A stretch of 64,000 bases of DNA from Gemmatimonadota bacterium (GTDB lineage Bacteria; Gemmatimonadota; Gemmatimonadetes; Gemmatimonadales; GWC2-71-9). Every line of letters begins with the position of its first letter. Position 1 is the stretch's first letter. The stretch spans positions 15,022 to 79,021 of the forward strand of contig QHUT01000054.1 in NCBI GenBank assembly GCA_003222055.1. Reading direction: 5' to 3'. The translations under genes were made by a program, and so were the position numbers. Below are positions 1 through 64,000 of the stretch, piece by piece. The notes beneath the pieces were generated by a model that was not told the origin of the DNA, did not search any database, and worked only from the letters and a program-made list of their open reading frames with translations.

Positions 1-158
1 TCGATGCGCACTCGCCACCCCTCCTCGCGGGCGGTGCCGAGCAGCAGCGCCACGGCATCGGGGGAGGCGGGCGCGACGCGCGGCACGCCGTCGGGCGTCG
101 CCGCGACCTCGACGGCTTCATCGCCCAGCAGGGCGCGGACGCGATCCAAGAGACTCAT
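1..158 (-). CDS. FAD-binding oxidoreductase, GlcE-like (N-terminal fragment; runs off the window)
   Basis: My own minus-strand translation from ATG 158..156 gives MSLLDRVRALLGDEAVEVAATPDGVPRVAPASPDAVALLLGTAREEGWRVRI. This resembles the N-terminus of a PCMH-type FAD-binding subunit. The ATG overlaps the TGA of the upstream glcD-like gene (ATGA). Confidence 0.45.
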   Translation of the reverse strand, partial: MSLLDRVRALLGDEAVEVAATPDGVPRVAPASPDAVALLLGTAREEGWRVRI

Positions 159-1657
159 CGAGCGGTTGCCTTCCGATCGATTGCGGATTGTGGATTGCGG
201 ATTGCGGATTGAGCCCCAGGGTTCGGCGCTCGCCCCATCCGCAATCCACTCCATTCCCGACACGCGTGCACCGGAACCACCTTCCCCGGGTTCACCCGCT
301 CCTCCGGGTCCCACACGTGGCGCACCGCGCGCATGGCGGCGAGCGAATCGCCGTCGAACAGGAGCGGCATGTAGCGGAGCTTGTCGAGCCCGATGCCGTG
401 CTCTCCCGTGATGGTCCCGCCGGCGGCGATGCACGTGGCCATGATTTCCGCGCTGGCCGCTTCCACCCGCTCGCGCAGGCCCGGCGTGCGGCCGTCGAAC
501 GAAATGTTGGGGTGCAGGTTGCCGTCGCCCGCGTGGAACACATTGCTGACCGTGAGCCCGTACTCGGCGGCGATCCGGGCGATCGTTTCCAGCACGTCGG
601 GGAGCGTGGAGCGGGGAACGACGGCGTCCTGGACCACCAGGTCGCGCGACAGCCGGCCCATGGCGCCGAAGGCTTTCTTGCGGCCGAGCCACAGCTTCTC
701 GCGCTGTTGCGCGTCCGCGGCCACGAGCACCGACCGCGCCCCGTGCGCGCGCAGCACGGCTTGGATCGTCTCGGCGTCCGCCGCGACCGCCGCCTCGTGC
801 GCGCCGTCGAGCTCGGCGAGCAGCACCGCCGCGGCATCGCGCGGGTAACCGGCCGCGTACACCGAGTCCTCCACTGCCTGGATGCACGACTGATCCATCA
901 TCTCGAGCGCGGCGGGCACGATCCCGCTGGCGATCACGGCGGACACGGCCTCACCGGCGGTACGCAATGAGGTGAAGTCGGCGAGCAAGGTGCGAACCGC
1001 CCGCGCGACGGGCAACAGCCGCACGGTGATGCGCGTCGCCACGCCGAAGTTGCCCTCCGAGCCGACGAACAGGCCGACCAGGTCGGGGCCCCACGGCTCG
1101 CCGCCGGGGCTGCCCAGCTCTACGACGCGTCCGTCCGCCAGCGCCACTTCCAGCGCGAGCACATGTGTCGCCGTCACCCCGTACTTGAGGCAGTGCGGGC
1201 CGCCCGCGTTTTCGGCCACGTTGCCGCCGATCGTACACGCGGTCTGACTCGAGGGATCGGGCGTATACTGCAGTCCGTGCGGTGCGGCGGCGACGGAGAG
1301 ACGGACGTTGACGACGCCGGGCTCGACCACGGCCAGCCTGTTGCGGGCGTCGATCTTGAGGATGCGGTTCAGCCGGGTCAGCACGATCAGCACCGCGTCG
1401 CCGTCGGCCAGCGCGCCCCCCGAGAGGCCGGTGCCCGCGCCACGTGGCACGAACGGCATGCCGAGCGCGCCGAGCAGCCGCACGACCGCGATCACCTCGT
1501 CCCGACTCCCCGGGAGCACGACCACGCCGGGCACGCGCCGGTGCGTGGGCAGCCCGTCCTTCGCGTACGTCACGCGCTCCGGCAGCGCCGTCCGCACGTG
1601 GCGCGGTCCGACGATCTCGGCGAGGGTGTCGACTAACGGCGCGAGGTCCCGTGCCAT
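155..1657 (-). CDS. glcD: FAD-linked oxidase, glycolate oxidase subunit GlcD / D-lactate dehydrogenase family
   Basis: Track ORF 155..1753. The likely start is ATG 1657 (MARDLAPLVDTLAEIVGPRHV). Motifs include VVLPGSRDEVIAVVRL, PRGAGTGLSGGA and C-terminal NPGKVVPVHACREWSG, which aligns with the E. coli GlcD tail. The last ~27 codons are encoded by repeat element A1. Confidence 0.85.
   Translation of the reverse strand: MARDLAPLVDTLAEIVGPRHVRTALPERVTYAKDGLPTHRRVPGVVVLPGSRDEVIAVVRLLGALGMPFVPRGAGTGLSGGALADGDAVLIVLTRLNRILKIDARNRLAVVEPGVVNVRLSVAAAPHGLQYTPDPSSQTACTIGGNVAENAGGPHCLKYGVTATHVLALEVALADGRVVELGSPGGEPWGPDLVGLFVGSEGNFGVATRITVRLLPVARAVRTLLADFTSLRTAGEAVSAVIASGIVPAALEMMDQSCIQAVEDSVYAAGYPRDAAAVLLAELDGAHEAAVAADAETIQAVLRAHGARSVLVAADAQQREKLWLGRKKAFGAMGRLSRDLVVQDAVVPRSTLPDVLETIARIAAEYGLTVSNVFHAGDGNLHPNISFDGRTPGLRERVEAASAEIMATCIAAGGTITGEHGIGLDKLRYMPLLFDGDSLAAMRAVRHVWDPEERVNPGKVVPVHACREWSGLRMGRAPNPGAQSAIRNPQSAIDRKATAR
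179..249. repeat. Heptamer-array palindromic element, family A (GCGGATT/AATCCGC), copy A1, one arm degenerate
   Basis: GATTGCGGATTGTGGATTGCGGATTGCGGATTG at 179..211, with partner CATCCGCAATCCAC at 236..249. It is translated as the GlcD-like C-terminus. Confidence 0.9.
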
Positions 1658-1674
1658 GGGTAAATAGTATACCG

Positions 1675-1790
1675 GCAGACGCCCAGACGCCGAGACGCCC
1701 AGCGGTGCGTAGCAGAGAGGGGCCAGGAATCCGTCTTCCTGGCCCCTTATCACGACATCCCGCTAGGCGTCTGAGCGTCTCGGCGTCTGC
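1675..1790. repeat. Composite palindrome: 30-nt arms of NNGCGTCT/AGACGCNN octamers around an inner 11-bp hairpin
   Basis: GCAGACGCCCAGACGCCGAGACGCCCAGCG (1675..1704) against CGCTAGGCGTCTGAGCGTCTCGGCGTCTGC (1761..1790), 26 of 30 complementary. The inner hairpin is GGGGCCAGGAA-TCCGTC-TTCCTGGCCCC at 1719..1746. Confidence 0.9.
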
Positions 1791-1791
1791 T

Positions 1792-2685
1792 CTATGCCGC
1801 TCTCCAGAACCCCCTGAGGGCCCGTCCGTCCGGCGACTCCCGCAGCTTCTCGAACGCGCGCTCTCGTATCTGTCTGATGCGCTCCCGCGTCACACCCATC
1901 AGCGCCCCGATCTTCTCGAGGGTCATGGCCTCGCTGCCCTCTTCGAGGCCGTAATAGAGATAGAGAATCTTGCGCTCGCGGGGCGTCAAGTACTTCTGGA
2001 AGATGCGGTCGATGAACTCGCGCATCAGCTTGCCGTCGGTCTTCTCCTCGATCTCGCCGCCTTCCTGGCCGGCGAAGCGCTCGCCCAGAGTAGCCGCGTC
2101 CTTGTCGCTCCGGTCCACCGGAGCGTCGAGCGACAGCTCCGCCGCCGTCATGCGACGCGCGGTGCGGACGTTCTCGACGGTGTCCTGGAGCGCCATCGCG
2201 ATCTCGTCGTCGGTCGGCTCGCGCCCGAGCTCCTGGGACAGATAGGTCTCGGTGCGGCTCATGCGGATCAGCTGCGAGTTCTGATTCAGCGGAATGCGCA
2301 CGCTGCGGGTCTGCTCGGCGAGTGCCTTCAACACCGCCTGCCGCACCCACCACACCGCATACGAGATGAACTTCACGCCTTGATCCGGATCGAATTTCTT
2401 GACCGCCTTGAGGAGCCCTTCGTTCCCGATCGCCACCAGCTCGGACAGGTCGAGACCGTGACCCTGATATTTCTTGACGTAGGAAATGACGAAGCGGAGG
2501 TTGGCGGTGACGAGCCGCTCGGCGGCTTTTTCATCGCCCCGCTGCACCCGTCGCGCGAGTCTGCGTTCTTCAGCGGGCTCTTTGATGAGGGGGAGCTTCT
2601 GAATGTCCTGCAGGTACTGGTCGAAGGCGCCGGAAGGATTGGCACGAAAAAACGCCTTGGCCTTGCCTCCGTTGGATCGCTCCAT
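1792..2685 (-). CDS. RNA polymerase sigma factor, sigma-70 family (RpoD/SigA-like short form, 297 aa)
   Basis: Region 2 is visible as RFVISYVKKY and FISYAVWWVRQAVLKAL. Region 4 is visible as LTPRERKILYLYYGL and MTLEKIGALMGVTRERIRQIRERAFEKLR. Confidence 0.9.
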   Translation of the reverse strand: MERSNGGKAKAFFRANPSGAFDQYLQDIQKLPLIKEPAEERRLARRVQRGDEKAAERLVTANLRFVISYVKKYQGHGLDLSELVAIGNEGLLKAVKKFDPDQGVKFISYAVWWVRQAVLKALAEQTRSVRIPLNQNSQLIRMSRTETYLSQELGREPTDDEIAMALQDTVENVRTARRMTAAELSLDAPVDRSDKDAATLGERFAGQEGGEIEEKTDGKLMREFIDRIFQKYLTPRERKILYLYYGLEEGSEAMTLEKIGALMGVTRERIRQIRERAFEKLRESPDGRALRGFWRAA

Positions 2686-2962
2686 GCTAGGGCTCCGACG
2701 GTGAAGACTTATGTTGAGCCAGTGGATAACTCTTTAAACGGCGCCCAATATAGGAGTTGCCCGCGAATGGTGCAAATCTACCCATTTTTCCACATCACAA
2801 ATTGTTAGAGCGTCGCACGACTGTCCCATTTGTCCACTATCCACATAGCATGTGGAAAAATACGTGTTGATGCCGCGTTGACGCTGGACCGTGCGCCATG
2901 TGGAGAGGTGGAGAGTAATGTGGGAAGTTGTTGACGCACTTGTAATTAGTCTCAACCCGCGA
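2686..2962 (-). promoter_or_regulatory. Low-GC upstream/leader region of the sigma factor gene with repeated CCACAT/ATGTGG motifs
   Basis: A 277-bp gap that is visibly less GC-rich than its flanks. It holds a perfect 12-nt inverted repeat ATTTTTCCACAT (2784..2795) / ATGTGGAAAAAT (2850..2861) and the palindrome CCACATAGCATGTGG (2841..2855). Further ATGTGG copies are at 2898 and 2918. Confidence 0.5.
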
Positions 2963-4066
2963 CTACCGCCCTGCCAGCACCTCGCGCACCACCCGCTCCG
3001 GTGCGGTCATCGTCCAGCTGCTGCCGTCGGCGTGCATGCGCCCCACCGCCTCCGGTAGCGCGAACCGCACCGTTCCGGCGCGTGCCTTCTTGTCGAGCTG
3101 CATCGTGGCGAGCAGGGCGTCCGCGGGCGCGCTCTTGGGGAGCTCGACCGGGAGACCGTAGCGCTCCAGCAGCTTGCGAATCCGATCGGCGGTTCCCGCT
3201 GCGGCGATCCCGAGCACCTCGGCGAGCCGCGCTTCGTACGCCATGCCGATCGCCACGGCCGCTCCGTGCAGCACGGCGAACTTGACGGTAGCCTCGACCG
3301 CGTGCGCCACGGTGTGACCGAAGTTGAGGATGGCGCGACGACCGGTCTCACGCTCGTCCGCGGCGACCACGCCCGCCTTGATTTCCACGGAGCGCCGCAC
3401 CAGCTGCTCGAGGGCGTCGGGTTGCCCGGTCGTCACGGCGTCGTGCTCGCGCTCCAGGAATGCGAAGTAGTCGGCGTCGGCGATCGCGGCGTGCTTGACC
3501 GCTTCGGCGACCCCCGCGGCGAGCTGCGGCGCCGGCAGGGTGCCGAGCAGGCCCAGGTCGGCCAGGACGAGCCGGGGTTGGTGAAAGGCACCCAGCAGGT
3601 TCTTGCCGGCGGGGACGTCGACACCCGTCTTGCCGCCGATCGACGAGTCGATCATCGCGAGCAGCGTCGTCGGTACCTGCACGTAGGGAACGCCCCGCAG
3701 GTAGGTGGCCGCGACGAACCCCGCCACGTCGCCCACGACGCCGCCGCCCAGCGCGATGACCCCGCAGTCGCGACCGAACTGACGCTGGAGCAGCCGATCC
3801 GAGAGGGACGCCCACGTTTCCCGCGTCTTGTTCGCTTCCCCTGCGGGAAACTCGAACAACTCCGCGTGCAACGTGGCGTCGTGGCATCGTGCCACGAGCT
3901 TCTTGCCGTACAGCGTCGCGACGTGCGAGTCGGTGATCACGGCGTAGCGGGCCGCGGGGCACGGGGCGTTCACCAAGGCGGGCAGATCCGCCAGCAGGCC
4001 GCGGCCGATCAGGATGTCGTACGAGGTGTTGCGCGGCTCTGCGATCGCGACGCGGATCGTCACCAC
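2963..4066 (-). CDS. aroB: 3-dehydroquinate synthase
   Basis: Contains GGGVVGDVAGFVAATYLRGVPYVQVPTTLLAMIDSSIGGKTGVD. The Arg-rich N-terminus of track ORF 2963..4213 overlaps the upstream gene and looks out of frame. The likely start is GTG 4066 or 4063 (GTGA overlap with the upstream stop). Confidence 0.85.
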   Translation of the reverse strand: MVTIRVAIAEPRNTSYDILIGRGLLADLPALVNAPCPAARYAVITDSHVATLYGKKLVARCHDATLHAELFEFPAGEANKTRETWASLSDRLLQRQFGRDCGVIALGGGVVGDVAGFVAATYLRGVPYVQVPTTLLAMIDSSIGGKTGVDVPAGKNLLGAFHQPRLVLADLGLLGTLPAPQLAAGVAEAVKHAAIADADYFAFLEREHDAVTTGQPDALEQLVRRSVEIKAGVVAADERETGRRAILNFGHTVAHAVEATVKFAVLHGAAVAIGMAYEARLAEVLGIAAAGTADRIRKLLERYGLPVELPKSAPADALLATMQLDKKARAGTVRFALPEAVGRMHADGSSWTMTAPERVVREVLAGR

Positions 4067-4611
4067 TTGACGTCGGGGCGCCCGGCGTGTGCGTTGGCGG
4101 CGCGCGCCAGGACGAACAGGAGATCCGACAGGCGGTTCAGATACCGCAGGATCGCGGGATTGATCTGCTCGTGGCGCGCCAGGGCGACGACGGCGCGCTC
4201 GGCCCGACGACACACCGTCCGCCCCAGGTGCAGGGCCGCGGCCTTGGGCGCTCCGCCCGGCAGGATGAAGTTCTTGAGCGGCTCGAGCCGCGATTCGTGA
4301 CCGTCAATGACATCCTCGAGCGCCGCGATGTCCGATTCGCCGATGGCCGCACCGCTCCGCGAGAGCGCTTTGTGCAGCTTGTCCGGATCGGGCGTCGCGA
4401 GCTCGGCCCCGACGGTGAACAGGTCGCGCTGGATAGTCTGGAGCAGCGAATCGGCGAACTCTGCGGGATCGAGTGTGCGTGCCAGCCCGAGCGCCGCGTT
4501 CAACTCATCCACCTCACCGTACGCCGCGACCCGGAGACTGTCTTTGGGCGTCCGCCCTCCACCAAACAGGCCCGTTTCCCCGCCGTCGCCGGTCTTGGTG
4601 TAGATCTTCAA
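4060..4611 (-). CDS. ATP:cob(I)alamin adenosyltransferase, PduO type
   Basis: MKIYTKTGDGGETGLFGGGRTPKDSLRVAAYGEVDELNAALG is a typical PduO/MMAB N-terminus. The start codon is TTG. Confidence 0.85.
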   Translation of the reverse strand: MKIYTKTGDGGETGLFGGGRTPKDSLRVAAYGEVDELNAALGLARTLDPAEFADSLLQTIQRDLFTVGAELATPDPDKLHKALSRSGAAIGESDIAALEDVIDGHESRLEPLKNFILPGGAPKAAALHLGRTVCRRAERAVVALARHEQINPAILRYLNRLSDLLFVLARAANAHAGRPDVKW

Positions 4612-4660
4612 CCGCGCCCCTCTCCCTTCTCTCCCGGGCTTCCGTTACGATTGAAAGCCC

Positions 4661-5683
4661 ATGCAGGACGTCAAAGATATCACGATAATCGGCGCCGGCC
4701 CGACGGGGTTGTTCGGCGCGTTTTACGCCGGCATGCGCGGGGCATCCTGCCGCCTCATCGACAACCTCGACCAGGTGGGCGGGCAGCTCACCGCGCTCTA
4801 TCCCGAGAAATACATCTTCGACGTGGCCGGCTTCCCGAAGGTCCTCGCCAAAGACCTCGTGAAGGGCATGGCCGAGCAGGCGCTGCAGTTCAAGCAGCCG
4901 GTCCATCTCGGCGAGAACGTGATGGGCCTGAAGCGCGACTCAGAGAACGGGAAGCCGGCCTTCACGGTGGTGACGGAGAAGGACGAGTACCCGTCGCGCA
5001 CGGTGCTGATCGCGGGGGGGATCGGCGCGTTCACCCCCCGCAAGCTGCCGCTCAAGGACGTGGACCGCTGGTACGGGAAAGGGCTGCACGATCGCGTCCT
5101 GGATCCGAAGGTGTTCAGCGGCAAGCGCGTCCTGCTGGTCGGGGGCGGTGATTCGGCGTTCGACTGGGCCGTGAACCTCCAGGGGATCGCGCGGTCCATC
5201 GTGATGATCCACCGCCGCGACGGCTTCCGCGCGCACGCCGCGACGGTACGTCAGGTGCAGGAGCTGTGCGCGGCGGGCAAAATGGAGCTCCGTACGTTCT
5301 GGGAGCTGAAGATGATCCACGGCGAGGACGTGATCGATGCCGTGACCATCTATAACAGCAAGACCAAGGTCGAGGAACGCCTGGCGGTCGACAGCGTGAT
5401 TCCGCAACTCGGCTTCATCTCCTCACTCGGCGCCATCGCGCAGTGGGGGCTCGACATCGAGAAGGGCGAGATCAAGGTCTCGCAGACCATGGCGACCAAC
5501 CTGCCGGGTGTGTTCGCGGCCGGGGACATCACCACCTATCCGGGCAAGCTCAAGCTGATTGCGACCGGCGCCGCCGAGGCGGCGATCGCCGTCAACCACG
5601 CGGTGCACTTCATCAATCCCGCGGTGAAGGTCGAGCCGGGGCACTCCTCGAACATGGCGCTGTTTGGGCAGACGGAAGACTGA
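4661..5683 (+). CDS. Ferredoxin-NADP+ reductase, thioredoxin-reductase-like type (YumC family)
   Basis: ITIIGAGPTGLFGAFYAGMRG...GGQLTALYPEKYIFDVAGFP and a second dinucleotide fold, VGGGDSAFDWA. Confidence 0.85.
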   Translation: MQDVKDITIIGAGPTGLFGAFYAGMRGASCRLIDNLDQVGGQLTALYPEKYIFDVAGFPKVLAKDLVKGMAEQALQFKQPVHLGENVMGLKRDSENGKPAFTVVTEKDEYPSRTVLIAGGIGAFTPRKLPLKDVDRWYGKGLHDRVLDPKVFSGKRVLLVGGGDSAFDWAVNLQGIARSIVMIHRRDGFRAHAATVRQVQELCAAGKMELRTFWELKMIHGEDVIDAVTIYNSKTKVEERLAVDSVIPQLGFISSLGAIAQWGLDIEKGEIKVSQTMATNLPGVFAAGDITTYPGKLKLIATGAAEAAIAVNHAVHFINPAVKVEPGHSSNMALFGQTED

Positions 5684-5721
5684 CGGTAGTGGCATGGTCC
5701 TCTACCGTCTTCTACCGCCCT
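5671..5721. terminator. Hairpin between convergent stops, arms made of two ~10-nt direct repeats (GACGGWAG / CTACCGYC)
   Basis: GACGGTAG (5682..5689) pairs with CTACCGTC (5702..5709). The outer units GACGGAAG (5671..5678) and CTACCGCC (5712..5719) pair 6 of 8. It sits exactly between the FNR TGA and the dacB TAG. There is no U-tract. Confidence 0.4.
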
Positions 5722-7235
5722 ATCTGTACCACCACCGAGTCAATCTGGTTGAGCATCTGCTGATACGGCACCGCGTGCCCGTTCGCCTGGACGCTGAACG
5801 TGACGGTCCGGCCGTTGGGCTGCTCGATGTAGCCCGACAGGCTGTTGACGCGGTCGATGCTGCCGGTCTTGGCGATCACGCGGCCTTCCAGGGGCGTGCC
5901 GACGAAGCGCTTGAGGAGCGAGCCCGGTTGTCCCGCGTGCGGCAGCGCGGCGACGAACGCCGCTCCCTTGGGATGGCGATGCATGTAGGCGAGGAGCTGC
6001 GCGAACGCGTGCGGGGTGACCAGGTTGCCGGCCGCCAGCCCCGACCCGTCCTCCAGTGCGAACGCGGTCGAGTCGATCTTCACCGAATCGATCAGGAAAC
6101 GGCGCTCCACGTCGAGCCCCGCCGCCCAGCTGCCCTCTCCCTTGATTTCGCGACCCAGCACCTTGAGCAGCATCTCCGCGAACCAGTTCTGGCTGGTGTT
6201 GAGGATCGGGAAGAGGACGTCGGGCAGCGGTCGCCCGCGGTATTCGACGAGCGGGGAGCCGCAGCAGCGGGCGGCCCGATAGGCGAGTGAATCCGTGGTG
6301 CTGATCGCGCCGCCCGCCACCGCGACGCCCTTGCGCCCGAGCGACGTCGCCAGGGCCCGCGCGGCGTAGAGATTCGGGTCCGGGACCGCGACGCTCTCCA
6401 CCCCGGGCTTCCTGCCGAGCGCGACCGTTCCCTCGGCCCGGATGCCCCACCCCCCGCCGCTGCGGAAGAAGTTGTCTCCGATGGTCGACGTCGAGTCCGC
6501 GGCTACGGTGCGGGCGCGGTTTTCGAACGTGATGAGCCCCAGGTCGGGCGACCAGGTGATCACGGGGGGCGCGTCCACGCCCGGCCCGGGCGCGATGTGG
6601 AAGTCCACGCTGTTGTCGTGGAACCCGAGGCCGGACACCGGCGCCGCGTACCACCACGTCAGGTCCCACGCATTCCAGCTGTAGTGAATCAGGGTCGGCT
6701 CGAAATACGATCCGTCGCCCACCAGTTTCCCCGTGATGCGCCGGATGCCGCGGCCGCGCACGGAGTCGGCGATGGCGTCGACGGCGGTGAACGCCGAATC
6801 ACACGCCCCGGGCGCGAGCGTGTCGACGGAGAAGCACCGCTCGGACCAGGTGGGATCGCCCCGCCCGTAGAAGATCAGGTCACCGTACAGCACGCCGCTG
6901 TCCACCCGCCCGTTCACGTACAGGCTGGTGGTCACGCGGTAATCCACCGGCAGCAGCACCGCCGCGGCCGCGGTGACCACGAGCTTCGTGTTGCTCGCCG
7001 GCACGGAGAAGTGATCGGCGTTGCGTCGATACAGGACGCGGCCGCGATCGTCGACGACGTAGAGCCCCCACGTGGCGCGGTCGAACGGCGGGGCGTCGAT
7101 CAGCTGCGCCAGCCGGTGCTCCAGAGAGCCGCGCAACGCCGCGGTGCGCGGTCGCGCGGCGGAGGGAGGCGCGGGGGACGACTGCGCCGCCAGGCCCGAG
7201 CTAATCGTAAGCGATGCGAGGATCAGCTTTCGCAT
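5712..7235 (-). CDS. dacB: D-alanyl-D-alanine carboxypeptidase/endopeptidase, PBP4 (peptidase S13)
   Basis: Signal peptide MRKLILASLTISSGLAAQ. SxxK motif in PASNTKLV. KTG motif in IAKTGSIDRVNSLSGY. Confidence 0.85.
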   Translation of the reverse strand: MRKLILASLTISSGLAAQSSPAPPSAARPRTAALRGSLEHRLAQLIDAPPFDRATWGLYVVDDRGRVLYRRNADHFSVPASNTKLVVTAAAAVLLPVDYRVTTSLYVNGRVDSGVLYGDLIFYGRGDPTWSERCFSVDTLAPGACDSAFTAVDAIADSVRGRGIRRITGKLVGDGSYFEPTLIHYSWNAWDLTWWYAAPVSGLGFHDNSVDFHIAPGPGVDAPPVITWSPDLGLITFENRARTVAADSTSTIGDNFFRSGGGWGIRAEGTVALGRKPGVESVAVPDPNLYAARALATSLGRKGVAVAGGAISTTDSLAYRAARCCGSPLVEYRGRPLPDVLFPILNTSQNWFAEMLLKVLGREIKGEGSWAAGLDVERRFLIDSVKIDSTAFALEDGSGLAAGNLVTPHAFAQLLAYMHRHPKGAAFVAALPHAGQPGSLLKRFVGTPLEGRVIAKTGSIDRVNSLSGYIEQPNGRTVTFSVQANGHAVPYQQMLNQIDSVVVQIGR

Positions 7236-8118
7236 AGAGGAGATCCGTCACCAGGTTGACCAGCACGAACACGATGGACATGAACAGAATACTTCCCTGG
7301 ATCGCGGGCAGGTCGCGCTTCTCGATCGCGGTCAGCACGTAGCGCCCCAGACCCGGCCAGCCGAAGATCGTCTCGGTGAGAATGCTGCCGGTCAAATAGC
7401 TCCCCGTGTCGAGACCCAACACGGTGATCACCGGGATCAGCGCGTTGCGGAGCCCGTGACGCAGCACCACGGCCGCCTCGCTCAGACCCTTCGCCCGCGC
7501 CGTGCGCACGAAATCGCTCGACAGCACGTCGAGCATGGCCGCGCGCGTGATGCGCGACAGGAATGCGATCGAGCGCATCCCGAGCGTGAGCGCCGGCAAG
7601 ACGAGATACGCGAGGCCGCCCGAGCCGGACGGGGGCAGCCAGTGGAGTCCCAGGGCGAACACGAGGATCAGGAGGAGCCCCACCCAGTACACGGGGAACG
7701 ACACTCCCACATACGACACCAGCATGGCGAGCCGGTCGACCGCGCCCCCCGGCTGCACCGCCGACACCGCTCCCAACGTGATGCCGCACAGCGCGGCGAG
7801 GAGCATCGCGGCCAAGGCGAGCTGGACCGTTTTGGGGAAGCGCTCCTCCAGGTCCCGGGTGATCGGTCGCTGCGTGATGTAGGAGCGCCCGAAGTCGCCG
7901 TGCAGCACGCCCCAGAGATAGTGCCCGAACTGAGCCGGGAGCGGATCGTCGAGGTGCAGCTCGGCCCGCAGCCGCGCGATCGTGGCCGAGTCGGCGCGCT
8001 CGCCCACCATCGCGGCGACGGGGTCGCCCGGTGCGACGTTCAGCAGCAGAAAGGCGACCACCAGCACCCCGAACAGCGTCGGCAGCGTCATGAGGAGGCG
8101 GCGCCCCACCAGTCGCAT
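7201..8118 (-). CDS. ABC peptide/nickel transporter permease (DppB/OppB-like)
   Basis: Only the C-terminal 305 aa of the spurious 1583-aa ORF 7201..11952 is real: MRLVGRRLLMTLPTLFGVLVVAFLLLNVAPGDPV...FVRTARAKGLSE. ATG 8118 overlaps the stop of the upstream binding-protein gene. Confidence 0.85.
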   Translation of the reverse strand: MRLVGRRLLMTLPTLFGVLVVAFLLLNVAPGDPVAAMVGERADSATIARLRAELHLDDPLPAQFGHYLWGVLHGDFGRSYITQRPITRDLEERFPKTVQLALAAMLLAALCGITLGAVSAVQPGGAVDRLAMLVSYVGVSFPVYWVGLLLILVFALGLHWLPPSGSGGLAYLVLPALTLGMRSIAFLSRITRAAMLDVLSSDFVRTARAKGLSEAAVVLRHGLRNALIPVITVLGLDTGSYLTGSILTETIFGWPGLGRYVLTAIEKRDLPAIQGSILFMSIVFVLVNLVTDLLYAKADPRIAYD

Positions 8119-9665
8119 CACCGGTCCCCGAGACGCGCGTGAGTCCAGCGCTGTCCGTTGAAGATGACCGGCAGGTCCCAGCCGCTCAGCTCGGGCCGGT
8201 GGGCCCACAGGTCCTTGGGGAACCAGAGGTAGAGCCACGGCGCCGCGGCGTACACGCGGTCGTCGATCCGCCGGTACAGCGCCGTGCGGGCGGCCTCGTC
8301 CACCGTGCGACGAGCGGCGAGGATCAGCGAGTCCGTCACCGCGTCCGCGTAGAACGCATAGTTGCCGCCCGGCCCGAAACTGCCGGAATTGAAGAGGGGA
8401 TAGAGGAAGTTGTCGGCGTCGGGATAGTCCGCCCACCAGTCGAGGATCACCATGTCGGCCTGACCCTTGCGGGCGGCCTCGCGTTGGCTCGAGGCGTCGC
8501 GCTCGACCAGCTCCACCCGCACTCCCACGCCGGCGAGCTGAGACTGGATCGCCTGCGCCGCGCGCGACAACTCGACATTGGCCGCCGTTCGCCACAGCTG
8601 CAAGTCGATACCCGTGGCGTAGCCGGCCTGGGCGAGCAGCCGCCGCGCCGCGGCCGGATCGTAGTCGTACGCGGGCCGCGTGGTGTCGCTCCCGGCCAGC
8701 GCCGGCGGGATCGCCCCGCGTGCCCGGATGCCGCGCCCGCCGTACACCGTGGCCAGGATCTCCGGAACGTTCACCGCCTGGTTGATGGCCCGACGCACCC
8801 GCACGTCGGAGAGCGGCCCGCGCCGGTTGTTGAGCGCGACGTATACCGCGCGCAGCGCCGGCTTCTCCACCAACCAGTGAGGGTGCTGCGCGCGCCACCG
8901 CGCCGTCTCGCCGAAGGGCACTTCGATCACGCTCAGCCGGCCCGCCTCGAACTCGGCGGCCCGGGTGAGCGGCTCGGGGATGATACGCACGATCAGCGTG
9001 TCCGTGAGCGGGGCGCCGCCCCAGTAATCGGGGTTGCGCGCGAACGTGAGCGCATCGTCGTGCTGCCACGCCACGAACCGCCACGGGCCCGTGCCGATCG
9101 GTCGCTCCGCCGGGTCCGCCGGGGGCGGGGGCACCACACTCGCCACCGGCATGGCGAGAAACTTGGGAAAAATGGCGAGCGGCTCGGTGAGCGTGAAGGC
9201 GAGCCCCGAGTCGCCCACGAGCGTCATGCCCGTGACGTCCCCGGCGCGCCCCGTCGCGTACGCCTCCGCCCCGGCGATCGGATAGAGCGGCCAGGGGCGA
9301 CCGCCTTTGGTCCCCGGGGCCAGCACCCGCAAAAAGCTCACGCGCACCGCCGCGGGGGTGAGCGGCGTCCCGTTGTGGAACTTGACACCCGCTCGCAGGT
9401 GAAACACGTAGCGTCGACCGTCGCGCGACGCGGTCCAGCGATCGGCCAGCGCCGGCTCGAGCCGGCCGTCGGGGTCGAACTGGGTCAACCGGTCGTAGGC
9501 GAGCGTCACCATCTCGCCGGTGGGCACGTCGGTCGAGAGCGCCGGATCGAGCGAGCGCGGGTCGTACGACTCGTAGTAGACCAGCCCGGCGCGCCCGGCC
9601 GCCGCGCGACTGCATGCGACGGCCGCAACGAGGGCGGTGTGGAGGAGGATGCAGCGCGCGCGCAT
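8118..9665 (-). CDS. ABC transporter substrate-binding protein, family 5 (DppA/OppA-like)
   Basis: Signal peptide, then LVYYESYDPRSLDPALSTDVPTGEMVTLAYDRLTQFDPDGRLEPALADRW...VKFHNG. Confidence 0.85.
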   Translation of the reverse strand: MRARCILLHTALVAAVACSRAAAGRAGLVYYESYDPRSLDPALSTDVPTGEMVTLAYDRLTQFDPDGRLEPALADRWTASRDGRRYVFHLRAGVKFHNGTPLTPAAVRVSFLRVLAPGTKGGRPWPLYPIAGAEAYATGRAGDVTGMTLVGDSGLAFTLTEPLAIFPKFLAMPVASVVPPPPADPAERPIGTGPWRFVAWQHDDALTFARNPDYWGGAPLTDTLIVRIIPEPLTRAAEFEAGRLSVIEVPFGETARWRAQHPHWLVEKPALRAVYVALNNRRGPLSDVRVRRAINQAVNVPEILATVYGGRGIRARGAIPPALAGSDTTRPAYDYDPAAARRLLAQAGYATGIDLQLWRTAANVELSRAAQAIQSQLAGVGVRVELVERDASSQREAARKGQADMVILDWWADYPDADNFLYPLFNSGSFGPGGNYAFYADAVTDSLILAARRTVDEAARTALYRRIDDRVYAAAPWLYLWFPKDLWAHRPELSGWDLPVIFNGQRWTHARLGDR

Positions 9666-9738
9666 GGGGTCGAGTGTCGAAAAGGTTGACAGTGTGGCGG
9701 GAGCGAGCCAACATAGGGAGGCAGCCCGACCGCGTCAA

Positions 9739-11847
9739 TTGCGTGCGTCTCTTCCGGTCCTCGTCGTCGCCGTATTCGCGGCGGCTCGCCTCGCCGCGCA
9801 GCAGGAGCCGCAGCGGGTAGTCCGTGGGCTTTCCTTCGAGGGCAATCACGCGATCGACCACTATACGCTGAGTGCCGCGATCGCGACCACCAATTCGAGC
9901 ACGTTCGCGACCAGCCCCTTCCTTCGCTGGCTCGGCCTCGGGGAAAAGCGGCCCTTCAACGAGCTCGAGTTCCGTCGCGACGTGGTGCGCCTGCTGCTGC
10001 TGTACCGCCAGAGCGGGTACATGAACGCGGTGATCGACACGGTGGTGCGCCGCGAGGCGAGAGACGTATACGTGAAGTTCCGGATCTACGAGGGCGACCC
10101 GGTGCGCCTCACCAGGCTCGACGTGTTGGGGGTCGACTCGATCCTCGACGTCCCGGCCGTGAAACGCGCGTTGCCGCTGCAGGTCGGGGACCCGTTCAAC
10201 CGGGCGCTGTTCCAGGCGTCCGCCGACACGATCGTGGGCCGGCTCAAGAACCGCGGGTACCCCTACGCCGACGTGTTGCGGAGCTACGACGTGGATGCCG
10301 CGGCGCTCCGGGCGGTGGCTGGGCTCGAGGGTGTCACGGGGCGGCGCATGCGGGTGGGCGAGGTGATCATCACGGGTGCCGGTCACGTCGACACGGGCAG
10401 CGTGCGGCGGATGCTCTCGGTGCGGCCGGGAGACTGGTTTCGGCAGGATCAGCTGTATGTGACACAGCGGGACCTGTACGGCCTCGGGATGTTCCGCTCG
10501 GTCAACGTGGTACTGGCCGACACGCTGCCGCGGTCCGGCGGCGACTCGACCGTGCGGGTGATGGTCCGTGTCGCCGAGGCGCCGCTGCGCCGCATCCGGA
10601 TCGGGGCGGGGTACGGCTCGCTCGACTGTTTCCGGGCGCAGAGCGGCTGGACGGCCTACGATTTCCTGGGCGGCGCGCGCTCGCTCGACTTGAGCGGCCA
10701 GGTCTCGAAGCTGGGCGTGGGCTTCCCGGCGGACGCCGGGTTCCGGGACAACGTGTGCCGCTTCCTGCAAAACGATCCGACATCCGATACCGCCAATTAC
10801 AACGCCACGCTCGCCCTGCGGCAGCCGGCGTTCCTGTCGCCGCGCCACACGGCGAGCCTCGCTCTGTTCGCGGAGCGGCGCTCGGAGTTCAGGGCGTACA
10901 CGCGGCAGGATATCGGTGTGAACGTGGGGGTCACGTTCAACGCCCGGCGCGAGATTCCCCTCACCGTCGCCTACAGCTACGCGGTGGGGCGCACGACGGC
11001 GGACCCGGTGCGGTACTGCAAGGAGTTTCTCGCGTGCAACCAGGCCGATCAGTCGTTTCTCGCCAACCGCCGGCGCTTCGGCGCCGTCACGATCTCGGGC
11101 GTCCGCGGTCGCGTGAACTCGGTGCTCGACCCCTCCGCGGGGAGCCTGATTCAGATGACGCTGGTCCACGCGTCGCGCTTGGTGCTCTCCGACACGTTGT
11201 ACGAGTTCAACCGCGGTGAGCTCGAGCTCTCGCGGTACTATCCGGTGTCGCGCCGGAGCGTGTTGGCGTGGCGGATCCGGGGCGGCACGATCCTGCCGCA
11301 ACGCATCACGCTCCTGGGGCAGAGTACGCAGTTCGTGCCGCCGGACCAGCGGTTCTACGCCGGGGGGCCGAATTCGGTGCGCGGGTACGCCCGCAACGAG
11401 CTGGGGCCCCGGGTGTACGTCGCCGACACGATTCTCCAAGTGAGCGGGGCCGACACGACCTATGGGGACATCAAAGCGTCCCCGACCGGCGGCAACACCG
11501 TGTTCACCGCCAACCTGGAGCTGCGCGTTCCTACGCCGATCTTTCCGGATCGCGTGCGACTCGGCTTGTTCGTGGACGCGGGGCAGGTGTGGGAGCGGGG
11601 AGACACGCTGAGCACGGTCAGTGGACTGCGCGTCACGCCCGGGGTGGGCTTGCGGTTCGTCACGCCGCTCGGGCCGGTGCGACTGGACGCCGCCTACAAC
11701 GGCTACCCGCCGGAGCCCGGACAGGTGTATTTCCTGAACAAGAGCGACAAGAGCATCCGGGCAACCGGGAAGACGCACGATCCCGGCCTGCCGCCCGGGT
11801 TCTGGCGCCGCGTCGTGGTGCAGTTCGCGGTGGGACAGGCGTTCTGA
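9739..11847 (+). CDS. Omp85 (BamA/TamA) family outer-membrane protein, TamA-like
   Basis: POTRA-like N-terminal part and a C-terminal barrel with QRFYAGGPNSVRGY. Track ORF starts at 9637 but that overlaps the divergent gene. TTG 9739 gives the signal peptide MRASLPVLVVAVFAAARLAAQQ. The start is uncertain (9664 is also possible). Confidence 0.8.
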   Translation: MRASLPVLVVAVFAAARLAAQQEPQRVVRGLSFEGNHAIDHYTLSAAIATTNSSTFATSPFLRWLGLGEKRPFNELEFRRDVVRLLLLYRQSGYMNAVIDTVVRREARDVYVKFRIYEGDPVRLTRLDVLGVDSILDVPAVKRALPLQVGDPFNRALFQASADTIVGRLKNRGYPYADVLRSYDVDAAALRAVAGLEGVTGRRMRVGEVIITGAGHVDTGSVRRMLSVRPGDWFRQDQLYVTQRDLYGLGMFRSVNVVLADTLPRSGGDSTVRVMVRVAEAPLRRIRIGAGYGSLDCFRAQSGWTAYDFLGGARSLDLSGQVSKLGVGFPADAGFRDNVCRFLQNDPTSDTANYNATLALRQPAFLSPRHTASLALFAERRSEFRAYTRQDIGVNVGVTFNARREIPLTVAYSYAVGRTTADPVRYCKEFLACNQADQSFLANRRRFGAVTISGVRGRVNSVLDPSAGSLIQMTLVHASRLVLSDTLYEFNRGELELSRYYPVSRRSVLAWRIRGGTILPQRITLLGQSTQFVPPDQRFYAGGPNSVRGYARNELGPRVYVADTILQVSGADTTYGDIKASPTGGNTVFTANLELRVPTPIFPDRVRLGLFVDAGQVWERGDTLSTVSGLRVTPGVGLRFVTPLGPVRLDAAYNGYPPEPGQVYFLNKSDKSIRATGKTHDPGLPPGFWRRVVVQFAVGQAF

Positions 11848-14800
11848 TGGTCCGGCGCTCGCTCGGCGTGGCATTGTGGATGCTCGCGGGGCTGCTCGCC
11901 TGCTTCCTGGGGGCACTCGCGTCGCTCGTGGGTACGGACGCGGGACGCGCACTGCTCACGCGCGTGACGGCGGGGGCCCTGCACCAGGTGTTCACGGGCA
12001 CCATCGAGATCGGCGACGTCGGAGGCTCGCTGCTCACCGGCCTCACCCTCTCCCAGGTCCGGTTGTTCGACGCCGACTCGACACTGGTCGCCTGGCTGCC
12101 GCGGGTCGACGTGAGCTACAACCCGTTCGATTTCGCCGCGGGGCGGGTGGTGCTGTTCGAGTTCGATCTGCGCCGACCCGTGATCAACATCGTACAGCAC
12201 CCGAGCGGGCGGCTGAACATCGAGGAGCTGTTGCGTTTGGGCGGGCCGGACACGGGCAAGCACGGGCCGGCGGCGCTGATCCTGCTCCGGAACGTGCGCG
12301 TCACGGACGGCAGCGTAACGCTGCGACTGCAGGCGCGCCACGCCGAGCCCGGCGATTCGGCGCTCGAGATCGCCGGTGGCGGCCCGAACGGGCGGCTGCG
12401 CGTGCGGCGCTTCGAGCATCTGGACGCGCACCTCGCGGCCCTGCAGGTCTCCTCGCCGCGCGAGCGCGGCATCCGCATCGACGTGTCGCGGCTCGCGTTC
12501 GAGAGCACCGACCCCGCGGTGCGCCTCGTCGACGTCGCGGGCCGGCTCCGCGTGATCGGCGACTCGATGGAGGTGCGCCTCGCCCGCGTGCAGCTGCCCG
12601 CGTCCGCGCTGCGGGACGCCCATGGCGCCGTCCGCTGGCCGCACGGCCCCCTGCTGTTCGATCTCCGGCTGCGTGCCGACTCGGCGACGCTCGGCGATTT
12701 CCCGTTCATTGATCGCCGCTTCACCGGCCCGCCCGCCACCGGAGTGCTCTCGGGAGACGTGCGGCTGCGCTCCCACGGGAGTCGGGTCTTGGAGGTAGGG
12801 TTGGATTCGCTGCGCTTGGCGTTTGCGGGGGGCACGGTCGCCGGCCGGCTGACCGCCTTGAGCGTCGCGGACTCGGGGCTCGTCGCGCTGCGCGACGCCG
12901 ACCTGGACGCCCGCGACTTCGACCTCGAATTCGCCCGGCCGTTTCTCGACACCCTGCCCTTTGCCGGACGGCTCACCGGGCGCACCATCGCCACGGGACC
13001 GCTCACCGCCCTCGCTCTGGAAACTGACTGGTCGTTCCGCGACTCGCTCGTACCGGCGTGGCCGCAGACACAGGTGCGGGGCAAGGGCGAGGTGAACCTC
13101 AGGGCGGCCGACGGCATCCGGTTCCAGCCGTTCGCCGTGGAGGCGGCGAGCGTCGATCTGGGTACACTGGCCCGGCTGGCGCCGGCGGTGCGACTGCACG
13201 GCACGCTCCTGGCCAACGGCAGCCTCGCGGGCCCGCTCAAGAACGCGCAGTTCACCGGCACCCTCGAGCATCGGGACGGCGAGCGGCCGCCGAGCCACTT
13301 CACGGGCGCCGTGCGCCTCGATACGCGCGGCCGGGTGCTCGGCATCTACGCCGACGTGACGGCCGACTCGCTCTCCTTCGACGGCCTCAGGGGCAGCTTT
13401 CCCACGCTCCCGTTGCGAGGAGCCGCGTCGGGGCCGCTGAAGCTGACGGGCCCGCTCGACGCGCTCGAAACCCACGCCGAGCTGTACGCCGGTGGAGAGG
13501 GAGGCGACGTGCGCGCCGACGGCGTGCTGATGCTCGATCTGCCGCACTATGGTGCGCGCGAGTTCGAGCTGGCCACGCGGGACTTGGATCTCGCGCACTG
13601 GCTCACCGGCGCCCCGCCCTCGCGCCTCGGCCTCACCGTCCGCGGCGCCTTGACGGGTGACAGCGGCGTCGCGCCCAGCGGCGCCGTCACCGCGCTGCTC
13701 GGGCCGTCGCTGTTCGCCGGCGCGGGGCTCGACTCGGGCGCCGTGCGCCTGCGCCTCGCCGACCGCCGGGTGTACGTCGACTCGCTGCGCCTGGCGCAAC
13801 CCGGGCTCGTCACCACCGGGTCGGGATCGCTCGGCTGGACGCGCGGCACGAGCGGCCAGCTGGCGCTCGATTTCGACGCCGACAGCTTGAGCGCCATCGA
13901 TTCCCTGGTGAGCTGGCTCGCGGGGAGCAACGCCGCGGCGCGCGCCGATCCCGACCCCGACCCCGAGCCGATCCGGCCGCTCGCGGGCTCGGCCCGCGTG
14001 GTCGCGACGCTCGGGGGGTCGCTCGACTCGCTCGGCGTCGAGGTGCGCGCCAGCGTGGAGCGGGTGGCGTGGCGTGGCTGGCAGCTCCCCGCCGGCCGCG
14101 CGCGCCTCCAATGGCGCCCCGGCCCCACGCCCGCGTTCGCGCTGGAGGCGACGCTCGACTCCCTCGCCTACGGCACGCTGGGGTTCTCGGGGGCGGCGGC
14201 GGTGGGGCGCGGGACGCTGGACTCGCTCACGTGGTTCGCGCGCTCCCGCATGGGCGGGGGGGGCGCCTTCCTCGCCGGCGGGCGCTTCGCCCGCCGCACC
14301 ACCGCGGCGGGCGGGCGTGTACTCGCCGTGGGTCTCGACTCGCTGGCGGTGCAGCTGCCGGGCGACGTCTGGGTGCTCGAGCGGCCGGCGGAGCTCAGCG
14401 TGACCGATTCGGCCGCTCGCGTGAGCCACCTGGCGCTACACAGCGTGTACGGGTCGGGCAAGCTCGCACTCGAGGGGGACCTCCCCACGCACGGCCGGGC
14501 CGACGCCCACCTGCAGCTCGAGGGTTTTCCGCTGGCGGGCGTGTATGCGCTGCTCGAGCGGGACACCGCGGGCGTCGGCGGGTCGGTCACCGCGACCGCC
14601 GGCCTCTCGGGGAGCCGGGCCGATCCGGTGTCGAGCGGCGCGTTCTCGCTCTCGAACGGACGGCTCGGCGAGTTCCGCGCCCCGTTCGTCGACGGCACCT
14701 TCGAGTACCGCGACCGCCGGCTGCGGACCGCCCTGCACCTCTGGCGCTCGGGGCAGCAGATCCTCGACGTGCAGGCATTTCTGCCGCTGGACCTCGCCCT

Positions 14801-16274
14801 CACGCGCGTGGAGCATCGTCAGCTCCCCGACACCCTGTCGGTACGCGCCACGGCGGACAGCGTGGATCTCTCGGTGCTCGAAGCGCTCACGCCGGCCGTG
14901 CGCCAGGTGACCGGGGTGTTCTCGACCGACCTGGGGATCGCCGGGACCTGGGACGCCCCCCGGCTGCGCGGCGCGCTGCAGATCGCCGACGCCGCTGCCA
15001 CGATTCCGACTCTGAACGTCCGCTACGAAAACCTGAACGGCCGACTGGCGCTCTCGGGGGACACGATCGCCGTCCAGTCGCTCTCGGCGTCGAGCGAGCG
15101 GGGCCGGGCCGACGTATCCGGCGTCGTGCGGCTCGAGCGGCTCACGCATCCCGTGCTCGATTTGCGGATCGCGGCCGACCAGTTCAAGGCCCTGGACCTG
15201 AAGAACAACGTGACGATCACGGCAAGCGGGCGGCTCACACTCCAGGGCCCCATCTTCGGCGCCGCGCTCACCGGCCAGGTCAACGTGACGTCGGGCGTCC
15301 TCTATTTCGCAGACCTCGTGCAGAAACGCATCGTGAACCTGGACGAGCTCGCCGACACGTCGCTCGCCTCGCTCATCGAGCAGCAACGCCTCGGCCCGGA
15401 GTTCCAGAACGTCTTCCTCGACAGCCTGCGGATCGACGATCTGGCGCTCGAGATGGGAAGCGACGTCTGGCTGCGCTCGAACGAGGCCAACATCCAGCTC
15501 GCCGGGTCGGTGCGACTCACCAAGCAGCGCAACCTGTATCTCGTGAGCGGCACGTTGCAGGCCGTGCGCGGCACGTATCGGCTCAAAGTCGGCCCGGTCT
15601 CGCGGGAGTTCGTCGTGTCGCAGGGAACCGTCCGGTACTTCGGTACCCCGGATCAGGACGCGGCCCTCGACATCGAGGCGAAGCATCTGGTTCATCCCGT
15701 GCCGACGCCCGGCGAGACTACCGAAGACATCAGTGTCGTGGCGCACATCACCGGTACGCTGCTCGTGCCGAAAGTGACCCTCGCGGCGGAGAAACAGGAC
15801 TTGTCGCAGACGGAGCTGATCTCGTACCTCCTGTTCGGCAAGCGGACCGTGGATCTGGGGGGCGACCAGGGCGGGATCGCGGATCAGCGAGCCGTCCTCC
15901 AGGGCGCGCTCTCGGTGCTGTCGGGCGAGATCGAGCAGACGATCGTGTCCGGGGGCGTGCCGGTGGACTACGTGGAGATCCGGCCCAGCGGCGGGGGACA
16001 GGGCACTGCGCTGCTGGGCTGGCAGCTCGCGGTGGGGCGACAACTCGGCCCCAAGACGTTTCTCGTGGTGAACGCCGGGTTCAACTCCGAGGTGTGCCAG
16101 GCGCAGCAGCAGGCGGGGGTCACCAACACGCTCGGACTGTCGCTGCAATTCCGCATCAGCCCGGAGTGGCGTACCGAGGCGAGCTTCGAGCCCGTGCAGA
16201 CGTGCGATCCCTACGGCACGCAGGCGCCCGCGCGGCAGCTCGGTCTGGACCTCTTTTGGGAGCGGCGCTACTAG
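11847..16274 (+). CDS. tamB: Translocation and assembly module protein TamB-like (AsmA/DUF490 family), about 1475 aa
   Basis: The real start is MVRRSLGVALWMLAGLLACFLGAL (TM anchor) inside track ORF 11268..16274. ATG 11847 shares one nt with the TGA of the Omp85 gene. The protein is long, beta-rich and repetitive. Confidence 0.75.
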   Translation: MVRRSLGVALWMLAGLLACFLGALASLVGTDAGRALLTRVTAGALHQVFTGTIEIGDVGGSLLTGLTLSQVRLFDADSTLVAWLPRVDVSYNPFDFAAGRVVLFEFDLRRPVINIVQHPSGRLNIEELLRLGGPDTGKHGPAALILLRNVRVTDGSVTLRLQARHAEPGDSALEIAGGGPNGRLRVRRFEHLDAHLAALQVSSPRERGIRIDVSRLAFESTDPAVRLVDVAGRLRVIGDSMEVRLARVQLPASALRDAHGAVRWPHGPLLFDLRLRADSATLGDFPFIDRRFTGPPATGVLSGDVRLRSHGSRVLEVGLDSLRLAFAGGTVAGRLTALSVADSGLVALRDADLDARDFDLEFARPFLDTLPFAGRLTGRTIATGPLTALALETDWSFRDSLVPAWPQTQVRGKGEVNLRAADGIRFQPFAVEAASVDLGTLARLAPAVRLHGTLLANGSLAGPLKNAQFTGTLEHRDGERPPSHFTGAVRLDTRGRVLGIYADVTADSLSFDGLRGSFPTLPLRGAASGPLKLTGPLDALETHAELYAGGEGGDVRADGVLMLDLPHYGAREFELATRDLDLAHWLTGAPPSRLGLTVRGALTGDSGVAPSGAVTALLGPSLFAGAGLDSGAVRLRLADRRVYVDSLRLAQPGLVTTGSGSLGWTRGTSGQLALDFDADSLSAIDSLVSWLAGSNAAARADPDPDPEPIRPLAGSARVVATLGGSLDSLGVEVRASVERVAWRGWQLPAGRARLQWRPGPTPAFALEATLDSLAYGTLGFSGAAAVGRGTLDSLTWFARSRMGGGGAFLAGGRFARRTTAAGGRVLAVGLDSLAVQLPGDVWVLERPAELSVTDSAARVSHLALHSVYGSGKLALEGDLPTHGRADAHLQLEGFPLAGVYALLERDTAGVGGSVTATAGLSGSRADPVSSGAFSLSNGRLGEFRAPFVDGTFEYRDRRLRTALHLWRSGQQILDVQAFLPLDLALTRVEHRQLPDTLSVRATADSVDLSVLEALTPAVRQVTGVFSTDLGIAGTWDAPRLRGALQIADAAATIPTLNVRYENLNGRLALSGDTIAVQSLSASSERGRADVSGVVRLERLTHPVLDLRIAADQFKALDLKNNVTITASGRLTLQGPIFGAALTGQVNVTSGVLYFADLVQKRIVNLDELADTSLASLIEQQRLGPEFQNVFLDSLRIDDLALEMGSDVWLRSNEANIQLAGSVRLTKQRNLYLVSGTLQAVRGTYRLKVGPVSREFVVSQGTVRYFGTPDQDAALDIEAKHLVHPVPTPGETTEDISVVAHITGTLLVPKVTLAAEKQDLSQTELISYLLFGKRTVDLGGDQGGIADQRAVLQGALSVLSGEIEQTIVSGGVPVDYVEIRPSGGGQGTALLGWQLAVGRQLGPKTFLVVNAGFNSEVCQAQQQAGVTNTLGLSLQFRISPEWRTEASFEPVQTCDPYGTQAPARQLGLDLFWERRY

Positions 16275-16276
16275 CC

Positions 16277-17203
16277 ATGACCCGGGCCCTGCTCATCGCC
16301 AACCCGGCGGCGGCGCGCACCGACGCGCGGGCGGTGACGGCGATCCGCGACACGCTGCGGCACGGCGGCTGGACCGTGGAGGTGCGCGCCACGGCGCAGG
16401 CAGGGGATGCGCGCCGCTTCGCGCGCGAGGCGGCCGACCAGGAGTTCGACGCCCTGGTGTGCTACGGCGGGGACGGCACGGCGATGGAGATCGCCGCCGG
16501 GGCGGTGAATGGCGGCATCCCGCTCGGCCTCGTGCCGGGCGGTACGGGAAACTTGCTGGCGGGGAACCTGCGGCTACCGCGAGACGCGGCGGCGGCGGCG
16601 CGCGTGATCCTCGCCGGCCAGACGGCGGCGATCGACTTGGGAACCGTGGAGCGCCCCGACGGCATGCATTACTTCGCGGTGTGCAGCGGCACCGGGTTCG
16701 ACGCCCGCCTCATGGCCCGCACGGGGGCGGCCGAGAAGCGCCGCTGGAAGATGGCCGCCTATGTGATGCACGCCTTCGCCACCCTCCCCGACGTCACGAG
16801 CCCGCTCCATCGCGTGACGGTAGACGGCGTGGCGCACGAGCTGCCGGCGGCGATGGTGCTGGTGGCGAACTGCGGCGAGCTGGTGCCCCCCTTTCTGCGG
16901 CTGCGCGACAACGTCGCCCCAGACGACGGCTGGCTCGACGTGCTGGTGCTCCGGGCGGACGGTGCACTGGAGAGCCTTGCCGCGTTCTACGAGCTGCTGC
17001 GGCGACCGCGCAATGGCGCGCGGCGGCTGTGGTTCGGCCGCGGCCGTACGGTGCGCGTGGACGTGCTCGAGGGCCCGCCGCGGCCGATGCAGCTCGACGG
17101 CGAGCCCGCGGGGAACGCTCCGTTCGAGGCCCGGCTGCTGCCGCACGCCTTGCGGGTGATCGTGGATCCGCGCACGGCGCCGCTCGGGAAGCGTCATGCC
17201 TGA
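16277..17203 (+). CDS. Diacylglycerol/lipid kinase family protein (YegS/BmrU type)
   Basis: MTRALLIANPAAARTD..., DALVCYGGDGTAMEIA and LVPGGTGNLLAGNL. It is the C-terminal part of the spurious ORF 14069..17203. Confidence 0.8.
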   Translation: MTRALLIANPAAARTDARAVTAIRDTLRHGGWTVEVRATAQAGDARRFAREAADQEFDALVCYGGDGTAMEIAAGAVNGGIPLGLVPGGTGNLLAGNLRLPRDAAAAARVILAGQTAAIDLGTVERPDGMHYFAVCSGTGFDARLMARTGAAEKRRWKMAAYVMHAFATLPDVTSPLHRVTVDGVAHELPAAMVLVANCGELVPPFLRLRDNVAPDDGWLDVLVLRADGALESLAAFYELLRRPRNGARRLWFGRGRTVRVDVLEGPPRPMQLDGEPAGNAPFEARLLPHALRVIVDPRTAPLGKRHA

Positions 17204-18539
17204 CAGCGTGCTCCTGATCGACGACGACGCCGATGTGCTGCGCGCGGTCGGCGATTACTTCGACCGCATCGGCTACGAGGTGGGCCGGGCGGCGACCGCC
17301 CAGGCGGGGCTCGACGCGTTCGACCGGCTCCGCCCCGACGTGGTGATTCTCGACCTGCATTTGCCCGACGTGGGTGGGCTCGAGGTGCTCGAGCGGCTCC
17401 GCTCGCACGGTGGCTCGGTCATTTTGCTCACGGGCCAGGGGGACATCGAAACGGCGGTGCGGGCCATGCAGCTCGGTGCCGAGCACTTCCTCACGAAGCC
17501 GGTCGATCTGAACCACCTCGCGGCCGCCACGGCGCGGGTGTCCGAGAAGATCCGCCTGGTGCGCCAGAACGCGATGCTGCGGGCGCGCGAGCACGAGGAC
17601 GAGGGGCTCGAGTCGCTGGGCGCGTCGCCGGCGATGCGCGAGCTGGGACGCCAGATCGAGCTGCTCGCGGCGAGCGAGCGCTCCACGGTGCTGCTCACGG
17701 GCGAGAGCGGCACGGGCAAGGGCTGGGTGGCGCGCATCATCCATCATCTCTCGCCGCGCGCGAGCGGTCCGTTCGTCGAGGTGAACTGCGGCGGCCTCTC
17801 GGCCACGTTCCTCGAGTCGGAGCTGTTCGGGCACGAGAAGGGCGCCTTCACCGACGCCAAGGACCGCCGCCAGGGCCTGTTCGAGCTCGCCGACCGCGGC
17901 ACCATCTTCCTCGACGAAATCGGTGATCTCGCGTCCGAGCTGCAGCCCAAGCTGCTGCACGTGCTCGAGACGAAGACGTTCCGACGGCTGGGCGGGAGCC
18001 GCGAGATTACGGTGGACGTGCGCCTCGTCGCGGCGACCAATCGCGATCTCGTGGCGGACGTGCACGCCGGACGGTTCCGCGAGGATCTGTACTACCGCTT
18101 GAGCGTCATGCCGCTGCGCCTGCCCGCCGTGCGCGAGCGGTCGCGCGACGACCGGCTCGCGCTCCTGACCCGCATCCTGGCCGACTTCGCCCCGCAGATG
18201 CCCGGGTGCCCCAGCGCCTGCAGCGCGGAGGCGCTGGACCGCTTGCTCTCCGCGCCCTGGCCCGGCAACGTGCGCGAGATGCGCAACGTGGTCGAGCGCG
18301 CGATGATCCTGGCCAGGGGCGCGGCGCAGCTCGGCGTCGAGCATCTTCCGGCCGACCTGCGCAAGGCCGGGGGCGGGGACAAGCGCCACCAGCCGCAGGC
18401 GCTCGCGGACGTGGAGCGGGTGCACATCGAGAAGACCCTCAGGTTCCACGGCGGCAACCGCACCCGCGCCGCCCTGGAGCTCGGCATTTCGCGGGCGACG
18501 CTGATCAATAAAATTAAGGTGTACGGGCTCGACCTCTGA
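17196..18539 (+). CDS. Sigma-54-dependent response regulator (NtrC family: REC + AAA+ + Fis HTH)
   Basis: Receiver domain LLIDDD...VVILDLHLPD. AAA+ motifs GESGTGKG and GAFTDA. C-terminal HTH RAALELGISRATLINKIKVYGL. Confidence 0.9.
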   Translation: MPDSVLLIDDDADVLRAVGDYFDRIGYEVGRAATAQAGLDAFDRLRPDVVILDLHLPDVGGLEVLERLRSHGGSVILLTGQGDIETAVRAMQLGAEHFLTKPVDLNHLAAATARVSEKIRLVRQNAMLRAREHEDEGLESLGASPAMRELGRQIELLAASERSTVLLTGESGTGKGWVARIIHHLSPRASGPFVEVNCGGLSATFLESELFGHEKGAFTDAKDRRQGLFELADRGTIFLDEIGDLASELQPKLLHVLETKTFRRLGGSREITVDVRLVAATNRDLVADVHAGRFREDLYYRLSVMPLRLPAVRERSRDDRLALLTRILADFAPQMPGCPSACSAEALDRLLSAPWPGNVREMRNVVERAMILARGAAQLGVEHLPADLRKAGGGDKRHQPQALADVERVHIEKTLRFHGGNRTRAALELGISRATLINKIKVYGLDL

Positions 18540-18546
18540 GGCGACC

Positions 18547-18735
18547 ATGACCGAGAAACCGAAACTGATGGAGCACGATGCGATGGTGTGCCGCTACTGC
18601 GGCAATGAAGAGCGTGCCTCGGAGGGATACCCCTGCGCGGACTGCGGGACCTTCATCTGTCTCATCTGCTCGTTTCGCGGGATCACGCGTTGCAAGGCGT
18701 GCGAGGACAAGGCGAAGGCGGCGAAGCAGGCCTAG
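18547..18735 (+). CDS. Small Cys-rich protein (four CxxC pairs, double zinc-ribbon-like), 62 aa
   Basis: The sequence reads CRYC...CADC...CLIC...CKAC. GAGG lies 5 nt before the ATG, 7 nt after the NtrC-like stop. Third codon positions are mostly G/C in this frame. Confidence 0.55.
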   Translation: MTEKPKLMEHDAMVCRYCGNEERASEGYPCADCGTFICLICSFRGITRCKACEDKAKAAKQA

Positions 18736-19352
18736 CCCGCCCCACGCCGCTTGCGGATCTCCCGCTGCACGTCGTCGGGCGAGGTCCCGAGCTCCTTCGC
18801 GAGCTTCTGCACCGCGTCGCCCACCCCCGCCCAATCGCCCGCGGCCGCTAGGGCGGTCAGGGCGATGTCTTCTACGACCGTCGTCCGCTCCTCCAGGTCG
18901 CGTGTCCGCACCGCGACTTCACGCGCCAGCCACTGCTCCAGCTCGCGCCGGTCGACCTCGAGCTGCCGCTGCCGCAATGCGCCCTGCAACGACAGCTCCA
19001 GCTCGTCCAGGTCGACTGGCTTGATGAGGTAATCGTACGCGCCCAGCTTCAGACACTCGATCGCGGTCCGTGGCTCGTCGATCGCCGTCAGCATGATGAT
19101 GGCGAGGTCGGAATCGGCGGCCAGCGCCTTGGGCACGAGCTCCACGCCGCTCATGTTCGGCATGCGGATGTCGGAGAGCATCACGTGCGGCTGCTCGGTC
19201 GCCTGGCGGTCGAGCGCTTCCGCACCGCTCGACGCCTGCAGCACGCGGTAGCCGAGTCGGGTCAGAAACCGGTGCAGCGCCTGGCGGATGCCGTCTTCGT
19301 CGTCGACCACCAGCACGGTGGTCGGCTGGTCTTGCGGTTGGGGGTTGGGCAT
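18732..19352 (-). CDS. Response regulator, receiver domain with a helical C-terminal region and no recognisable DNA-binding domain
   Basis: TVLVVDDEDGIRQAL...HVMLSDIRMPNMSG...YDYLIKP, followed by a coiled-coil-like tail. Confidence 0.8.
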   Translation of the reverse strand: MPNPQPQDQPTTVLVVDDEDGIRQALHRFLTRLGYRVLQASSGAEALDRQATEQPHVMLSDIRMPNMSGVELVPKALAADSDLAIIMLTAIDEPRTAIECLKLGAYDYLIKPVDLDELELSLQGALRQRQLEVDRRELEQWLAREVAVRTRDLEERTTVVEDIALTALAAAGDWAGVGDAVQKLAKELGTSPDDVQREIRKRRGAG

Positions 19353-19408
19353 GCGCTAACGTATGTACCCTCCACAAGGCCAGCAAGCCGAGCTATCTTC
19401 GCGCTCCC

Positions 19409-20386
19409 ATGACGTCGTCCGATCCCACCAGCATCACCGCCGTCCCCGGACTCACCGTGGGTCATTGGACCGACCTGCCGCGGGCGACCGGATGCACCGT
19501 CGTGCTCGCGCCCGAGGGCGGGATGCGCGCGGCCGGCGCGGTGCGCGGCCGCGCCACCGGCACCCGTGAGCTCGACGCCCTCAACCCGCGCCATCTGGTC
19601 GGCCATATCGACGCGATCCTGCTCACCGGCGGCTCGGCGTACGGACTCGGAGCCGCCGACGGCGTCATGCGCTGGCTGCGCGAGCGGCACCGCGGCCTGC
19701 CGCTCGGGCCGGCGGGGGTCGTGCCGATCGTGCCGACCGCCGTGATCTTCGACTTCGACCTGGCGCCGGGCGGGAAGGCAGACCGTTGGCCGACCGCGGA
19801 CGACGCGTATCGCGCGTGCGGCGCGGCGTCCGCCGACGTGCTCGAGGGGACGGTCGGCGCGGGCACGGGCGCGACGGTGGGCAAAGCGCTGGGGCCGCGC
19901 CGCGCCATGAAGGGCGGTGTGGGGACGTGGGCGGCGCGCGGTGGAGACATTGTGGTGGGGACGCTCGTGGTGCTGAACGCGGTGGGCAACATCCTCGACG
20001 GAACGGGGTCGATCGTCGCGGGCGCCCGCCGCCCGGACGGTCGGTTCGCGGACGCGCTCGCGCATTTCGCCGGGGGCGGCGCCCCGTTCGGCCGCGCCAA
20101 CACGACCCTCGCCGTGGTGGCGACCAACGCCACGCTCGATCGCCCGGCGCTCGAGAGCCTGGCCCATGCGGCGGGAGACGCGCTCGCCCGCCGCATCGTT
20201 CCCTACGGCACCCTGTTCGACGGCGACGTCGTCTTCGCCGTGAGCACCGCCGCGGCCGTGCCCGCCACGCCGCTCCAGGCGGAGGCGCTGGCCGCGCTGG
20301 CGGTCCCGGTGGCGGTGGAGCGCGCCGTGCGGCTGGCGCGCGGTCTCGGGGACGTGCCGGGATTGGCCGACGGCGCCAAGCCGTGA
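19409..20386 (+). CDS. P1 family peptidase (DmpA/S58 L-aminopeptidase-D-esterase family)
   Basis: SITAVPGLTVGHWTDLPRATGCTVVLAPEG...AGAVRGRATGTRE, typical of the DmpA/Ntn fold. Confidence 0.75.
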   Translation: MTSSDPTSITAVPGLTVGHWTDLPRATGCTVVLAPEGGMRAAGAVRGRATGTRELDALNPRHLVGHIDAILLTGGSAYGLGAADGVMRWLRERHRGLPLGPAGVVPIVPTAVIFDFDLAPGGKADRWPTADDAYRACGAASADVLEGTVGAGTGATVGKALGPRRAMKGGVGTWAARGGDIVVGTLVVLNAVGNILDGTGSIVAGARRPDGRFADALAHFAGGGAPFGRANTTLAVVATNATLDRPALESLAHAAGDALARRIVPYGTLFDGDVVFAVSTAAAVPATPLQAEALAALAVPVAVERAVRLARGLGDVPGLADGAKP

Positions 20387-21396
20387 CCGATCGTCTCGAG
20401 CGCGACGTCGGAGACGTCGCGCGCCAATGGGTGCCCGACCCGCGGCTGGGCGTGCTCGAGGTCGCCGTCCAGCCTGCGGCGCTCACGGGCTGTACCACGA
20501 GTCGCGACGCCCTGGAGCAGCTGCGTCGCATCGCCGCCGCGGCGCGCCGCGCGGCCGACATCCGCCTCCTGCCCGACGCGTCGGTGCGCGACGCGCCCGC
20601 CGCGGTGACGACGGCCGCCGTCGCGCCGCTGTTGCGGGAGCCGCGCATCGCGGCCGACCGTGTGAGCGAGGTGCTGCACGGCGAGCCCTTGACGCTGCTC
20701 GAGCGACGCGACGGGACATGGCTGCGCGTGCGCGTGCCCGACGGCTACCATGGCTGGCTGCACGCGGGCTACGTGCAGACCGGTCCGGACGACTGGGTGG
20801 AGGACTGGACGACGCGCGCCACGGCGCGATCGCTCGGCGCGGAGCTCAAGTTCGAAGATCGGCGCTTCCGCCTGGCCGTGGGGGCGCGCCTCGTGGTGCG
20901 GCGTGACGGGCTGGTGGACACCGCGGACGGGCGCGCGTGGACCGTCGCCTGGGGCGTGGTGCGGTCCGAGCTGGAGTATCGGGCCGAAGCGCGGCTCGTC
21001 GCCGCCCCGGAGTGGGCGCAACGCTGGTTTTCCGGCGCCCCGTACCGGTGGGGCGGACGCACCGAATGGGGCGTCGATTGCTCGGGGCTGGTCCAGGCGA
21101 CGTATGCGGCCCGGGGCGTCAGCCTCCCGCGCGACAGCGATCAACAGGCACTCACCGGCCGCGCGGTCGCGATCGACGCCGCCGGCGCCGGCTACAGCGC
21201 GGGAGACATTCTCTGCTTCGCCGACGGCCAGGGCATTTCTCATGTGGCCCTGTGGGCGGGGAGCGGTCACGTCGTGCACTCGGCGCTGGCGCGTGGAGGT
21301 GTGGCATCGGACGACTTGTTCGCGGACACGCCCGCCGCCCGGCGGCTGCGGGACATGCTTGTCGCCGTGCGGCGCCCCGAGACTTCGCGCGGCTGA
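20383..21396 (+). CDS. NlpC/P60 (C40) peptidase with SH3-like N-terminal region
   Basis: PYRWGGRTEWGVDCSGLVQATYAARGVSLPRDS...GDILCF...ISHVALW. The start is GTG 20383 (GTGA overlap with the upstream stop). No signal peptide is apparent. Confidence 0.8.
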   Translation: MTDRLERDVGDVARQWVPDPRLGVLEVAVQPAALTGCTTSRDALEQLRRIAAAARRAADIRLLPDASVRDAPAAVTTAAVAPLLREPRIAADRVSEVLHGEPLTLLERRDGTWLRVRVPDGYHGWLHAGYVQTGPDDWVEDWTTRATARSLGAELKFEDRRFRLAVGARLVVRRDGLVDTADGRAWTVAWGVVRSELEYRAEARLVAAPEWAQRWFSGAPYRWGGRTEWGVDCSGLVQATYAARGVSLPRDSDQQALTGRAVAIDAAGAGYSAGDILCFADGQGISHVALWAGSGHVVHSALARGGVASDDLFADTPAARRLRDMLVAVRRPETSRG

Positions 21397-21413
21397 CGGC
21401 GTATTTTTCGCGC

Positions 21414-22115
21414 ATGAAGCTCGTGCTCTTCGACATCGACGGCACCCTCCTCTGGACTGACGGCGCCGGGCGGCGGGCGATTCACCGCGCGCTCGTCGAC
21501 GAGGCGGGCACCGCGGGGCCGATCGAGGGCTACCGGTTCGACGGGAAGACCGATCCGCAGATCGTGCGCGACCTCCTCTCGCTGGCGGGCCATCCGGCGG
21601 CGGAGGATGCGAACCGCATCGACGCGGTGTGCCGCCGCTACGTGGAACACCTGCGCGCCGAGCTCGCCAACCCCGCCCAGACGACCATGCTCATGCCGGG
21701 TACCCGGCAGCTGCTCGCTGCCCTCGAGCCGCACGAGGCGCAGCAGCGCGCGCTCGTGGGACTATTGACTGGGAACATCGCGCCCGGCGCGGCGCTGAAG
21801 CTGCGCTCGGCGGGGCTCGACCCGGCGCGCTTCCGCGTCGGCGCCTACGGGTCGGATTCCGCGCGGCGGGCGGACCTGCCGGCGGTCGCGGCACAGCGCG
21901 CGGCGCAGCTCACCCGCCGCCCGTTCGCGGGCGCCGATGTGATCGTGATCGGGGACACGCCGGACGACGTCGCGTGCGGCCGGCCGATCGGCGCCCGCAG
22001 CGTGGCCGTCGCCACCGGCTCCTACGACGTCGCGGCCCTGCGCGCCGCCGGCGCCGCGTACGTGTTCGCGACGCTCGCCGACACGGCCGCGGTGCTCGAA
22101 GCGATCTTCGCATGA
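21414..22115 (+). CDS. HAD-superfamily hydrolase (phosphoglycolate phosphatase-like)
   Basis: MKLVLFDIDGTLLWTDGAG contains the DxDGT motif. IVIGDTPDDVACG lies near the C-terminus. Confidence 0.8.
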   Translation: MKLVLFDIDGTLLWTDGAGRRAIHRALVDEAGTAGPIEGYRFDGKTDPQIVRDLLSLAGHPAAEDANRIDAVCRRYVEHLRAELANPAQTTMLMPGTRQLLAALEPHEAQQRALVGLLTGNIAPGAALKLRSAGLDPARFRVGAYGSDSARRADLPAVAAQRAAQLTRRPFAGADVIVIGDTPDDVACGRPIGARSVAVATGSYDVAALRAAGAAYVFATLADTAAVLEAIFA

Positions 22116-22702
22116 GCCGGTCCCCCCCCGCCCCGCCAGCCCTAGACGAGCTCGAGGTCAAGGCGCGGGTGGAGGATCCCGACGCGCTGCGCGCCGCCCT
22201 GATGCGCGCCGGCGCGGTCCTCGAGTTCCGGGGCGACATGCTCGACCGGCGGTTCGACCGCGACGCCCCTCCCACCCTTGCGGAGCGCGACGAGGTCCTG
22301 CGGCTGCGCGTGTACCGGCAGGCCGACGGGGTGCCGGCGTACGGGATGCTCGGTTGGAAAGGGCCGCACTCGAAGCGCGGGCGCTACCGTCGCCGCGCCG
22401 AGACCGAGGTGCGAGTCGGCGATCCGGAAGGCGTCGTGACCATTCTCGCGCGGCTCGGTTTCGCCGTGTCGCTGCGCATCGATCGGCGGGTCGAGGTCTA
22501 CCGCTTGGGGGAAGCGGTGCTGCGGCTCGAGTGGTATCCGGAAATGGACGTCCTCCTCGAGGTGGAAGGTGAGCCGGCCGACATCGAGCGGGCGATCGCG
22601 GCGACCGGTCTGGCGCGCGCGAGCTTCCTCGCGGAGTCGCTGCCGTACTTCGTCGCCGCGTTCGAGCGGCGCACCGGCCGCGCCGCCCTGCTGGCACGAT
22701 GA
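22112..22702 (+). CDS. CYTH domain protein (class IV adenylyl cyclase / triphosphatase family)
   Basis: ELEVKARV carries the ExExK signature. The size is about 196 aa. ATGA overlap with the HAD gene stop. Confidence 0.7.
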   Translation: MSRSPPAPPALDELEVKARVEDPDALRAALMRAGAVLEFRGDMLDRRFDRDAPPTLAERDEVLRLRVYRQADGVPAYGMLGWKGPHSKRGRYRRRAETEVRVGDPEGVVTILARLGFAVSLRIDRRVEVYRLGEAVLRLEWYPEMDVLLEVEGEPADIERAIAATGLARASFLAESLPYFVAAFERRTGRAALLAR

Positions 22703-23433
22703 GCCCCGGTGTGAAGATCCCGATGCCGCTGCGCGTCCCGGAGCTCGCGTCTTCGCTGGGGCGTCTGCTGGTGCCGCGTCGCTTGGAAGAACCGTGGGTG
22801 CCGCTCGACGACCTGCGCGAAGAGCTGGCGACGCGCGTGATGGAGCTGGGAGGCCAGGCACGGGCCGCGGCGGCGGGCGAAGCGCGTGAGCAGGTGCTCG
22901 AGGCCGTAAGCCGCCGCGCGTGGCTGGCGGCGTGGGAAGCCGCGGTGCGGCAGGCGGCGGCACGGGTGACGGCCGCGCTCGACGGGGAGATCGAGCGCGC
23001 GGCGCGGCGCGTCCGGATGCCGGCACGGCGGCGGCGCCGGCGGCTGCTCACGGGATCCGAAAAGCGCGCGATCGCAGCCCGCCTCGCCGCCGGCGGCGAG
23101 GCGTTTGTGGCCGCGCTCGACGCCCTCGACGGCGCGGGCCTCCTGGTTCGGGACGCGGGGGTCCTCGACAAGACGCTGCACGCCGAATGGCAGGACGCGC
23201 TGCGGGCGGCGGCCCGGCGGCTGGAGGCGGCATGGCTCGCCCTCGAGACGGGTGTGGCCGAGGAGCGGCGGCGCTGGGCGGTCGAGACCGATGCCATCGC
23301 CCGGTGGCGGCCGTCCCTCTGGCCTGTGATCGTTGGGTTGACGCCACTCGCGGCCGGGCTGATTTGGCTGGGGCTGGTCCTCGGCGGCTACCTTCCCGCC
23401 CCGGCATGGCTCGCGGGCCGGCTCGGCTTCTGA
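22699..23433 (+). CDS. Hypothetical protein, helical, Ala/Arg-rich, with a C-terminal transmembrane segment
   Basis: ATGA overlap with the CYTH stop. C-terminal WPVIVGLTPLAAGLIWLGLVLGGYL. I recognise no family. Confidence 0.5.
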   Translation: MSPGVKIPMPLRVPELASSLGRLLVPRRLEEPWVPLDDLREELATRVMELGGQARAAAAGEAREQVLEAVSRRAWLAAWEAAVRQAAARVTAALDGEIERAARRVRMPARRRRRRLLTGSEKRAIAARLAAGGEAFVAALDALDGAGLLVRDAGVLDKTLHAEWQDALRAAARRLEAAWLALETGVAEERRRWAVETDAIARWRPSLWPVIVGLTPLAAGLIWLGLVLGGYLPAPAWLAGRLGF

Positions 23434-23816
23434 GCGCGATCGGCGTCGGCGTCGACCTCGTGGAAGTGTCGCGCGTCGCGGCAATCATCGCCGACAAGGG
23501 CGCACGTGTGTTCCAGCGCCTGCTCACACGCGACGAGCGCGCGTATTGCGAGAGCCGACCCGACCCCGCGACCCACGTGGCCGTACGACTCGCGGCCAAG
23601 GAGGCGGTCTACAAGGCACTGCAGGGCACCGCGGCGGCCCGTGGCATCGGCTGGCGGGAGATCGAGATCACGCGGGCGTCCGACGGCCGGCCCGACGTGC
23701 GGCTCAGCGGCACTGCGGCCGAGCGGGCGCACGAGCTCGGCGTGGGACGCGTGCTGCTGTCGCTCTCCCACACCCACCAGGCGGCCGTAGCGGTGGTTGT
23801 GCTGGAGCGAGTGTGA
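23406..23816 (+). CDS. acpS: Holo-[acyl-carrier-protein] synthase
   Basis: IGVGVDLVEVSRV...ERAYC...RLAAKEAVYKAL...EIEI...SLSHT. The ATG at 23406 lies inside track ORF 22920..23816. Confidence 0.85.
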   Translation: MARGPARLLSAIGVGVDLVEVSRVAAIIADKGARVFQRLLTRDERAYCESRPDPATHVAVRLAAKEAVYKALQGTAAARGIGWREIEITRASDGRPDVRLSGTAAERAHELGVGRVLLSLSHTHQAAVAVVVLERV

Positions 23817-23853
23817 CGGTTTGCCTTGCATTCCCGACAAAATCACTCTAGTA

Positions 23854-25965
23854 TTGAAACTCCCCCTTCTGAGAACAGTTCTCATCTACCGTAAGTCAAT
23901 TGTCGGCTTGCTGTTGGGCACGTGCGTGGCGGCCCCCGCCGGGGCGCAGGCGATGGATTCGCTGGCCGTGGCCCGGCGCATCGTGGCCGCGGCCTCGCTC
24001 GCTGCCAAGGAGTACGCCATCGGTGTTACGCCCCGCGGGGGCCAGGTGACGAATCCCGAGGAGGTCTCGGAAGCGAAGCAGTTTCTCGACCAGGCGCGCC
24101 TCGACGTGGGCTCGCTCCCTCGGGCCGTGCGGGCGACCGCCGACTCCGATCTCGCGGCGCTGCGCGCCATGCTCGACCGGGCCGCGGCGCCGGACTCGGT
24201 CGCCGCGCGGGCCGGACTGCTCGCGCAGCGTATTGCAAGGGTCGTGGGAGGCGCGCTCGAAAGCTTCCCGGCGCGCCCGCCGTCGCTGGTGCGCGGCGCG
24301 GCCGTGTACCAGGAGCAGTGCGCGCAGTGTCACGGTCCGACCGGGCGGGGTGACGGGCCGAAGGCGAAGCACCTGGAGGGTCCGTCGCCCGCGAGCCTCG
24401 CCGACCGGGAGGGCATGAGCACGGTCTCTCCGGTGGACGTGTACCGCAAGCTCACGATCGGGGTAGCGGGCACGGCCATGCCGCAGTTCGAGGAGACGCT
24501 CTCGCCCGAGGACCGCTGGGCCGTGGCCACGTACGTGGCGACGCTGCGCGCCGACGAAGGGCTGGTCCGCGAGGGCGAGGGGCGATACGCGACGACGTGC
24601 GCGTCGTGCCACGGCGCCACCGGCGGCGGCGACGGCCCGCTCGCCGCCACGCTCTCGGTCCGGCCGCCCGCGCTCCGCGACCTCGCCGTCCAGGGCCGAT
24701 TCACCGACCGCGAGCTCGAGGGTCTCATTCTGCGGGGCCGGCCGGGGACGGCGATGCCCGGGTTTGCGCGGACGCTCGATCCCGGGGACCCGGCCAAGAT
24801 CGTGGCGTTCCTGCGGGTGCTCCCCACGGCCGAACGGCAGAAGTACGAGGCGTCCCCCGCGGCCGCGACGTTCTCCGTGGTGCGACGCCAGCTCGACTCG
24901 GCCGTGGCGGTCAAGTCCGACAAGATCGCCTTCGACGCCTATCTCAGCTTCGAACAGGTGGAGACGGAGGTGCGGGTGAAGAACCCCGCTCTCGCCGGCG
25001 AGCTCGAGCAGGCATTCACCCTGCTGCGCGCCCGGACCGCGGCCGGCGCCGGCCCGGACGAGCTGGGCGCGATCCAGGCCCGGCTGCTCGCGGATCTGGA
25101 GCGCGCCGAGCGGCTCGTCGCCGACCGCAGCTCGGGCGCCAGCCTGTTCGTGCAATCGTTCGTGCTGCTCTTGCGGGAAGGCTTCGAGGCGATCCTCATC
25201 GTCGCGGCGCTCACGGCGTTTCTCTCGAAGGCCGGCGCCCTCGAGCGCCGGCGTCACGTCGCGCGAGGCGCCTGGGCCGCGGTCGCCGCGAGCGCCGCCA
25301 CCGCGATTGTGATCGAGCTGCTGTTCGAGATCACGCCCGGCCAGCGGGAAGCGCTCGAGGGTGGCACCATGCTCCTCGCTACCGCCGTGTTGTTCTACGT
25401 CAGCTATTGGCTGCTCTCGAAGATCGAGGTGGCCAAGTGGAATGCGTTCGTGAAGGGCCGGATGGAGGATGCGCTGTCGACCGGCTCGGGGTTCGCGCTC
25501 TCGTCGGTGGCCTTCCTCGCGGTGTATCGGGAGGGCTTCGAGACCATCCTGTTCTACAAGGCGCTGCTCTCCTCGGCGGGCTCCACCAGCGCCGCGGGAG
25601 TGGCGGGAGTTATGGCCGGGATCGCCGCGGGCGCGCTGGCGCTGGTGATCATCTACGTGGCGGTGAACCGCTTCGGGATGAAGGTGCCGCTCAAGCCGTT
25701 CTTCGCGGTGACGAGCGCGATGCTCTACTACATGGCGTTCGTGTTCGCGGGAAAGGGGATCGCGGACCTGCAGGAGTCCGGACTGGTGCGGGTGAGCGTG
25801 GTCCCATGGGCGCCTCGCATCCCGGTGCTCGGCATCTATCCGACCGTGCAATCGCTGGCGCTCCAGCTGCTGCTCCTCCTGCTGCTGCTGGTGGCCGTGG
25901 TGTGGTTGCAGCGGAACCGCTTGGGCGGAGCGGGGGGGGACCGCCGCCGGCCGTCGTTCCCGTAG
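23854..25965 (+). CDS. Cytochrome c / FTR1-family iron permease fusion (two CxxCH haem sites plus two REGFE motifs)
   Basis: CAQCHGPTGRGDGP and CASCHGATGGGDGP, then LLREGFEAILIV and VYREGFETILFY within a polytopic membrane region. A signal-like segment RKSIVGLLLGTCVAAPAGAQA is present. The start is uncertain (track ORF TTG 23797; TTG 23854 chosen). Confidence 0.8.
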   Translation: MKLPLLRTVLIYRKSIVGLLLGTCVAAPAGAQAMDSLAVARRIVAAASLAAKEYAIGVTPRGGQVTNPEEVSEAKQFLDQARLDVGSLPRAVRATADSDLAALRAMLDRAAAPDSVAARAGLLAQRIARVVGGALESFPARPPSLVRGAAVYQEQCAQCHGPTGRGDGPKAKHLEGPSPASLADREGMSTVSPVDVYRKLTIGVAGTAMPQFEETLSPEDRWAVATYVATLRADEGLVREGEGRYATTCASCHGATGGGDGPLAATLSVRPPALRDLAVQGRFTDRELEGLILRGRPGTAMPGFARTLDPGDPAKIVAFLRVLPTAERQKYEASPAAATFSVVRRQLDSAVAVKSDKIAFDAYLSFEQVETEVRVKNPALAGELEQAFTLLRARTAAGAGPDELGAIQARLLADLERAERLVADRSSGASLFVQSFVLLLREGFEAILIVAALTAFLSKAGALERRRHVARGAWAAVAASAATAIVIELLFEITPGQREALEGGTMLLATAVLFYVSYWLLSKIEVAKWNAFVKGRMEDALSTGSGFALSSVAFLAVYREGFETILFYKALLSSAGSTSAAGVAGVMAGIAAGALALVIIYVAVNRFGMKVPLKPFFAVTSAMLYYMAFVFAGKGIADLQESGLVRVSVVPWAPRIPVLGIYPTVQSLALQLLLLLLLLVAVVWLQRNRLGGAGGDRRRPSFP
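23870..23884. promoter_or_regulatory. Perfect 7-1-7 palindrome TGAGAAC-A-GTTCTCA upstream of, or at the 5' end of, the cytochrome c/FTR1 gene (candidate Fur-family operator)
   Basis: Read directly from the sequence. It lies in a short low-GC patch with TTGCAT (23826..23831), a 17-nt spacer and TAGTAT (23849..23854). Confidence 0.4.
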
Positions 25966-25972
25966 CCCGCAA

Positions 25973-26860
25973 CTACCGCGTGACTTGAGCCTGGGGTTGC
26001 GGCCTGAGTGCGGGGGGCACGGCCACGGTCGTGGGCTCGGGCAAGCGCAGCCGTTGCATCAGCCACACCCCCGCCGCGACGAGCAGCAGGCTGGTCACCT
26101 GTGCCAGCGTGAACGGTCCCAGCAGCCGATCGTCCTTGGCGCGCACGATCTCGACCAGGAAGCGCTCCGTCCCTGCCAGGACGAGATAGACGCCGAACCG
26201 CCAGCCCGTCCCGTGCCGGTGGTCACGCCAACGCCATAACAGGGCAAACGCCAGCAGCATCAGCGTCGTCTCGTAGATCTGCGTCGGGTGCACCGCCACG
26301 ATCTGCATGGGATCGGTACCGGGGGGAAAGCGCACGTGCATGTTGCTCAGCTCGGCCACCGTGGTGGGTGGGAGGCCGCGGGGGAACTTCATCGCCCAGG
26401 GCAAGCTCGACGGGATGCCGTAGTCGTCGTTGACGAGGAAGCACCCGACCCGCCCCAGCCCGTAGCCGAGGGCGAGGGGGGCAGCGGTGAGTTCCATGGT
26501 CCAGCGGGCGGGCACGCGCTTCCACCACCCGGTCGCCAGCACGGCCGCCACGCCGCCGAGAAAGCCCCCGTACCAAACGAACCCGCCGCGCCGCAGCAGC
26601 GCTTCCCATTCGCCCGTCAGCAACACGTACCAGATCTTCGCTCCCACGATGCCGCCGAGCACGGCGGCGAACACGATGTCGGCCGCGTACTCCTCGGCCA
26701 TCCCGCGGCGCCGCAGGTCGATCTGGATCGCCCACCCGGCCATAAGGAAGGCGACCATCATCATCAGCCCGTATCCCGTGACCTGCAGCGGACCGAGGTG
26801 GATGAACAGGAGGTCGATCCGGGGCAGCGGGATCGTGAAGCCGAAGGGATAAATCGTCAT
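25973..26860 (-). CDS. lgt: Prolipoprotein diacylglyceryl transferase
   Basis: The C-terminal 295 aa of track ORF 25973..27877: MTIYPFGFTIPLPRIDLL...GRVGCFLVNDDYG...HPTQIYE. ATGA overlap with the tsaD stop. Confidence 0.9.
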   Translation of the reverse strand: MTIYPFGFTIPLPRIDLLFIHLGPLQVTGYGLMMMVAFLMAGWAIQIDLRRRGMAEEYAADIVFAAVLGGIVGAKIWYVLLTGEWEALLRRGGFVWYGGFLGGVAAVLATGWWKRVPARWTMELTAAPLALGYGLGRVGCFLVNDDYGIPSSLPWAMKFPRGLPPTTVAELSNMHVRFPPGTDPMQIVAVHPTQIYETTLMLLAFALLWRWRDHRHGTGWRFGVYLVLAGTERFLVEIVRAKDDRLLGPFTLAQVTSLLLVAAGVWLMQRLRLPEPTTVAVPPALRPQPQAQVTR

Positions 26861-27909
26861 GGGTGGGCCGCGCCGAGGGTGGTGGGTGCCGGCTCCAGGC
26901 CGGGCAGCGGGAGGTCCGCACGGGCGTCCAGGGTCCAGTCGCTGCGCTCGCCCAGGCCGAGACGGTACCAACCCGCGCGGGCGATCATGGCGGCGTTGTC
27001 GGCGTTCAGGCGTGGGCTCGCAACGGCCACGCGGGCCAGCCCTCCGTCCGAGAGCCGCCGGGCGGCGAGGCCGGCAAGCGCCCGGCTGCACGCCACACCG
27101 CCGCCCAGCACGGCGGTGCGGTGGCCTGTCGCGCGGATCGCACGCTCGAGCTTGGTGATCAGCACGTCGAGCACCGCGTCCTGGAAGGCGCGGGCCAGAT
27201 GCGGACGGTCGCGCTCGAGATCGTCGCTCGAGCGCACCGCGCGCAGCACCGCGGTCTTCAGTCCGGAGAACGAGAACTCGTAGCCTTCGTCCCGCATGGG
27301 ACGCGGAAACGAGAAGCGGGTCGGATCGCCCTGAGGCGCGAGCCGCTCGATGGCCGGGCCGCCCGGGTACCCCAGGCCCAAGAGCGTCGCCACTTTGTCG
27401 AACGCCTCGCCGGCCGCGTCGTCGCGGGTCGCGCCCAGCAGGCGGTAACGCCCCCAGGCGGGAACGTCGAGCAGCAGCGTGTGACCCCCCGACACGAGCA
27501 GCGCGACGAACGGCGGTGCCAAGTCCGGATCCTCCACGAGCGGGGCGAAGAGATGCCCTTCCATGTGATGGACGCCGATCAGCTCGCGGTCGCCGGCGTA
27601 GGCCAACGCCTTGGCGTAGACGACGCCGACGAGCAGCGCGCCGACGAGCCCCGGGCCCTGCGTCACGGCGACGGCGTCCACCGCGCTCCAGCCGATGCCG
27701 GCCTCGGCGAGCGCCCGGTCCACGACCGCCGGCAACGCCGCCAGATGCGCCCGGCTCGCGAGCTCCGGCACGACGCCTCCGAACACTCGGTGCACGTCCT
27801 GCGACAGGATCACGAGCCCGGCGAGCTCGGGACGTCGGCGCTCGCCCACCAGCACCGCGGCCGAGGTCTCGTCGCACGACGTCTCGATCCCGAGGACGAC
27901 GTCAGCCAC
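26857..27909 (-). CDS. tsaD: tRNA N6-adenosine threonylcarbamoyltransferase
   Basis: VLGIETSCDETSAAV, HHMEGH and LLVSGGHT. The start is taken as GTG 27909, just before the conserved N-terminus. Confidence 0.9.
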   Translation of the reverse strand: MADVVLGIETSCDETSAAVLVGERRRPELAGLVILSQDVHRVFGGVVPELASRAHLAALPAVVDRALAEAGIGWSAVDAVAVTQGPGLVGALLVGVVYAKALAYAGDRELIGVHHMEGHLFAPLVEDPDLAPPFVALLVSGGHTLLLDVPAWGRYRLLGATRDDAAGEAFDKVATLLGLGYPGGPAIERLAPQGDPTRFSFPRPMRDEGYEFSFSGLKTAVLRAVRSSDDLERDRPHLARAFQDAVLDVLITKLERAIRATGHRTAVLGGGVACSRALAGLAARRLSDGGLARVAVASPRLNADNAAMIARAGWYRLGLGERSDWTLDARADLPLPGLEPAPTTLGAAHP

Positions 27910-28837
27910 GTCCGGTCTTGCGTCTGAGGGAGACGGAGTCGGGCACGGCGTGTGCGACGATTCCGGGAGGGGCGTTGACCGTGAGGCGGGCATAGCCGCC
28001 CGGGCCGGCCTTGCCCACGAGGTGCGCCACCACCCGCACGCTGTCGCGTGTCAGTGTGTTCACCTTCGATTCGGGGCCCCGCACGGTCACCGCCACCCGC
28101 TCCACCGACAGCAGGAACCCCGTGAAGCCCGACGCCGCCGCGGTGATCGGGACGCCCGAGAGCGAGCGCTCGACGATCGCCGCGACTTCGCCCGCCATGC
28201 GCACCTCTTTGGGAACGATGCGCACGATGCCGAGCGGGGCCGTATCGAGCGGGACGGTGCGGAAGAAGGGGCCGTTCACGCTCGAGATGACGGTCGGCAG
28301 GGTGGTCACGGAGTCGATCAGCGCCAGGCTCTTCTCCGGGCCGATGACGCGCGCCATGCTCGGCGTGATGGACAGCCCTCGCATCACGTACCCCGACTCG
28401 GCCTCGACCCGCACCCGCGCCACGATCCGAACCTCCTTGTGCACCACCGAATCCAGCATCACCTCGACGTCGCGCGGGCGGATGTCGGCGACCTGGACGT
28501 CGCTCCCCTTGGGGAGCTCGACATCGGTCGGCTGCAGCTGTACGCGCCACGCCGCCGCCGAGAAGGTGTCGGGGATGACCTTGCGGATCACGCGTGGGAA
28601 GGTGCGGAGCTTGAGGATCTCGCTGCCCTTTCCGGTAATGACCACGGTCACGCCCGCGGGTTGCTGGCGTACGGTGCGTCCGGGCGGGACGACGACGGCG
28701 AGCCGCATGGCGAAGCTCTGCGCCAGCGGCTGCTGCGCCGCGACCGCCACGTACAACATGGCGGCGAAGAAGCCGGCCGCCAGCTTGATCGGCCAGTTGC
28801 GCACCAGCAGCTGCCCCACGCTAGCGCGAACGCTCAT
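27902..28837 (-). CDS. YbbR-like domain protein (CdaR family), N-terminal TM anchor
   Basis: N-terminal TM segment NWPIKLAAGFFAAMLYVAVAA, followed by repeated beta-rich modules. The family call is by resemblance only. Confidence 0.5.
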   Translation of the reverse strand: MSVRASVGQLLVRNWPIKLAAGFFAAMLYVAVAAQQPLAQSFAMRLAVVVPPGRTVRQQPAGVTVVITGKGSEILKLRTFPRVIRKVIPDTFSAAAWRVQLQPTDVELPKGSDVQVADIRPRDVEVMLDSVVHKEVRIVARVRVEAESGYVMRGLSITPSMARVIGPEKSLALIDSVTTLPTVISSVNGPFFRTVPLDTAPLGIVRIVPKEVRMAGEVAAIVERSLSGVPITAAASGFTGFLLSVERVAVTVRGPESKVNTLTRDSVRVVAHLVGKAGPGGYARLTVNAPPGIVAHAVPDSVSLRRKTGRG

Positions 28838-29363
28838 CCATGAGCCGCCCGATGAGGGTTTCGTTGACCGGGCTGTCCCACTCGGAGGGCCCGATCACCT
28901 TCTTGATGATCACGCCGTCGGGGCTGATGACCCAGGTCTCGGGGACGCCCGTGGCCTGGTACGTTTGCTTCATGGCCCCCGTCTGGTCGTGCAGGATGTC
29001 GAAGCTGAGCCCCAGGTCGCGCGCGAACGCGGCGACGACCGAGTCGCCGTCCTCGTCGATGCTCACCGCCACGACCGTGAAGCCGCCGCCCCCGAGCTTG
29101 CGGGACAGCCGCTCGAGCGATGGCATCTCGACCCGGCACGGCTCGCACCACGTCGCCCAGAGATTCAGCAGCACCACCCGGCCGCGATAGTCCGCGAGCG
29201 TGGCGGGGCGCCCGGTGGCCAGGTTCCGGGCATGGAAATCCGGCGCCCGCGATCCGACGCCGAGCAGGTCGATCTGGGGACGGATCTTCACCGCCAGCGC
29301 GGTCCCGAATAGCAGCGTCATGGCGACGCCGACCGCGAACGCCCGGCGCCGCGCGTCGCTCAT
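28821..29363 (-). CDS. TlpA/ResA-family thiol-disulfide oxidoreductase (thioredoxin fold)
   Basis: GRVVLLNLWATWCEPCRVEMPSL (WCxxC) after a signal anchor. The C-terminal 180 aa of track ORF 28821..29936. Confidence 0.85.
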   Translation of the reverse strand: MSDARRRAFAVGVAMTLLFGTALAVKIRPQIDLLGVGSRAPDFHARNLATGRPATLADYRGRVVLLNLWATWCEPCRVEMPSLERLSRKLGGGGFTVVAVSIDEDGDSVVAAFARDLGLSFDILHDQTGAMKQTYQATGVPETWVISPDGVIIKKVIGPSEWDSPVNETLIGRLMDERSR

Positions 29364-30040
29364 ACCGTCACCAGGCAGCGGCGCTTCAGGTCGCGCACCT
29401 CGCGCGCCGGGTCGGGGCTCGCGAAAATCGCGTTCCCCACGACGAACGTGTCGGCGCCCGCCGCGTGCGCGGTGGCGATGGTCTGCGCGGTGATGCCGCC
29501 GTCCACCTCGAGGAACGCGCCCGACCCGTGCGTCGTGAGCAGCTCGCGCGCGCGGCGGATCTTGTCGTCCGCCGAGGCAAGATACGACTGGCCCCCGAAC
29601 CCCGGGTTCACGGTCATCACGAGCAGCAGATCCAGGTCGGCGATCACCTCTGCGGCGAGCGCGAGCGGCGAGCCGGGGTTGAGCGCCAGTCCCGCGAGCA
29701 TGCCGCGGCTCCGCGCCTCGGCCAGCTGGCGCTGGACGTGCACCGTCGCCTCGGGGTGGAACGTGAACACCGACGCGCCCGCCGCCGCGAAGGGCTCGAG
29801 GTAGCGCTCCGGCTCGACCACCATCAGATGCACGTCGATCGGCTTGTCCGTGAGCCGGCGCAGCGCTTCGATCATGTTGGCACCGAACGTGAGATTCGGC
29901 ACGAACCGTCCGTCCATCACGTCGACGTGCAGCCAATCGGCGCCCGCCTCGAGCACCTGACCCACCTGCTCGGCGAGGCGGGTGAGATCGGCCGCCAAGA
30001 GGCTGGGCGCGATGCGGATGCCGTTCATCCTCTTGATCAT
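29360..30040 (-). CDS. rpe: Ribulose-phosphate 3-epimerase
   Basis: IAPSLLAADLTRLAEQV...DWLHVDVMDGRFVPNLTFG...VMTVNPGFGGQ...EVDGGI. Confidence 0.9.
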   Translation of the reverse strand: MIKRMNGIRIAPSLLAADLTRLAEQVGQVLEAGADWLHVDVMDGRFVPNLTFGANMIEALRRLTDKPIDVHLMVVEPERYLEPFAAAGASVFTFHPEATVHVQRQLAEARSRGMLAGLALNPGSPLALAAEVIADLDLLLVMTVNPGFGGQSYLASADDKIRRARELLTTHGSGAFLEVDGGITAQTIATAHAAGADTFVVGNAIFASPDPAREVRDLKRRCLVTV

Positions 30041-30810
30041 CACGGGCTCCGGGCCACGACGACGTCCACCACGGTGCCGGGGGCGGCCAGCGTACCCGCC
30101 GCCGGCCGCTGCGCGATCACGGTGCCCGGCGTCGCTTCGCCCGAGCGGCGCCGCGTCACGGTACCCAGCGCGAGCCCCTCCTGCTCCAGACGGGTGCGAG
30201 CATCCGCCTGCGACAGGCCGAGCAGGCCCGGCACCGCGATGGTCGGGGCGCCCCGGCTCACCACCACCGTCACCGGCGCCCCCGGGGCCAGGAGCGTCGT
30301 GGCGGCCGGCCGGGTGAGCATCGTCACGCCGGGGGCCGCCGCGGCCTGCACCGACTCCACCTGCGCCACGGTGAGCCCGGCCGCGACGATCAGCTGCTGC
30401 GCCAGCGGTCCATCCAGGCCGGCCACGTGCGGTACCGGAATCTTGGGGGGACCGTCGCTCGACACCAGGGTCACCCGCAGCCCCGCCGGCGCGCTCACGC
30501 CGGCAGGCGGGTCCTGCCAAATGATGCTGCCCTGTGGGGCGCTGGGGTGCGACTCTGAGCCGCCGTCCTGCACCTGCAGCCCCGCCTTGCGGAGCGCGGC
30601 CGAGGCCTCCTGCAGCGACAGACCCAGCACGCGTGGTACGACATCGTGTCCGTGCAGGATGGGGGCGGGAAAGAGAACGAGGTACGCCGTCAGATACCCT
30701 ATCACGATGGCTCCGACGAGGGCGAGTCCCCAACGTCGCGCCCCGGACAGGTCGCCGAAGGCGGGCAGCTTCCATTCCTGCAGCGGCGGGACGTGACGGC
30801 GGAGCTGCAT
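30040..30810 (-). CDS. Membrane-anchored PASTA-domain protein (three PASTA-like repeats, no kinase or PBP domain)
   Basis: One TM segment (WGLALVGAIVIGYLTAYLVLF), then three repeats ~65-70 aa long of the type VPxVxGLsxxxAxxxLxxaGL...V. Confidence 0.7.
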   Translation of the reverse strand: MQLRRHVPPLQEWKLPAFGDLSGARRWGLALVGAIVIGYLTAYLVLFPAPILHGHDVVPRVLGLSLQEASAALRKAGLQVQDGGSESHPSAPQGSIIWQDPPAGVSAPAGLRVTLVSSDGPPKIPVPHVAGLDGPLAQQLIVAAGLTVAQVESVQAAAAPGVTMLTRPAATTLLAPGAPVTVVVSRGAPTIAVPGLLGLSQADARTRLEQEGLALGTVTRRRSGEATPGTVIAQRPAAGTLAAPGTVVDVVVARSP

Positions 30811-32060
30811 CAGCGCGTCCGCGCGAAGCGCGCCGCGTATGCACCGTCGATTCCGTCGCGCTGTGGCAGGGACTGCAGGTCGCCGTCCGGAGTGAGCAGG
30901 GCAGCCGGCACCGCGGCCGGCACGGGCGCGCGCCCGAACTCAGGGTGGCAGGCGAGGAACTCGGTCACGATGTCGTCGTTCTCCTCCGGCTCGAGCGAGC
31001 AGGTACTGTAGACGAGCAGTCCTCCCGCACCGACGAGCGTTGCGGCGGCCGCGAGCAGCGCCCGCTGCCGCCGGGCGGCGTGTACGATCGTGCGCGGCGT
31101 GATCCGCCAGCGGGCGTCCGGATGCCGGGCCATGGTGCCGGTAGCGGAGCACGGGGCGTCCACCAACACGGCGGATGCGGTTCCCGGCGCGAGCGGTGCC
31201 GACAGAAGATCGGCGACCGTCACCCGGATCGCCACTCCCGCCCGTCGCGTCGTCTCGGCCAGCCGGCGCATGCGCTCCGGCCGGGCGTCCCCCGCCACGA
31301 CTCGAGCGCCGCCCCGCTCCAGCATCACGGCCTTGCCGCCCGGCGCGGCACAGGCGTCGTACACGAGCGCTCCCGGGGGGATCGCGGCGTAGCGGCAGAC
31401 GAGGGCGTGGGCGGGGTCCTGGACGATAAAGCCGCCTTCCGAATACCCCGGCAACTGCACGGGAAACGGGAAACGGGAAACGTGGTCGAGGCGTGACACC
31501 CGCAGGCCGGCTCCATGGGGCGCTTCTTCTACACCAAACCCGACCTTCCGGAGCTCGAGCGCGAGCACATCGGCGGACCAACGGGCAGGCTGAAGCGTGA
31601 GATTCGGCTTCGTGTCATTCCAGGCGACCAGCCGGGTTGTGTCGGTCGCCCCAAAGAGGCGCCGCCAGCGCTCGACGAGCCACGACGGGTGCGTGTTCTC
31701 GCCCGTTTCCCGTTTCCGGTTTCCCGTTTCCCGAGCGAGCCTTCGCAGCGCCTGGTTCACATACCTCGCTGCCGCGTCGCCCGCCGCTTCCCGCGCCAGC
31801 TCCACGCTGGTGGCGACCGCCGCGTAGGCCGGCACGCGGGCCAATGCGGCCAGCTGGTAGGCGCCAAGACGGAGGACATCGTGCAGGCGCGGGTCGGCGT
31901 GGCGCAGCCGCAGCCGGCGGTCGAGATCCGCTCGCCCCCGCAGCACGCCGGCGGCGAGCTCATAGGCGAGCCGGCGGTCCCGCCCGGCGAGCGTGGGAAG
32001 CACCCGGTCCCGCGCCGCCTGGAACGTGCCGCCGGAGCGCACCGCCTGGAGGATGTGCAA
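30810..32060 (-). CDS. rsmB: 16S rRNA (cytosine967-C5)-methyltransferase
   Basis: HPSWLVERW, FIVQDPAHALV, DACAAPGGK, DAPCSATGT and YSTCSLEPEEN. It contains two in-frame heptamer arrays (see repeats). Confidence 0.9.
   Translation of the reverse strand: MHILQAVRSGGTFQAARDRVLPTLAGRDRRLAYELAAGVLRGRADLDRRLRLRHADPRLHDVLRLGAYQLAALARVPAYAAVATSVELAREAAGDAAARYVNQALRRLARETGNRKRETGENTHPSWLVERWRRLFGATDTTRLVAWNDTKPNLTLQPARWSADVLALELRKVGFGVEEAPHGAGLRVSRLDHVSRFPFPVQLPGYSEGGFIVQDPAHALVCRYAAIPPGALVYDACAAPGGKAVMLERGGARVVAGDARPERMRRLAETTRRAGVAIRVTVADLLSAPLAPGTASAVLVDAPCSATGTMARHPDARWRITPRTIVHAARRQRALLAAAATLVGAGGLLVYSTCSLEPEENDDIVTEFLACHPEFGRAPVPAAVPAALLTPDGDLQSLPQRDGIDGAYAARFARTR
31459..31482. repeat. (GGGAAAC)x3 heptamer array inside rsmB
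   Basis: ACGGGAAACGGGAAACGGGAAACG. It is translated on the minus strand as SRFPFP. Confidence 0.9.
31702..31733. repeat. (CCCGTTT)x4 heptamer array inside rsmB, inverted partner of 31459..31482
   Basis: CCCGTTTCCCGTTTCCGGTTTCCCGTTTCCCG. It is translated on the minus strand as RETGNRKRETG. Confidence 0.9.
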
Positions 32061-32088
32061 CGCCGCGCGCCGGGCGGCGGTGGCGTCG

Positions 32089-32886
32089 CTAATCCAGCAT
32101 TCCTTCGAGCGGCGACGACGGCACGGCGACCTCGCGCTTGGGCATGCGGCCCGCGAGGTAGGCGGTCCGGCCGGCCTCGACGGCCAGCCGCATCGCGTGC
32201 GCCATGCCCACGGGGTCTCGGGCCGCCGCCAGTGCGGTGTTCATCAGGATTCCGTCCACGCCCTGCTCCATCGTCACGCAGGCATCCGAGGCGGTCCCGA
32301 CGCCGGCGTCCACCACGACCGGCACCGTGAGCCGGTGCTTGATCGTCCGGACCCCGTACGGATTCAGGAGCCCCAGCCCGCTGCCGATCGGCGACGCCAG
32401 CGGCATCACGGCGGCGCACCCCGCGTCCTCGAGACGCAACGCGGTGACGAGATCCTCGTTGGTATAGGCCAGTACTTTGAAGCCGTCCTTGACCAGGGTG
32501 CGCGCTGCGTCCAGCAAACCCTGGACGTCGGGGAGCAGCGTCTCCTGGTCGCCGATCACCTCGAGCTTGACGAACTCGTTGAACCCGGCTTCGCGCGCCA
32601 GGCGGGCGTAGCGCACGGCGTCGTCGGCCGTGAAGCAGCCCGCGGTGTTCGCGAGCAGGACATAGCGGTTCGGATCGAGGTGGTGCAGGATCCCCGTCTC
32701 TTTCGAGCGATCGAGGTCCACGCGGCGCACCGCCACGGTCACGACCTCGGCCCCCGAGGCCTCGATTGCGCGAGCCATCGTTTCATTGTCGCGATACTTG
32801 CCCGTGCCCACCATGAGGCGCGAGTGGAACGTGCGACCGCCCACGACGAACGGCGTGTCCCGGACGGCGTCTACGGCCATGGTCAT
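32089..32886 (-). CDS. thiG: Thiazole synthase
   Basis: FHSRLMVGTGKY...VTVAVRR...LANTAGC...VMPLASPIGSGLG. Confidence 0.9.
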   Translation of the reverse strand: MTMAVDAVRDTPFVVGGRTFHSRLMVGTGKYRDNETMARAIEASGAEVVTVAVRRVDLDRSKETGILHHLDPNRYVLLANTAGCFTADDAVRYARLAREAGFNEFVKLEVIGDQETLLPDVQGLLDAARTLVKDGFKVLAYTNEDLVTALRLEDAGCAAVMPLASPIGSGLGLLNPYGVRTIKHRLTVPVVVDAGVGTASDACVTMEQGVDGILMNTALAAARDPVGMAHAMRLAVEAGRTAYLAGRMPKREVAVPSSPLEGMLD

Positions 32887-32891
32887 GCGTG

Positions 32892-33104
32892 TCAGCCCCC
32901 TCCCACGAAATGCACCAGCTCGATCGCGTCGCCTGCGGCCACGGTCACGTCGCCCAGCCTGGGGCGCCGCACGATCGCGCGGTTGTGCTCGACCACGACG
33001 GCGCGGGGGTCGAGCTCGAGCGCGCGGAGCAGCTCGAGCAGCGTGGCGCCGCGCGCCACCGTTCGGGGCTCCCCGTTCACCATCACGTCGATCGAATCGT
33101 TCAC
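32892..33104 (-). CDS. thiS: Sulfur carrier protein ThiS
   Basis: VNGEPRTV...IELVHFVGGG with a C-terminal GG. GTG 33104 forms a GTGA overlap with the thiE stop. ATG 33083 is an alternative start. Confidence 0.8.
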   Translation of the reverse strand: MNDSIDVMVNGEPRTVARGATLLELLRALELDPRAVVVEHNRAIVRRPRLGDVTVAAGDAIELVHFVGGG

Positions 33105-33733
33105 GACTGCCACTCCTCGAGCATCAGCCGCGCTGCGTCCGCGGGATCGCCTGCATCCCACAGCGCCCGGATCGCGGCGACACCGTAAGCTCCCGCGCCC
33201 CGCACCTCCGCCACCCGCTGGGGCGTCACACCGCCGATCGCGATCACCGGGAGGCCTAGGCCAACAATGGGCCCGAGCCGCGCGAGTCCCAGGGGCTCGC
33301 GGTCGGGATGGGTGGCGGTGCCGTACAGCGGTCCTGCTAAAAGATAGTCAGCTCCGCTGGCGCGCGCGGCTTCCGCCTCGGCCAAGTCGTGCACCGACTT
33401 GCCGATCCACCACCTGGGTTCGAGCCGGCGGGCGTCCTGCGGATCGAGACTCGCCGCTCCGAGCTGAACGCCCGCGGCTCCGACGGCGAGCGCCACGTCG
33501 AGGCGGTCGTTGATAAAGAGTCGGGTAGGCGGATAGACGGCCAGACGGGTAGCGAGTTCGTAGTGCTCTCGTCCCGACAGACCGCGGCCGCGCGCGTGCA
33601 GGGCGAGGCGCTCACCGCCGCCTGCCGCCAGCGCGCGGGCGACATCGTCCATGTCGGGCCTGCGGGCGATGCGCTCATCCGTAATGGCGTGCAGCCGCGG
33701 CAGCGCCCCCCCCTTCTCTCCGGCGCGCGTCAC
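33101..33733 (-). CDS. thiE: Thiamine-phosphate synthase
   Basis: LHAITDE...LHARG...INDRLDVALA...GVQLG...IAIGGV. The start is taken as GTG 33733 (GTGA overlap with the fmt stop). The track ORF starts at 33775. Confidence 0.85.
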   Translation of the reverse strand: MTRAGEKGGALPRLHAITDERIARRPDMDDVARALAAGGGERLALHARGRGLSGREHYELATRLAVYPPTRLFINDRLDVALAVGAAGVQLGAASLDPQDARRLEPRWWIGKSVHDLAEAEAARASGADYLLAGPLYGTATHPDREPLGLARLGPIVGLGLPVIAIGGVTPQRVAEVRGAGAYGVAAIRALWDAGDPADAARLMLEEWQS

Positions 33734-34653
33734 GCGAACCGCTGGCCCGCTCGCACCCCGCGCCCGCGCAGCCATTCCGCGGCGGCCATGCGCGGCTTTC
33801 CGGCCGCCTGGACTTCTTCCACCGCCACCGCGCCTCGGCCCGTCGTGATGCGTAATTCGTCATCCGTCGTCCGGACCTCTCCGGGGGCACCGCGATCCTC
33901 CACGACGCGGGCGCCGAACAGCTTTACCTCGCGACCGTCCAGCTCGGTCCACGCGCCGGGTTTGGGGTCGAGGCCGCGGATCACGCGCGCCACTCGCTCG
34001 GCGGGCTCGTCCCACGGGATCCGCGCCGCCTCACGGGTGAGCTTGGGGGCATAGGTGGCGCGGGAGTGGTCCTGGGGGCGCGGCTCGAGGCCGTCGGTCT
34101 CGAGCAGCGCAAGGGCCTCGACGAGCGCCTGCGCCCCCATTTCCGAGAGGTGCTCGGACAGCTCGCCGCCTGTGGCCTCCGGGTCGACGTGGTGCGGGAT
34201 CTGATGGAGGATCGGGCCTGAGTCGAGTCCCGCGTCCATGAGCATGATCGTGACGCCGGTCTGCTCGAGACCGTTCAAGATGGCCCATTCGACGGGAGCC
34301 GCACCGCGCAACTCGGGGAGGAGCGAAGGGTGGACGTTGATCATGCCGCGGCGCGGGACCGCAAGCAGGTCGGGCTTGAGGATGTGCCCATAGGCGACCA
34401 CGACCCCCACGTCGGGGCTGAGGGCGCGGACCCGGGCGACGAACTCGGGGTCGGAGGGCCGCACGGGCTGGAGCACCGGGATGCCTTCGGCCTCGGCGGC
34501 CCGCTTCACGGGCGGCGGCACGGCGGTCGAGCGCGACCGTCCCTGCGGCTTGTCGGGCTGCGTGACCGCCGCCACGACGTCGAAGCCCTCGCCCAGGAGC
34601 GCCTCGAGCGGCGGGACCGCGAACTCGGGCGTTCCGAAGAAGACGACGCGCAC
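33730..34653 (-). CDS. fmt: Methionyl-tRNA formyltransferase
   Basis: MRVVFFGTPEFAVPPLEAL...NVHPSLLPELRGAAP. Confidence 0.92.
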   Translation of the reverse strand: MRVVFFGTPEFAVPPLEALLGEGFDVVAAVTQPDKPQGRSRSTAVPPPVKRAAEAEGIPVLQPVRPSDPEFVARVRALSPDVGVVVAYGHILKPDLLAVPRRGMINVHPSLLPELRGAAPVEWAILNGLEQTGVTIMLMDAGLDSGPILHQIPHHVDPEATGGELSEHLSEMGAQALVEALALLETDGLEPRPQDHSRATYAPKLTREAARIPWDEPAERVARVIRGLDPKPGAWTELDGREVKLFGARVVEDRGAPGEVRTTDDELRITTGRGAVAVEEVQAAGKPRMAAAEWLRGRGVRAGQRFA

Positions 34654-35202
34654 CTAGAGTTCGCCCGCCGGCTCCGGCGTGACCTCCTTCAGGTAGCCCG
34701 ACTGCCCCTTCCGCGCTTTCTTCCATTTGGCCAACAGCAGGCCGCGCTTCACGGCGCTGAGATGGTCGAGGAACAGCACGCCGTCGAGGTGATCGATCTC
34801 GTGCTGCACGGCCCGCGCCTTGAAGCCCGACAGCTGGGTGCGGTAGGGCCGGCCGTCGCGGTCCAGGGCTTCGAGCGTCATGGTGAGGGCGCGCTCGACA
34901 TCACCGTAGATATCGGGGATGGAGAGACAGCCCTCTTCCGCCGTCTCGCGCTCGTCCGACGCGGTGACGATCCGCGGGTTGACGAGGACCAGGGGTGGGG
35001 GATCGTCCTCGCCGACATCCACCACCGCCACCCGGCGCGCGATCCCCACCTGATTGGCGGCGAGGCCCACGCCCTTGGCCGCCCGCATCGTGTCGAACAG
35101 GTCGTCCACCAGCTGGCGCACCTCGTCGTCGACGGCGGCGACGGGCGCCGCGCGCTGCCGCAGCACTGGCGAGCCGAGCAGGTGGAGCTTGCGGACCGTC
35201 AC
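34654..35202 (-). CDS. def: Peptide deformylase
   Basis: GVGLAANQVG, EGCLSIP and QHEIDHLDG. The start GTG 35202 forms a GTGA overlap with the yajC stop. Confidence 0.92.
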   Translation of the reverse strand: MTVRKLHLLGSPVLRQRAAPVAAVDDEVRQLVDDLFDTMRAAKGVGLAANQVGIARRVAVVDVGEDDPPPLVLVNPRIVTASDERETAEEGCLSIPDIYGDVERALTMTLEALDRDGRPYRTQLSGFKARAVQHEIDHLDGVLFLDHLSAVKRGLLLAKWKKARKGQSGYLKEVTPEPAGEL

Positions 35203-35534
35203 TGGGGCTTGGCTTCGATCGACCGGTTGAGGATGTTGGCGATGTTGGTGCGCATCACGACGACGCGCGACTCGCCGCTCTTCACGGTCACTTCGTCGTC
35301 CTTCAGATGCACCACTTCGCCGATGATGCCGCCCGAGGTCACGACTTTGTCGCCGCGCTGCAGCGAGGCGAGCAGCTGGCGGTGGCGCTCCTGCTGCTTG
35401 CGCTGGGGTCGGATGAGCATGACGTAGAAGATCGCGATCAGCGCGGCGATCTGGACCAGGAAAATGGTGAGCCCGCCCGAAGCGTTCTGGCCCGAGGGGG
35501 CGAACAGCAGCGCCAGCATGGGGTGCGCGGTCAT
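35199..35534 (-). CDS. yajC: Preprotein translocase subunit YajC
   Basis: IFLVQIAALIAIFYVMLIRPQRKQQERHRQLLASLQRGDKVVTSGGIIGEV. ATGA overlap with the tgt stop. Confidence 0.88.
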   Translation of the reverse strand: MTAHPMLALLFAPSGQNASGGLTIFLVQIAALIAIFYVMLIRPQRKQQERHRQLLASLQRGDKVVTSGGIIGEVVHLKDDEVTVKSGESRVVVMRTNIANILNRSIEAKPQ

Positions 35535-36727
35535 GCGGATCCCGATCGCAGGTAGCGGCGGCGCCAGGCATCGGCCCACGGGCCGAAGGCGTTCCGCCGG
35601 ATCGCGGCCCGCATGTCCTGCGCGAGCCGGATCAGGTAGCGGACGTTGTGCAGCGACAACAGTCTCAGGCCCAGCAGCTCTTCCGCTACGAACAGGTGCC
35701 GGAGGTACCCCCGCGAGAACGTGGTGCACGCCTCGCAGTCGCACGAGTCGTCGAGCGGCCGCGGGTCCTCGCGGTGCTCGGCGTTGCGAATGTTCACGGG
35801 GCCGTCGGGCGTGAAGGCCGAGCCGTTTCGCCCGTTGCGCGTCGGCGCCACGCAGTCGAACAGATCCAGCCCGCGCTCCACCGCCGCCACCAGGTCCTCG
35901 GGAAACCCCACGCCCATAAGATAACGCGGCAGGGCGGGGGGGAGCCGCGGCTCGAGCGCGTCGAGCATCGCGTACATCGCCGCCTTGGGCTCGCCGACCG
36001 AGAGGCCGCCGATCGCGAGACCGGTCCAGTCGCGCATGTCGCAGATCCGGCGCAGTCCTTCCTCCCGCAGCGCGAGATGGACGCCGCCCTGGAGAATGGG
36101 CCACAAGGTCTGGTTGCACGACGCTACGACGCCACGTTGCAAGGAGTGCCCGGCGTCAGTCGTGGAACGTGGCGTCGTAGCGTCGTGTGACGCTTTCAGT
36201 TCCTCATGCCGCTTCCGGCACCGCTCCAACCATCTCAGCGTTCGCTCGAGGGCGTCCCTGGCCGCGCTCTCGTCCGCGCCCCCGGGGACCACGTGGTCGA
36301 ACGCCATCGCGACGTCGGCGCCCAGGGTCCACTGGATCTCCGTGGCGCGCTCGGGCGTGAGCCGGCGACGGCCGCCGTCCACGTGGCTCTGGAACTCGAC
36401 GCCGTCGTCGTCCACGCGCCGGAAGCCCTCGAGCGAGAATACCTGGAAGCCGCCCGAGTCCGTGAGCAGCGGTCGATCCCAGCCCATGAAGCGGTGCAGC
36501 GCGCCGAGCGTCGCCACCACCTCCTCGCCCGGGCGCACGTGCAGGTGATAGGTGTTCGCGAGCACGAGCGTCGCGCCCGCGGCGCGGAGGTCGTTGGGCG
36601 AAAGCGCCCGCACGGTGCCTTGAGTCCCGACCGGCATGAAGACCGGCGTTTCGACGCTACCGTGCGGGAGGGTGAGGGTGCCGGCGCGGGCGGGGCCGGA
36701 GGTCGCGTCGACCTTGAACTCGAACAC
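35531..36727 (-). CDS. tgt: Queuine tRNA-ribosyltransferase (tRNA-guanine transglycosylase)
   Basis: The start GTG 36727 gives (M)FEFKVDATSGPARAGTL, which aligns with E. coli MKFELDTTDGRARRGRL. Also LTDSGGFQVFSL, GLAIGGLSVGE and CDCEAC. The ~25-aa loop HDATTPRSTTDAGHSLQRGVVAS is encoded by palindrome B1. The track ORF N-terminus (to 36811) runs through repeat A2 and is rejected. Confidence 0.92.
   Translation of the reverse strand: MFEFKVDATSGPARAGTLTLPHGSVETPVFMPVGTQGTVRALSPNDLRAAGATLVLANTYHLHVRPGEEVVATLGALHRFMGWDRPLLTDSGGFQVFSLEGFRRVDDDGVEFQSHVDGGRRRLTPERATEIQWTLGADVAMAFDHVVPGGADESAARDALERTLRWLERCRKRHEELKASHDATTPRSTTDAGHSLQRGVVASCNQTLWPILQGGVHLALREEGLRRICDMRDWTGLAIGGLSVGEPKAAMYAMLDALEPRLPPALPRYLMGVGFPEDLVAAVERGLDLFDCVAPTRNGRNGSAFTPDGPVNIRNAEHREDPRPLDDSCDCEACTTFSRGYLRHLFVAEELLGLRLLSLHNVRYLIRLAQDMRAAIRRNAFGPWADAWRRRYLRSGSA
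36117..36187. repeat. Octamer-array palindromic element, family B (CACGACGC/GCGTCGTG), copy B1, inside tgt
   Basis: Perfect 22-bp inverted repeat: CACGACGCTACGACGCCACGTT (36117..36138) and AACGTGGCGTCGTAGCGTCGTG (36166..36187), with a 27-nt loop. Confidence 0.95.
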
Positions 36728-36734
36728 GGGCGTT

Positions 36735-36812
36735 ATTGCGGATTGCGGATTTCGGATTGCGGATTCGAAAGTCGGGCGTCCAATCCGCAATCCACAATCC
36801 GCAATCCGCAAT
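36735..36812. repeat. Heptamer-array palindromic element, family A, copy A2
   Basis: Left arm ATTGCGGATTGCGGATTTCGGATTGCGGATT (36735..36765). Loop CGAAAGTCGGGCGTCC. Right arm AATCCGCAATCCACAATCCGCAATCCGCAAT (36782..36812). 29 of 31 positions are complementary. It fills the queA-tgt gap. Confidence 0.95.
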
Positions 36813-37864
36813 CAGAGTACCGCCATTGCATCCCCATACGAGTAAAACCGGTATCCCTCCCTTACCGCTTCCCCGTACGCCCGCATGACGTTGTCATAGC
36901 CCCCGAACGCGCACACCAACATTAGCAGGGTCGAGCGCGGCAGGTGGAAGTTCGTGAGCAGCCGGTCGACCGCGCGGAACGAGTACGGGGGGTGAATGAA
37001 GAGCCGGGTCTCGCCGGCGCCCGGAGCGATGCGGCCGCGCTCGCCGGCAAGCGTTTCGAGCGTGCGCACGACCGTGGTCCCGACCGCCCAGACGCGACCT
37101 CCCGCTTCCCGTCGCTCGTTGATGATCCCGGCCGCGCTGTCGCTCACCCGGTACGGCTCGTCGTGCATCGCATGGCGCGCGAGGTCGTCGGTCTCGACCG
37201 GCTTGAAGGTGCCGGGGCCGACGTGCAGGTCCACTTCCGCGAGCGCCACGCCCTTGTCGCGCAGCCGGTCCAACAGGTCGCGCGTGAAATGCAATCCGGC
37301 CGTGGGAGCGGCGACGCTGCCGTCGTGTGCCGCGTACACCGTCTGGTAGCGCTCGCGATCCTCGGGGCGCGGCGCGCGGCGGATGTAGGGCGGCAGTGGC
37401 ACCTCGCCGTACTTGGCGAGCGTGGCCGGGGCGTCGAGCGCGCCGACGAACCGCACCCGGCGGAGGCCGCCTCCCAACGCCTCGACGATCTCCGCGGTGC
37501 TGTCGGGGCCGAACGTCACGCGGCGTCCCGACTTGAGCTTGCCTCCGGGATGCCCCATGGCGAGCCAGGTCCCATCGGGTAGCTCCCGGACGAGCAAGAG
37601 TTCGGCCTTGCCGCCGGACCCGCCCATCCCGCTTCCCGCAAGCCGCATCCCGTGCAGTCTCGCCGGAATCACGCGTGACACGTTGACGACGAGCACGTCC
37701 TCCGGCGCCACCAGATCGACGACGTCGACGAACCGCCCGTGGCGGATCGCCCCGCTGGCGCGATCGAGCACCAGGAGGCGACTCCCGCCCCGATCGGGGA
37801 GCGGGTCTTGGGCGATCTGCTCGGCTGGCAGACTGTAGTCGAAGTCTGAAGTTCGGTAGAGCAC
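36812..37864 (-). CDS. queA: S-adenosylmethionine:tRNA ribosyltransferase-isomerase
   Basis: The start GTG 37864 gives (M)LYRTSDFDYSLPAEQIAQDPL, which aligns with E. coli MRVTDFSFELPESLIAHYP. Also TRVIPARL-like VSRVIPARL, AAPTAGLHFT and FRFYSYGDAM. The track ORF N-terminus runs through repeat A3. Confidence 0.92.
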   Translation of the reverse strand: MLYRTSDFDYSLPAEQIAQDPLPDRGGSRLLVLDRASGAIRHGRFVDVVDLVAPEDVLVVNVSRVIPARLHGMRLAGSGMGGSGGKAELLLVRELPDGTWLAMGHPGGKLKSGRRVTFGPDSTAEIVEALGGGLRRVRFVGALDAPATLAKYGEVPLPPYIRRAPRPEDRERYQTVYAAHDGSVAAPTAGLHFTRDLLDRLRDKGVALAEVDLHVGPGTFKPVETDDLARHAMHDEPYRVSDSAAGIINERREAGGRVWAVGTTVVRTLETLAGERGRIAPGAGETRLFIHPPYSFRAVDRLLTNFHLPRSTLLMLVCAFGGYDNVMRAYGEAVREGYRFYSYGDAMAVL

Positions 37865-37870
37865 GCCGAG

Positions 37871-37952
37871 AATTGCGGATGGCGGATTTCGGATTGCGGA
37901 TTCGAAGGTCGTGGGTCCAATCCGCAATCCGCACTCCACAATCCGCAATCCG
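37871..37952. repeat. Heptamer-array palindromic element, family A, copy A3
   Basis: AATTGCGGATGGCGGATTTCGGATTGCGGATT, loop CGAAGGTCGTGGGTCC, then AATCCGCAATCCGCACTCCACAATCCGCAATCCG. It fills the ruvB-queA gap. Confidence 0.95.
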
Positions 37953-37954
37953 TG

Positions 37955-38995
37955 TTAGCCGTCAAACATCGTCGGCTGGTCCGCGCTTCGGGGCGGCGTG
38001 AAGCCGAAATGCTTGTACGCGCCTGCCGTGGCGCAGCGGCCGCGCGGCGTGCGCGCCAGGAACCCCTGCTGCATCAGGAACGGCTCGTACACTTCTTCGA
38101 GCGTGCCGGCGTCCTCCCCCACGGCGGCGGCGATGGTGGTGAGTCCCACCGGGCCCCCGTCGAACTGCTCGATGATCGTCTTGAGGATACGCCCGTCCAT
38201 GTCGTCGAGACCGAACTCGTCTACGTCCAGGCGTTGGAGGGCCTCCCCCGCTACCTGCGCCGTGATCTTGCCGCCGGCGCGCACCTGGGCGTAGTCGCGG
38301 ACCCGCTTCAGCAGCCGGTTCGCGACGCGGGGCGTCCCGCGACTGCGGCGGGCGATTTCGGCGATGCCTGCGACGTCCGCGGGGACGCCCAGGATCCCGG
38401 CCGAGCGGCTGATGATCTGCGCCAGGTCGTCCGGCGGATAGTAGGAGAGGCGCTCTACCAGCCCGAAGCGCGCGCGCATCGGCGGCGTCAGCAGGCCGAA
38501 TCGGGTGGTCGCCCCGATCAGCGTGAACCGCTCGAGCGCCATCGGAATGGTCTGCGCGTGCGGACCCTCGGCGACGCGGACGTCGACCCGGTAGTCCTCC
38601 ATCGCGGGGTAGAGGAATTCCTCGAGCGCCGGGCGCAGGCGGTGCACTTCGTCGATGAACAGGATGTCGTTCGCCTGGAGCGACGTGAGCAGGCCCACCA
38701 GGTCTCCCGGCCGCTCGAGCACCGGGCCCGAGGTCGTGCGGACGCTCACGCCCAGCTCCTTCGCCATGAGCAGCGCGAGGGTCGTTTTGCCGAGTCCCGG
38801 GGGCCCGAAGAACAGCGTGTGGTCGAGGGGCTCCCGCCGCTGCTTCGCTGCGTCGATGGCGATTTGGAGCGACTCCTTCACCTTCGCCTGGCCGACGAAC
38901 TCGTCCAGCCCCGACGGCCGCAGCGCGGCGTCGGTGAGCCGCTCGTCGGGCAGGGCGTCCGGCGTGGTGACCTGGGTCCGCGCGCGCGTGCTCAC
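37955..38995 (-). CDS. ruvB: Holliday junction branch migration helicase RuvB
   Basis: [19 protein letters not shown]...[14 protein letters not shown]...IDEVHRL. The start GTG 38995 forms a GTGA overlap with the small ORF stop. The Arg-rich extension to 39154 is judged off-frame. Confidence 0.92.
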
Positions 38996-39177
38996 GCCGC
39001 CTTGTTCCCCAGGGGCCGCGCGCGCCACCGCACCGGTCGCGCGTCGGCTTCGAGCGCATGCCTGGTGTGGCAGGCGACGCACTCGTCCGTGGCGCGCGTC
39101 GCGCCGTCGGGCACGAGGAGCCGGTTGGTCGAGCCGCAGCGTGTGCAGATCCACTCAGCGGTGAGGGCCATGGTCAT
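38992..39177 (-). CDS. Small zinc-ribbon protein (CxxC...CxxC), 61 aa, between ruvA and ruvB
   Basis: [40 protein letters not shown]... Its ATG overlaps the ruvA stop (ATGA) and its TGA overlaps the ruvB GTG (GTGA). Nearly all third codon positions are G/C in this frame. Confidence 0.65.
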
Positions 39178-39779
39178 CCTTTGGTGAGCAGTTGCAGGGC
39201 GCGCCGCACCAGCGTCTCCGGGTCGACACCGCTTCCACCGTCCGCGGCGAGCACGTGGCGCAACGCGCGGTCGGCCTCGACGGTCGCGTACCCGAGCCGC
39301 TCGAGTGCGTGGAGCGCCGCTTCTGCCGCCCCCGCCGCTCCTCCCGCCACCATCGCTCCCCCCGCTTCCTCAAACTCGCCGAGCTTGTCGGCCAGTTCAA
39401 GCGCCAGCCGCTCGGCCGTCTTCTTCCCGATCCCGCTCACCGACGCGAGCAACGCGATGTTCCGCTCCTTCACCGCCCGCGCCCCACGCTCCACCCCCAG
39501 GGCGGACATCAAGGCGATCGCGATCTTCGGCCCCACGCCGCTCACGCCGATGAGCCGCTGGAAGAAGCGGCGGCCGGCGTCGTCGTGAAACCCGTAGAGC
39601 GACCAGCCGTCCTCGCGCACCACCAGCTCGGTGGCGAGGGTGACCGTCTCGCCCACCGCGGGCAGTCGCTCCATCACGCCCAGCGGCACCACGATCTCGT
39701 AGCCGACGCCGCCCGCGGTGTGGATCAGGACGCGGTCCGCCTGCTTGGCGGCGAGGCGCCCGGCGACCTGAGCGATCAC
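39174..39779 (-). CDS. ruvA: Holliday junction DNA-binding protein RuvA
   Basis: MIAQVAGRLAAKQADRVLIHTAGGVGYEIVVP...LIGVSGVGPKIALALM-like...GIGKKTAERL. Confidence 0.92.
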   Translation of the reverse strand: MIAQVAGRLAAKQADRVLIHTAGGVGYEIVVPLGVMERLPAVGETVTLATELVVREDGWSLYGFHDDAGRRFFQRLIGVSGVGPKIAIALMSALGVERGARAVKERNIALLASVSGIGKKTAERLALELADKLGEFEEAGGAMVAGGAAGAAEAALHALERLGYATVEADRALRHVLAADGGSGVDPETLVRRALQLLTKG

Positions 39780-40270
39780 GTCCGCAGGATGTGGGTGAGC
39801 GCCACGGCCACGCCGTCGGCCGCGTCGGCGGGTCGGGGGGCCTCTTTGAGCCGCAACAGCCGGGCGACCACGCTGCCGATCTGCGCCTTCGGGGCCCCGC
39901 CCGCCCCCGCCACCGTTTTCTTGACCGTCGCCGGCGGATACTGCGCGATGGCGAGGCCCGCCTGCTCGGCGGCGAGCAGGATGACGCCCCGGGCGTGCCC
40001 GAGGACCAGCGTGGTATGGACGTTCTTCGCGTAGAAGGCGTTCTCCAGCGCCAGCGTGCCGGGGCGATGCCGCGCGATCAGGCCGGTGATGTGCTCATGG
40101 AGGGCGCGCAGCCGCTCGGGGAGGGGGCTCTTGGCGGCGAAGCGGATCACGCCACACTCGATCAGCCGGGCCACCCGGTCCGGCCGGTCCCGTGCGGAGC
40201 CGCCGTTCCCGGTCTCGATCACGCCATAGCCGGTGACCGCCGTGCCCGGGTCGACGCCCAGGACCTTCAC
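39776..40270 (-). CDS. ruvC: Crossover junction endodeoxyribonuclease RuvC
   Basis: MKVLGVDPGTAVTGYGVIE...ALENAFYAKN...ADAADGVAVAL. Confidence 0.92.
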   Translation of the reverse strand: MKVLGVDPGTAVTGYGVIETGNGGSARDRPDRVARLIECGVIRFAAKSPLPERLRALHEHITGLIARHRPGTLALENAFYAKNVHTTLVLGHARGVILLAAEQAGLAIAQYPPATVKKTVAGAGGAPKAQIGSVVARLLRLKEAPRPADAADGVAVALTHILRT

Positions 40271-40271
40271 G

Positions 40272-41021
40272 TCACGCCGTCGCCGCCGCCAGCGCCTCGG
40301 CGTCGATGTCGAAGTTGGATGACACCTTGGCGACGTCGTCCATTTCTTCGAGCGCGTCGATCAGCGAGAGCAGCTGCTTCGCGTCCCTGCCGTCCACCTT
40401 CACGGTGCTCTTGGGGAGCAGCGCGATCTCGGCGGCCTGTACCGCGATTTTCTTCGCCTTGAGCCGCTCGCTGATCAGATGCAGCCGGCCCGCGGGTCCG
40501 GTGATGAGAAACACCTCGCCCTCGCGCACCATGTCTTCCGCGCCGGCATCGAGCGCCGCCTCCATCACCGCGTCCTCGTCGGCACGCGTCGCGTCCACGG
40601 TGATCTGGGCCTTGCGGTCGAACATCCACGCCACCGAGTTCGCGGCACCGAGGTTGCCGCCGTGGCGCTGGAACACGTGGCGAATCTCCGCGACGGTGCG
40701 GTTGGCGTTGTCCGTGGTCGCTTCGATGAGCAGCGCCGCGCCGCCGGGACCGTACCCCTCGTAGGTGACCTCTTCGTAGGTCACGCCTTCGAGCTCGCCG
40801 GTCCCCTTCTTGACGGCGCGCTCGATATTGTCGAGCGGCATGTTCTCCGCCTTGGCGGCGTCGATGGCGGTGCGGAGCCGGGCGTTGCCCGCGGGATCGC
40901 CGCCGCCCTGCTTGGCGGCGATCGTGATCTCGCGGATCAGCTTGGTGAAGAGCGCGCCCCGCCGCGCGTCGGTGACGGCCTTCTTCCGCTTGATCTGTTT
41001 CCACTTACTGTGGCCGGCCAT
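40272..41021 (-). CDS. YebC/PmpR family DNA-binding transcriptional regulator
   Basis: MAGHSKWKQIKRKKAVTDARRGALFTKLIREITIAAKQGGGDPAGNARLR. Confidence 0.92.
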   Translation of the reverse strand: MAGHSKWKQIKRKKAVTDARRGALFTKLIREITIAAKQGGGDPAGNARLRTAIDAAKAENMPLDNIERAVKKGTGELEGVTYEEVTYEGYGPGGAALLIEATTDNANRTVAEIRHVFQRHGGNLGAANSVAWMFDRKAQITVDATRADEDAVMEAALDAGAEDMVREGEVFLITGPAGRLHLISERLKAKKIAVQAAEIALLPKSTVKVDGRDAKQLLSLIDALEEMDDVAKVSSNFDIDAEALAAATA

Positions 41022-41039
41022 GGCCCTAACCTACACGTT

Positions 41040-41930
41040 TCACCGATCCGGGTCGAGCATATCCTCGAACCGCATCCAGCGTCGATAGAAGTACAGGTCG
41101 ACGAAGCCGGTCGGCCCGTTGCGGTTCTTGAGCACGATCAATTCCGTGGCGCCGTCCACGCCGTAGCCCGGGTTGTACATCTCCTCCCGGTACAGCCCGA
41201 GCACCAGATCGGCGTGCTGCTTGATCGCGCCCAGGTGTCCGAAGTCGTCGAGCGCGGGCCTGGCGTTGGGGCGCTTGGCGTCGAACCGGGGCAGCTGCGA
41301 CACCACGACGAGCGCCACCTGGCGCTCGAGCGCCAGCGCCTTGAGCCGCTGCAGCACCAGCGCCAGGTCCTCGTCCTGCGTCGAGCGGGCCACACCCGAA
41401 GGCGACGGCACGAGCTGCAGGTAGTCCACGATCACGAGACCCAGCGGTGGCAGGGGCTCGAGCCGCCGGGCGACGGACTCGAAATCCGGGGCCGCGAGGG
41501 ACAGCGTGGTGAGCGGGAGGTCGCGCAGCCGCACGGCCGCACCGCCGATGCCGGCGCGCGTCTCGTCGTTGAGCTTGGCGCCGCGCAGCTCGTCCACGGC
41601 CACCCGCCCCTCGATCGCGAGCGCGCGCTCCATGAGGCGCTCTTGGTCCATCTCTCCCGAGAACAGCGCGACCGCGGTGCCGCGCTGCGCCACGCGCAGG
41701 GCCAGTCCCAGCGCGAGCGCCGACTTGCCGGAGCCGATGTCGCCTCCCAGCACCACGAGGTCGCGGCGACGCACCCCACCCCCCAACAGCCGGTCGATGG
41801 ACGGGAAGCCCGTGGGGATCGTGTCGCTCGGGACGTCGCCCGGGCGCTGCTGATCCACCCGCGCGACGAGGGACTCGGGTGAGGGTGAAGAGGACTGGGA
41901 CAGGCGTTTCGGGAACCGACGGCTCGGCAT
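41040..41930 (-). CDS. DnaB-helicase C-terminal (RecA-fold) domain protein lacking the N-terminal domain, about 296 aa
   Basis: PTGFPSIDRLLGGGVRRRDLVVLGGDIGSGKSALALGLAL (Walker A), LVIVDYLQLV (Walker B), VVVSQLPR, ADLVLGLYREEMY and LKNRNGPTGFVDLYF. The start is ATG 41930. The track ORF extension to 42005 crosses repeat E. Confidence 0.75.
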   Translation of the reverse strand: MPSRRFPKRLSQSSSPSPESLVARVDQQRPGDVPSDTIPTGFPSIDRLLGGGVRRRDLVVLGGDIGSGKSALALGLALRVAQRGTAVALFSGEMDQERLMERALAIEGRVAVDELRGAKLNDETRAGIGGAAVRLRDLPLTTLSLAAPDFESVARRLEPLPPLGLVIVDYLQLVPSPSGVARSTQDEDLALVLQRLKALALERQVALVVVSQLPRFDAKRPNARPALDDFGHLGAIKQHADLVLGLYREEMYNPGYGVDGATELIVLKNRNGPTGFVDLYFYRRWMRFEDMLDPDR

Positions 41931-41943
41931 GACGGCCCCTCCT

Positions 41944-41989
41944 GTGCGTCTGTGCGTCTGTGCGTCTAGCCTACTATAGATGTAGACGC
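41944..41989. repeat. (GTGCGTCT)x3 octamer array ending in a 7-bp hairpin
   Basis: GTGCGTCTGTGCGTCTGTGCGTCT at 41944..41967. GCGTCTA (41962..41968) pairs with TAGACGC (41983..41989). The GCGTCT core is the same as in element 1675..1790. Confidence 0.85.
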
Positions 41990-42351
41990 GCCGAGCGCGC
42001 TGCAACCGCGATGGCGTCGCCCGCCTCGGCGCCGAGCACCTCGCGGGCCGGCGCGACCAGCTGGGAGAGGACCATCGCGGCGGCGGCGGGTGTGGCGGGC
42101 TCGAGCTGCTGGCGCGCCGCGGCCAGCGCCCGCCGCAGCGGCCCCGACAGGGCGAGGCTCGTGAGGCGGGCCTCGAGGGCTTGGAGCCGGCGACGGTGGT
42201 TCCTCCCCGTCACGGGGTGCGGCGGCAGCAGCGCCTCGGCGCAGCGCACGACCAGCCAGAGCGCGAACAGGTCCTGGCGCGCGGGTCCGCGGACGGCGTC
42301 GGCCACGAGACCGATCAACCGCTCTTCCGCCGGCGTGGTGGCGCGGCTCAC
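41974..42351 (-). CDS. Hypothetical protein, about 125 aa
   Basis: GTG 42351 forms a GTGA overlap with the GT9 stop. G/C-rich third positions. The upstream Arg-rich part of track ORF 41974..42864 is rejected. I recognise no family. Confidence 0.45.
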   Translation of the reverse strand: MSRATTPAEERLIGLVADAVRGPARQDLFALWLVVRCAEALLPPHPVTGRNHRRRLQALEARLTSLALSGPLRRALAAARQQLEPATPAAAAMVLSQLVAPAREVLGAEAGDAIAVAARSARLHL

Positions 42352-43343
42352 GCGACCAGGCGATCCACCGCGGCGGCCACGTCCGCGGGCGTGATGTCGG
42401 CGAGGCAGCGATGGTGCCCGAGGGGGCAGGCGGCCGTGCCGGTGGCCGAGCAGGGACGGCAGTCGAGCTCGCGTTCGAGCACCACGGAGGGGGCCACGTA
42501 CGGGAAGAAGCCGAACTGCGCGACCGTAGGCCCGAACAGCGCGACGACCGGCGTGTCGACGCCGGTCGCCATGTGCATGATGCCCGTGTCCCCCGATACG
42601 ACGACGCGGGCGCATTGCAGCAGGGCGCCCGTCTCCTGGAGCGAGAACTCTCCGGCGGCGCTCGCCGCTGCGCCTCCCGCCACGAGCTGCTGGGCGAGGC
42701 CGCGGTCTTCCGGCCCGCCGACCACGACGGCCCGGTACCCGGCCGTGCGCAGGCGTTCGGCCAGGGCAGCCCAATGCGCGATGGGCCAGCGCTTGGTGGC
42801 GTGGGCGGCGCCGGGCCCGAGCGCCGCGAGCGGCGCGTCGGCGAGGCCGCGCTCCGCGAGCCACTGCGCCACCCGTGCGGTGGCGCCCGCGCCGAGCCAG
42901 AACTCAGGGGGACCGCCGTCGGGGCGGGCGTCGAGCCGGCGCGCGGCCTCGAAGTAGCGCTCGGCCACGGGCGTGGGGCGGCGGTAGGCGTCGAGCTTGG
43001 TGGAGATGAGCAGCGAGCGGGCCAGCTTCCGCTTGCGGTACCCCGACCAGCGGCAGCGCACCAGCAGGCGCAGCCCGGCGCTGCGGATGCTGCCGTGGAG
43101 GTCGAGCCCGTGGGTCGGCGCCAGTGTTCGCAGCCGCCGGGCCAGGTGGCGCAGCGGCTCGTCCTGCTCGAGCGCGACGACTGCGGCGACGTAGGGGTTG
43201 TCGGCGACGAGCGGCGCCATCGCGCGCTTCGTCACATACACGAGCTTCGCCTCGGGGTGGCGGCGGGCGAGCGCCCGCACGAGCGGCGTGGTGAGCAGGA
43301 TGTCGCCGATGGAGCTGAACCGGACGAGGAGGACGCACAGCAC
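42348..43343 (-). CDS. Glycosyltransferase family 9 (LPS heptosyltransferase-like)
   Basis: VLLVRFSSIGDILLTTPLVRALARRHPEAKLVYV...SGDTGIMHMA. GTG start. Confidence 0.85.
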   Translation of the reverse strand: MLCVLLVRFSSIGDILLTTPLVRALARRHPEAKLVYVTKRAMAPLVADNPYVAAVVALEQDEPLRHLARRLRTLAPTHGLDLHGSIRSAGLRLLVRCRWSGYRKRKLARSLLISTKLDAYRRPTPVAERYFEAARRLDARPDGGPPEFWLGAGATARVAQWLAERGLADAPLAALGPGAAHATKRWPIAHWAALAERLRTAGYRAVVVGGPEDRGLAQQLVAGGAAASAAGEFSLQETGALLQCARVVVSGDTGIMHMATGVDTPVVALFGPTVAQFGFFPYVAPSVVLERELDCRPCSATGTAACPLGHHRCLADITPADVAAAVDRLVA

Positions 43344-43399
43344 GTGCCAAATAAGTCCTGCGTTGCCCGGGTTCGCCAGTCGCCATTAGCTTAGGCCTT

Positions 43400-45001
43400 A
43401 TGGCGCGGCCCAAGACCATTCTGTGGGTGGACGACGAAGTGGAGGGGCTCGCCGCCCACCGTCGCTTTCTCGAAGCCCAGGGGTTCAGCATCGCGTCGGC
43501 GGCGCACGGCGACGACGCTCTCGCGCTCCTGCGGCGCCAGTCCTACAGCATCGTGCTGCTCGACGAGCAGATGCCGGGGCGGCGCGGGCTCGAGCTGATC
43601 GGCGAGATCCGGGCGATCGACGCCGGCGTCCCGGTGGTGATGGTCACCCAGAGCGAGGACGAAGGCACGCTGCGCGAAGCGATCGGCATCGAGGTGGACG
43701 ATTACTTGGTCAAGCCGGTCCAGCCGCGCCAGATCCTCTCGGTCGTGACGCGCCTGCTCGAGGGCGACCGCATCCGCCAGCAGCGGCTGGCACGCGACTT
43801 CGTCACCCGGTTCCGCGAGCTCGAAGGGCGCCGCGGCGCGACGCTCGCCTGGCGCGAATGGATCGAGCTGGTCGCCGAGCTGGCCCGCTGGGAGGTGCGG
43901 CTGGCGGCCGCCAACGAGCCCGGGCTGTCGGAGGCGCTGCGCGCGCTGCAGCGGTCGCTTCGCAAGGACTTCGCCGAGTACGTGGCGCGCCAGTATCCCC
44001 GCTGGCTCGCCGCCCCGGAAGGCGACCGGCCGCCGCTCTCGGTCGACGTGGGAGCGGAGTTCCTGGTGCCGGTGCTCAAGGCCGAGGGACGCGCGCTGTT
44101 CGTCGTGATCGACTGCCTCCGGCTCGACCAGTGGGAGGTGCTGCGCGATCTGGTGACGCCGCTGTTCGACGTCGAGGAGTCGCACTACTACAGCATCCTC
44201 CCGACCGCGACGCCGTTCGCGCGCAACGCCATCTTCTCCGGGATGTTCCCGATGGAGATCGCGGCACGGCATCCTGCGTGGTGGGGGCAGCCGTCCGACG
44301 AGGAGAGTCTCAACGCGCACGAGGGTGAGCTGCTCGCCGAGCAGCTGGCGGAGCTCATCGGACGACCGGTCGCGGTGCGTTACGAGAAGCTGTTCAGCTC
44401 GGGCGAGGGGGACCTGGTGCGCCGGCTCCCGGCGCACCTCGCGCAGGACGGCGTCACGGCCCTGGTGTTCAACTTCGTGGACCAGCTCACGCACGGGCGC
44501 TCCGAGAGCGCGATCCTGTACGAGGTCGCGCGCGACGAGGCCGCGCTGCGGAGCCTCACGCGCACCTGGTTCGAGCGCTCCCCCGTGCTCGCGGCGCTGC
44601 GTGAGGCCGAGCGCCGCGGCGTGACGGTGCTGCTCACCACCGACCACGGCTCGATTCACTGCGAGACGCCGGCCACGGTGTACGCCAAGCGCGACGCGAC
44701 GGCCAACCTGCGCTACAAGTTCGGCGAAGATCTCCGCAGCGAGGATCCGGAGGCCGCGATCGCCGTGGAGGAGCTGAAGGCCTTCGGGCTGCCGGGCATG
44801 GGGCTCGGCGTCCGGCTGCTGCTGGCCACGTCGGACCGCTTCTTCGTCTATCCCACCAAGCTGCGCGAGTATCAGGCCCGCTACCGCGGGTCGTTTCTGC
44901 ACGGCGGCGTGACGCCGGAAGAAGTGATTCTCCCGGTCGCCCTGCTCACGCCGCGCGGGCGGTCGGGAGGCGGGCGCGCGGGCGGGGGAGGGACACGCTG
45001 A
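43400..45001 (+). CDS. Response regulator receiver fused to a PglZ/alkaline-phosphatase-superfamily domain (PorX-like)
   Basis: REC domain: ILWVDDEVEG...IVLLDEQMPGRRG...DDYLVKP. C-terminal domain: LFVVIDCLRLDQWEVL...ATPFARNAIFSG...FNFVDQLTHGRS...LLTTDHGS. Confidence 0.8.
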   Translation: MARPKTILWVDDEVEGLAAHRRFLEAQGFSIASAAHGDDALALLRRQSYSIVLLDEQMPGRRGLELIGEIRAIDAGVPVVMVTQSEDEGTLREAIGIEVDDYLVKPVQPRQILSVVTRLLEGDRIRQQRLARDFVTRFRELEGRRGATLAWREWIELVAELARWEVRLAAANEPGLSEALRALQRSLRKDFAEYVARQYPRWLAAPEGDRPPLSVDVGAEFLVPVLKAEGRALFVVIDCLRLDQWEVLRDLVTPLFDVEESHYYSILPTATPFARNAIFSGMFPMEIAARHPAWWGQPSDEESLNAHEGELLAEQLAELIGRPVAVRYEKLFSSGEGDLVRRLPAHLAQDGVTALVFNFVDQLTHGRSESAILYEVARDEAALRSLTRTWFERSPVLAALREAERRGVTVLLTTDHGSIHCETPATVYAKRDATANLRYKFGEDLRSEDPEAAIAVEELKAFGLPGMGLGVRLLLATSDRFFVYPTKLREYQARYRGSFLHGGVTPEEVILPVALLTPRGRSGGGRAGGGGTR

Positions 45002-46804
45002 ATGGGCCGCAGCACCCGGCTGCTGCTGCTGCTCCGTCCGTACACGCCGCTGTTCATCGTCAACCTCGTCGCCACCGTCGTGGCCTCGGTGCTCGATGGC
45101 GTCACGTTCGTGCTGCTCATCCCGTTCCTGCGCACGCTGTTCGGGCAAGAGGCGCTGCCCGCGTCGGGCGGCTCCGCCGTGGAGCGGCTGCTCGCCGCGG
45201 TCGTGGGCCCGGTGCTCGGGGCCGGGGCGCCCCACACCGCGCTGGGCAGCGTCGTGCTGGTGCTCCTGGGCACGCTGGTGCTCAAGAACGTGCTGGCCTA
45301 CGTCGCGGCGCTCACGAGCGTGTCCATCCAGGAGAACGTGGTGCGCGACCTGCGGGTGCGCCTGTTCGAGCACCTGCAGACGCTCTCGCTCGGATTCTTC
45401 CAGCGCACGCGCGGCGGGCAGCTCCTGGCGCGGGTGATCAACGACACCGACCAGGTGAAGACGGCGATCACCGCCGCGCTCGCGTCGCTGCTGCAGAACG
45501 CCAGCCTCATCGTCGTCTACGTCGGGATTCTCGTCGGTCTGTCCTGGCGCCTGACGCTCGTGGCCCTGGTGTGCGCGCCGCTCCTGGTGCTCATCGTGCG
45601 GCCGATGGTCGGCAAGGTGCGCCGCCGCTCGCGCGAGCAGGCCGACCAGCGCGGCGAGCTCACGAGTCTCGTGAGCGAGCTCGTCGCCTCCATCAAACTG
45701 GTACGGGCGTACGTGGCGGAGCGGTTCGAGGCCGATCGGTTTCGCGCGCTCGCCGACCGCTACCGCAAGGGGGTGTTGCGGGCGCAGCGCTATGCGTTGC
45801 TCACGAGCCCGGTGAGCGAGGTGTTTGGCGGGGGAGTCATCGTGTTGATTTTCGCGGTCGGTACGCGACTCGCGCTCGGGCAAACCGCCGTCCTGCGACC
45901 CGAAGTGTTGATCGCGTTCATCGCGGTGGCGCTGCGCCTCATGTCCCCGGTCAAGTCCGTGGCGAATTACCCCACGGCGATGGCCGGCGCGCTCGCGGCC
46001 GCGGATCGCGTGTTCGAGGTGCTCGACCTGAGCCCCGAGGAAGGGGATCGGCCCGGCGAGGTGCCCGCGCGCTTCGAGCGGTGCATCGAATACCGCGGCG
46101 TCACGTTCTCCTACAACGGCCAGGCGCCCGTGCTGCACGGCATCGACCTGGAGGTCCGGCGCGGTCAGGTGGCGGCGGTCGTGGGTCCGTCCGGGGCGGG
46201 GAAGACCACGCTGGTGGACCTGCTGCCGCGCTTCTACGAGCCGACGGGCGGCACGATCCTCGTGGACGGCGTTCCGATCTCACGGTTCACGCGCTCCAGC
46301 CTGCGGTCGCTGATGGGCATCGTCTCTCAGGAGACGATTCTCCTGAACGACACGGTGTTCGCGAACATCGCCTACGGGCGGAGCGATTTCACGCTCGCCC
46401 AGGTGCAGGCCGCGGCCCGCGCGGCCAACGCGGACGCCTTCGTCTCGCAGCTCCCCGACGGCTACGACACGCTCCTGGGGGAACGCGGCACGCGGCTCAG
46501 CGGGGGCGAGCGTCAGCGGATCGCCATCGCACGCGCCCTGCTGCGGGACCCGCCGATCCTGATTCTGGATGAGGCGACCAGCGCCCTGGACATGGAGTCC
46601 GAGCGTCTGGTGCAGGAGGCGATCGACCGGCTGATGGCGCACCGCACGACGTTCGTCATCGCCCATCGGCTCGCCACCGTGCAGCACGCCGACCTGATCG
46701 TGGTGCTCGCCGACGGGCGGGTCGTCGAGCACGGGACGCACGCCACGCTGTACGCGGCGGGCGGGTTGTATCGGCGCCTGCACGACATGCAGTTCCGCCC
46801 CTGA
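45002..46804 (+). CDS. ABC transporter permease/ATP-binding fusion, MsbA-like lipid exporter family
   Basis: Six-TM domain, then GPSGAGKTT, LSGGERQRIAIARAL and ILILDEATSALD. The ATG immediately follows the REC-PglZ stop. Confidence 0.88.
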   Translation: MGRSTRLLLLLRPYTPLFIVNLVATVVASVLDGVTFVLLIPFLRTLFGQEALPASGGSAVERLLAAVVGPVLGAGAPHTALGSVVLVLLGTLVLKNVLAYVAALTSVSIQENVVRDLRVRLFEHLQTLSLGFFQRTRGGQLLARVINDTDQVKTAITAALASLLQNASLIVVYVGILVGLSWRLTLVALVCAPLLVLIVRPMVGKVRRRSREQADQRGELTSLVSELVASIKLVRAYVAERFEADRFRALADRYRKGVLRAQRYALLTSPVSEVFGGGVIVLIFAVGTRLALGQTAVLRPEVLIAFIAVALRLMSPVKSVANYPTAMAGALAAADRVFEVLDLSPEEGDRPGEVPARFERCIEYRGVTFSYNGQAPVLHGIDLEVRRGQVAAVVGPSGAGKTTLVDLLPRFYEPTGGTILVDGVPISRFTRSSLRSLMGIVSQETILLNDTVFANIAYGRSDFTLAQVQAAARAANADAFVSQLPDGYDTLLGERGTRLSGGERQRIAIARALLRDPPILILDEATSALDMESERLVQEAIDRLMAHRTTFVIAHRLATVQHADLIVVLADGRVVEHGTHATLYAAGGLYRRLHDMQFRP

Positions 46805-46805
46805 C

Positions 46806-47672
46806 ATGCTCTCGGGTTTCACCATCGTCCGCAACGCGGTCACGCTCGACTACCCGATCGTGCCCGCGATTCGCTCGATCCTCGACATCTGCGACGAGGT
46901 GGTGGTCAACGTGGGATGCTCGGAGGACGGGACGCGCGACCTCGTCGCCGGCATCGGAGACCCGCGGGTGCGCATCCTCGACCGCGTGTGGGACTTCTCG
47001 CGTGGCGGCGGTACGCTGTCGTTCGAGACCAATCAGGCGATGGCGGCCTGCGGCGGGACGTGGGGCGTCTACATCCAGGCCGATGAGGTGCTACACGAGA
47101 CGGGGGCGGCGCTGATCCGTGATCGCCTGCGCGAATGGGACGCGGACTCGCGAGTCGAGGGTCTGCTGGTCGATTACCTGCACTTCTACGGTGACTTTTC
47201 CACGATCGCGACGGACCGGCATTGGTACCGCCGCGAAGTGCGCGTCGTGCGGCTCGGTGGACAGATCCACTCGTTCCAGGACGCCCAGGGGTTTCGGGTG
47301 GGGGCCGGAGACCGGCGCGTGCGGGCGCGGGTCACGGGCGCCAGGATGTTCCATTACGGGTGGGCGCGGCCGCCGGCATCCATCCGCACCAAGATCCTGG
47401 CCTCCAAGGCGATCTTCACCTCGCCCGTGGACCGGCTGGAGCGCCGGGCGGCGCAAGAAGGGCTCAACTGGCAGCCGTTGCTACGACGGTTCGCCGACGG
47501 CCATCCGCGGGTGGCGCAGCCGTGGATCGCCGCGCGGCGTGCCGCCTGGACCGGCCCCCCCATCCGCCCACGTCGTCTGTACCTGGGCCATGTGCGACTC
47601 TATCTGTCTCACTGGATCGAGCGGCTCACGGGGCACCGCCCGTTCGAATACCGGAACTACGTCGAGGTGTGA
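46806..47672 (+). CDS. Glycosyltransferase (GT2-like, A-type fold)
   Basis: MLSGFTIVRNAVTLDYPIVPAIRSILDICDEVVVNVG...YIQADEV. The family call is by resemblance. Confidence 0.6.
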   Translation: MLSGFTIVRNAVTLDYPIVPAIRSILDICDEVVVNVGCSEDGTRDLVAGIGDPRVRILDRVWDFSRGGGTLSFETNQAMAACGGTWGVYIQADEVLHETGAALIRDRLREWDADSRVEGLLVDYLHFYGDFSTIATDRHWYRREVRVVRLGGQIHSFQDAQGFRVGAGDRRVRARVTGARMFHYGWARPPASIRTKILASKAIFTSPVDRLERRAAQEGLNWQPLLRRFADGHPRVAQPWIAARRAAWTGPPIRPRRLYLGHVRLYLSHWIERLTGHRPFEYRNYVEV

Positions 47673-48643
47673 CGCGCGGGGCCGCTCACGGTCCCCCCTG
47701 TGGCAGCGACCCGGGGCGCGGACCGGCCCGGCGGCAGCCGTCCCGTCTCGAGCAGGCCCCGGTACATGCGCAAGTATTCCTGAGTCATCACGAGGTGTGA
47801 GAAGTGCCGCTCCGCATGCGCGCGGCAGGCGTGCGGGTCCCAGCCGGCCAGGCGGCGGCGCAGCTCCACCAACTCGTCCAGGGTCGTTCCCAATCCGCCG
47901 GTCTCGGCGGATACCAGCTCCGGCAGCGAGCCGCGGGGAGATCCGATGATCGGTGTACCGCTGGCGAGCGCCTCGAGGACGTTCACCGGGCAGGGATCTT
48001 CCCAGCGGACCGGCATCCACAGGCAGCGTGCTCCCGCCAGCAGGTCGCGCTTCCTCGTGCCTCCGACTTTGCCCACGAACTTCACAAAGCGCGAGAGACT
48101 CGGGCGCCATCCGCCCGCGAGTACCAGACGCACGCGACACCGCTTCGCGGCCGCGATGGCCACCTGCCAGCCCTTCACGCTGTGCAATCGGGCCAGGAAG
48201 AGGTCGTAGTCGTCCTTCTGGACGCGGAATTCGTATTCGTCGAGGCGAACGCCGTTGCGCACGAACGCGTCGGTTCCATGACGCCGTGCGTGGTCCTGAC
48301 TGACGCAGATAGTGCGGTCATCGGCCCGCTGCCCGCCGCTCAGGTTTCCGTGCAGCGTCCACACGCTGGGCACGCCGGCTGGAGGGTGTCGAAGCGTGCA
48401 GTGAAAGTGCATGAGGTCGACCGGCTCGCTGACGTAGCGGCGCAGCTCGAACTGCGGCGTCAGCACGTCTTCGGGCGACACTTCGACGACCCGTACGCCG
48501 GCGACGTGACTACCCTTTGGGGCGAGCAGAGTGACCTGGTGACCAAGCTCGATGAGTCCCTGACACAACCACACGACGATGCGCTCCGCGCCCCCGTACT
48601 TCGGAACGGGGAGCCGCACATGATGGAATTGGACGATGTGCAT
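47657..48643 (-). CDS. Glycosyltransferase family 4 (GT-B)
   Basis: MHIVQFHHVRLPVPKYGGAERIVVWLCQGLIELGHQVTLLAP...EALASGTPIIGSPRGSLPELV. It is a paralogue of the next gene. The C-terminal 328 aa of track ORF 47657..48970. Confidence 0.85.
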   Translation of the reverse strand: MHIVQFHHVRLPVPKYGGAERIVVWLCQGLIELGHQVTLLAPKGSHVAGVRVVEVSPEDVLTPQFELRRYVSEPVDLMHFHCTLRHPPAGVPSVWTLHGNLSGGQRADDRTICVSQDHARRHGTDAFVRNGVRLDEYEFRVQKDDYDLFLARLHSVKGWQVAIAAAKRCRVRLVLAGGWRPSLSRFVKFVGKVGGTRKRDLLAGARCLWMPVRWEDPCPVNVLEALASGTPIIGSPRGSLPELVSAETGGLGTTLDELVELRRRLAGWDPHACRAHAERHFSHLVMTQEYLRMYRGLLETGRLPPGRSAPRVAATGGTVSGPARHTST

Positions 48644-48648
48644 GGCCG

Positions 48649-49599
48649 TCAGGCCGGAACGCGTGACGTGGACCTTCCGGCCGGTAGCGTGCCGGTCTCG
48701 AGCAAGTGGCGGTACATGCGCAGGTATTCCTCCGCCATCACCAGGTGCGTGAAGAACCGCTCGGCGTGCGCCCGGCACGCCGCGGGGTCGCGCGTGTGGA
48801 TCTGCTCCGCGGCGGCAATGATCTCTTCCATCGTGTCGCACAGCGCGCCCACGTCGGACGATATCAGCTCCGGCAGCGCGCCGCGTCGCGTGCCCAGCAC
48901 CGGCGTGCCCGAGAGCAGCGCCTCGACGGTGACGAGGCCGAACGGCTCGTCCCATTGCGCCGGGTTCCACAGACAGCGAGCGCGCGCCAGCAGCGCGGCC
49001 TTGGTCGTGCCGTCCACTTCACCGACGTACTGCACCGATCCCGTGAAGCTGGGCCGCCAGCCGCCCGCCACGATCAGGCGGTGCCCGCTGTGCTTCGCGG
49101 CCTCGACCGCCCAGTGATAGCCCTTGGCGCTGTGCAGCTTGCCGAGGAACAGGTCGTACTGCGATACGCGCTTCGGAAACCGGCGGAAGACATAGTCGGC
49201 CGGATCGAGCCCGTTGTACACGAAGGTGTCGCTCTGGTGGCGGCGCGCGTGATCGTGGGACAGAAAGATGCTGTTGGGGGACGGAGGCGCGCCTCCCTTC
49301 AGGTTGCCGTGCACCGTCTGTACCAGCGGCGGGGAGGCGGGCGCGCGGCGCACCGGGAAGTGCACGTGCACCAGGTCGGCGTCACGCGGGACGTACGGCG
49401 CGAGCGCGGCGCCGTCGCCGAACTTGCGGGGCGGCACCGCCACGACCGTCGCCTCCGGGACGCGCGAGCCGGGGGGCGCGAGCAGCGTGACGCGCGCCCC
49501 CAGCGCCGCGAGCCCGCGTACCAGCGCCATGACCACGCGTTGTGGACCGCCGTAACCCTTCGCCGGCAGCGGCTGATGGGAGGCGACCGCGATGTGCAT
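48649..49599 (-). CDS. Glycosyltransferase family 4 (GT-B), tandem paralogue
   Basis: MHIAVASHQPLPAKGYGGPQRVVMALVRGLAALGARVTLLAP...EALLSGTPVLGTRRGALPELI. Confidence 0.85.
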   Translation of the reverse strand: MHIAVASHQPLPAKGYGGPQRVVMALVRGLAALGARVTLLAPPGSRVPEATVVAVPPRKFGDGAALAPYVPRDADLVHVHFPVRRAPASPPLVQTVHGNLKGGAPPSPNSIFLSHDHARRHQSDTFVYNGLDPADYVFRRFPKRVSQYDLFLGKLHSAKGYHWAVEAAKHSGHRLIVAGGWRPSFTGSVQYVGEVDGTTKAALLARARCLWNPAQWDEPFGLVTVEALLSGTPVLGTRRGALPELISSDVGALCDTMEEIIAAAEQIHTRDPAACRAHAERFFTHLVMAEEYLRMYRHLLETGTLPAGRSTSRVPA

Positions 49600-49628
49600 G
49601 GGCGAAATAGTATAACTACCTTTGTCGC
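49600..49628. promoter_or_regulatory. 29-bp divergent intergenic region with a single AT-rich block (AAATAGTATAAC)
   Basis: This is the only non-coding DNA between two divergently transcribed GT4 genes. TATACT (minus sense) lies 9 nt from one ATG, and TATAAC (plus sense) lies 12 nt from the other. Confidence 0.4.
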
Positions 49629-50723
49629 ATGCCAGGCCGGTCGCTCACGATCCTGCAGCTGACGCATCAGGGTGGTGGCTCCGGCTCGACGGTGGCGATC
49701 GCGAACCTGAGCCGGCAGCTCGCGCGGCGCGGGCATCGCGTGCTGATCGGCTGCCGGCCCGGCACCATGCTCGCGGGCCTCGCGCGCGACGCGGGGCTCG
49801 AGGTCGTGCCGCTCGACTTCCGCCGACTCGGGCCCCTGGCCACGGCGCTCGACGCCGTGATGGTGCGCGAGGCCGTCGACGTGGCGAACAGCAACGCCAC
49901 CCGCGACCGCCGCGCGCTCACCTGGCTGCGGTGGCGGCGGCGGCTGCCGCGCCCCTTCGTCGTGACGCGCCACACGATGCCCCTCACGCTGGCGCCGGAG
50001 CTGATCGCGGTGGCGCTCTCGGCCGATCGCACCATCGCCGTGAGCCCCGCGGTGGCGCGCGCGCTGCGCCGGCGCCTGCACCCGGGCGCCCGGCTCCGCG
50101 TCGTACCGAACGGCATCGACTGCGAACGGGTCGACGCGCCGCCTTCGCCCGCGGACCTTACCGCCGCGCGCGCGACCCTGGGCGACCTGGCCGGCCGGCC
50201 GGTCGTGCTCGTGCTGGCGCGCCGCAAGGACCAGCACATCCTGCTGGAGAGCCTCGCGGCCTTGCAGCAGCCGGTCGTGGTTGCGTGCGTGGGCATCGAA
50301 GGTGACGCCGAGCTGCGTGCGATCGAGCGGCGCCTGCCGGCGCGCCATCGCGTCGTGTACGTGCCCTTCACCGACCGGCCCCTCGCCTTCGCCCGCCTCG
50401 CGGACGTCTCCGCTCTGCCGTCGCGCATCGAGGGGCTCTCCATCGCGCTGCTCGAGACCATGGCCCTGGGATTGCCCGCGGTGGCCTCGCGTGCCGGGGG
50501 CAACCCGGACGTCATCACGTCGGGAGAGACCGGCGTGTTGGTGCCGCCGCTCGATGCGCTCGGCTGGGCCCGGGCGCTCGAGCGCGTGCTGGCGGATCGC
50601 GAGTTCGCGCGGCGCATCGCGCGGGCCGGGCGAGACCGCGTGCGGCATGAATTCACGCTGGAGCGTGCCGCCGAGCGGACCGAGGCGGTGTACGGCGAGG
50701 CCCTGGAGCGACGGCGCGGTTGA
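49629..50723 (+). CDS. Glycosyltransferase family 4 (GT-B)
   Basis: LTILQLTHQGGGSGSTVAIANLSRQLARRGHRV...EGLSIALLETMALGLPAVASRAGGNPDVI. Confidence 0.85.
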   Translation: MPGRSLTILQLTHQGGGSGSTVAIANLSRQLARRGHRVLIGCRPGTMLAGLARDAGLEVVPLDFRRLGPLATALDAVMVREAVDVANSNATRDRRALTWLRWRRRLPRPFVVTRHTMPLTLAPELIAVALSADRTIAVSPAVARALRRRLHPGARLRVVPNGIDCERVDAPPSPADLTAARATLGDLAGRPVVLVLARRKDQHILLESLAALQQPVVVACVGIEGDAELRAIERRLPARHRVVYVPFTDRPLAFARLADVSALPSRIEGLSIALLETMALGLPAVASRAGGNPDVITSGETGVLVPPLDALGWARALERVLADREFARRIARAGRDRVRHEFTLERAAERTEAVYGEALERRRG

Positions 50724-51895
50724 GTCCGACGCTCCTCCTCGCCCTCAATTTTCCGCCGTTCGGCGGCGGCATCGCCCGCATGATGGGGGAGGTCGCGCTC
50801 CGCTATCCGGAGCACGCCCTGCTGGTTTCCACGGGAACCTGGCCGGGGAGCGACGCCACCGACCCGCGGGTCCCCCAGACCGTCGACCGGGTGGCGGTGG
50901 GCGCGAAGCGGCTGCGCACCCTGAACGGGCTATTCCGCTGGACCCGGCGCGCCGCCACCCTGGCACGCGGGACGGACCCGGGATTCGCCTGGTGCGACGA
51001 GATCAAGCCCGCGGGGTACGCGGCGGCCTGGCTGCACGCCCGCCGCGGTCTCCCGTTCGGCGTGCTGGCGCACGGGGCGGACTTCCTGCTGCTCCAGGCG
51101 AAGGCACGACGCTCGCGCTTCAAGGGCTGGACGGCGAGGCGGATCCTCGAGCGCTGCGCGGTGGTCGTCGCCAACAGTCGCTGGACTGCGGACCTCGTCC
51201 GAGGGGTCCTCGAGTCCCTCGGCTGCCACGCCCTCGCCGCCGACGTGCGGGTCGTCCACCTCGGGACCACTCCCTCTCGTTTCCGGCCGGGAATCGATCC
51301 GGCGCCGGTGCGGCACAAGTATGGGCTCGACGGAGGCCCGTGGCTGCTCACGGTCGCCCGGCTCGACTTCCACAAGGGGGTCGACACGGTCATCCGTGCG
51401 CTCCCCGCAATCCGGGACGCCGTTCCGGGGACGCGCTATGCCATCGCGGGGATCGGAAGCCGGCGCGGCGCGCTCGAAGCGCTCGTCGCGGAGCTTGGTC
51501 TGGGCGACGCGGTTCGCCTGCTCGGCTTCGTGCCCGACGAGGAGCTGCCGGCGCTGTACAACGCGGCCGACCTGTTCGTGCTCGCCTCCCGGCGACACGA
51601 CCTGCTGGTGGAGGGATTCGGGATCTCGTGTGTAGAGGCATCCGCGTGCGGCCTTCCGGTGATCGGCAGCCGCTGCGGGGGCATTCCCGAGGCCATCCTC
51701 GAGGGGGAAACGGGGCTCCTCGTCGAGCCGGAGGATCCGGCCGCGGTGACGGCGGCGACGGTGCGGGTGCTCGAGGACGAGGCGCTGCGCCACCGCCTGG
51801 GCGCCGCCGGGCGCGCCGCGGTCGAGGGCTACTACAACTGGGACCGGGTCACGGCCGATCTGGTCCGGATCGACCGGGAATTCCGGCGACCGTGA
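50720..51895 (+). CDS. Glycosyltransferase family 4 (GT-B)
   Basis: LLLALNFPPFGGGIARMMGEVALRYP...EGFGISCVEASACGLPVIGSRCGGIPEAI. 4-nt overlap with the upstream gene. Confidence 0.85.
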   Translation: MSPTLLLALNFPPFGGGIARMMGEVALRYPEHALLVSTGTWPGSDATDPRVPQTVDRVAVGAKRLRTLNGLFRWTRRAATLARGTDPGFAWCDEIKPAGYAAAWLHARRGLPFGVLAHGADFLLLQAKARRSRFKGWTARRILERCAVVVANSRWTADLVRGVLESLGCHALAADVRVVHLGTTPSRFRPGIDPAPVRHKYGLDGGPWLLTVARLDFHKGVDTVIRALPAIRDAVPGTRYAIAGIGSRRGALEALVAELGLGDAVRLLGFVPDEELPALYNAADLFVLASRRHDLLVEGFGISCVEASACGLPVIGSRCGGIPEAILEGETGLLVEPEDPAAVTAATVRVLEDEALRHRLGAAGRAAVEGYYNWDRVTADLVRIDREFRRP

Positions 51896-51902
51896 CCGTA
51901 GA

Positions 51903-53096
51903 TTGTTCTCGATGACCACGCTGCTCCTGGCGCAGGACTTCCCTCCGATGGGCGGCGGCATCGCCCGGTTGCATGGCGAGCTGGCCAAGCGGTTTCCTCG
52001 TGGCGACCTCGTCGTCTCCACGCCGGCGGATCCCGATGCGTCGGAGGTCGACGCGGGGTTTGCGGCCGCCGTCGATCGTCTCCCGATCGGCGTACGACGC
52101 ACCAAGACGCTGCCGGCCGTCCTCTTCTGGTCGCGGCGCGCGGCCAGCCTGGCGCGCCAGCATCGCGTCCGCTTCGTGCATTGTGGCAACGTGAAGCCGG
52201 CGGGGTATCCGGCCCGCTGGGTCCACGAGCGCCTGCACATTCCCTACGGGATCTTTTTCCACGGAGCCGACCTGCTCAGCGAGCAGCACAAGATCCGGCA
52301 CTCGCGCCTCAAACGCCGCACGGCCCGCATCATTTTCGGCGGGGCGGCGGTCTTGATGACCAACAGCGCCTGGACCCGCGACCTCGCGCTCTCGCTGCTC
52401 GGCGATTTGGGCCTCGACGGGCACGGCCGGCGGCTCCGCGTCGTGCACCTGGGCACGGACCCGACGTACTTCCGTCCCGGTGTCGATGCGCGCGCGCTGC
52501 GTGACAAGTTCGACCTCCCCGACAACGGCACCCGCTGGCTCGTGACCGTCGCCCGCCTGCAGCAGCACAAAGGCATGGACACGGTGATCGAGGCCCTGCC
52601 GGCCATCCTCGAGCGTGAGCCGGACGTGCGTTACGCGGTTGCCGGAACCGGTCCCGACCGCGAGCGGCTGGAGAAACGGGCACAGCAGCTGCGCCTCGGC
52701 GACCGCGTGCGCTTCCTGGGCGGCGTCGGCGATCGGGACCTGCCGGCGTTCTATAATCTCGCGTCCGTGTACGTCGGCGCGTCGCGGCGCGCCGAGCGGC
52801 TGGGCGTGGAGGGGTTCGGGATCTCGCTGGTGGAAGCCTCCGCGTGCGGGCTGCCGGTGGTAGCGGGCGACTCAGGCGGCGTGTCGGACGCCGTGCGCGA
52901 CGGCGAGACGGGCATTCTCGTGCCTCCCGAGGAGCCAGCGGCCATCGCCGACGCCATCTGCCGTCTGCTGGCGGACCCCGCGGCGGCCAAACGAATGGGA
53001 CAGAACGGCCGCCGGGCGGTGGAGACCTACTTCAACTGGGACCGCGTGGTGCGCGATCTCCGCGACATCGAATCCCAGGCCGTGTCCGGCGCTTGA
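51903..53096 (+). CDS. Glycosyltransferase family 4 (GT-B), tandem paralogue of 50720..51895
   Basis: LLLAQDFPPMGGGIARLHGELAKRFP...EGFGISLVEASACGLPVVAGDSGGVSDAV. Confidence 0.85.
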   Translation: MFSMTTLLLAQDFPPMGGGIARLHGELAKRFPRGDLVVSTPADPDASEVDAGFAAAVDRLPIGVRRTKTLPAVLFWSRRAASLARQHRVRFVHCGNVKPAGYPARWVHERLHIPYGIFFHGADLLSEQHKIRHSRLKRRTARIIFGGAAVLMTNSAWTRDLALSLLGDLGLDGHGRRLRVVHLGTDPTYFRPGVDARALRDKFDLPDNGTRWLVTVARLQQHKGMDTVIEALPAILEREPDVRYAVAGTGPDRERLEKRAQQLRLGDRVRFLGGVGDRDLPAFYNLASVYVGASRRAERLGVEGFGISLVEASACGLPVVAGDSGGVSDAVRDGETGILVPPEEPAAIADAICRLLADPAAAKRMGQNGRRAVETYFNWDRVVRDLRDIESQAVSGA

Positions 53097-53139
53097 GCCG
53101 TCCTGTGGTTCCCGGGCGTCCGGTCTGACGTCTGGTGCG

Positions 53140-54102
53140 ATGGACGACATCCGCTGGTTCGCTCCGGAAGGGTTCTTCGCGCTCGTGGTGCCGCGCCTGC
53201 GGCAGCGGGGCGTCGCGATCGCGCTGGATGGCGACCGGCCCGCGCGACTCGCGATCGCGATGGACGCGCGGGTCGCGGCGCGAGCGTACGCGTACGCGGC
53301 GCGGGCCCGGTGCCCACTGATCCATTACCTGTGGGATCTTCCGCCCTGGCGGTTGGGGCGAGGCCGACACGACTGGGTCTGGCACGTGTTCGGGCGGTAT
53401 CTGCGGGTCCCGCGTTTGGGACGGCGTTACGCGGAACGACCGGGGTACTACAGCCGGCTACGCTTCGTCGCGTCGCACGCCCGGGAGGTGTGGGTGCCGA
53501 GCGCGCAGACCGCCGCCAGCGTGCGGGAGCATTGGGGAATGCAATGCCGCCGGGTGCCGTTCTGCTTCGATTCGGATCGGTTCACCCCCGCGCCGGCGGC
53601 GCGGGCGCGCGGCCTGCTCAGCGTATCCCGTCTGACCGCTCACAAGGACCACGCCGCCGTGATTCGCGCCGCGGCGCGGTTCGTCCCCGAGCTGCCGGTG
53701 CGGATCGTGGGCAGCGGTCCCGAACGCGCCGGGCTCGAGCGGCTGGCGGCGGACCTCGGCGTGGCGTGCACGATCGAGTCCGGGCTGTCGGACGACGACA
53801 TGGTGATGGCCTACCGTAGGGCGGAGGTGGTGGTCTGCCCCAGTCGGTTCGAAGGCTTCGGGCTCACGCCGATGGAGGCCATCGCGTGTGGGAGGCCGGT
53901 GGTCGCGTCCGACATTCCGCCGCACCGGGAGTTTCTGGGGACGGCCCCCCACTTTTTCACAGTGGACGACGACGACAGTCTCGCGGCGGCCATCGCCGCA
54001 GCGCGCGCTGGCCCCGTCCCGACCGACGCGGTGTTGCGCCCGCTGCGCATCGAAGCGGCCGTGGAGCGCTTCAGCGCCGGGCTCGCGCCTTATCTCGGCT
54101 AA
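53140..54102 (+). CDS. Glycosyltransferase (GT-B, GT4-like)
   Basis: SVSRLTAHKDHAAVIRAAARF...PSRFEGFGLTPMEAIACGRPVVASDIPPHREF. Confidence 0.75.
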   Translation: MDDIRWFAPEGFFALVVPRLRQRGVAIALDGDRPARLAIAMDARVAARAYAYAARARCPLIHYLWDLPPWRLGRGRHDWVWHVFGRYLRVPRLGRRYAERPGYYSRLRFVASHAREVWVPSAQTAASVREHWGMQCRRVPFCFDSDRFTPAPAARARGLLSVSRLTAHKDHAAVIRAAARFVPELPVRIVGSGPERAGLERLAADLGVACTIESGLSDDDMVMAYRRAEVVVCPSRFEGFGLTPMEAIACGRPVVASDIPPHREFLGTAPHFFTVDDDDSLAAAIAAARAGPVPTDAVLRPLRIEAAVERFSAGLAPYLG

Positions 54103-55181
54103 CCCGCAGCGTCAGCGGCCTTGGGCGCGGCCGCGGGGCGCGCGCTGATCGCGTACGTGGGACAATGCCGGATGAACTCGCCGTCGATGGGCGACCATTC
54201 CTGTTCGGGTCGCGTGACGACCGCCTTGCCTTGCGCGTCGAGCACGAACATCCCCGGGGGTGCCTGCACCAGGCACGCCCCGCACCCGATGCAGCGTTCC
54301 CGCTGGACCCGGATGGTCACGGCGCGGCGCGGATAGACGCCCGCGTCCCCCGGGGCCGGCCACTCGGCCGGGCGATCGAGCCCGGCAACGGTGGCGCGAT
54401 ATCCTTCCTCGACGATCTCGCGCAAATGGTCGAAGTCGAAGGCCGAAATGTGCTCGACGCGCGGGTGGATGTAATAGATCGGCGGCGTGGTCCACTCGCG
54501 CATTCGCAACTCGAGCAGCGATTGCATCGCGATCTCCGTGGCGCGCGCGAACACCGCCGAGAAGCCGTCCTCCTGTGTGTCCGCGCGAAACGCGTTCGAC
54601 GCGGACACGTCGATCGCGAGGATCACGTCGGCGCCCAGGATGCGTGCCGTGCCGACCGGAAGGTTGTCCACGGTGGCGCCGTCCACGTAGAAGCGCCCCC
54701 GGATCTCGCGCGGCGGCAAAAAGCCGGGAATGGCGCACGAGGCGAACACGGCGTCTTTCACCGGCGCCTCGTCCAGCCCCTCGAGCCCCCAGAAGACCTG
54801 CATCCCCGAGTTCACGTCCACGGTGTTCACGATGAGCGGAAGGTGCAGGTCTTGGAAGGTGGCGTCGCCGACGAGGCGGTGGATCAGGAGGTCGAGGGGC
54901 TCGCGCCGGAACAGCGCGGGGGAGCGCATTCGCTTGAAAGCCATGTCGGCGTGGGCGACCACGAACACGTCCTTGCGGCGCAGCTTGACCGCGACATCGC
55001 GCAGCTCGGCGATGCTCCGCCCCGCGGACCAGGCGGCGCCCACCAACGCGCCCACGCTCGAGCCGACGATCTGCGCCGGCACGAGACCGCGCTCGGTGAG
55101 CGCCTGCAGCACGCCGATGTGGGCGACGCCCTTCATGCCGCCGCCGCCCAACACGAGGGTGAATCGCGTTTGGCTGTCCAC
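54099..55181 (-). CDS. Patatin-like phospholipase with a C-terminal single-cluster ferredoxin-like domain
   Basis: LVLGGGGMKGVAHIGVLQAL (GxGxxG), VGSSVGALVG (GxSxG) and a DGA/DGG-type Asp region. The C-terminus is RCIGCGACLVQAP...RHCPTYAI (CxxCxxC...CP). Confidence 0.75.
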   Translation of the reverse strand: MDSQTRFTLVLGGGGMKGVAHIGVLQALTERGLVPAQIVGSSVGALVGAAWSAGRSIAELRDVAVKLRRKDVFVVAHADMAFKRMRSPALFRREPLDLLIHRLVGDATFQDLHLPLIVNTVDVNSGMQVFWGLEGLDEAPVKDAVFASCAIPGFLPPREIRGRFYVDGATVDNLPVGTARILGADVILAIDVSASNAFRADTQEDGFSAVFARATEIAMQSLLELRMREWTTPPIYYIHPRVEHISAFDFDHLREIVEEGYRATVAGLDRPAEWPAPGDAGVYPRRAVTIRVQRERCIGCGACLVQAPPGMFVLDAQGKAVVTRPEQEWSPIDGEFIRHCPTYAISARPAAAPKAADAAG

Positions 55182-55228
55182 GTGAACCCGCCGCTTGCCC
55201 GGAAGGTGAGCCTCCGAGTAACGTAGTC

Positions 55229-56068
55229 GTGATCCCCAGCCCCGCGCTACTCATGTACCACCGCGTCGTGCGCAGTCGTTGGACTCTGACCGGTCTCGCC
55301 GTCGTCGTCGCACTCGCGCTCGCTGCGCTGGCGGCGCCGCTCATCGCGCCGGGCGATCCCTATCACGGACACCTCGCCGCCGCGTTGCAGGCGCCGTCGC
55401 GCGCCTTCCCGCTCGGCACCGACGCGCAGGGACGCGACGTCCTGAGCCGGCTGCTGTTCGGCGCCCGGTTGTCGCTCGCCGTCGGGCTCGCGAGCCAGGT
55501 GATCGCCCTCGCGGTCGGGCTCACGCTGGGTCTGGCGGCGGGCTTCTACGGGCGCTCCGTGGACGCGGTGGTGATGCGCGCCGCCGATGTGACCCTCGCC
55601 TTCCCGTCCCTCCTCCTGCTCATCGCCGTCGCCGCCGCCGTGAAGCCCACGCTGCCGGTCGTGTGCGTGGTGATCGGCATCGTGGGCTGGGCGGGCATGG
55701 CCCGCCTGGTGCGCGCCCAGGTCCTCGTGGTGCGTCGTCTCGACTACGTCCACGCGGCGCGCGCGTTCGGCGCCTCCGACGCACGCCTCGCCGCGCGCCA
55801 CGTGCTCCCCAACGTGCTGGGCCCGGTGATCGTCGCCGCCACCCTCGGTGTCGGTGGTGCGATCATGGCCGAAGCCGCGCTCTCGTTCGTGGGGCTGGGC
55901 GCGCCACCGCCCACGCCCTCGTGGGGCGCGATGGTGGCCGAGGGCCGCGACCTGCTGCGGGTGGCGCCGTGGGTGTCGCTCTTTCCCGGGCTCGCGATCG
56001 GCCTGACTGTGCTAGCCGTCAATCTCATCGGCGACGGCTTACGTGACGCCCTGGATGTGCGGGCATGA
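55229..56068 (+). CDS. ABC peptide/nickel transporter permease (DppC/OppC-like)
   Basis: LAAPLIAPGDPY...GTDAQGRDVLSRLLFGARLSL...YVHAARAFGAS. Confidence 0.85.
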   Translation: MIPSPALLMYHRVVRSRWTLTGLAVVVALALAALAAPLIAPGDPYHGHLAAALQAPSRAFPLGTDAQGRDVLSRLLFGARLSLAVGLASQVIALAVGLTLGLAAGFYGRSVDAVVMRAADVTLAFPSLLLLIAVAAAVKPTLPVVCVVIGIVGWAGMARLVRAQVLVVRRLDYVHAARAFGASDARLAARHVLPNVLGPVIVAATLGVGGAIMAEAALSFVGLGAPPPTPSWGAMVAEGRDLLRVAPWVSLFPGLAIGLTVLAVNLIGDGLRDALDVRA

Positions 56069-57252
56069 CCGACATCGCCTACCACCCGACGCGCCTGCGC
56101 GCCTTGCGCGACCAGTTCCGCGCGCTGCGCGCCGCCGAGTTTCCCTGGACCGCGGACACCGTCTATTTGAACAACGCGTCCATCGGGCCCATCCCGGAGC
56201 GCACCCGCCGCGTACTCGACGAGTTCACCGCCAAGCGCACCGCCCCACACCTCCTCCCGGACCGCGAGCTGCAGGCGGGGCTGCAGGCGGCGCGCGCGGC
56301 GGTCGCCCGCCTGCTCAACGCGGAGCCGGCCGAGATCGCGCTCGCCACCAACACCAGTCACGGGCTGAACCTCGCGGCGCGCGCCCTGCCGCTCAAGCGC
56401 CGCGACGTGGTGCTCGTGTCCGATCGCGAGTTCCCTGCCAACGTGTACCCGTGGCTGCTGCTCAAGAAGCAGGGGATCGAAGTGGAGCTCGCTCCGTGCG
56501 CCGGCGAAGGCTGGCCCGACGAGGACTATCTGGTCGAGCGTCTGCATGACCCGCGCGTGCGCGTGCTCGCCGTCTCGTTCGTCCAGTTCGCCAACGGGTA
56601 CCGCGCAGACCTGGGGCGCCTCGGGGCCGCCTGCCGTGCCAACGGGACGTTTCTCGTGGTGGATGGGATTCAGGGCGTAGGAAACTCGACCCTCGACGTG
56701 CGCGAGACCCCCGTGGACATCCTCGCGTGCGGCGGCCAGAAGTGGCTGCTCTCCCCCTGGGGCTCGGGCTTCGTGTACGTGCGGCGCGAGCTCATCTCGG
56801 CGCTCGAGCCCGCCGTCACCGGCTGGATGGCGTTCGAAGGGACCGACGACTTCTCCCGCCTCACCGAGTACAACCCCACCTTCCGCGCCGACGCCCGCCG
56901 CTTCGAAATGGTCACCCTGCCGTTCCAGGACTTCCACGGCATGACGACATCAGTCGGCATGCTCGCCGAGCTGGGCGTCGACGACATCGCGCAGTACGCC
57001 CGTACACTGCACGAGCCGGTGCTCCACTGGGCCGAGGAGAACGGCATCCGCGTCGTCTCACCCTCGGACGATGCGCACCGCTCGGCCATCGTCTGCCTCG
57101 CACCCCAGCATCCCGCCGAGGCGTATCACGCGCTCAAGCGCGCGCACGTCGTCTGCTCGTTGCGCGAGGGCGCCATCCGCCTGGCTCCGCATTGCTACAA
57201 CACCGTCGAAGAGATGGAGCGGGTGGTCGACGTACTCGACCAGTTAGAGTAA
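56065..57252 (+). CDS. Class V aminotransferase-fold PLP enzyme (cysteine desulfurase/selenocysteine lyase-like)
   Basis: VYLNNASIGPIPERT...TNTSHGLN...DGIQGVG...GGQKWLLSPWGSGF. 4-nt overlap with the dppC-like stop. Confidence 0.8.
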   Translation: MTDIAYHPTRLRALRDQFRALRAAEFPWTADTVYLNNASIGPIPERTRRVLDEFTAKRTAPHLLPDRELQAGLQAARAAVARLLNAEPAEIALATNTSHGLNLAARALPLKRRDVVLVSDREFPANVYPWLLLKKQGIEVELAPCAGEGWPDEDYLVERLHDPRVRVLAVSFVQFANGYRADLGRLGAACRANGTFLVVDGIQGVGNSTLDVRETPVDILACGGQKWLLSPWGSGFVYVRRELISALEPAVTGWMAFEGTDDFSRLTEYNPTFRADARRFEMVTLPFQDFHGMTTSVGMLAELGVDDIAQYARTLHEPVLHWAEENGIRVVSPSDDAHRSAIVCLAPQHPAEAYHALKRAHVVCSLREGAIRLAPHCYNTVEEMERVVDVLDQLE

Positions 57253-57259
57253 AGCGTTA

Positions 57260-57330
57260 CACGACGCCACGACGCCACGACGCCACGTTGCGAGAGCCTC
57301 TTTCGTGGAACGTGGCGTCCTGCCGTCATG
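57260..57330. repeat. Octamer-array palindromic element, family B, copy B2 (between convergent genes)
   Basis: (CACGACGC)x3 + CACGTT at 57260..57289, with partner AACGTGGCGTCCTGCCGTCATG at 57309..57330 (19 of 22 complementary). The loop starts GCGAG and ends TCGTGG, like B1. Confidence 0.9.
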
Positions 57331-57982
57331 CAACGCTCTCTCGGTGCTTATCCCCCCACCACGCCCACGCCACAAACAGCCACCCGAAGATGATACCGCC
57401 GATGGCGAGCGCGACGCGCGTCGTCGGCGGTGGCGGACTGAACAGCGAGCCGACGTACGACAGCAGCAGCACCGCGACGAGCGCCCAGAATCCGTAGCTC
57501 CCCGCGCGGTCGCGGGCTCGCGTGGCGGTGGCGTAGAGCCAGACGCCCGCGACGAACATCACTCCCTCGACGACCACCGTGCCGGCGACGGAGTTCCAGA
57601 GACCGAGCCCCAGCGGCGTGCCGCCCGGGTACAGCGGCATGTCGGGGCGATGGGTGACGTAGTCGAGCACCCAGTGGCTCACGACGAGGAGCGCGATCAC
57701 GACCCCTCCGCGGTCGTCCAGCGTGCGCGCGCGGTACACCAACCCGAACAGCGCGCCCCATCCGATCAGGGTGACGAGGCTGTGCGAGATCGGGATCGAG
57801 TCGAGCCACAGCGTCAGGAACGGATTCGGCCCCGGCACGACGTGGGCCTGCTCCCAGCCGAGCAGCAGGAACACCGGCCACAGCAGATCGGCGAGCGACG
57901 TGGCGGCGAACAGCGTGCCCAGCGAGGCTCGCGGCGCGGCACGCTTCGCGGCCAGGGCGACGGCGTAGTGGCCGATGAACAT
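57326..57982 (-). CDS. Integral membrane protein (putative membrane-bound metal-dependent hydrolase-like)
   Basis: MFIGHYAVALAAK... with about six hydrophobic segments and conserved His residues. The family is uncertain. The last codons lie in repeat B2. Confidence 0.5.
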   Translation of the reverse strand: MFIGHYAVALAAKRAAPRASLGTLFAATSLADLLWPVFLLLGWEQAHVVPGPNPFLTLWLDSIPISHSLVTLIGWGALFGLVYRARTLDDRGGVVIALLVVSHWVLDYVTHRPDMPLYPGGTPLGLGLWNSVAGTVVVEGVMFVAGVWLYATATRARDRAGSYGFWALVAVLLLSYVGSLFSPPPPTTRVALAIGGIIFGWLFVAWAWWGDKHRESVA

Positions 57983-57984
57983 GT

Positions 57985-59247
57985 CTAGCGCGCCCGCCGC
58001 AGCAATCCGTAATCCTTCTTTCCCTTGCGCAGCAGCAGGTTGCCGCCTCGGAGCCAGTCCGCGGGGCCGAGCGTGCGGGCCGCGTCTTTCACGCGCTCCT
58101 GGTTCACGTAGATCCCGCCCTGCTCGATCGCACGCCGCGCTTCGCTCTTCGACTTCGCCAGGCCTGCCTGGATGACGGCGTCGACGAGCGTCAGCCCGTC
58201 GGGGCTCTCCAGCGCCACCGTGGGGATCTCCTGCGCGAGCGCGTCGAATGCGCTCGGTTCCACCTCGCGCGGGCTGAATTCGTCGAACAGGATCGCGCTT
58301 GCGGCGACGGCGCTGTAACGGGCCTGCTCACCGTGCACGAGCTGGGTGACCTCGATCGCGAGCCTCTTCTGCGCCTGGCGTCGGCTCGCGTCCTGGTGAT
58401 GCATCTTGAGCAAGGCCTTGATGTCGTCCTGCGGGAGCAGCGTAAACACCTTCAGATACCGCTCCACGTCCCGGTCGTCCGTGTTGATCCAGAACTGGTA
58501 GAACTGGTACGGGGAGGTGAGGGTCGGGTCGAGCCAGATGGCTCCGGCTTCGCTCTTGCCGAACTTGGCGCCCGAGGCGGTCGTGACGAGCGGCCCGACG
58601 AGCCCGTGCGCGTCGCCGCCCTCGACGCGCCGGATCAGGTCGATGCCCGCGGTGATGTTGCCCCACTGATCGCTCCCGCCCACCTGGATGCTGCACTGCT
58701 TGTTGCGGAACAGATGGAGGAAGTCGTAAGCCTGCAGCAACATGTAGCTGAATTCGGTGTAGGAGATGCCACTCTCGAGCCGCGCCTGGACCGATTCCTT
58801 CTGCAGCATGACGTTGACCGTGAAATGCTTCCCGATGTCGCGCAGGAAGTCCACCAGGCGTTGCTCGACGAGCCACTCGGCGTTGTTCAAGACCAGAGCC
58901 TGCGCCGGCCCGGGATCGAAGTCGAGCAGTCGCGCCATCTGGTCGCGCTGGCGGTGCACATGCTCGCGTGCTTGTTCCTTCGAGAGCAGCGGGCGCTCAC
59001 CGGGTTTGCCGCTCGGATCCCCGATCAGGCCGGTGCCGCCGCCCATGAGCGCGATCGGCCGGTGGCCGGCCAGCTGGAAATGTCGCAGCAGCATGACCGG
59101 CATGAGATTGCCGAGCTGCAGGCTCGGGGCCGTGGGGTCGAACCCGCAGTACACGGTGCGGCGGCCGCCCGCGAGGTGTGCGTGCAGCTCGCGCGTGGCG
59201 TGATGCACGAGGCCCCGCCACTCGAGCTCGGCAAGGAGGTCCGGCAT
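57985..59247 (-). CDS. tyrS: Tyrosine--tRNA ligase
   Basis: VYCGFDPTAPSLQLGNLM (HIGH region), KFGKSEAG (KMSKS) and a C-terminal S4-like domain. The start is ATG 59247, inside track ORF 57985..59334. Confidence 0.92.
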   Translation of the reverse strand: MPDLLAELEWRGLVHHATRELHAHLAGGRRTVYCGFDPTAPSLQLGNLMPVMLLRHFQLAGHRPIALMGGGTGLIGDPSGKPGERPLLSKEQAREHVHRQRDQMARLLDFDPGPAQALVLNNAEWLVEQRLVDFLRDIGKHFTVNVMLQKESVQARLESGISYTEFSYMLLQAYDFLHLFRNKQCSIQVGGSDQWGNITAGIDLIRRVEGGDAHGLVGPLVTTASGAKFGKSEAGAIWLDPTLTSPYQFYQFWINTDDRDVERYLKVFTLLPQDDIKALLKMHHQDASRRQAQKRLAIEVTQLVHGEQARYSAVAASAILFDEFSPREVEPSAFDALAQEIPTVALESPDGLTLVDAVIQAGLAKSKSEARRAIEQGGIYVNQERVKDAARTLGPADWLRGGNLLLRKGKKDYGLLRRAR

Positions 59248-59315
59248 GGCGCGGAATCGTACGAGAACCCCCAACCGCTGGCAAGCGCCCGGCGACCTCA
59301 CTAGGTTGTAATCCG

Positions 59316-61475
59316 ATGGCGTCCATCCCTGCACCCGTCACTCTGCCCGGACCGCTCTCCTGGTGGCACAATCCGAAGACGCGTCGCCGCGTGATCGCGG
59401 CCGCGGTGCTCGCCGCCGCCTACGGCGTGGGATTGACGTATGGCGCGTGGACCCGCGTGTGCGCCGGGGAGCACTGCCCCAGCATCTCGCGGCTGGTGGC
59501 AAATCCCAACCATCAGGTGCAGACCTCCAAGGTGTACGCCGCCGACGGACGCTTGATCAGCGAGCTCGGTGCCGAGCGGCGCACGGTGCTGCCGCTCAGC
59601 GCCATTCCCGTGTCGGTGCGCCAGGCGTTCATCGCCACCGAAGACAAGCGCTTCTACGAGCATCACGGGATCGACTTCTTACGCATCCTCGGCGCTATCA
59701 AAGCCAACGTGTTTTCGCTCGGGTTCGCGCAGGGCTTCTCGACCATCACGATGCAGCTGGCCCGCAACATCTTTCCCGACGACATCAGCCGCGAGAAGAC
59801 GCTCACGCGCAAGCTCAAGGAAGCCCGCGTCGCCGTGGAGATCGAGCGCAACTTCGTCAAGGACACGATCCTGCAGCTCTACCTGAACCAGATCAACCTG
59901 GGGGCTGGGGCGCACGGGGTGGAGGCCGCGGCGCTGATCTACTTCGGCAAGTCGGCGCGCCAGCTCAATGTCGCGGAGGCCGCGATGCTGGCCGCGCTTC
60001 CCAAGCTGCCCGCGTTCTACAATCCGCGCACCCACCCCGACCGCGCCGTCCGCCGTCGCAACGTCGTGCTGGGTCTCATGCGCGACCAGGGTTTCCTCAC
60101 GCCGGAGGAGTGCGAGCTGTGGCGCTCCTACCCCCTCGTGCTCACCGGGAACCGCACCAACTACGGCGACGTGGCGCCGTATTTCGTCGAATGGCTGCGC
60201 GTGCAGATGGACGCGAAGTTCGGGCGCGATCTGTACGAGGGTGGCCTGCGCATCTACACCACGCTCGATCTCGACATGCAGGAGGCGGCGGAACGCGCCC
60301 TGCAGTCCCAGCTCGACGCCATCGAAGCCGGCGTGTACTCGAATGGCAAGTTCCCCGGGCGCATCACCTACCGTGAATACCTCGAGTCGTCCAAGGCGTC
60401 CGGGCAGGACCACGGAGACTACACGCCCTACCTCCAGGGCGCGCTCGTATCGCTCGAGGCGAACACCGGCTACATCCGCGCCATGATCGGGGGCCGCGAC
60501 TTCGACGACTCGAAGTACAACCGCGCCACCCAGGCGGTCCGCCAGCCGGGCTCCACGTTCAAGCCGTTCGTCTATTCCGCGGCCGTCCGGGCCGGCCACC
60601 CCGTGACCGAGATGCTCGACGACTCGCCGCTCAACCCGCCGGTGATCCAGCTCGACTCCACGCTGTGGCAGCCGAAGGACGACGACGACACGACGCTGGG
60701 GATGATCCCGATGCGCGAGGCCCTCTATCTCTCGCGCAACCTCGCGACGATCAAGCTCGGCCAGACGCTGGGCGAGCAGACGGTCATCGGCGAAGCCCGC
60801 AACTACGGCATCACCACGCCGCTCCCCGCATATCCGTCCATCTTCATCGGGGCGAAGGGAGTCAAGCCCTACGAGATCATCGGCGCCTACACCGCGTTCG
60901 CCACGCTCGGCACGCGCGCCGAGCCCGTGGGCATCCTGCGCGTCGAAGACCGTCAGGGGAACATCCTGTGGCAGCCCGCCGTGCGCCGCGAGACCGTGAT
61001 GGACTCCTCGCACGCCTGGCTCATGGTCGACATGATGAAAGACGTGATCCGCCGCGGCACCGCGTTCACGGCCGTGTGGAAAGCCGGCTTCACCCTGCCG
61101 GCGGCCGGCAAGACCGGCACGACCGACGACTACACCGACGCCTGGTTCATCGGGTACACGCCCGAGCTCGTGACCGGGATCTGGGTCGGCTACGACATCC
61201 AGCAGCGGATCCTCGAGCACAACGCGGGCGGCGGCCGCATCGTCGCCCCCGCCTGGACCGCGTTCATGCGCGACGTGTACGACCGCCGGCCGGCGCCCCC
61301 GGACTGGGTACGCCCCGACTCGCTCGTGACGCGCGAGGTCGATTGGTCGAACGGCTATCTCGCCACGGCGTTCTGCCCGCAGGAAGTGCGGCACTGGGAC
61401 TGGTTCTATCCCGGCACTGAGCCGTCGCAGGCCTGCCCAGTACACCCGCCGTTCGGCACGGGGATCTCGCCGTGA
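59316..61475 (+). CDS. Penicillin-binding protein 1A (bifunctional glycosyltransferase/transpeptidase)
   Basis: GT51 motifs FIATEDKRFYEHHGID, GFSTITMQLARN and RKLKEARVA. Transpeptidase motifs QPGSTFKPFVY (SxxK) and KTGTTDD. The start is ATG 59316. Confidence 0.9.
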   Translation: MASIPAPVTLPGPLSWWHNPKTRRRVIAAAVLAAAYGVGLTYGAWTRVCAGEHCPSISRLVANPNHQVQTSKVYAADGRLISELGAERRTVLPLSAIPVSVRQAFIATEDKRFYEHHGIDFLRILGAIKANVFSLGFAQGFSTITMQLARNIFPDDISREKTLTRKLKEARVAVEIERNFVKDTILQLYLNQINLGAGAHGVEAAALIYFGKSARQLNVAEAAMLAALPKLPAFYNPRTHPDRAVRRRNVVLGLMRDQGFLTPEECELWRSYPLVLTGNRTNYGDVAPYFVEWLRVQMDAKFGRDLYEGGLRIYTTLDLDMQEAAERALQSQLDAIEAGVYSNGKFPGRITYREYLESSKASGQDHGDYTPYLQGALVSLEANTGYIRAMIGGRDFDDSKYNRATQAVRQPGSTFKPFVYSAAVRAGHPVTEMLDDSPLNPPVIQLDSTLWQPKDDDDTTLGMIPMREALYLSRNLATIKLGQTLGEQTVIGEARNYGITTPLPAYPSIFIGAKGVKPYEIIGAYTAFATLGTRAEPVGILRVEDRQGNILWQPAVRRETVMDSSHAWLMVDMMKDVIRRGTAFTAVWKAGFTLPAAGKTGTTDDYTDAWFIGYTPELVTGIWVGYDIQQRILEHNAGGGRIVAPAWTAFMRDVYDRRPAPPDWVRPDSLVTREVDWSNGYLATAFCPQEVRHWDWFYPGTEPSQACPVHPPFGTGISP

Positions 61476-61477
61476 GA

Positions 61478-61564
61478 GAGGGGCTAGGGGTCGGGGGCTA
61501 GGGGCTGGGGACTGCGCTGCCATCCCGAATCCCTGACCCCTGACCCCTGATCCCTGACCCCTGA
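61478..61564. repeat. G-tract / C-tract heptamer palindrome (GGGGCTA-type arm against CCCTGAC-type arm)
   Basis: GGGGCTAGGGGTCGGGGGCTAGGGGCTGGGG at 61480..61510 and CCCTGACCCCTGACCCCTGATCCCTGACCCCTGA at 61531..61564. The right arm ends at the ATG of the amidohydrolase gene. Confidence 0.9.
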
Positions 61565-62772
61565 TGTTGCGCATCCGCGCAGGGTCCGTGCACCCCGTCA
61601 CGGCGCCGCCCATCACGGACGGCGCCGTTCTCGTTGCGGACGATGGCCGGATCGCGGCGGTCGCGGCGCATGCGCAATTGCCCGACCCTCCAGGATCCCG
61701 CCGGGTCGAGTTTCCCGACGCCGTCCTCGTCCCGGGCCTCGTCAACACGCACACCCACCTCGAGCTCACCCATCTCGCCGGTCGCAATCCGGAGCGCGAG
61801 TTCTCCCGCTGGATCCGCACCATCCGGGCGCTGAAGGACGCGACCACGCCCGAAGAGTTCGATCACTCGGCCGAGCAGGGCGTGCGGGACTGCTGGACGG
61901 CGGGCGTCACCTGCGTCGCGGACACGGGAAGTACCGGAGCGCCCCTCAGGGCGCTCGCCCGCCTCGGCGCGCGCGGGATCTATTATCAGGAGGTATTCGG
62001 CCCCGATCCGGCGGACCGGGCGGTGAGCCTGGCCGACCTGCAGGCCGCCGTGGTCCGGCTCGGTCCCGTCGCCTCCGCCCGCGCACGGCTCGGCGTGTCG
62101 CCGCACGCGCCGTACACCGTGAGCGAGCCGCTCTATCGCGCGGTCGCCGATTTTGCACGGCGCGAAACGCTCCCCGTCGCGATGCACCTGGCCGAGTCGC
62201 GCGATGAGACGGCGCTGGTACGCGACGGGGCGGGCTCGTTCGCCCAGGCGCTGCGCGCGCGCGGTATCCCCGTGCAAGCGCACCACTGCTCGCCGGTGCA
62301 GTATCTCCTGCAACTTGGCGTCTTAGAACATGCAACGGGGTGGCTCTTCATCCACTGCGTTCAAGTGGACGCACGGGACATCGCGATTCTGCGGGACTCG
62401 GGTGGGGCGGTGGCCGCCTGCCCCCGTTCCAACCGCGCCCACGGGCACGGCACGGCGCCCCTGGCTGCATTCCGGGCCGCCGGCATCCCGGTCGGGCTCG
62501 GCACCGACTCGGTGGTCAGCGCGGGCGATGTCAACCTGTGGGCCGAGGCGGCGGCCGCCGGACTGCACGGGGAGGACGCGATCCGCATGCTCACGATCGA
62601 GGGAGCGCGGGCGCTCGGGCTCGACGGCGAGATCGGCTCGCTCGAGGTCGGGAAGCAGGCCGACCTCGCGGTTTTTCCCTCTGCCGCCCTCGCCCGCCCT
62701 TTGCCGCCATCTGCCGCCCTTCTCACCCTCGTCGCCGGACGGGTCGTTCGCGGCTACATTCCCGCCCCATGA
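61564..62772 (+). CDS. Amidohydrolase-family protein (chlorohydrolase/deaminase-like)
   Basis: VLVPGLVNTHTHLELT (HxH metal site), MHLAES and GLGTDS. The C-terminal part contains tandem decamers. Confidence 0.8.
   Translation: MLRIRAGSVHPVTAPPITDGAVLVADDGRIAAVAAHAQLPDPPGSRRVEFPDAVLVPGLVNTHTHLELTHLAGRNPEREFSRWIRTIRALKDATTPEEFDHSAEQGVRDCWTAGVTCVADTGSTGAPLRALARLGARGIYYQEVFGPDPADRAVSLADLQAAVVRLGPVASARARLGVSPHAPYTVSEPLYRAVADFARRETLPVAMHLAESRDETALVRDGAGSFAQALRARGIPVQAHHCSPVQYLLQLGVLEHATGWLFIHCVQVDARDIAILRDSGGAVAACPRSNRAHGHGTAPLAAFRAAGIPVGLGTDSVVSAGDVNLWAEAAAAGLHGEDAIRMLTIEGARALGLDGEIGSLEVGKQADLAVFPSAALARPLPPSAALLTLVAGRVVRGYIPAP
62671..62730 (+). repeat. Tandem decamers (CTGCCGCCCT-like, about 5-6 units) in the 3' part of the amidohydrolase CDS
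   Basis: GTTTTTCCCT CTGCCGCCCT CGCCCGCCCT TTGCCGCCAT CTGCCGCCCT TCTCACCCTC, read in register from 62671. No inverted partner was seen. Confidence 0.75.
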
Positions 62773-63227
62773 AAACGCAGCGCCACGCCGCGATCCTGAA
62801 GATCGTCCGCTCGCTGACCGTCGCGAGCCAGGAACAGCTGCGCGAGCTGCTCAAGGCCGAGGGGTTCGACGTCACCCAGGCGACGCTGTCGCGGGACATC
62901 CGGGACTTGGGGCTGGCCAAGGTCGCGGCGCCGGACGGAGGCTCGCACTACGCTCCGCCGCCCGAGGCCGGGGCGGCGATCCGGCCGCAGCTGCAGCAGC
63001 TCCTGCCCACGACCCTCGTGTCGTTGGACGGGGTGGGCCCGTTGCTCGTGCTGAAGACACCGGCGGGGAGCGCCCAGGCACTCGGGCTCGCGCTCGATGC
63101 CGCCGGGTGGACCGAGATCATCGGGACCGTGGCGGGAGACGACGCCGTGCTCGTCATCACGCGGAGCGAGCGGGCGCGACGCGCCGTCGAGACCCGGCTC
63201 AAAGAGACGGCGGGCATGCCGGACTGA
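62769..63227 (+). CDS. argR: Arginine repressor
   Basis: MKTQRHAAILKIVRSLTVASQEQLRELLKAEGFDVTQATLSRDIRDLGLAKV...GTVAGDDAVLVI. ATGA overlap with the upstream stop. Confidence 0.88.
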   Translation: MKTQRHAAILKIVRSLTVASQEQLRELLKAEGFDVTQATLSRDIRDLGLAKVAAPDGGSHYAPPPEAGAAIRPQLQQLLPTTLVSLDGVGPLLVLKTPAGSAQALGLALDAAGWTEIIGTVAGDDAVLVITRSERARRAVETRLKETAGMPD

Positions 63228-63244
63228 GCCGGCGTCGCGCCGGC
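63228..63244 (+). terminator. Short GC hairpin after argR (GCCGGCG-TCG-CGCCGGC)
   Basis: A 7-bp stem immediately after the argR stop. There is no clear U-tract, so support is weak. Confidence 0.3.
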
Positions 63245-63324
63245 GCAACGCACCGAGCGCCCCTTGAACTTCCGATTCCACGTACGGGTGGTAGGGTTGA
63301 ACCATCGTTTCTACAGGAGACACC

Positions 63325-64000
63325 GTGACACACGCAAGGCTGGTGACCGCTCTGGCGAGCGGTCTCTTACTCGCGGTGACCGCCGTCGCGGCGCCGCGCA
63401 TCGTCCTCGCTCAAACCGCCACGGGGAGCGCCACCGAGCGGCTCAACATCTTGACCCCGGAAGAGCGCGCCGCGGGTTGGCGCCTGCTGTTCGACGGCCA
63501 CAGCACCGTCGGCTGGCGGGGCTGGAAGATGGACACCATCCCGTCGGGATGGGGAGTTCGGGAAGGCGCGCTCACGCGCGTGCGACCCGCCGCGGACATC
63601 ATCACCACCGAGAAGTTCAAGAACTTCGAGCTCACGCTCGAATGGAACGTCTCCCCGAAAGGCAACAGCGGCATCTTCTACCGCGTGAGCGAGGACACTG
63701 CCGACGACGCCATCTATTGGAGCGGTCCGGAGATGCAGGTGCTCGACGACGCGGGGCACGCCGACGGCCAGTCGCGCTTGACGGCCGCGGGCTCCGACTA
63801 CGGTCTCTATCCTTCGCCGGCCGGCGTCGTGAAGCCCGCGGGTCAGTGGAATGCGGTGCGTCTGGTGGTGAACGGGCACCACGTCGAGCACTGGCTCAAC
63901 GGCGTCAAGGTCGTCGAGTACGAGCTGGGCAGCCCCGATTGGGAGGCGAAGGTGAAAGACAGCAAGTTTGCCACCCACCCACGCTACGGGCGCAATGCCG
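63325..64000 (+). CDS. DUF1080 / 3-keto-disaccharide hydrolase-like secreted protein (partial; runs off the window)
   Basis: My own translation from GTG 63325 (AGGAGA at 63315..63320) gives VTHARLVTALASGLLLAVTAVAAP...GWRLLFDGHSTVGWRGWK...FELTLEWNVSPKGNSGIFYRV...VVNGHHVEHWLNGVKVVEY. It is not in the ORF track because there is no stop in the window. Confidence 0.7.
   Translation, partial: MTHARLVTALASGLLLAVTAVAAPRIVLAQTATGSATERLNILTPEERAAGWRLLFDGHSTVGWRGWKMDTIPSGWGVREGALTRVRPAADIITTEKFKNFELTLEWNVSPKGNSGIFYRVSEDTADDAIYWSGPEMQVLDDAGHADGQSRLTAAGSDYGLYPSPAGVVKPAGQWNAVRLVVNGHHVEHWLNGVKVVEYELGSPDWEAKVKDSKFATHPRYGRNA

Follow-up and report, generated by a model that had tools for sequence, protein, structure and literature searches.

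The rsmB gene of this Gemmatimonadales genome raises the question of why two arrays of a 7-nt unit, complementary to each other and both translated, stand on either side of one protein domain, and whether they are kept for the sake of the protein, the mRNA or the DNA. The gene and the parts referred to below, in the coordinates of the window (the whole 64-kb stretch of DNA that was analysed), are as follows.

rsmB, 30810..32060, minus strand: gene for the 16S rRNA m5C967 methyltransferase (416 aa), in the gene row def-fmt-thiE-thiS-thiG-rsmB-PASTA-rpe.
Arm A, 31702..31733, minus strand: mRNA CGGGAAACGGGAAACCGGAAACGGGAAACGGG, i.e. (GGGAAAC)x4.6, in the linker from the NusB to the ferredoxin-like domain; encodes R110-ETGNRKRETG-120.
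Arm B, 31459..31482, minus strand: mRNA CGTTTCCCGTTTCCCGTTTCCCGT, i.e. (GTTTCCC)x3.4, complementary to arm A, in the loop that precedes LPGY; encodes V194-SRFPFPV-201.
Enclosed segment, 31483..31701, minus strand: 219 nt encoding the RsmF/B ferredoxin-like domain (Pfam 124-185), looped out in the predicted long-range stem.

On the plus strand, arm B reads as GGGAAAC x3 at 31461-31481, framed ACG...ACG over 31459-31482, and arm A as CCCGTTT x4.6 at 31702-31733. The original prediction had described the latter as (CCCGTTT)x4, which captures the repeat but leaves out the mismatch in its third unit (CCGGTTT). A single G>C change in arm A, private to the lineage of the window, turns one G3 tract into GG. 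The positions of the arrays, their translations, their reading frame and their polarity in the mRNA were all confirmed by the sequence, with G-rich arm A upstream, directly before HPSWL, and arm B downstream. Both arrays were detected by TRF, and an inverted-repeat search returned arms at 31459-31482 and 31704-31727 (24 nt, 96% complementary, spacer of 221 nt) as well as alternative arms at 31457-31482 and 31711-31736 (26 nt, 92% complementary). A 14-mer search of the window allowing up to two mismatches gave five matches, all of them within the rsmB arrays, compared to an expectation of 0.41; none of 100 shuffles reached five.

At the protein level, the Pfam limits of RsmB (NusB 21-110, RsmF-B_ferredox 124-185, methyltransferase 232-412) place both arms in inter-domain stretches, in agreement with the domain boundaries initially proposed. 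In the AF2 model, pLDDT is below 50 over residues 113-129 and residues 112-125 of the arm A linker have no secondary structure, while residues 190-199 at arm B are coil. At the second array site, distant orthologues from the Gemmatimonadales are shorter by about 7 residues; for E. coli RsmB, the HMMER alignment gives a difference of 4 residues before LPGY rather than the roughly 6 expected at the outset. The ferredoxin-like domain between the arms is also found in outgroup and E. coli RsmB.

Overall, complementary heptamer arrays were present at the same two rsmB sites in approximately 45 of 59 Gemmatimonadales orthologues. About a quarter of the ingroup species no longer have them, and loss or uncoupling taken together affects roughly a quarter to a third. 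The unit varied by lineage (11 unit types, among them GGGAAAC, GGGATGC, GGGGAGC, GGGGCTC and GGGTGTC), following GGG[AGT]NN[C] in nearly all lineages and almost always G3-4N3-4; several lineages have three G-tracts only. At least 10 replacements of the unit were counted, each in both arms together and with a complete change of the encoded peptides. Had the peptides been what mattered, relatives might have encoded them without the repeat periodicity; the alignment revealed the opposite, as the array peptides are unconserved among orthologues while the 7-nt periodicity and the complementarity are kept. That both peptides change together as the unit differs by lineage points to a constraint on the nucleic acid and not on the protein. 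Among the 59 ingroup genes, the complementarity score averaged 15.6 for arms of the same gene, compared to 8.5 for arms combined across species and 7.4 for the outgroup. In 25 genes both arms were periodic and complementary (unit distance of at most 1); only two genes had periodic arms that did not complement each other. A fixed-register count yielded 107 cells with changes on both sides vs 51 ± 7.6 in shuffles (0 of 500 reached 107), and in the 34 array-bearing sequences 70% of the pairs were Watson-Crick pairs, compared to 57.7 ± 1.8% with shuffled partners. These comparisons of sequence provide strong evidence that the rsmB arms are constrained at the nucleic-acid level.

The shared unit class accounts for most of the complementarity. 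Within one unit class, the own partner still outscored the cross-species partner (20.3 vs 18.5, p = 0.007), and in some clades the stem runs on into the non-periodic flanks (L006 and L015, with GGTACC; L034; L024). This advantage and this extension argue for coupling between the two specific arms. Two close relatives (L082 and L083) carry a perfect (GGGAAAC)4 as arm A, and five relatives with 84-97% amino-acid identity share an identical arm B while differing in the flanking codons.

Two other roles for such repeats were considered and rejected. Phase variation by unit slippage, as in a contingency locus, does not agree with arm lengths that are equal in five relatives at 84-97% identity, nor with the in-frame alignment of 120 of 120 homologues through both arrays; in the one frameshifted locus (L059), the shift lies upstream of the arrays. 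At 31725-31719 (codons 112-114), a slippery G GGA AAC stands in the zero frame, which made -1 programmed frameshifting a candidate, but most lineages have non-slippery units (GGGATGC, GGGGAGC). Inversion of the segment between the arms seems unlikely, as the enclosed 219 nt encode a conserved domain found in one orientation in all orthologues.

The pair is no peculiarity of rsmB but one member of a family of inverted arrays, with units of 7-8 nt, that extends across the order. The suggestion that paired arrays be sought in other genes proved fruitful, as they were present in tgt (in frame), in PDH-E2 (long-range) and behind stop codons. The window alone has seven short-loop inverted arrays, of which five lie directly behind stop codons, one is translated within tgt and one falls in the 3' codons of an oxidase gene; they are listed here with the strand for the tgt insert and for the oxidase ORF.

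Oxidase array, 179..249: (GATTGCG)x4.7 with a partial inverted partner, in the last ~30 codons of an FAD-oxidase ORF (155-1762, minus strand).
Sigma-70 hairpin, 1675..1790: octamer arrays (CAGACGCC)x3 ... (GGCGTCTG)x3, 54 nt apart, around an inner G+C-rich hairpin, after the stop codon of a sigma-70 gene.
tgt insert, 36117..36187, minus strand: short-loop inverted octamer array (CACGACGC)n ... (GCGTCGTG)n, in frame, aa 209-232.
queA-tgt hairpin, 36735..36813: (ATTGCGG)x4.4, 15 nt, (CAATCCG)x4.7; fills the queA-tgt intergenic space and adjoins the queA stop codon.
ruvB-queA hairpin, 37872..37949: unit as in 36735-36813 and a similar loop; adjoins the ruvB stop codon.
Aminotransferase hairpin, 57254..57336: (CACGACGC)n; follows the stop of an aminotransferase gene.
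Penicillin-binding protein hairpin, imperfect, 61486..61548: (AGGGGCT)n ... (CCCTGAC)n; follows the stop of a class A penicillin-binding protein gene.

The 64 kb contain three elements each of the ATTGCGG and the CACGACGC type; the rsmB arms themselves are intragenic. The tgt insert, whose presence and unit vary among orthologues, is similar in sequence to an intergenic element found in the same genome: the hairpin at 57254..57336 matches it over ~85 nt including flanks (local alignment scores of 40-42). The ruvB-queA and queA-tgt hairpins share their unit within the genome in six of eight genomes, and this unit differs among genomes. Judged by their sequences, the short-loop members were shown to undergo concerted evolution across the loci of a genome.

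Beyond the window, 133 period-7 arrays were found in 1.33 Mb, compared to 17 of period 6 and five of period 9, and 80 of the 133 had an inverted partner. Where second arrays lay within 400 nt, a search around 87 arrays, 25 were convergent, two divergent and four direct. The modal length of the metagenome arrays was four units. In the PDH-E2 genes of Gemmatimonadales, a long-range pair with arms of 31-35 nt, 226-234 nt apart, flanks the E3-binding domain; the array peptides co-vary and the unit types are the same as in rsmB. In-frame translated repeats occur at tolerant protein sites in the rsmB linkers, tgt, E2, Ffh, FtsK, Dxr, an M20 peptidase and XdhC; in the last five of these, as well as in a PGM-like protein, (GGGAAAC)3 is translated as GKRETGN, and about a third of the (GGGAAAC)3 arrays lie within ORFs. 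An identical 24-nt insert (CCTAAAGGACTCCCTGACGGTCGC) was found between array units at three loci, namely rsmB, PDH-E2 and a third contig.

The closest known counterparts are the GGGNATC-type heptamers of Xanthomonas and Nostoc, which have a 7-nt unit with a G3-4 tract, prefer four units and form 70-75 convergent inverted pairs per genome, with the intergenic copies a short distance after the preceding ORF (Rehm et al. 2015, PMC4692102). In Xanthomonas, each genome has one dominant unit, 89-93% of the repeats are intergenic, the arms of a pair are close together and G4 formation has been shown in vitro (PMC4692102). The short-loop hairpins of the window are like these repeats, and so are the rsmB arms in polarity and copy number. 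The latter are likewise tandem 7-nt units with a tract of at least three G (x3 and x4.6), they agree with the preference for four units (4.6 in arm A, four in L082 and L083, a metagenome mode of four), and they converge, with the G-rich arm upstream in rsmB and the same bias among the second arrays counted above. The intergenic, close-armed placement, which the window's other hairpins have, does not apply to the rsmB arms, as these are intragenic and 221 nt apart. Unlike in Xanthomonas, several unit families occur here in one genome, about a third of the (GGGAAAC)3 arrays are in ORFs, the arms in rsmB and E2 enclose a protein domain and are separated by 221-234 nt, and pairs at orthologous sites have been retained while their units were replaced in concert.

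Rickettsia palindromic elements (RPE) are hairpin-capable repeats that lie in frame at structurally tolerant sites of unrelated housekeeping proteins; their unit is ~150 bp long, has a conserved peptide and is inserted in one piece (PMC10969869). The in-frame insertions in tgt, FtsK and similar genes are RPE-like in this respect, whereas in rsmB tandem arrays of 24-32 nt are split around a host domain, with drifting units and an unconserved peptide. REP/REPIN sequences are short dispersed palindromic doublets that form hairpins, with a species-specific sequence and homogeneity within genomes (Bertels & Rainey 2011, PMC3116915); REPINs are extragenic, lack tandem units of 7-8 nt and are linked to a RAYT transposase (PMC3116915). 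The ATTGCGG hairpins of the window behave REPIN-like, but the rsmB arms differ in being intragenic and built of tandem units. Nostoc also harbours very small mobile repeats (SDR) of 21-27 nt, which Elhai et al. reportedly described in 2008; the 24-nt insert found in three genes falls within this size range and, by its sequence, looks mobile, but it comes from another phylum and has another sequence. Quasi-palindrome template-switch mutagenesis, reportedly documented by Ripley and by Lovett for arms separated by a few to tens of nucleotides, would be a DNA-level route to matching inverted arms without selection, although the rsmB spacer of 221 nt is far wider.

Several explanations were weighed against these observations. 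The probability that the arrays reflect chance, or selection for the peptides with the nucleotide repeats incidental, is practically negligible: both peptides do lie in linkers, where low complexity is common, but no shuffle reached the observed 14-mer count, a period of 7 is no multiple of 3, and it is the periodicity and complementarity that are conserved, while the peptides wholly lack conservation. Alternatively, each linker may have gained its own array, as a REPIN/MITE-like element or as the binding site of a lineage-specific factor, so that the two would be complementary only through the genome's current unit in opposite orientations. Such independent acquisition would fit the dominant contribution of the unit class, the unit concordance between intergenic hairpins of one genome, the dispersal of related copies in the window and the 24-nt insert, which targets arrays whatever their unit, as well as one orthologue (L023) in which arm A, unlike arm B, shares its unit with a different hairpin of that locus. 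Random orientation, however, should lead to many direct and divergent pairs, yet 25 of 31 second arrays were convergent. Among the selected ORFs of the window scanned against Pfam, no transposase was identified. With the same two rsmB sites filled throughout the clade, which indicates a single origin, and with complementarity that reaches flanks outside the arrays in several clades, two separate acquisitions are quite unlikely.

A functional long-range helix in the mRNA is another candidate. When the rsmB transcript is poorly translated, the arms would pair into a ~25-bp duplex, and a cut by RNase III or a slowing of ribosomes at the two domain boundaries would tune RsmB output or operon polarity. 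The predicted folds do contain the stem looping out ~220 nt that had been postulated, in the MFE as well as the centroid structure (-152.3 kcal/mol, z = -3.25), and the compensatory change on both sides seen in the arms is a feature of conserved cis-acting RNA helices. The repeated joint change of both arms, the continuation of the stem into non-repeat flanks, the same domain-flanking geometry in PDH-E2 and the conservation of arm nucleotides in close relatives beyond what the protein needs also favour it. The further step, an action in the mRNA, was not supported. The antisense strand was predicted to fold about as well as the sense strand, and among the mismatches (main classes G:T and A:C, 27 each) there were overall 36 sense wobbles (G:U) vs 43 antisense ones (A:C). 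As G:U mismatches are no commoner than A:C, they lend no support to RNA-specific selection; the strand-symmetric spectrum rather suggests a correction of the arms at the DNA level, as in quasi-palindrome mutagenesis. RNAalifold returned 0 consensus pairs over all 49 orthologous segments, since any one fixed helix is broken by array-losing lineages and by register shifts; per-sequence scoring and the array-bearing subset were used in its place. An Rfam scan of the whole window gave no match. A helix, moreover, needs no tandem periodicity, identical arrays also occur singly and in many unrelated genes, and a sizeable share of the ingroup has lost or uncoupled them. Overall, we consider the mRNA helix unlikely. 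The G-rich arm, with four G3 tracts and 4-nt loops, might instead fold into a putative G4 with which the downstream C-rich arm competes, acting on transcription, R-loops or replication as proposed for the GGGNATC repeats. The G3-4N3-4 form of nearly all units, the mode of four units shared with Xanthomonas, where the G4 forms in vitro, and the strong polarity (G-rich arm 5' of the C-rich arm in 25 cases vs 2) are consistent with this analogy. On the other hand, other members in the window have GG tracts only or none (ATTGCGG, CAGACGCC, CACGACGC), one G3 tract of arm A in the window is broken, and lineages with three tracts exist, which makes a quadruplex function quite unlikely.

We prefer to read the rsmB pair as the stretched version of a G-quadruplex-type repeat whose family evolves in concert and which protein linkers tolerate, any function being putative, and give this reading an about even chance of being right. 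The rsmB arrays would form an inverted pair of G3N4-type heptanucleotide arrays that is old and vertically inherited, set in frame into the flexible regions on either side of the ferredoxin-like domain. With its 221-nt spacer, the pair would represent the stretched form among array-armed inverted repeats found across the Gemmatimonadales (G-rich arm 5', C-rich arm 3'), whose other members would be ~80-nt hairpins adjoining stop codons or in-frame inserts in tolerant loops and linkers. The arms would be maintained mainly at the DNA level: a variant unit may spread inside an array by transient slipped realignment, and templated correction or gene conversion may act between complementary arms and among family members. 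The linkers would merely tolerate the resulting peptides, rich in Gly/Ser/Arg/Glu and in Pro/Ser/Arg/Phe, respectively. A long-range stem of 24-30 bp in the mRNA or in single-stranded DNA would be a consequence that may affect rsmB expression and not a dedicated rsmB device.

The state of the arms speaks against pure neutrality: decay would be expected, yet they are near-perfect in ~45 lineages with otherwise saturated synonymous sites. The identity of arm B in relatives at 84% amino-acid identity makes some selection for pairing or structure likely, and the occurrence of the same architecture with similar spacing in the unrelated rsmB and PDH-E2 genes could reflect a function. To our knowledge, there is no established mechanism for template switching over a 221-nt spacer. 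A bolder version, which we regard as unlikely, is that an active templated system in Gemmatimonadales installs and homogenises G3N4 arrays and a homing 24-nt nano-element genome-wide, including the linkers of RsmB, PDH-E2, FtsK, Ffh and Tgt. From time to time, this system would convert every copy to a new unit, so that linker peptides are recoded in concert and the arms around small domains serve as conserved long-range G4/hairpin switches.

If the preferred picture holds, rsmB would be a rare and well-replicated case in which distant sites within a bacterial coding sequence are kept complementary through many complete changes of sequence. PDH-E2 would repeat the pattern in a second gene family, which would make the choice between a selected structure and self-homogenising DNA testable. 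G-quadruplex-type heptamers, so far known mainly from intergenic positions in Xanthomonas and cyanobacteria, would be abundant in an uncultured soil order, where they would routinely be translated and shape the linkers of housekeeping proteins. Lineage-specific low-complexity peptides and apparently 'co-evolving' residues in protein alignments would then have to be read with caution, as they would be artefacts of a constraint on the nucleotides.

The arrays in the rsmB gene were located by sequence reading, Tandem Repeats Finder and repeat searches.

Features of rsmB (window coordinates, or residues of the protein)
30810-32060, minus strand: rsmB ORF, 416 codons, holding both arrays
31459-31482: array 1, plus-strand text ACGGGAAACGGGAAACGGGAAACG
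31702-31733: array 2, plus-strand text CCCGTTTCCCGTTTCCGGTTTCCCGTTTCCCG
RsmB residues 21-110: NusB domain (Pfam)
RsmB residues 124-185: RsmF/B ferredoxin-like domain (Pfam)
RsmB residues 232-412: RsmB/F methyltransferase domain (Pfam)

Both arrays have a period of 7, with 3.4 copies (100%) in the first and 4.6 (92%) in the second, and form inverted arms of 24 nt that are 96% complementary and 221 nt apart (alternatively 26 nt, 92%), which confirms the noted (GGGAAAC)x3 array and its complementary CCCGTTT partner about 220 nt away. With up to two mismatches, the 14-mer GGGAAACGGGAAAC matched five times in the 64 kb, every time inside the two rsmB arrays, against 0.41 expected matches and 0 of 100 shuffles reaching five. 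The longer array had been read as (CCCGTTT)x4; the array and its position are real, while its third unit, CCGGTTT, had been overlooked; comparison with close relatives shows that it arose by a point mutation private to this sequence, in what is otherwise a perfect (GGGAAAC)4.

The ORF aligned with E. coli RsmB/Sun (PDB 1sqf) at E = 1.4e-36. Translation bore out the proposed polarity in the mRNA and both motif contexts: the G-rich upstream arm encodes R110-ETGNRKRETG-120, immediately N-terminal to HPSWL, and the downstream arm, its complement, encodes S195-RFPFP-200, immediately N-terminal to LPGY. E. coli RsmB is indeed shorter at the second site, by 4 residues rather than the suggested six or so. 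In an AlphaFold model of moderate quality (mean pLDDT 64.6), residues 112-125 are without secondary structure, pLDDT falls below 50 over 113-129, and residues 190-199 are coil; combined with the Pfam boundaries, the model places both arms in linker or loop sequence on either side of the small ferredoxin-like domain, in agreement with the in-frame, domain-boundary placement originally proposed. At codons 112-114 (window 31725-31719), one GGGAAAC unit is read in the zero frame (G GGA AAC) and matches the classical slippery heptamer of -1 frameshifting; this is probably incidental, since other lineages have not conserved the unit. The gene order, in the window (30040-34653) and at loci L081-L087, is def-fmt-thiE-thiS-thiG-rsmB-PASTA protein-rpe, with thiamine biosynthesis genes between fmt and rsmB, two genes that are neighbours in E. 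coli.

The source organism is an uncultured member of the Gemmatimonadales, and in an alignment of 120 RsmB homologues the two linker peptides vary jointly (TGNRKRETG with SRFPFP, SGLGTRDSG with ARVPSPA, AGCGMRDAG with SRIPHPA, SGSGERGAV with APRSPLP, GDQVSGVG with TRHLTPRG), each pair being the expected translation of complementary arrays of a distinct heptamer. The DNA of 80 orthologous rsmB loci bears this out: complementary arrays occupy the identical two codon positions, and the upstream arm is the G-rich one in every array-bearing orthologue. The units are GGGAAAC, GGGAAGC, GGGATGC, GGGGCTC/GGGACTC, GGGGAGC, GGGAGCA/GGAGCAC, GGGTGTC/GGGTGCC, GGGAGTC, GGGGGAC, GGGGCTT and GGGGAGT. Scored for complementarity, the two arms of the same species averaged 15.6 across the 59 ingroup genes (amino-acid identity of 57% or more), compared to 8.5 for the upstream arm of one species and the downstream arm of another, and 7.4 in 21 more distant orthologues without arrays. 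Classified by periodicity, 25/59 ingroup genes have both arms periodic and complementary, two (L051 and L024) have both periodic and non-complementary, in 18 a single arm is clearly periodic, and in the other 14 neither is. In a MAFFT alignment of 49 rsmB segments, scored in a single fixed 24-bp register, changes on both sides were found in 107 cells, compared to 51 +/- 7.6 after shuffling (0/500), and the covariation score was 0.200, compared to 0.144. For the 34 sequences that bear arrays, 70% of cells were Watson-Crick; the share was 57.7 +/- 1.8% when partners were shuffled and 29-50% when they were slid. The downstream arm is the same at every base in five relatives (84-97% amino-acid identity) despite differing neighbour codons. 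Relatives encoding the same peptides without the periodicity would have spoken against the original prediction; the opposite was seen, as the peptides change while the arrays stay periodic and complementary. It is the nucleotides that are constrained.

Across the window, Tandem Repeats Finder also picked up other inverted arrays, built from units of 7-8 nt.

Other array elements in the window
179-249: (GATTGCG)x4.7 with a partial inverted partner, in the last ~30 codons of the FAD-linked oxidase ORF 155-1762, minus strand
1675-1790: inverted octamer arrays CAGACGCC / GGCGTCTG, 54 nt apart, 3' of a sigma-70 gene
36117-36187, minus strand: octamer hairpin (CACGACGC)n ... (GCGTCGTG)n, in frame in tgt, aa 209-232
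36735-36813: (ATTGCGG)n hairpin, ~80 nt, filling the queA|tgt space right after the stop codon
37872-37949: (ATTGCGG)n hairpin, ~80 nt, filling the ruvB|queA space right after the stop codon
57254-57336: inverted array hairpin 3' of an aminotransferase gene
61486-61548: inverted array 3' of a PBP gene

The array at 179-249 lies past the end of the FAD-oxidase Pfam match and may form a translated C-terminal tail. Between the arms at 1675-1790 lies a hairpin of its own, rich in G+C (GGGGCCAGGAA...TTCCTGGCCCC); in spacer length this element falls between the rsmB pair and the hairpins with short loops. In tgt (queuine tRNA-ribosyltransferase), the insert site is fixed among 56 orthologues, in which the insert is absent or has other units and lengths (0 to ~40 aa); the insert (36105-36200) resembles the intergenic element at 57245-57345 over ~85 nt, flanks included; as the similarity reaches beyond the arrays, both belong to a single family of dispersed elements. 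The queA|tgt and ruvB|queA hairpins have a common unit and similar loops, and at orthologous sites (L002-L057) the unit is the same in 6/8 genomes with both sites but varies between genomes (ATTGCGG, AATGCGG, AACGCGG). With agreement within and difference between genomes, the family shows concerted evolution between loci, beyond the two arms of a single element. In 1.33 Mb of Gemmatimonadales sequence, arrays of at least three copies numbered 17, 133, 51 and 5 for periods 6, 7, 8 and 9, respectively, and for 80 of the 133 period-7 arrays an inverted partner lies no more than 600 nt away.

When metagenomes were scanned for (GGGAAAC)3, at least 119 stretches matched; rsmB was absent from the first 80 of the matches listed. 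The modal array length among the listed matches was four units. Of the listed arrays, 87 had flanks long enough to look for a neighbouring array up to 400 nt away: 25 neighbours were complementary and lay downstream, 2 were complementary and lay upstream, and 4 were direct; polarity is thus strong, with the G-rich arm 5' on either strand. Convincing ORFs hold 33/106 of the listed arrays (~1/3), among them the genes for Ffh, an enzyme of the phosphoglucomutase family, an M20 peptidase, FtsK, Dxr and XdhC (metagenome contigs L101, L131/L160, L145/L202, L199/L151, L137 and L102), in which three units are translated as GKRETGN or a cyclic permutation. Paired GGGAAAC arrays in other genes, which the original prediction had proposed looking for in the same genome, were found on scanned contigs in FtsK, where both arms lie within one linker and the complementary FPVSRFP arm follows ~25 residues after the G-arm peptide, and as a long-range pair in PDH-E2.

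Gemmatimonadales pyruvate dehydrogenase E2 (PDH-E2) genes with long-range arms
L135 2926-4206: arms of 31 nt, 234 nt apart
L207 1001-2260: arms of 35 nt, 226 nt apart

In the L135 gene, the G-rich arm is in the lipoyl-to-PSBD linker (SGSGKRETGN) and the C-rich arm in the PSBD-to-catalytic linker (SRVPFPE), so that the arrays flank the E3-binding domain. Across 120 E2 homologues (P0121-P0240), the two linkers co-vary with the unit types of rsmB (GSGKRETGN with FPVSRVPFP, GSGMRDAG with SHPASRIPHPA, GSGERGAV with PLPAPRSP), the types being GGGAAAC, GGGATGC, GGGGAGC and GGGAGAC. A long-range array pair around a small domain is thus present in two unrelated genes. Some RsmB and E2 homologues contain an (A/T)LKDSLTVA peptide within the G-rich arm, encoded by the identical 24-nt CCTAAAGGACTCCCTGACGGTCGC. 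It is read in frame and sits precisely at the junction of two heptamer units, and it was seen in three different genes with two types of unit.

Positions of the CCTAAAGGACTCCCTGACGGTCGC insert
L212 ~829-852: rsmB, GGGATGC array
L213 ~814-837: E2, GGGAAAC array
L205 ~2879-2902: GGGAAAC array

The insert has the look of a tiny mobile element targeting heptamer arrays.

The closest described class is the GGGNATC-type repeats of Xanthomonas and Nostoc, which are quadruplex-forming, with a 7-nt G-rich unit, a four-unit preference and 70-75 convergent inverted pairs per genome, close behind ORFs (Rehm et al. 2015, PMC4692102). In Xanthomonas, 89-93% of copies are intergenic, with one dominant unit and adjacent arms (PMC4692102), whereas the Gemmatimonadales have several unit families per genome, frequent translation, and long-range pairs that flank a domain and persist in orthologues while the unit is replaced in concert. 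Rickettsia palindromic elements (PMC10969869) are likewise in frame in proteins, but the Gemmatimonadales arrays have neither a contiguous element nor a conserved peptide. REPINs share the hairpin doublet and within-genome homogeneity but are extragenic and dependent on the RAYT transposase (PMC3116915). No paper on such repeats in Gemmatimonadota was found in the literature searched.

Overall, the rsmB arms are real, old and of single origin at two fixed sites; their complementarity has been maintained at the nucleotide level while the unit was replaced ten times or more, and they belong to an order-wide family with fixed polarity, four-unit preference, in-frame tolerance and concerted evolution between loci. 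The long-range mRNA stem of the original prediction was present in the MFE and centroid structures of a 311-nt sense RNA (-152.3 kcal/mol; shuffles -134.1 +/- 5.6, z = -3.25), and the antisense strand came close to this (z = -2.88). If selection acted on a helix of the sense RNA, G:U should be accepted much more readily than A:C, yet G:T and A:C mismatches inside the best stems were equally frequent in the main classes (27 each; overall 36 sense and 43 antisense wobbles), so the spectrum is strand-symmetric. RNAalifold gave no consensus pair across all 49 rsmB sequences, and Rfam had no match anywhere in the 64-kb window. Given these results, mRNA pairing is possible and predicted, but they do not single out RNA as the level at which selection acts. 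In our judgement, a functional helix of this kind in the RNA is unlikely.

The explanation we favour, to which we give about an even chance, is concerted evolution at the DNA level: arrays would be maintained by slipped realignment within them, together with gene conversion or templated correction that acts from arm to arm and across the family. The protein linkers would simply accommodate what results, with the mRNA stem as a by-product. It is preferred because of the strand-symmetric mismatches, because periodicity persists, which a helix does not need, because the arms are uncoupled at L023, L051 and L056, where the upstream arm acquired the unit of another local hairpin, because loci within a genome agree in unit, and because arrays were lost repeatedly. 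Against a purely neutral view stand near-perfect arms in ~45 lineages, arm conservation in close relatives exceeding the protein's need, stems running on into non-repeat flanks, own partners outscoring cross-species partners inside one unit class, and the recurrence of the domain-flanking geometry in E2, and the rival explanations are kept for these reasons. A G4/hairpin switch, for which the four-unit preference speaks, is still less probable than the helix. That each arm is a separately acquired copy of a mobile or factor-bound repeat, an idea with a parallel in the dispersed tgt-type element but set against a single origin at two fixed sites, is slightly more doubtful again. A regulatory reading specific to rsmB is not established; the finding reaches beyond a single odd gene.

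Follow-up and report, generated by a model that had tools for sequence, protein, structure and literature searches.

Conserved genes of Rickettsia and of a small number of other bacteria contain palindromic repeats, and the tgt gene of a soil Gemmatimonadales bacterium raises the question of where such a palindrome came from, how old it is and what holds it in place. In the window (the whole 64,000-nucleotide stretch analysed here), sequence and repeat search locate a 71-bp palindrome at 36117-36187, inside tgt, with perfect 22-bp arms (36117-36138 and 36166-36187) separated by a 27-nt spacer (36139-36165); when one mismatch is allowed, the arms reach 25 nt (36117-36141 and 36163-36187). The repeat search thus bears out the perfect inverted repeat that a sequence-only reading of this DNA had described. 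The left arm, CACGACGCTACGACGCCACGTT (36117-36138), has its exact reverse complement at 36166-36187 and is built as CACGACGC-TACGACGC-CACGTT, i.e., as a direct tandem array of the octamer unit CACGACGC with no internal self-complementarity. Folded as RNA, a 111-nt segment reaches -52.3 kcal/mol (z = -4.65); folded as DNA, it reaches -35.0 kcal/mol (z = -5.9), values that none of the shuffles equals. Rfam returns no family at gathering thresholds over the whole window, and its permissive mode, applied to 35900-38100, yields only generic hairpin matches to miRNA precursors that lie far below threshold. An argument from the orientation of the G-rich and C-rich arms was dropped, because a palindrome is the same both ways round, and the element is given here without a strand.

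The host gene is an intact CDS of 398 aa with a GTG start (35531-36727, minus strand), assigned from Pfam, alignment with the Z. mobilis enzyme and sequence motifs; a 398-aa database protein from the same species agrees with both the CDS and the start codon. Its product is Tgt, queuine/preQ1 tRNA-ribosyltransferase, matching PF01702 with E = 1.8e-140 over profile positions 3-355 of 357, and the alignment shows no variation in the motif TDSGGFQ or in CDCEAC...H, the CxCxxC...H zinc motif. The gene order is ruvB-queA-tgt-yajC-def-fmt-thiE-like-thiS, and the nearest Tgt proteins and loci come throughout from uncultured soil Gemmatimonadales. The in-frame location claimed for the palindrome therefore stands, with the CDS intact around it, and reading the minus strand (CAC GAC GCT ACG ACG CCA CGT ... 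CGT GGC GTC GTA GCG TCG) returns HDATTPR...RGVVAS, the two arm peptides that had been proposed.

The match to the Z. mobilis Tgt structure (E = 4e-114) is interrupted at the insert alone, where query residues 181-206 stand opposite chain residues 191-194, giving ~22 extra residues. The insert lies in a helix-to-strand loop, between the helix at 155-186 and the LWPILQGG strand, whose Gln is the counterpart of an active-site residue in Z. mobilis Tgt. An AlphaFold2 model built from a 61-sequence alignment is poor (pLDDT 46.8) and was used for the order of secondary structure alone: helix 155-186, coil 187-208, strand 209-211. Because the model is poor, we argue surface exposure of the insert from TIM-barrel topology and the Z. 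mobilis alignment, on which grounds the insert, preceding the N-terminal end of the strand, would lie on the barrel face opposite the active site.

Comparison with an empty allele (L162; AELTAS|CNQT, encoded ACG GCG TCG|TGC AAC) defines the surplus exactly, as this allele lacks precisely 69 nt and has a single GCGTCG. In the window the surplus occupies 36119-36187 on the minus strand and encodes the 23 aa HDATTPRSTTDAGHSLQRGVVAS, so that the claim that the surplus residues are the palindrome is confirmed, at ~23 residues. It is bracketed by a 6-bp direct repeat, GCGTC(A/G), with its left copy GCGTCA at 36188-36193 (minus strand) and its right copy GCGTCG at 36119-36124, within the right arm. 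This repeat is also part of the octamer periodicity, and it could equally well be a target-site duplication or a slippage microhomology.

The palindrome belongs to a dispersed family. Searched with up to three mismatches, its 22-mer has five matches in the window and none in 100 dinucleotide shuffles: the two tgt arms, two overlapping matches (57260-57289) within an intergenic copy termed B2, and one at 3870-3891. B2 (57253-57337, given without strand) carries an arm of the form (CACGACGC)x3-CACGTT and fills the space where an aminotransferase-V gene and a YdjM-like gene converge, from one stop codon to the other; together with the 22-mer matches, the non-palindromic apical motifs that it shares with the tgt copy, CACGTTGC.AG and TCGTGGAACGTGGCGTC, substantiate the earlier proposal that it is a related copy. 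The match at 3870-3891 (minus strand) is a single arm, CACGATGCCACGACGCCACGTT, with two mismatches, in frame in aroB (3-dehydroquinate synthase), where it encodes ..ARCHDATLHA.. with no obvious change in protein length. The window thus holds 2.5 copies of the family against an expectation of 0. Beyond it, the apical part of the tgt copy aligns with hairpins at an orthologous intergenic site in four loci (L086, L125, L127 and L128), and related copies occur in two more (L129 and L154). Another unit family, (GTCGGACA), behaves likewise in L022, where the tgt allele belongs to it and so does an intergenic array at a distance of 5 kb.

How old is the tgt insert? The sequence-only reading had called it an RPE-style in-frame insertion of a mobile palindrome and had taken the perfect stem as a sign of recency. 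The first part is a fair description, given the empty allele and a dispersed family with intergenic copies; the second is not borne out. The same 69-nt insert, at the same codon and with the same symmetry centre, is present in 17 distinct alleles (hereafter class A), and its age is apparent from flanking third codon positions that are only ~0.65 identical among these alleles. Most of the class-A alleles have 2-4 stem mismatches, and over all hairpin alleles about 10% of arm positions are mismatched. Third-position identity in the class-A flanks, used as a test for recent spread by hitch-hiking, does not rise near the site. A recent RPE-like insertion in this lineage, its stem perfect for want of time to decay, would agree with the perfect 22-bp stem, the existence of an empty allele and the related copy B2, but it has to contend with an insert of the same length and position in 17 alleles that diverge by ~35% at flanking third codon positions. 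Moreover, the closest relatives of the window (L081 and L001) carry the element with two stem mismatches, and the window differs from its nearest relatives by a compensated, synonymous double change, T..A in place of C..G. We regard recent insertion as very improbable. The perfect stem is instead one state of an old, maintained element, and stem perfection is an unreliable sign of recent insertion more generally.

What is conserved in class A, as the aligned alleles indicate, is the nucleic-acid hairpin and not the peptide. Identity across the 17 alleles is 0.79 and 0.85 in the two arms, with no difference between codon positions, and 0.52 in the 27-nt spacer, again with no codon-position pattern, so that the arms change at a lower rate than the synonymous sites next to them and the loop is free to drift. 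When the 17 sequences are aligned without gaps, symmetric pairing leaves 78.8% of cells paired, and sliding the partners by 1-3 columns gives 17-48%. At three pairs (27-81, 35-73 and 42-66) C-G has given way to U-A, with unpaired intermediates numbering 0 or 1 per pair, and cells with double changes number 28 versus 16.7 in shuffles, a count reached by 0 of 500 shuffles. These figures are to be read with the relatedness of the class-A sequences, in which covariation stems from few independent events and shuffled pairing already reaches 76.9%.

These data bear directly on whether the palindrome could be a by-product of selection on the peptide, i.e., a coincidence of coding. Nothing speaks for this beyond the fact that the element is translated. 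Against it, the refuting check set out with the sequence-only reading comes out in favour of a true palindrome, as same-length loops in relatives are encoded by palindromic DNA with compensatory changes; arms and loop have no codon-position pattern, the same DNA family is found in non-coding DNA, and, across the hairpin families described below, the encoded peptides differ completely and yet the DNA hairpin persists with a period of 8 nt, which is not a multiple of 3. The probability of such a coincidence is, in our judgement, close to nil.

A different possibility is that the hairpin is a cis element in the tgt message or DNA, selected by the host, with the peptide incidental; possible roles include a translational pause between the barrel halves, a site of mRNA stability or processing, and a DNA structure for a host protein. 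Arms conserved above the synonymous rate with compensatory pairs and a free loop are what such a role would predict, as are the high stability of the hairpin in both RNA and DNA folds and the retention of a strong hairpin at the same place across lineages despite entirely different sequence, and an action as RNA elements is proposed for hairpins of the REP type (PMC3733652). However, stem mismatches in the mRNA sense comprise 15 G.U and 19 A.C, and because G.U is not in excess over A.C, nothing here is specific to RNA over DNA and the signature expected of the RNA strand is missing. No Rfam family matches, about two thirds of distinct alleles have no long hairpin, and the deep relatives never had one. 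Because so many lineages have lost the hairpin, any host function would be dispensable, and we consider a host-selected cis element unlikely as the main explanation.

The wider allele spectrum changes the scale of the problem, and it is the main point that the sequence-only reading missed. The site segment, from WLERCxxRH to LWPILQGG, could be extracted in 157 of the 160 loci retrieved; these contain 140 distinct DNA alleles, and all 157 Gemmatimonadota loci are in frame at the site. Long hairpins, taken as inverted repeats with arms of at least 16 nt, are present in 46 of the 140 distinct alleles, in the clade of the window, with arms of 16-35 nt, and in every one of the 46 the best internal period of the arms is 8 nt. 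They comprise about nine octamer unit families at one codon position: the class A of the window (CACGACGC/TACGACGC), a class B (GGACGGGC), and families built on GTCGGACA, GACGGAAG, GGAAAGAT, GGAAGGTT, GGTTAGGC, CACGTCGG and GGTCAGGC, whose encoded peptides are wholly unlike each other. This codon position is a multi-allelic hot spot, with about nine hairpin families across the clade. The alleles without a long hairpin include close relatives with empty or one-arm sites; the one-arm remnants read AVVASCDQT, VPRSVGASCNQT and YVQRSVLASCNQT, and an empty class-B allele (RELADGRQT) is a mini-hairpin, CTGGCG-GACGGG-CGCCAG, with a 6-bp stem. More distant Gemmatimonadota, whose Tgt identity is about 60-73%, lack a hairpin and have a loop of 12 residues throughout (e.g., AQLSREDPDRQT). 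A second, distant clade (L070-L075) bears hairpins at the same position, including one with a perfect 27-nt arm, (GAAGGACG)n. Phase variation through slippage of the octamers was considered and found unsupported, with 2-4 units per arm and frames intact everywhere.

Alleles at the hot spot are exchanged between lineages patch by patch. On a neighbour-joining Tgt tree built without the site, the unit families are interleaved, and near-identical strains differ solely in a patch of ~40-140 nt around it. One case pairs a class-A locus (L094) with a class-B locus (L123). Their sequences hardly differ along 1500 nt of upstream and 836 nt of downstream DNA, apart from 10 differences in the 34 nt next to the site on the upstream side and 2 in the 3 nt next to it on the downstream side, yet the hairpins that they carry are unrelated to each other. 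Similar replacement patches are seen at the site between L115 and L108 and between L117 and L009, and another patch, ~320 nt long and in a different part of tgt, separates the window from its conspecific L161. Because such patches recur at the site and elsewhere in the gene, short-patch homologous recombination is frequent in these populations and explains the swapping of old alleles most simply.

The explanation that we judge probable on the available evidence is that an old REP/RPE-like hairpin cassette resides in a permissive loop of Tgt, that it exists in many alleles exchanged by short-patch recombination, and that the constraint on it acts on the hairpin. It builds on what is established above about how the element is put together, the family to which it belongs, the range of its alleles, their replacement in patches and the constraint at the nucleotide level, and adds a history that is conditional. 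The first arrival may have been copied from another genomic copy into a microhomology site (GCGTCG), either through single-strand hairpin transposition or through template switching. The insert would then be translated as a 23-residue passenger peptide in the permissive loop, on the barrel side away from the active site, and the peptide presumably has no catalytic role. The stems would be held near-perfect by selection on the hairpin, by self-templated (quasipalindrome) correction, or by both. Many hairpin alleles, together with collapsed and one-arm remnants, coexist in the clade, and lineages trade them by short-patch homologous recombination. Correction of one arm from the other, if unbiased, does not lower the rate of substitution, and the slow arms therefore point to selection on the hairpin or to some bias. 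The same consideration counts against our preferred account in its reliance on self-templated correction, as do the many lineages that lost the hairpin and the small number of independent covariation events noted above. A crude HUH...Y..NP (HUH/Y1) regular-expression scan of the window and ~2 Mb of loci gave no transposase match and no mobilising gene, and no insertion was caught in the act.

The strongest competing history holds that the palindromes are immobile and grew in place, by slippage of an 8-nt unit and mirroring through intrastrand template switching, after which concerted evolution would have diversified the families. The seed, lying in the ancestral codons of the loop, could have been CTG..CAG of Leu/Gln or a mini-hairpin of the type CTGGCG-GACGGG-CGCCAG. 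Growth in place is supported because empty alleles already carry 1-1.5 octamer units in phase, a feature that fits this history as well as it fits the resident cassette: empty class A holds one unit, GCGTCGTG, and empty class B holds GGCGGACGGGCG within its CTGGCG..CGCCAG mini-hairpin, which contains 1.5 units in phase and whose arms recur as the outermost ones of the (GGACGGGC)n palindromes. An empty allele (L147) and an expanded one (L157) are closely related, all 46 hairpin alleles share the period of 8, two separate clades bear hairpins at the same site, and template-switch mutagenesis at quasipalindromes is an established mechanism (PMC7202029). In the neighbouring heptamer hairpins, near tgt and queA, change proceeds stepwise in all units and in both arms. 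On the other hand, a slippage step of 8 nt breaks the frame, so that intermediates would inactivate tgt, and gradual drift cannot place unrelated families in near-identical strains, which recombination of old alleles can. Copying between loci is supported because apical sequence is shared and families are common to several loci; the apical sequence is non-palindromic and is shared with intergenic copies both at unlinked loci and in other genomes, which requires inter-locus copying, and unit families recur at unrelated sites (a thiE-like gene, aroB, queA and intergenic regions). On balance, we think it rather unlikely that growth in place without mobility accounts for these alleles.

The tgt palindrome is one of a larger class of hairpins, frequent in these Gemmatimonadales, whose arms are tandem arrays of 7-8-nt units. 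The window contains about seven of them along with several one-arm arrays, and tandem arrays of period 7 and 8 number 4 and 2 there, versus 0.2 and 0.0 in shuffles; related loci totalling 2 Mb yielded 193 hairpins. A 78-nt hairpin with arms of heptamers takes up the whole of the queA-tgt spacer, and another does so in the ruvB-queA spacer. The hairpin at 36735-36812 (period 7) starts inside the stop codon of queA and stops 7 nt short of the tgt start; period 7 is also found in the hairpin at 37872-37949. The heptamers upstream of tgt and queA vary between lineages (ATTGCGG, AATGCGG, AACGCGG and AGTGCGG) in single-nucleotide steps that are present in all units and both arms. A tentative extension of the resident-cassette reading, which we hold to be possible but improbable, is that octamer- and heptamer-arm hairpins have fixed docking sites (the tgt loop, the queA-tgt and ruvB-queA spacers, and particular codons of the thiE-like gene, aroB and queA), at which they would time and again be installed, exchanged and collapsed through structure-guided copying without a dedicated RAYT-type transposase, and where their arms would be under selection at the nucleotide level. 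If so, the class would represent a previously undescribed self-maintaining hairpin replicator, or a DNA/RNA structural element used by the host, and not passive debris.

The closest likenesses among known systems are RPEs and intragenic REPs. The Rickettsia palindromic elements were reportedly described by Ogata and colleagues in 2000 as lying in frame within genes. Like these, the tgt element is a dispersed short palindrome that lies in frame in a conserved gene and adds residues in the range of 20-30; it has several genomic copies, including non-coding sites (B2, the arm at 3870-3891 and the copies in the six related loci named above), and forms an in-frame insert that orthologues such as L162 and those with 12-aa loops lack, with the ORF intact and all 157 extracted loci in frame. 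RPEs are not known outside Rickettsia, are longer and are presumably unrelated in sequence. Host (Gemmatimonadales) and architecture (tandem-octamer arms) set the tgt element apart. Intragenic REP dimers encode 20-30 aa and leave the protein intact, with truB and truA among their targets, and in two species of Xanthomonas, recB carries different REPs at nearly the same site (PMC3733652, Di Nocera et al. 2013). A GTAG/CGTC REP unit is a 20-40 bp stem-loop, with a stem of 5-13 bp, a loop of 2-20 and an unpaired tag, and larger hairpins are head-to-head dimers (PMC3733652). The tgt element, with arms that are tandem arrays, a 22-bp stem and a 27-nt spacer, departs from this structure, although B2 and the hairpin at 36735-36812 share the typical REP location near the 3' ends of convergent or co-directional ORFs. 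That survey describes nothing on the scale of 46 hairpin alleles in nine families at one codon and does not mention Gemmatimonadota (PMC3733652).

REPINs, which RAYT (IS200/IS605-type Y1) transposases mobilise, likewise consist of a short repeat in inverted doublets that form hairpins; their copies are numerous and persist at fixed loci (PMC3116915, Bertels and Rainey 2011). The tgt element differs from them in having no GTAG tag and in its tandem-array arms, and the crude scan of the window and ~2 Mb showed no RAYT/IS200-like gene. MITEs have terminal inverted repeats related to a parent IS and a target-site duplication; the direct repeat around the tgt surplus is 6 bp long, slippage is an equally good explanation for it, and the element has no known parent IS. 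Template switching at quasipalindromes, in which one arm is copied from the other, could explain the near-perfect stems and paired changes (Lovett laboratory, PMC7202029); as a mutational process, it leaves dispersal and the conservation of the arms above neutral unexplained.

A literature search for palindromic repeats in Gemmatimonadetes returned nothing relevant, and no description of a tandem-unit-arm class in that phylum was found; the class is now documented in Gemmatimonadota. The tgt locus constitutes a natural experiment, with dozens of hairpin alleles, empty and half-deleted states and strain-level replacements in public soil metagenomes, and such population data could test the dynamics of repeats (gain, loss, homogenisation and recombination), selection on hairpins, and the tolerance of TIM-barrel loops to insertions. 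Outside the phylum, the Xanthomonas GGGAATC repeats and the cyanobacterial STRRs are dispersed tandem 7-nt units, often in convergent stem-loop pairs, that lie mostly within 50 bp of ORF ends, with some of them intragenic (PMC4692102, Rehm et al. 2015). These repeats are G-rich and were studied as formers of G-quadruplexes, whereas the tgt unit CACGACGC has no G-tracts, and an in-frame palindromic pair in a conserved enzyme, with allelic turnover at one site, is not described in that work (PMC4692102). The heptamer hairpins upstream of tgt and queA, with GCGGATT and GCGGAAT units, resemble STRRs more closely: at 36735-36812 and 37872-37949 their arms are made of 7-nt units in inverted pairs, and the period of the tgt element is 8.

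Comparison of the window with a conspecific contig, L161, reveals a local divergence in the tgt stretch 35531-36100: the two sequences are the same over the ~1150 nt upstream of the in-frame tgt hairpin site and through the insert itself, differ at 29 positions in a ~320-nt stretch 210-532 nt downstream of the site, and are identical again beyond it. The divergent stretch represents a short patch of recombination within the gene.

At the tgt site itself, some alleles among the fetched Gemmatimonadota loci carry tandem repeats that are direct instead of inverted. In one locus (L057), the site encodes a 27-residue loop through (AGAGGCC)n followed by (GAGTCAC)n, while in another (L012) the loop is 39 residues long and contains a duplicated CCATCCGACGCCTCA; the tgt loop therefore accommodates other simple-repeat expansions.

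Both the queA-tgt and the ruvB-queA spacers of the window are occupied by 78-nt hairpins (36735-36812 and 37872-37949, respectively), each with 31-nt arms built from the heptamer ATTGCGG and a 16-nt loop. The former overlaps the queA stop codon TGA, and the GTG start of tgt lies 7 nt past its end. Relatives have hairpins at both positions too, with the unit AATGCGG, AACGCGG or AGTGCGG, and the change relative to the window's unit runs through all units and both arms. In some close strains, the spacer hairpin is replaced by an unrelated CCCCGGGC...GCCCGGGG hairpin.

A second in-frame site is found in the thiE-like gene (window 33518-33550, minus strand; L084:13190-13230 and equivalents), where a one-arm array of tandem octamers occupies the codons of the TMP-TENI protein segment ..LEHYELA[xxxxxxxxxx]LFVNDR... 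The array is lineage-specific and constant in length across versions, e.g., (GTCCGCCT)n encoding VRLSACPPAR, with NGLTAYPPSR and FQLSNLPSPL in other lineages and a degenerate TRLAVYPPTR in the window. Within queA, a (GGACGGGC)x4 array lies in frame at L075:560-600 (..LLLVRRADGRTGGRAEEAF..), and the QueA of this locus is ~5 residues longer than that of the window at the array. A hairpin with (CGCCCGGA)n arms (L027:3105-3175; 29-nt arms, 3 mismatches) falls within an open frame of 917 codons whose GC3 resembles that of coding sequence, and may represent a further in-frame case or lie upstream of the true start.

Elsewhere in the window, a hairpin with arms of the octamer CAGACGCC (1675-1790) occupies the gap between two minus-strand ORFs and can be drawn with 31-nt arms (4 mismatches, 54-nt spacer) or, alternatively, with 55-nt arms at 76%. 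Arms of tandem units also form hairpins at 61480-61561 (GGGGCTA/CCCTGAC) and 179-249 (GGATTGC). Perfect one-arm arrays are present at 41942-41967, (CTGTGCGT)x3, with a gene for a DnaB-like helicase starting just downstream, and at 31459-31482, (ACGGGAA)x3. Locus L022 carries a (GTCGGACN)x3 array (L022:5270-5295) beyond the stop codon of this helicase gene, and the array belongs to the same family as that locus's own tgt allele.

Follow-up and report, generated by a model that had tools for sequence, protein, structure and literature searches.

Palindromic heptamer arrays at the ruvB-queA and queA-tgt junctions of a Gemmatimonadota operon as probable copies of a dispersed REP-like repeat

In the stretch of Gemmatimonadota DNA analyzed here (64,000 nucleotides, referred to as the window), the genes ruvB, queA and tgt lie in this order on the minus strand and are separated by two palindromic repeats, A2 and A3:

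35531..36727, minus strand, tgt (tRNA-guanine transglycosylase), start GTG at 36727
36735..36812, minus strand, palindromic repeat A2 at the queA-tgt junction, 4 x GCGGATT, 16-nt loop, 4 x AATCCGC; in the mRNA sense 5' arm 36782-36812, loop 36766-36781, 3' arm 36735-36765
36812..37864, minus strand, queA (S-adenosylmethionine:tRNA ribosyltransferase-isomerase), start GTG at 37864, stop TGA at 36812-36814
37872..37952, minus strand, A3, second copy of the A2 repeat at the ruvB-queA junction, palindrome 37872-37949, array to 37952
37955..38995, minus strand, ruvB, stop TAA at 37955-37957

The assignment of QueA is based on its translation and on the Pfam domain Queuosine_synth found on the identical locus L001 and on the loci L205 and L207, with agreeing starts of the orthologues. 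RuvB is based on 346-aa gene calls on L001 and L207. As described in the initial annotation, the queA stop codon touches A2, its TGA overlapping the outermost base of the repeat. The spacer between A2 and the tgt start, given there as 8 nt, is actually 7 nt long (A2 end at 36735, GTG at 36727-36725). A3 indeed fills the ruvB-queA gap of 90 nt, with 2-3 nt left over 5' of it and 5-7 nt 3' of it, and between ruvA and def the genes overlap or abut at all remaining junctions, as judged from gene calls on L001 and L207; the tgt stop, e.g., overlaps the ATG of yajC as ATGA. A2 and A3 are not the sole strong hairpins of this region, as had been believed, because another array hairpin is located inside tgt (36117-36187).

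Both palindromes consist of 31-nt arms with four GCGGATT heptamers each and a 16-nt loop (CGAAAGTCGGGCGTCC in A2 and CGAAGGTCGTGGGTCC in A3) that differs at three positions, and the earlier description of two near-identical repeats of ~80 nt is thus directly seen in the sequence. On the plus strand, A2 reads ATTGCGG, ATTGCGG, ATTTCGG, ATTGCGG and ATT, followed by the loop CGAAAGTCGGGCGTCC and by AATCC, GCAATCC, ACAATCC, GCAATCC and GCAAT. The complementarity is 91% between positions 36735-36768 and 36779-36812 of A2 and 85% between positions 37872-37905 and 37916-37949 of A3, and TRF reports a period of 7 with 4.4-5.0 copies per arm. The limits 37871..37952 previously proposed for A3 are correct for the end of the array, while the palindrome itself is confined to the narrower interval listed above. 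Allowing up to two mismatches, GCGGATTGCGGATT has 18 matches in the window against 0.62 expected, a number reached by 0 of 100 shuffles. In the mRNA (minus) sense, the calculated free energy is -59.0 kcal/mol for A2 (z -8.2) and -53.1 kcal/mol for A3 (z -5.8), with 0 of 200 shuffles as good in either case, so both are highly stable, as had been presumed. An Rfam 15 scan of positions 35000-39500 with E-values up to 1 gave nothing at or above the gathering score; the only matches were microRNA-precursor look-alikes with 20-38 bits, compared to gathering scores of 67-100. Likewise, scans for sigma-70 promoters and T-tail terminators between 35000 and 41500 gave no site at A2 or A3.

Open reading frames starting with TTG run through A2 and A3 in frame and some gene callers report Tgt products of 425-427 aa, as if the hairpins encoded additional N-termini of Tgt and QueA. 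However, both heptamers are free of stop codons in all frames; open frames through the hairpins are therefore expected, and such ORF extensions are uninformative. Tgt homologues begin with M/V-F-[ED]-F, mostly at an ATG, and the solved TGT of Z. mobilis aligns from query residue 2. QueA orthologues begin 3-5 codons ahead of the SDFDY motif, right after the hairpin or an empty gap, and where relatives have empty gaps, the two proteins start at the conserved positions of MFEF and SDFDY. The would-be extensions are unrelated in sequence between genomes and missing from most homologues. Translation of the hairpins is thus extremely improbable, and the MRIADCGLRIG... extensions are not real, as the initial annotation had argued, since the homologue starts of both proteins lie past the hairpins. 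Both hairpins begin within 0-3 nt of the upstream stop, and the start GTG is found 6-7 nt past the stem and has no Shine-Dalgarno sequence. In practice, gene callers are misled by such hairpins into false extensions of the N-terminus by 25-30 residues, the Tgt products mentioned above being an example; on L001, the start of queA was called too far downstream.

The GCGGATT element is present in only three copies in the 64-kb window (A1, A2 and A3), in the company of hairpins from other arrays:

179..250, minus strand, A1, degenerate third GCGGATT copy with 4.7 units in one arm and ~2 in the other
1675-1790, array hairpin
36117..36187, minus strand, sister-family hairpin inside tgt, CACGACGC-type octamer arrays, 25-nt arms, 96% complementary
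57253-57337, array hairpin located between convergent genes
61479-61564, array hairpin

A1 is a decayed third copy of the A2/A3 repeat. It lies in the terminal (3') part of a GlcD-like ORF, whose reading frame continues through it as ...QSAIRNPQSAIDRKATAR up to the stop. The hairpin inside tgt is in frame and encodes ~22 extra residues that form an insertion relative to the solved TGT and are missing from Tgt homologues of 373-375 aa; other Tgt homologues carry different palindrome-derived peptides at this site. Array hairpins are also found within rsmB, and the window contains many unrelated units besides. The position of the rsmB arrays is maintained in at least 12 genomes, with complementary arms across 216 nt of conserved coding sequence. 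Their units vary (GGGAAAC, GGGATGC, GGGAGCG, GGGACGG and others) and the arms stay complementary. With an essential coding segment between them, these arrays cannot have arrived as one mobile hairpin. The products of tgt, glcD and rsmB carry real peptide segments derived from such repeats.

In more distant Gemmatimonadales that share the gene order ruvB-queA-tgt, the junctions measure 0-17 nt. In the clade with a QueA identity of at least 67%, the lengths are bimodal, with junctions of either 0-30 nt or about 76-124 nt, and the filled junctions fold at -36 to -74 kcal/mol. Close relatives have a hairpin of 80-120 nt at one, both or neither of the two junctions flanking queA, with GCGGATT, GCGGAAT, GCGGAAC or GCGGAGT as unit type, and the ruvB-queA junction is filled in most of them. 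One unit type occupies both junctions in the window and in L188, L005, L006, L016 and L205 (AAC units in the latter). L207 contains AAC and AGT units, L009 has an ATT hairpin upstream and an empty gap downstream, and both gaps are empty in L004; collapsed hairpin remnants are found in L007 and L004. Across ~20 filled junctions, the distance is 0-6 nt from the stop to the element and 0-12 nt from the element to the start. The presence of the element at the two junctions is thus lineage-restricted and variable. We also considered that the first array unit supplies the stop codon (TGAtt, TGAac, TAAtg), and filled and empty sites were compared in this respect.

At the ruvB-queA junction, each unit type differs from the next by a single step (ATT-AAT-AAC and AAT-AGT), and the queA-tgt loop GAAGGACGxGCGyC is common to different unit types. 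Both features fit long-resident, in-place evolution better than repeated insertion. Among eight orthologous A3 hairpins, pairing is kept through changes on both sides; 9 pairs of the ruvB-queA hairpins have changed on both sides, and their covariation score was reached by 0 of 500 shuffles. A2 and its L188 orthologue differ at 3 of 79 positions (3.8%), compared to 32-39% at third-codon positions. Of the loop, 15 of 16 positions are the same, while the 7-nt spacer differs at four of seven. Such low divergence could reflect purifying selection for a local function instead of homogenization.

A2 and A3 belong to a dispersed family with a fixed architecture of four ATTGCGG units, a 16-nt loop and four CCGCAAT units. 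A metagenome scan with the pattern GGATTGCGGATT-N8-38-AATCCGCAATCC yielded at least 119 stretches; among the matches listed, only L188 and partly L120 and L127 represent queA/tgt loci. At least 10 other high-GC contigs, including an Acidobacteriota-like one, carry the core GGATT-CGAAG-N-GTCC-AATCC at unrelated loci. With units per arm counted by register anchoring, the high-GC copies have exactly 4+4 units in 26 of 30 cases and a 16-nt loop in 24 of 30. The variant unit GAAATCC is present in at least 12 of 34 copies with unrelated flanks, and the GCGGATT heptamer itself occurs in contigs of 40-72% G+C, again including Acidobacteriota-like ones. A period of 7 prevails among arrays that form hairpins. 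In 26 of 33 and 38 of 51 array pairs, both strands have the G-rich arm 5' (5 and 4 pairs with the opposite bias), and the reversed GCGGATT arrangement is absent from 204 loci. The family loop is found in both flip states. A test for RNA-level selection via G·U asymmetry gave no support: among 21 oriented copies, folding is better for the sense strand in 9 and for the antisense strand in 11, and folding energies at the operon loci are mixed. This comparison is therefore not used as an argument for an RNA function. Watson-Crick symmetry is kept on both strands and the transcribed strand is not preferred.

Elsewhere, hairpin pairs bracket genes for DinB, ribosomal protein L5, an oxidoreductase and cyanophycinase. 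In ~2 Mb of loci, inverted array pairs at distances of up to 6 kb enclosed neither an autonomous element nor a transposase; among 13 bracketed genes inspected by eye, the recognizable ones were ordinary and none was transposase-like, and no RAYT gene was present near the copies examined. The flanks of 34 copies were checked for target-site duplications and showed no consistent direct repeat. AATT ends are frequent, and they are indistinguishable from arm extension because AATT is palindromic. No transposase, RAYT gene or target-site duplication was found, so that a putative mobility is suggested only by the scattered copies with their common loops and variant units. A phage or plasmid origin was discarded, given a single IMG/VR contig and no blastn match in phage and plasmid collections, where the low-complexity filter may hide matches. 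None of the papers searched contains GCGGATTGCGGATT or AATCCGCAATCCGC, and a search on palindromic or tandem repeats in Gemmatimonadetes returned nothing specific.

In this study, we propose that A2 and A3 are likely copies of a dispersed REP-like palindromic repeat of ~78 nt, with REP-like side effects on the operon mRNA being probable. A control device specific for queuosine genes is not supported. The initial annotation had suggested punctuation devised for the two queuosine genes, yet this operon has junctions of 0-17 nt in distant relatives and a hairpin at one, both or neither junction in close ones, A2-type elements occur at 10 or more unrelated loci, and sister elements are found elsewhere in the window, also in coding sequences. 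We envisage a superfamily of heptamer-array hairpins, comprising GCGGATT, GCGGAAT, GCGGAAC, GCGGAGT and many unrelated units, which would have colonized operon stop/start junctions of originally 0-17 nt in one clade of soil Gemmatimonadales, including those of the housekeeping operon ruvA-ruvB-queA-tgt-yajC-def. The element would persist as DNA by inter-copy copying or gene conversion, array slippage and arm-to-arm correction. Foldback presumably loops out the inserted 80 nt and places the stop codon next to the start codon at the stem foot; junctions would tolerate the element because both codons remain adjacent.

On the polycistronic mRNA, a stem of ~33 bp would be bound to form. Similar to E. 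coli REP elements, on which the mRNA analogy is based (bioRxiv 10.64898/2026.03.23.713779), this stem may serve as a roadblock for 3'-5' exonucleases or as an RNase III substrate, in favor of the upstream cistron. In the case of REP325, the upstream mRNA is stabilized and the downstream gene attenuated (bioRxiv 10.64898/2026.03.23.713779). Initiation at the GTG without Shine-Dalgarno sequence would need unwinding of the stem by the ribosome terminating on the upstream gene. By this analogy, it is plausible that the hairpins stabilize, process or attenuate mRNA. Such effects would pertain to the repeat in general and not to a queuosine-specific circuit.

Part of the pattern could also be explained by growth in place, in which arrays expand by polymerase slippage and template switching across the quasi-palindrome keeps the arms complementary. 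The rsmB arrays fit this mechanism, with a fixed position, changing units and complementary arms, and so do the single-step, covarying units at the ruvB-queA junction, the queA-tgt loop shared across unit types and the dominance of period 7; slippage has been proposed before for heptamer excess (PMC4692102). Alone, however, it leaves the fixed architecture of 4+4 units and a 16-nt loop unexplained, as well as the shared loop and the GAAATCC variant at many unrelated loci and the occurrence of one heptamer in contigs of such different G+C content, Acidobacteriota-like ones included. As a full account, growth in place is possible but somewhat unlikely; it probably operates alongside dispersal, not instead of it. 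The constant number of four units, which is also seen in Xanthomonas, the symmetry retained on both strands and the strict polarity of the arms would suit a protein-binding array at the DNA level as well. The 4+4 heptamers would then be cooperative sites for a putative recombinase, transposase-like factor or nucleoid protein, and the variable unit positions 6-7 would track the protein specificity per genome. The subtype is indeed mostly uniform within a genome and different between genomes, but subtypes are mixed in L207 and L007, many unrelated units lie side by side in the window, and no candidate protein was found, which makes this explanation improbable.

Locus-specific, cis-regulatory punctuation, in which A2 and A3 are selected as attenuators, mRNA stabilizers, processing sites or translation blocks that set the ruvB:queA:tgt expression ratio, is suggested by the filling of precisely the two queA-flanking junctions, in several genomes with the same unit type at both (the window and L188, L005, L006, L016 and L205). 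A2 is also roughly ten-fold better conserved than third-codon positions, and REP elements are capable of such action. Against this stand relatives with the same operon and one hairpin or none, the identical element at unrelated loci, its occurrence in either orientation without sense-strand bias, and the lack of both an Rfam family and a T-tail terminator; we therefore regard punctuation as distinctly improbable. A role as Rho-independent terminators that split the operon into transcription units is suggested by the very stable stems right after stop codons and by the sister hairpin between convergent genes, yet it is very improbable: no U-tract follows A2 or A3 and the scan found no terminator there, stems of 31-33 bp far exceed known intrinsic terminators, the downstream start at a distance of 6-7 nt leaves no room for a promoter, and sister hairpins are located within coding sequences.

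Beyond the REP-like repeat that we favor, heptamer-array foldbacks might represent a distinct cross-phylum class of DNA elements apart from REP/RAYT and MITEs. A2 and A3 would then be conserved 'junction clamps' whose role in the operon is under selection. We consider this unlikely on present evidence. The class would have a fixed design of four units, a loop of ~16 nt and four complementary units with the G-rich arm 5', and a DNA-level process or partner protein would actively keep arms complementary and units uniform, with unit positions 6-7 shifting in concert across the genome. Because foldback joins its ends, such an element could occupy stop/start junctions without breaking translational coupling. 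A coding segment could be clamped as well, as the rsmB arrays appear to do in at least 12 genomes although their unit sequence has turned over completely. The contrast between hairpin and third-codon divergence of A2, together with arm covariation across 216 nt in rsmB, offers a tractable case for palindrome upkeep in bacteria. In addition, a stem reaching from a stop to the next start allows for a test of whether translational coupling is preserved, tuned or blocked.

When comparing to known systems, the REP/BIME/REPIN elements of Enterobacteria and Pseudomonas are similarly dispersed, imperfect palindromes at junctions of co-transcribed genes, with a genome-specific family sequence and a 5' G-rich arm. 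Whereas REP is a single palindrome of 20-40 nt, the present element spans 78 nt with tandem heptamer arrays as arms, and its ends read (A)ATTGCGG...CCGCAAT(T) instead of having GTAG/CGTC at the hairpin foot. In comparison with extragenic REP repeats, the element is dispersed across contigs, but one of the three copies in the window (A1) lies inside an ORF. It shares terminal inverted repeats with MITEs, the whole element being a 31-nt inverted repeat plus loop, yet no inverted array pair enclosed a transposase-like ORF in the limited sample of ~2 Mb.

Rickettsia palindromic elements (RPE), reportedly described by Ogata et al. in 2000, are said to occur both between genes and in frame inside conserved protein genes of these obligate intracellular alpha-proteobacteria, where they contribute an extra stretch of peptide, to measure 100-150 bp and to lack short tandem units. 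Such in-frame insertion holds for the tgt and rsmB sisters and for A1 in the glcD tail, not for the intergenic A2 and A3. Eukaryotic foldback (FB) transposons have inverted arms of tandem short repeats with homogenized units and a variable or absent central segment; they are kilobases long, cause target-site duplications and sometimes have a coding loop. The likeness is limited to the inverted arms of tandem repeats, the size, duplications and coding loop of FB elements having no counterpart shown here.

The STRR and GGGGA(C/T)T repeats of cyanobacteria and TAACTGA of Beggiatoaceae are likewise tandem heptamers of intergenic regions, frequently ending within a few nucleotides of a start codon; their distribution across phyla is patchy, and no mechanism is known for them (PMC4679880, PMC4692102). 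In contrast to the inverted pairs of A2 and A3, they are almost always single direct arrays without hairpins; one inverted case is known among 170 sets of TAACTGA, and a few pairs in Nostoc (PMC4679880, PMC4692102).

The closest published analogue of A2 and A3 is provided by the convergent heptamer SSR pairs of Xanthomonas. X. campestris and X. axonopodis have 70-75 convergent pairs of GGGAATC arrays per genome, mostly of four units, ~90% intergenic and mostly between co-oriented genes, at a mean distance of 28 nt from the upstream ORF; their position is conserved between species, their length is variable and they have no known function (Rehm et al. 2015, PMC4692102). Both systems share convergent arrays of ~4 heptamers, a 5' position of the G-rich sequence on either strand and the capacity to form a stem-loop, and both are dispersed, mainly intergenic and near the 3' end of the upstream ORF (here 0-6 nt after the stop). 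Unlike in Xanthomonas, the element is found in the phylum Gemmatimonadota and on Acidobacteriota-like contigs, forms a discrete unit of ~78 nt in which the 16-nt loop and the variant units are conserved, abuts stop and start codons within 0-12 nt, and has sisters in frame in coding sequences. GCGGATT, unlike GGGAATC, holds only GG, and without a run of at least three G a G-quadruplex reading is inapplicable. An architecture of convergent heptamers in four units is thus not tied to G-quadruplexes and extends to Gemmatimonadota and Acidobacteriota-like contigs.

Two near-identical palindromes built of GCGGATT heptamer arrays bracket queA in the minus-strand operon ruvA-ruvB-queA-tgt-yajC-def, as the initial annotation had claimed and as the sequence and repeat finders confirm:

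36735-36812: A2, fills the queA-tgt gap (repeat finders and reading)
37872-37949, array extending to 37952: A3, laid out as A2, in the ruvB-queA gap

On the plus strand, the first arm of A2 reads ATTGCGG ATTGCGG ATTTCGG ATTGCGG ATT, followed by the loop CGAAAGTCGGGCGTCC and the second arm AATCC GCAATCC ACAATCC GCAATCC GCAAT. The A3 loop, CGAAGGTCGTGGGTCC, differs from it at 3 positions, in line with the 16-nt loops and three differences noted initially. Repeat finders delimit arms of 34 nt each (complementarity 91% in A2, 85% in A3) and arrays of period 7 with 4.4-5.0 copies. With at most 2 mismatches allowed, the window contains 18 matches to the double heptamer, where 0.62 are expected. Folded as RNA in gene sense (minus strand), both elements are very stable, at -59.0 kcal/mol (z -8.2) for A2 and -53.1 kcal/mol (z -5.8) for A3. 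A scan of A2 and A3 gave no promoter-like or terminator-like features, and an Rfam search gave no relative.

Both elements occupy their junctions almost completely. The queA stop TGA (36812-36814) does reach into A2, sharing its first base, and 7 nt separate the end of A2 from the tgt GTG (36727); the ruvB stop TAA (37955-37957) lies 2-3 nt from A3, and on its other side A3 stops 6-7 nt short of the queA GTG (37864). Elsewhere between ruvA and def, neighboring genes overlap or abut at every junction, as had been stated and as gene calls on the comparison contigs L001 and L207 bear out. Between ruvA and ruvB lies a conserved ORF of 59-61 aa (38992-39177, minus strand; called on L001, L002 and L207) with a 4-nt overlap to each neighbor; it has no Pfam match, and its two CxxC pairs (…WICTRCG…ECVACH…) make it look like a zinc ribbon.

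The window lineage belongs to soil Gemmatimonadales; L001, a JGI soil contig, is nearly identical, and Tgt homologues at 81-98% identity come from MAGs named Gemmatimonadales or Gemmatimonadetes. Because GCGGATT and AATCCGC are stop-free in every frame, ORF extensions through the elements are uninformative. In an alignment of 23 sequences the Tgt N-terminus is conserved as M/V-F-[ED]-F, and the leaders of the 425-427-aa products are palindrome-derived and unrelated to each other. The alignment with the solved Z. mobilis TGT begins at query residue 2, and QueA orthologues start 3-5 codons upstream of the SDFDY motif, with or without a preceding hairpin. These data support the earlier rejection of N-terminal extensions for both proteins.

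We compared the two junctions across 80 queA loci of species-representative genomes together with L188 (a metagenome queA/tgt locus with an A2 orthologue), L205 and L207. Where more distant Gemmatimonadales retain the ruvB-queA-tgt order, the genes are 0-17 nt apart, often overlapping as TAATG or ATGA. Within the clade at QueA identity of at least 67%, gaps are bimodal, either equally short or about 76-124 nt, and the long ones are filled by hairpins of -36 to -74 kcal/mol. The window, L188, L005, L006, L016, L205 and L207 have hairpins in both junctions, L007 and L009-L012 only in the upstream one, L013 only in the downstream one, and L004, L014, L015 and L017 in neither. The unit varies by genome (GCGGATT, GCGGAAT, GCGGAAC or GCGGAGT), and short hairpin remnants persist, e.g., AACGCGGAACGCGTT in L007. 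This variable occupancy, combined with the short gaps of distant relatives, indicates that the hairpins are lineage-restricted additions and that the junctions function without them. Given the empty junctions in relatives with the same gene order, they are no ancestral regulator of the queuosine genes. Likewise, the initial reading of A2 and A3 as internal punctuation of queuosine genes finds no support as a specific function, given that occupancy varies among close relatives.

Selection acting on the transcript only would allow G·U pairs, so that the sense strand should fold better. The sense strand does fold better at A2, A3 and A1, a further GCGGATT-array hairpin of the window; orthologous junctions give mixed outcomes, and of 21 oriented family copies 9 favor the sense and 11 the antisense strand (mean difference 0.08 kcal/mol). 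No sense-strand bias emerges overall, and arm symmetry is therefore maintained in Watson-Crick DNA itself. Even so, the elements are far from neutral when the window is compared with L188: third codon positions differ by 38% in ruvB, 39% in queA and 32% in tgt, A2 differs at 3/79 positions (loop 1/16), the 7-nt spacer from A2 to the start codon at 4/7, and A3 at 12/81, mainly in the loop. A gap-free alignment of eight orthologous ruvB-queA hairpins has 88% of cells paired and 9 pairs altered on both sides, all at unit positions 6-7; none of 500 shuffles reached this covariation score. Covariation alone is no proof of function here, since palindromic elements are self-complementary by construction.

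As parts of gaps between co-oriented, otherwise overlapping genes, A2 and A3 would be transcribed within the operon mRNA and form a stem of about 33 bp, its foot placing a stop codon on one side and an SD-less GTG on the other. A ribosome terminating on ruvB or queA would have to open the outer stem turns, exposing the next start codon, which the foldback would hold physically adjacent to the stop. Such adjacency would explain how 80 nt are tolerated in junctions that formerly measured 0-17 nt. E. coli REP elements suggest by analogy that the stem would also keep 3' exonucleases off the upstream cistron and depress expression of the downstream one. A perfect stem this long could plausibly be cut by RNase III as well. 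Such REP-like effects on the mRNA are plausible, and none of them is specific to queuosine genes.

The element belongs to a dispersed family. Scanning metagenomes for two units, 8-38 nt and two complementary units matched at least 119 stretches, in contigs of 40-72% G+C. Among the matches listed, L188 alone carries the full ruvB-queA-tgt locus (L120 has a QueA match only, L127 Tgt only), at least 10 other high-GC contigs share the core GGATT-CGAAG-N-GTCC-AATCC, and the high-GC copies mostly have exactly 4+4 units (26/30) and a 16-nt loop (24/30); their flanks are unrelated to one another. At least 12 of 34 copies contain the variant unit GAAATCC opposite GGATTGT or GGATTTC, a conserved mid-stem mismatch, and the loop interior is seen in both flip states. 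GCGGATT hairpins bracket an apparent ribosomal protein L5 gene on a 56% G+C contig (L150:1367-2053) and an apparent DinB gene on a 44% G+C contig (L117), which suggests that the same heptamer element colonizes core operons of quite different organisms. Genes between hairpin pairs also include an oxidoreductase and a cyanophycinase, among others; no transposase was seen among them. Two contigs bearing the element encode proteins that fall into clusters (identity of at least 90%) with proteins of NCBI Acidobacteria MAGs, and named Acidobacteriota and Verrucomicrobiota loci carry array hairpins with different units. Viral contigs almost never carry the element, and phage and plasmid collections gave no match. 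A composite 136-nt foldback on a 48% G+C metagenome contig (L139:102-237) nests two unit families in one hairpin, with ACACAAAG-like units in the outer array and GCGGATT units in the inner one.

Period 7 characterizes 26 of 33 hairpin-forming arrays at loci not chosen by the GCGGATT pattern and 41/51 with other units at metagenome loci; it is not dominant for arrays in general. The G-rich arm lies 5' in 26 vs 5 and 38 vs 4 cases (window and L004-L202), a rule valid on both strands because the elements are palindromes, and none of the 204 loci has GCGGATT units in the reversed arrangement. Speculatively, this polarity might keep a C-rich arm that attracts Rho from being exposed while its partner is still untranscribed.

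Further arrays occur in the window. In tgt, a hairpin with 25-nt arms of CACGACGC-type octamers (36117-36187) is an in-frame insertion of about 22 extra residues (…SHDATTPRSTTDAGHSLQRGVVAS…); it is missing from close homologues of 373-375 aa, replaced by different palindrome-derived peptides in others, and an insertion relative to Z. mobilis TGT. A GlcD-like FAD oxidase ORF (155-1753, minus strand) contains A1 (179-250), a decayed GCGGATT copy, in its 3' end; the copy is read through as …QSAIRNPQSAIDRKATAR*, and the ORF's stop codon overlaps the ATG of the following gene (ATGA). Between a sigma-70 family gene (1792-2685, minus strand) and this GlcD-like gene, the gap is taken up by a large hairpin at 1675-1790 (55-nt arms, outer parts CAGACGCC octamer arrays; -92.6 kcal/mol in gene sense), which begins 1 nt past the stop codon. 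A CACGACGC-type array hairpin (57253-57337) lies between convergent genes and abuts the TAA of the plus-strand gene ending at 57252, and one of AGGGGCT and CCCTGAC heptamers (61479-61564) fills a junction of plus-strand genes and has the following ATG at its 3' foot. The perfect intergenic CTGTGCGT x 3.2 octamer array at 41942-41967 has no clear complementary partner array.

Arrays also seem to evolve in place. At the queA-tgt junction, GCGGAAC, GCGGAGT and GCGGATT hairpins share the loop GAAGGACGxGCGyC, and rsmB carries separated arms:

30810-32240, minus strand: rsmB, with in-frame complementary heptamer arrays
31459-31482 and 31702-31733, minus-strand gene: the rsmB arrays ACGGGAA and CCCGTTT, complementary and in frame

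In the minimum-energy fold these arrays pair as the closing stem; they enclose 216 nt coding for a conserved HPSWL... segment. Arrays occupy these two linker positions in at least 12 relatives, the unit differing from one to the next (GGGAAAC, GGGATGC, GGGAGCG, GGGACGG, GGGGCTG or GGAGCAC), and the arms remain complementary in every array-bearing relative except L008; the rsmB of more distant relatives has no arrays. A single mobile hairpin as their source is ruled out by arms that flank a 216-nt coding segment and are kept complementary, so some process spreads variants along an array and onto the opposite arm. We infer from these sequences that slippage and arm-to-arm correction act jointly with dispersal.

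What makes the wider class of more interest than the two local hairpins is its fixed 4+4 design, polarity and cross-phylum spread, as well as its in-frame copies and covarying rsmB arrays. We file the GCGGATT element as a variant of the REP-like inverted heptamer-repeat kind. It would act like REP but lacks a GTAG or CGTC tag, and no RAYT gene for it is visible. Like a MITE it has inverted ends, yet no target duplication and no parent IS were found, whereas sister elements inside genes resemble the Rickettsia palindromic elements. The closest published case, with which it shares its architecture, is the GGGAATC heptamer repeats of Xanthomonas, which form 70-75 convergent pairs in each genome. 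These pairs usually have four units and are intergenic, lie a mean of 28 nt from the upstream ORF, and are conserved in position and variable in length (PMC4692102). Their function is unknown and they have been discussed as G-quadruplexes (PMC4692102), a structure of which the GCGGATT element is incapable.
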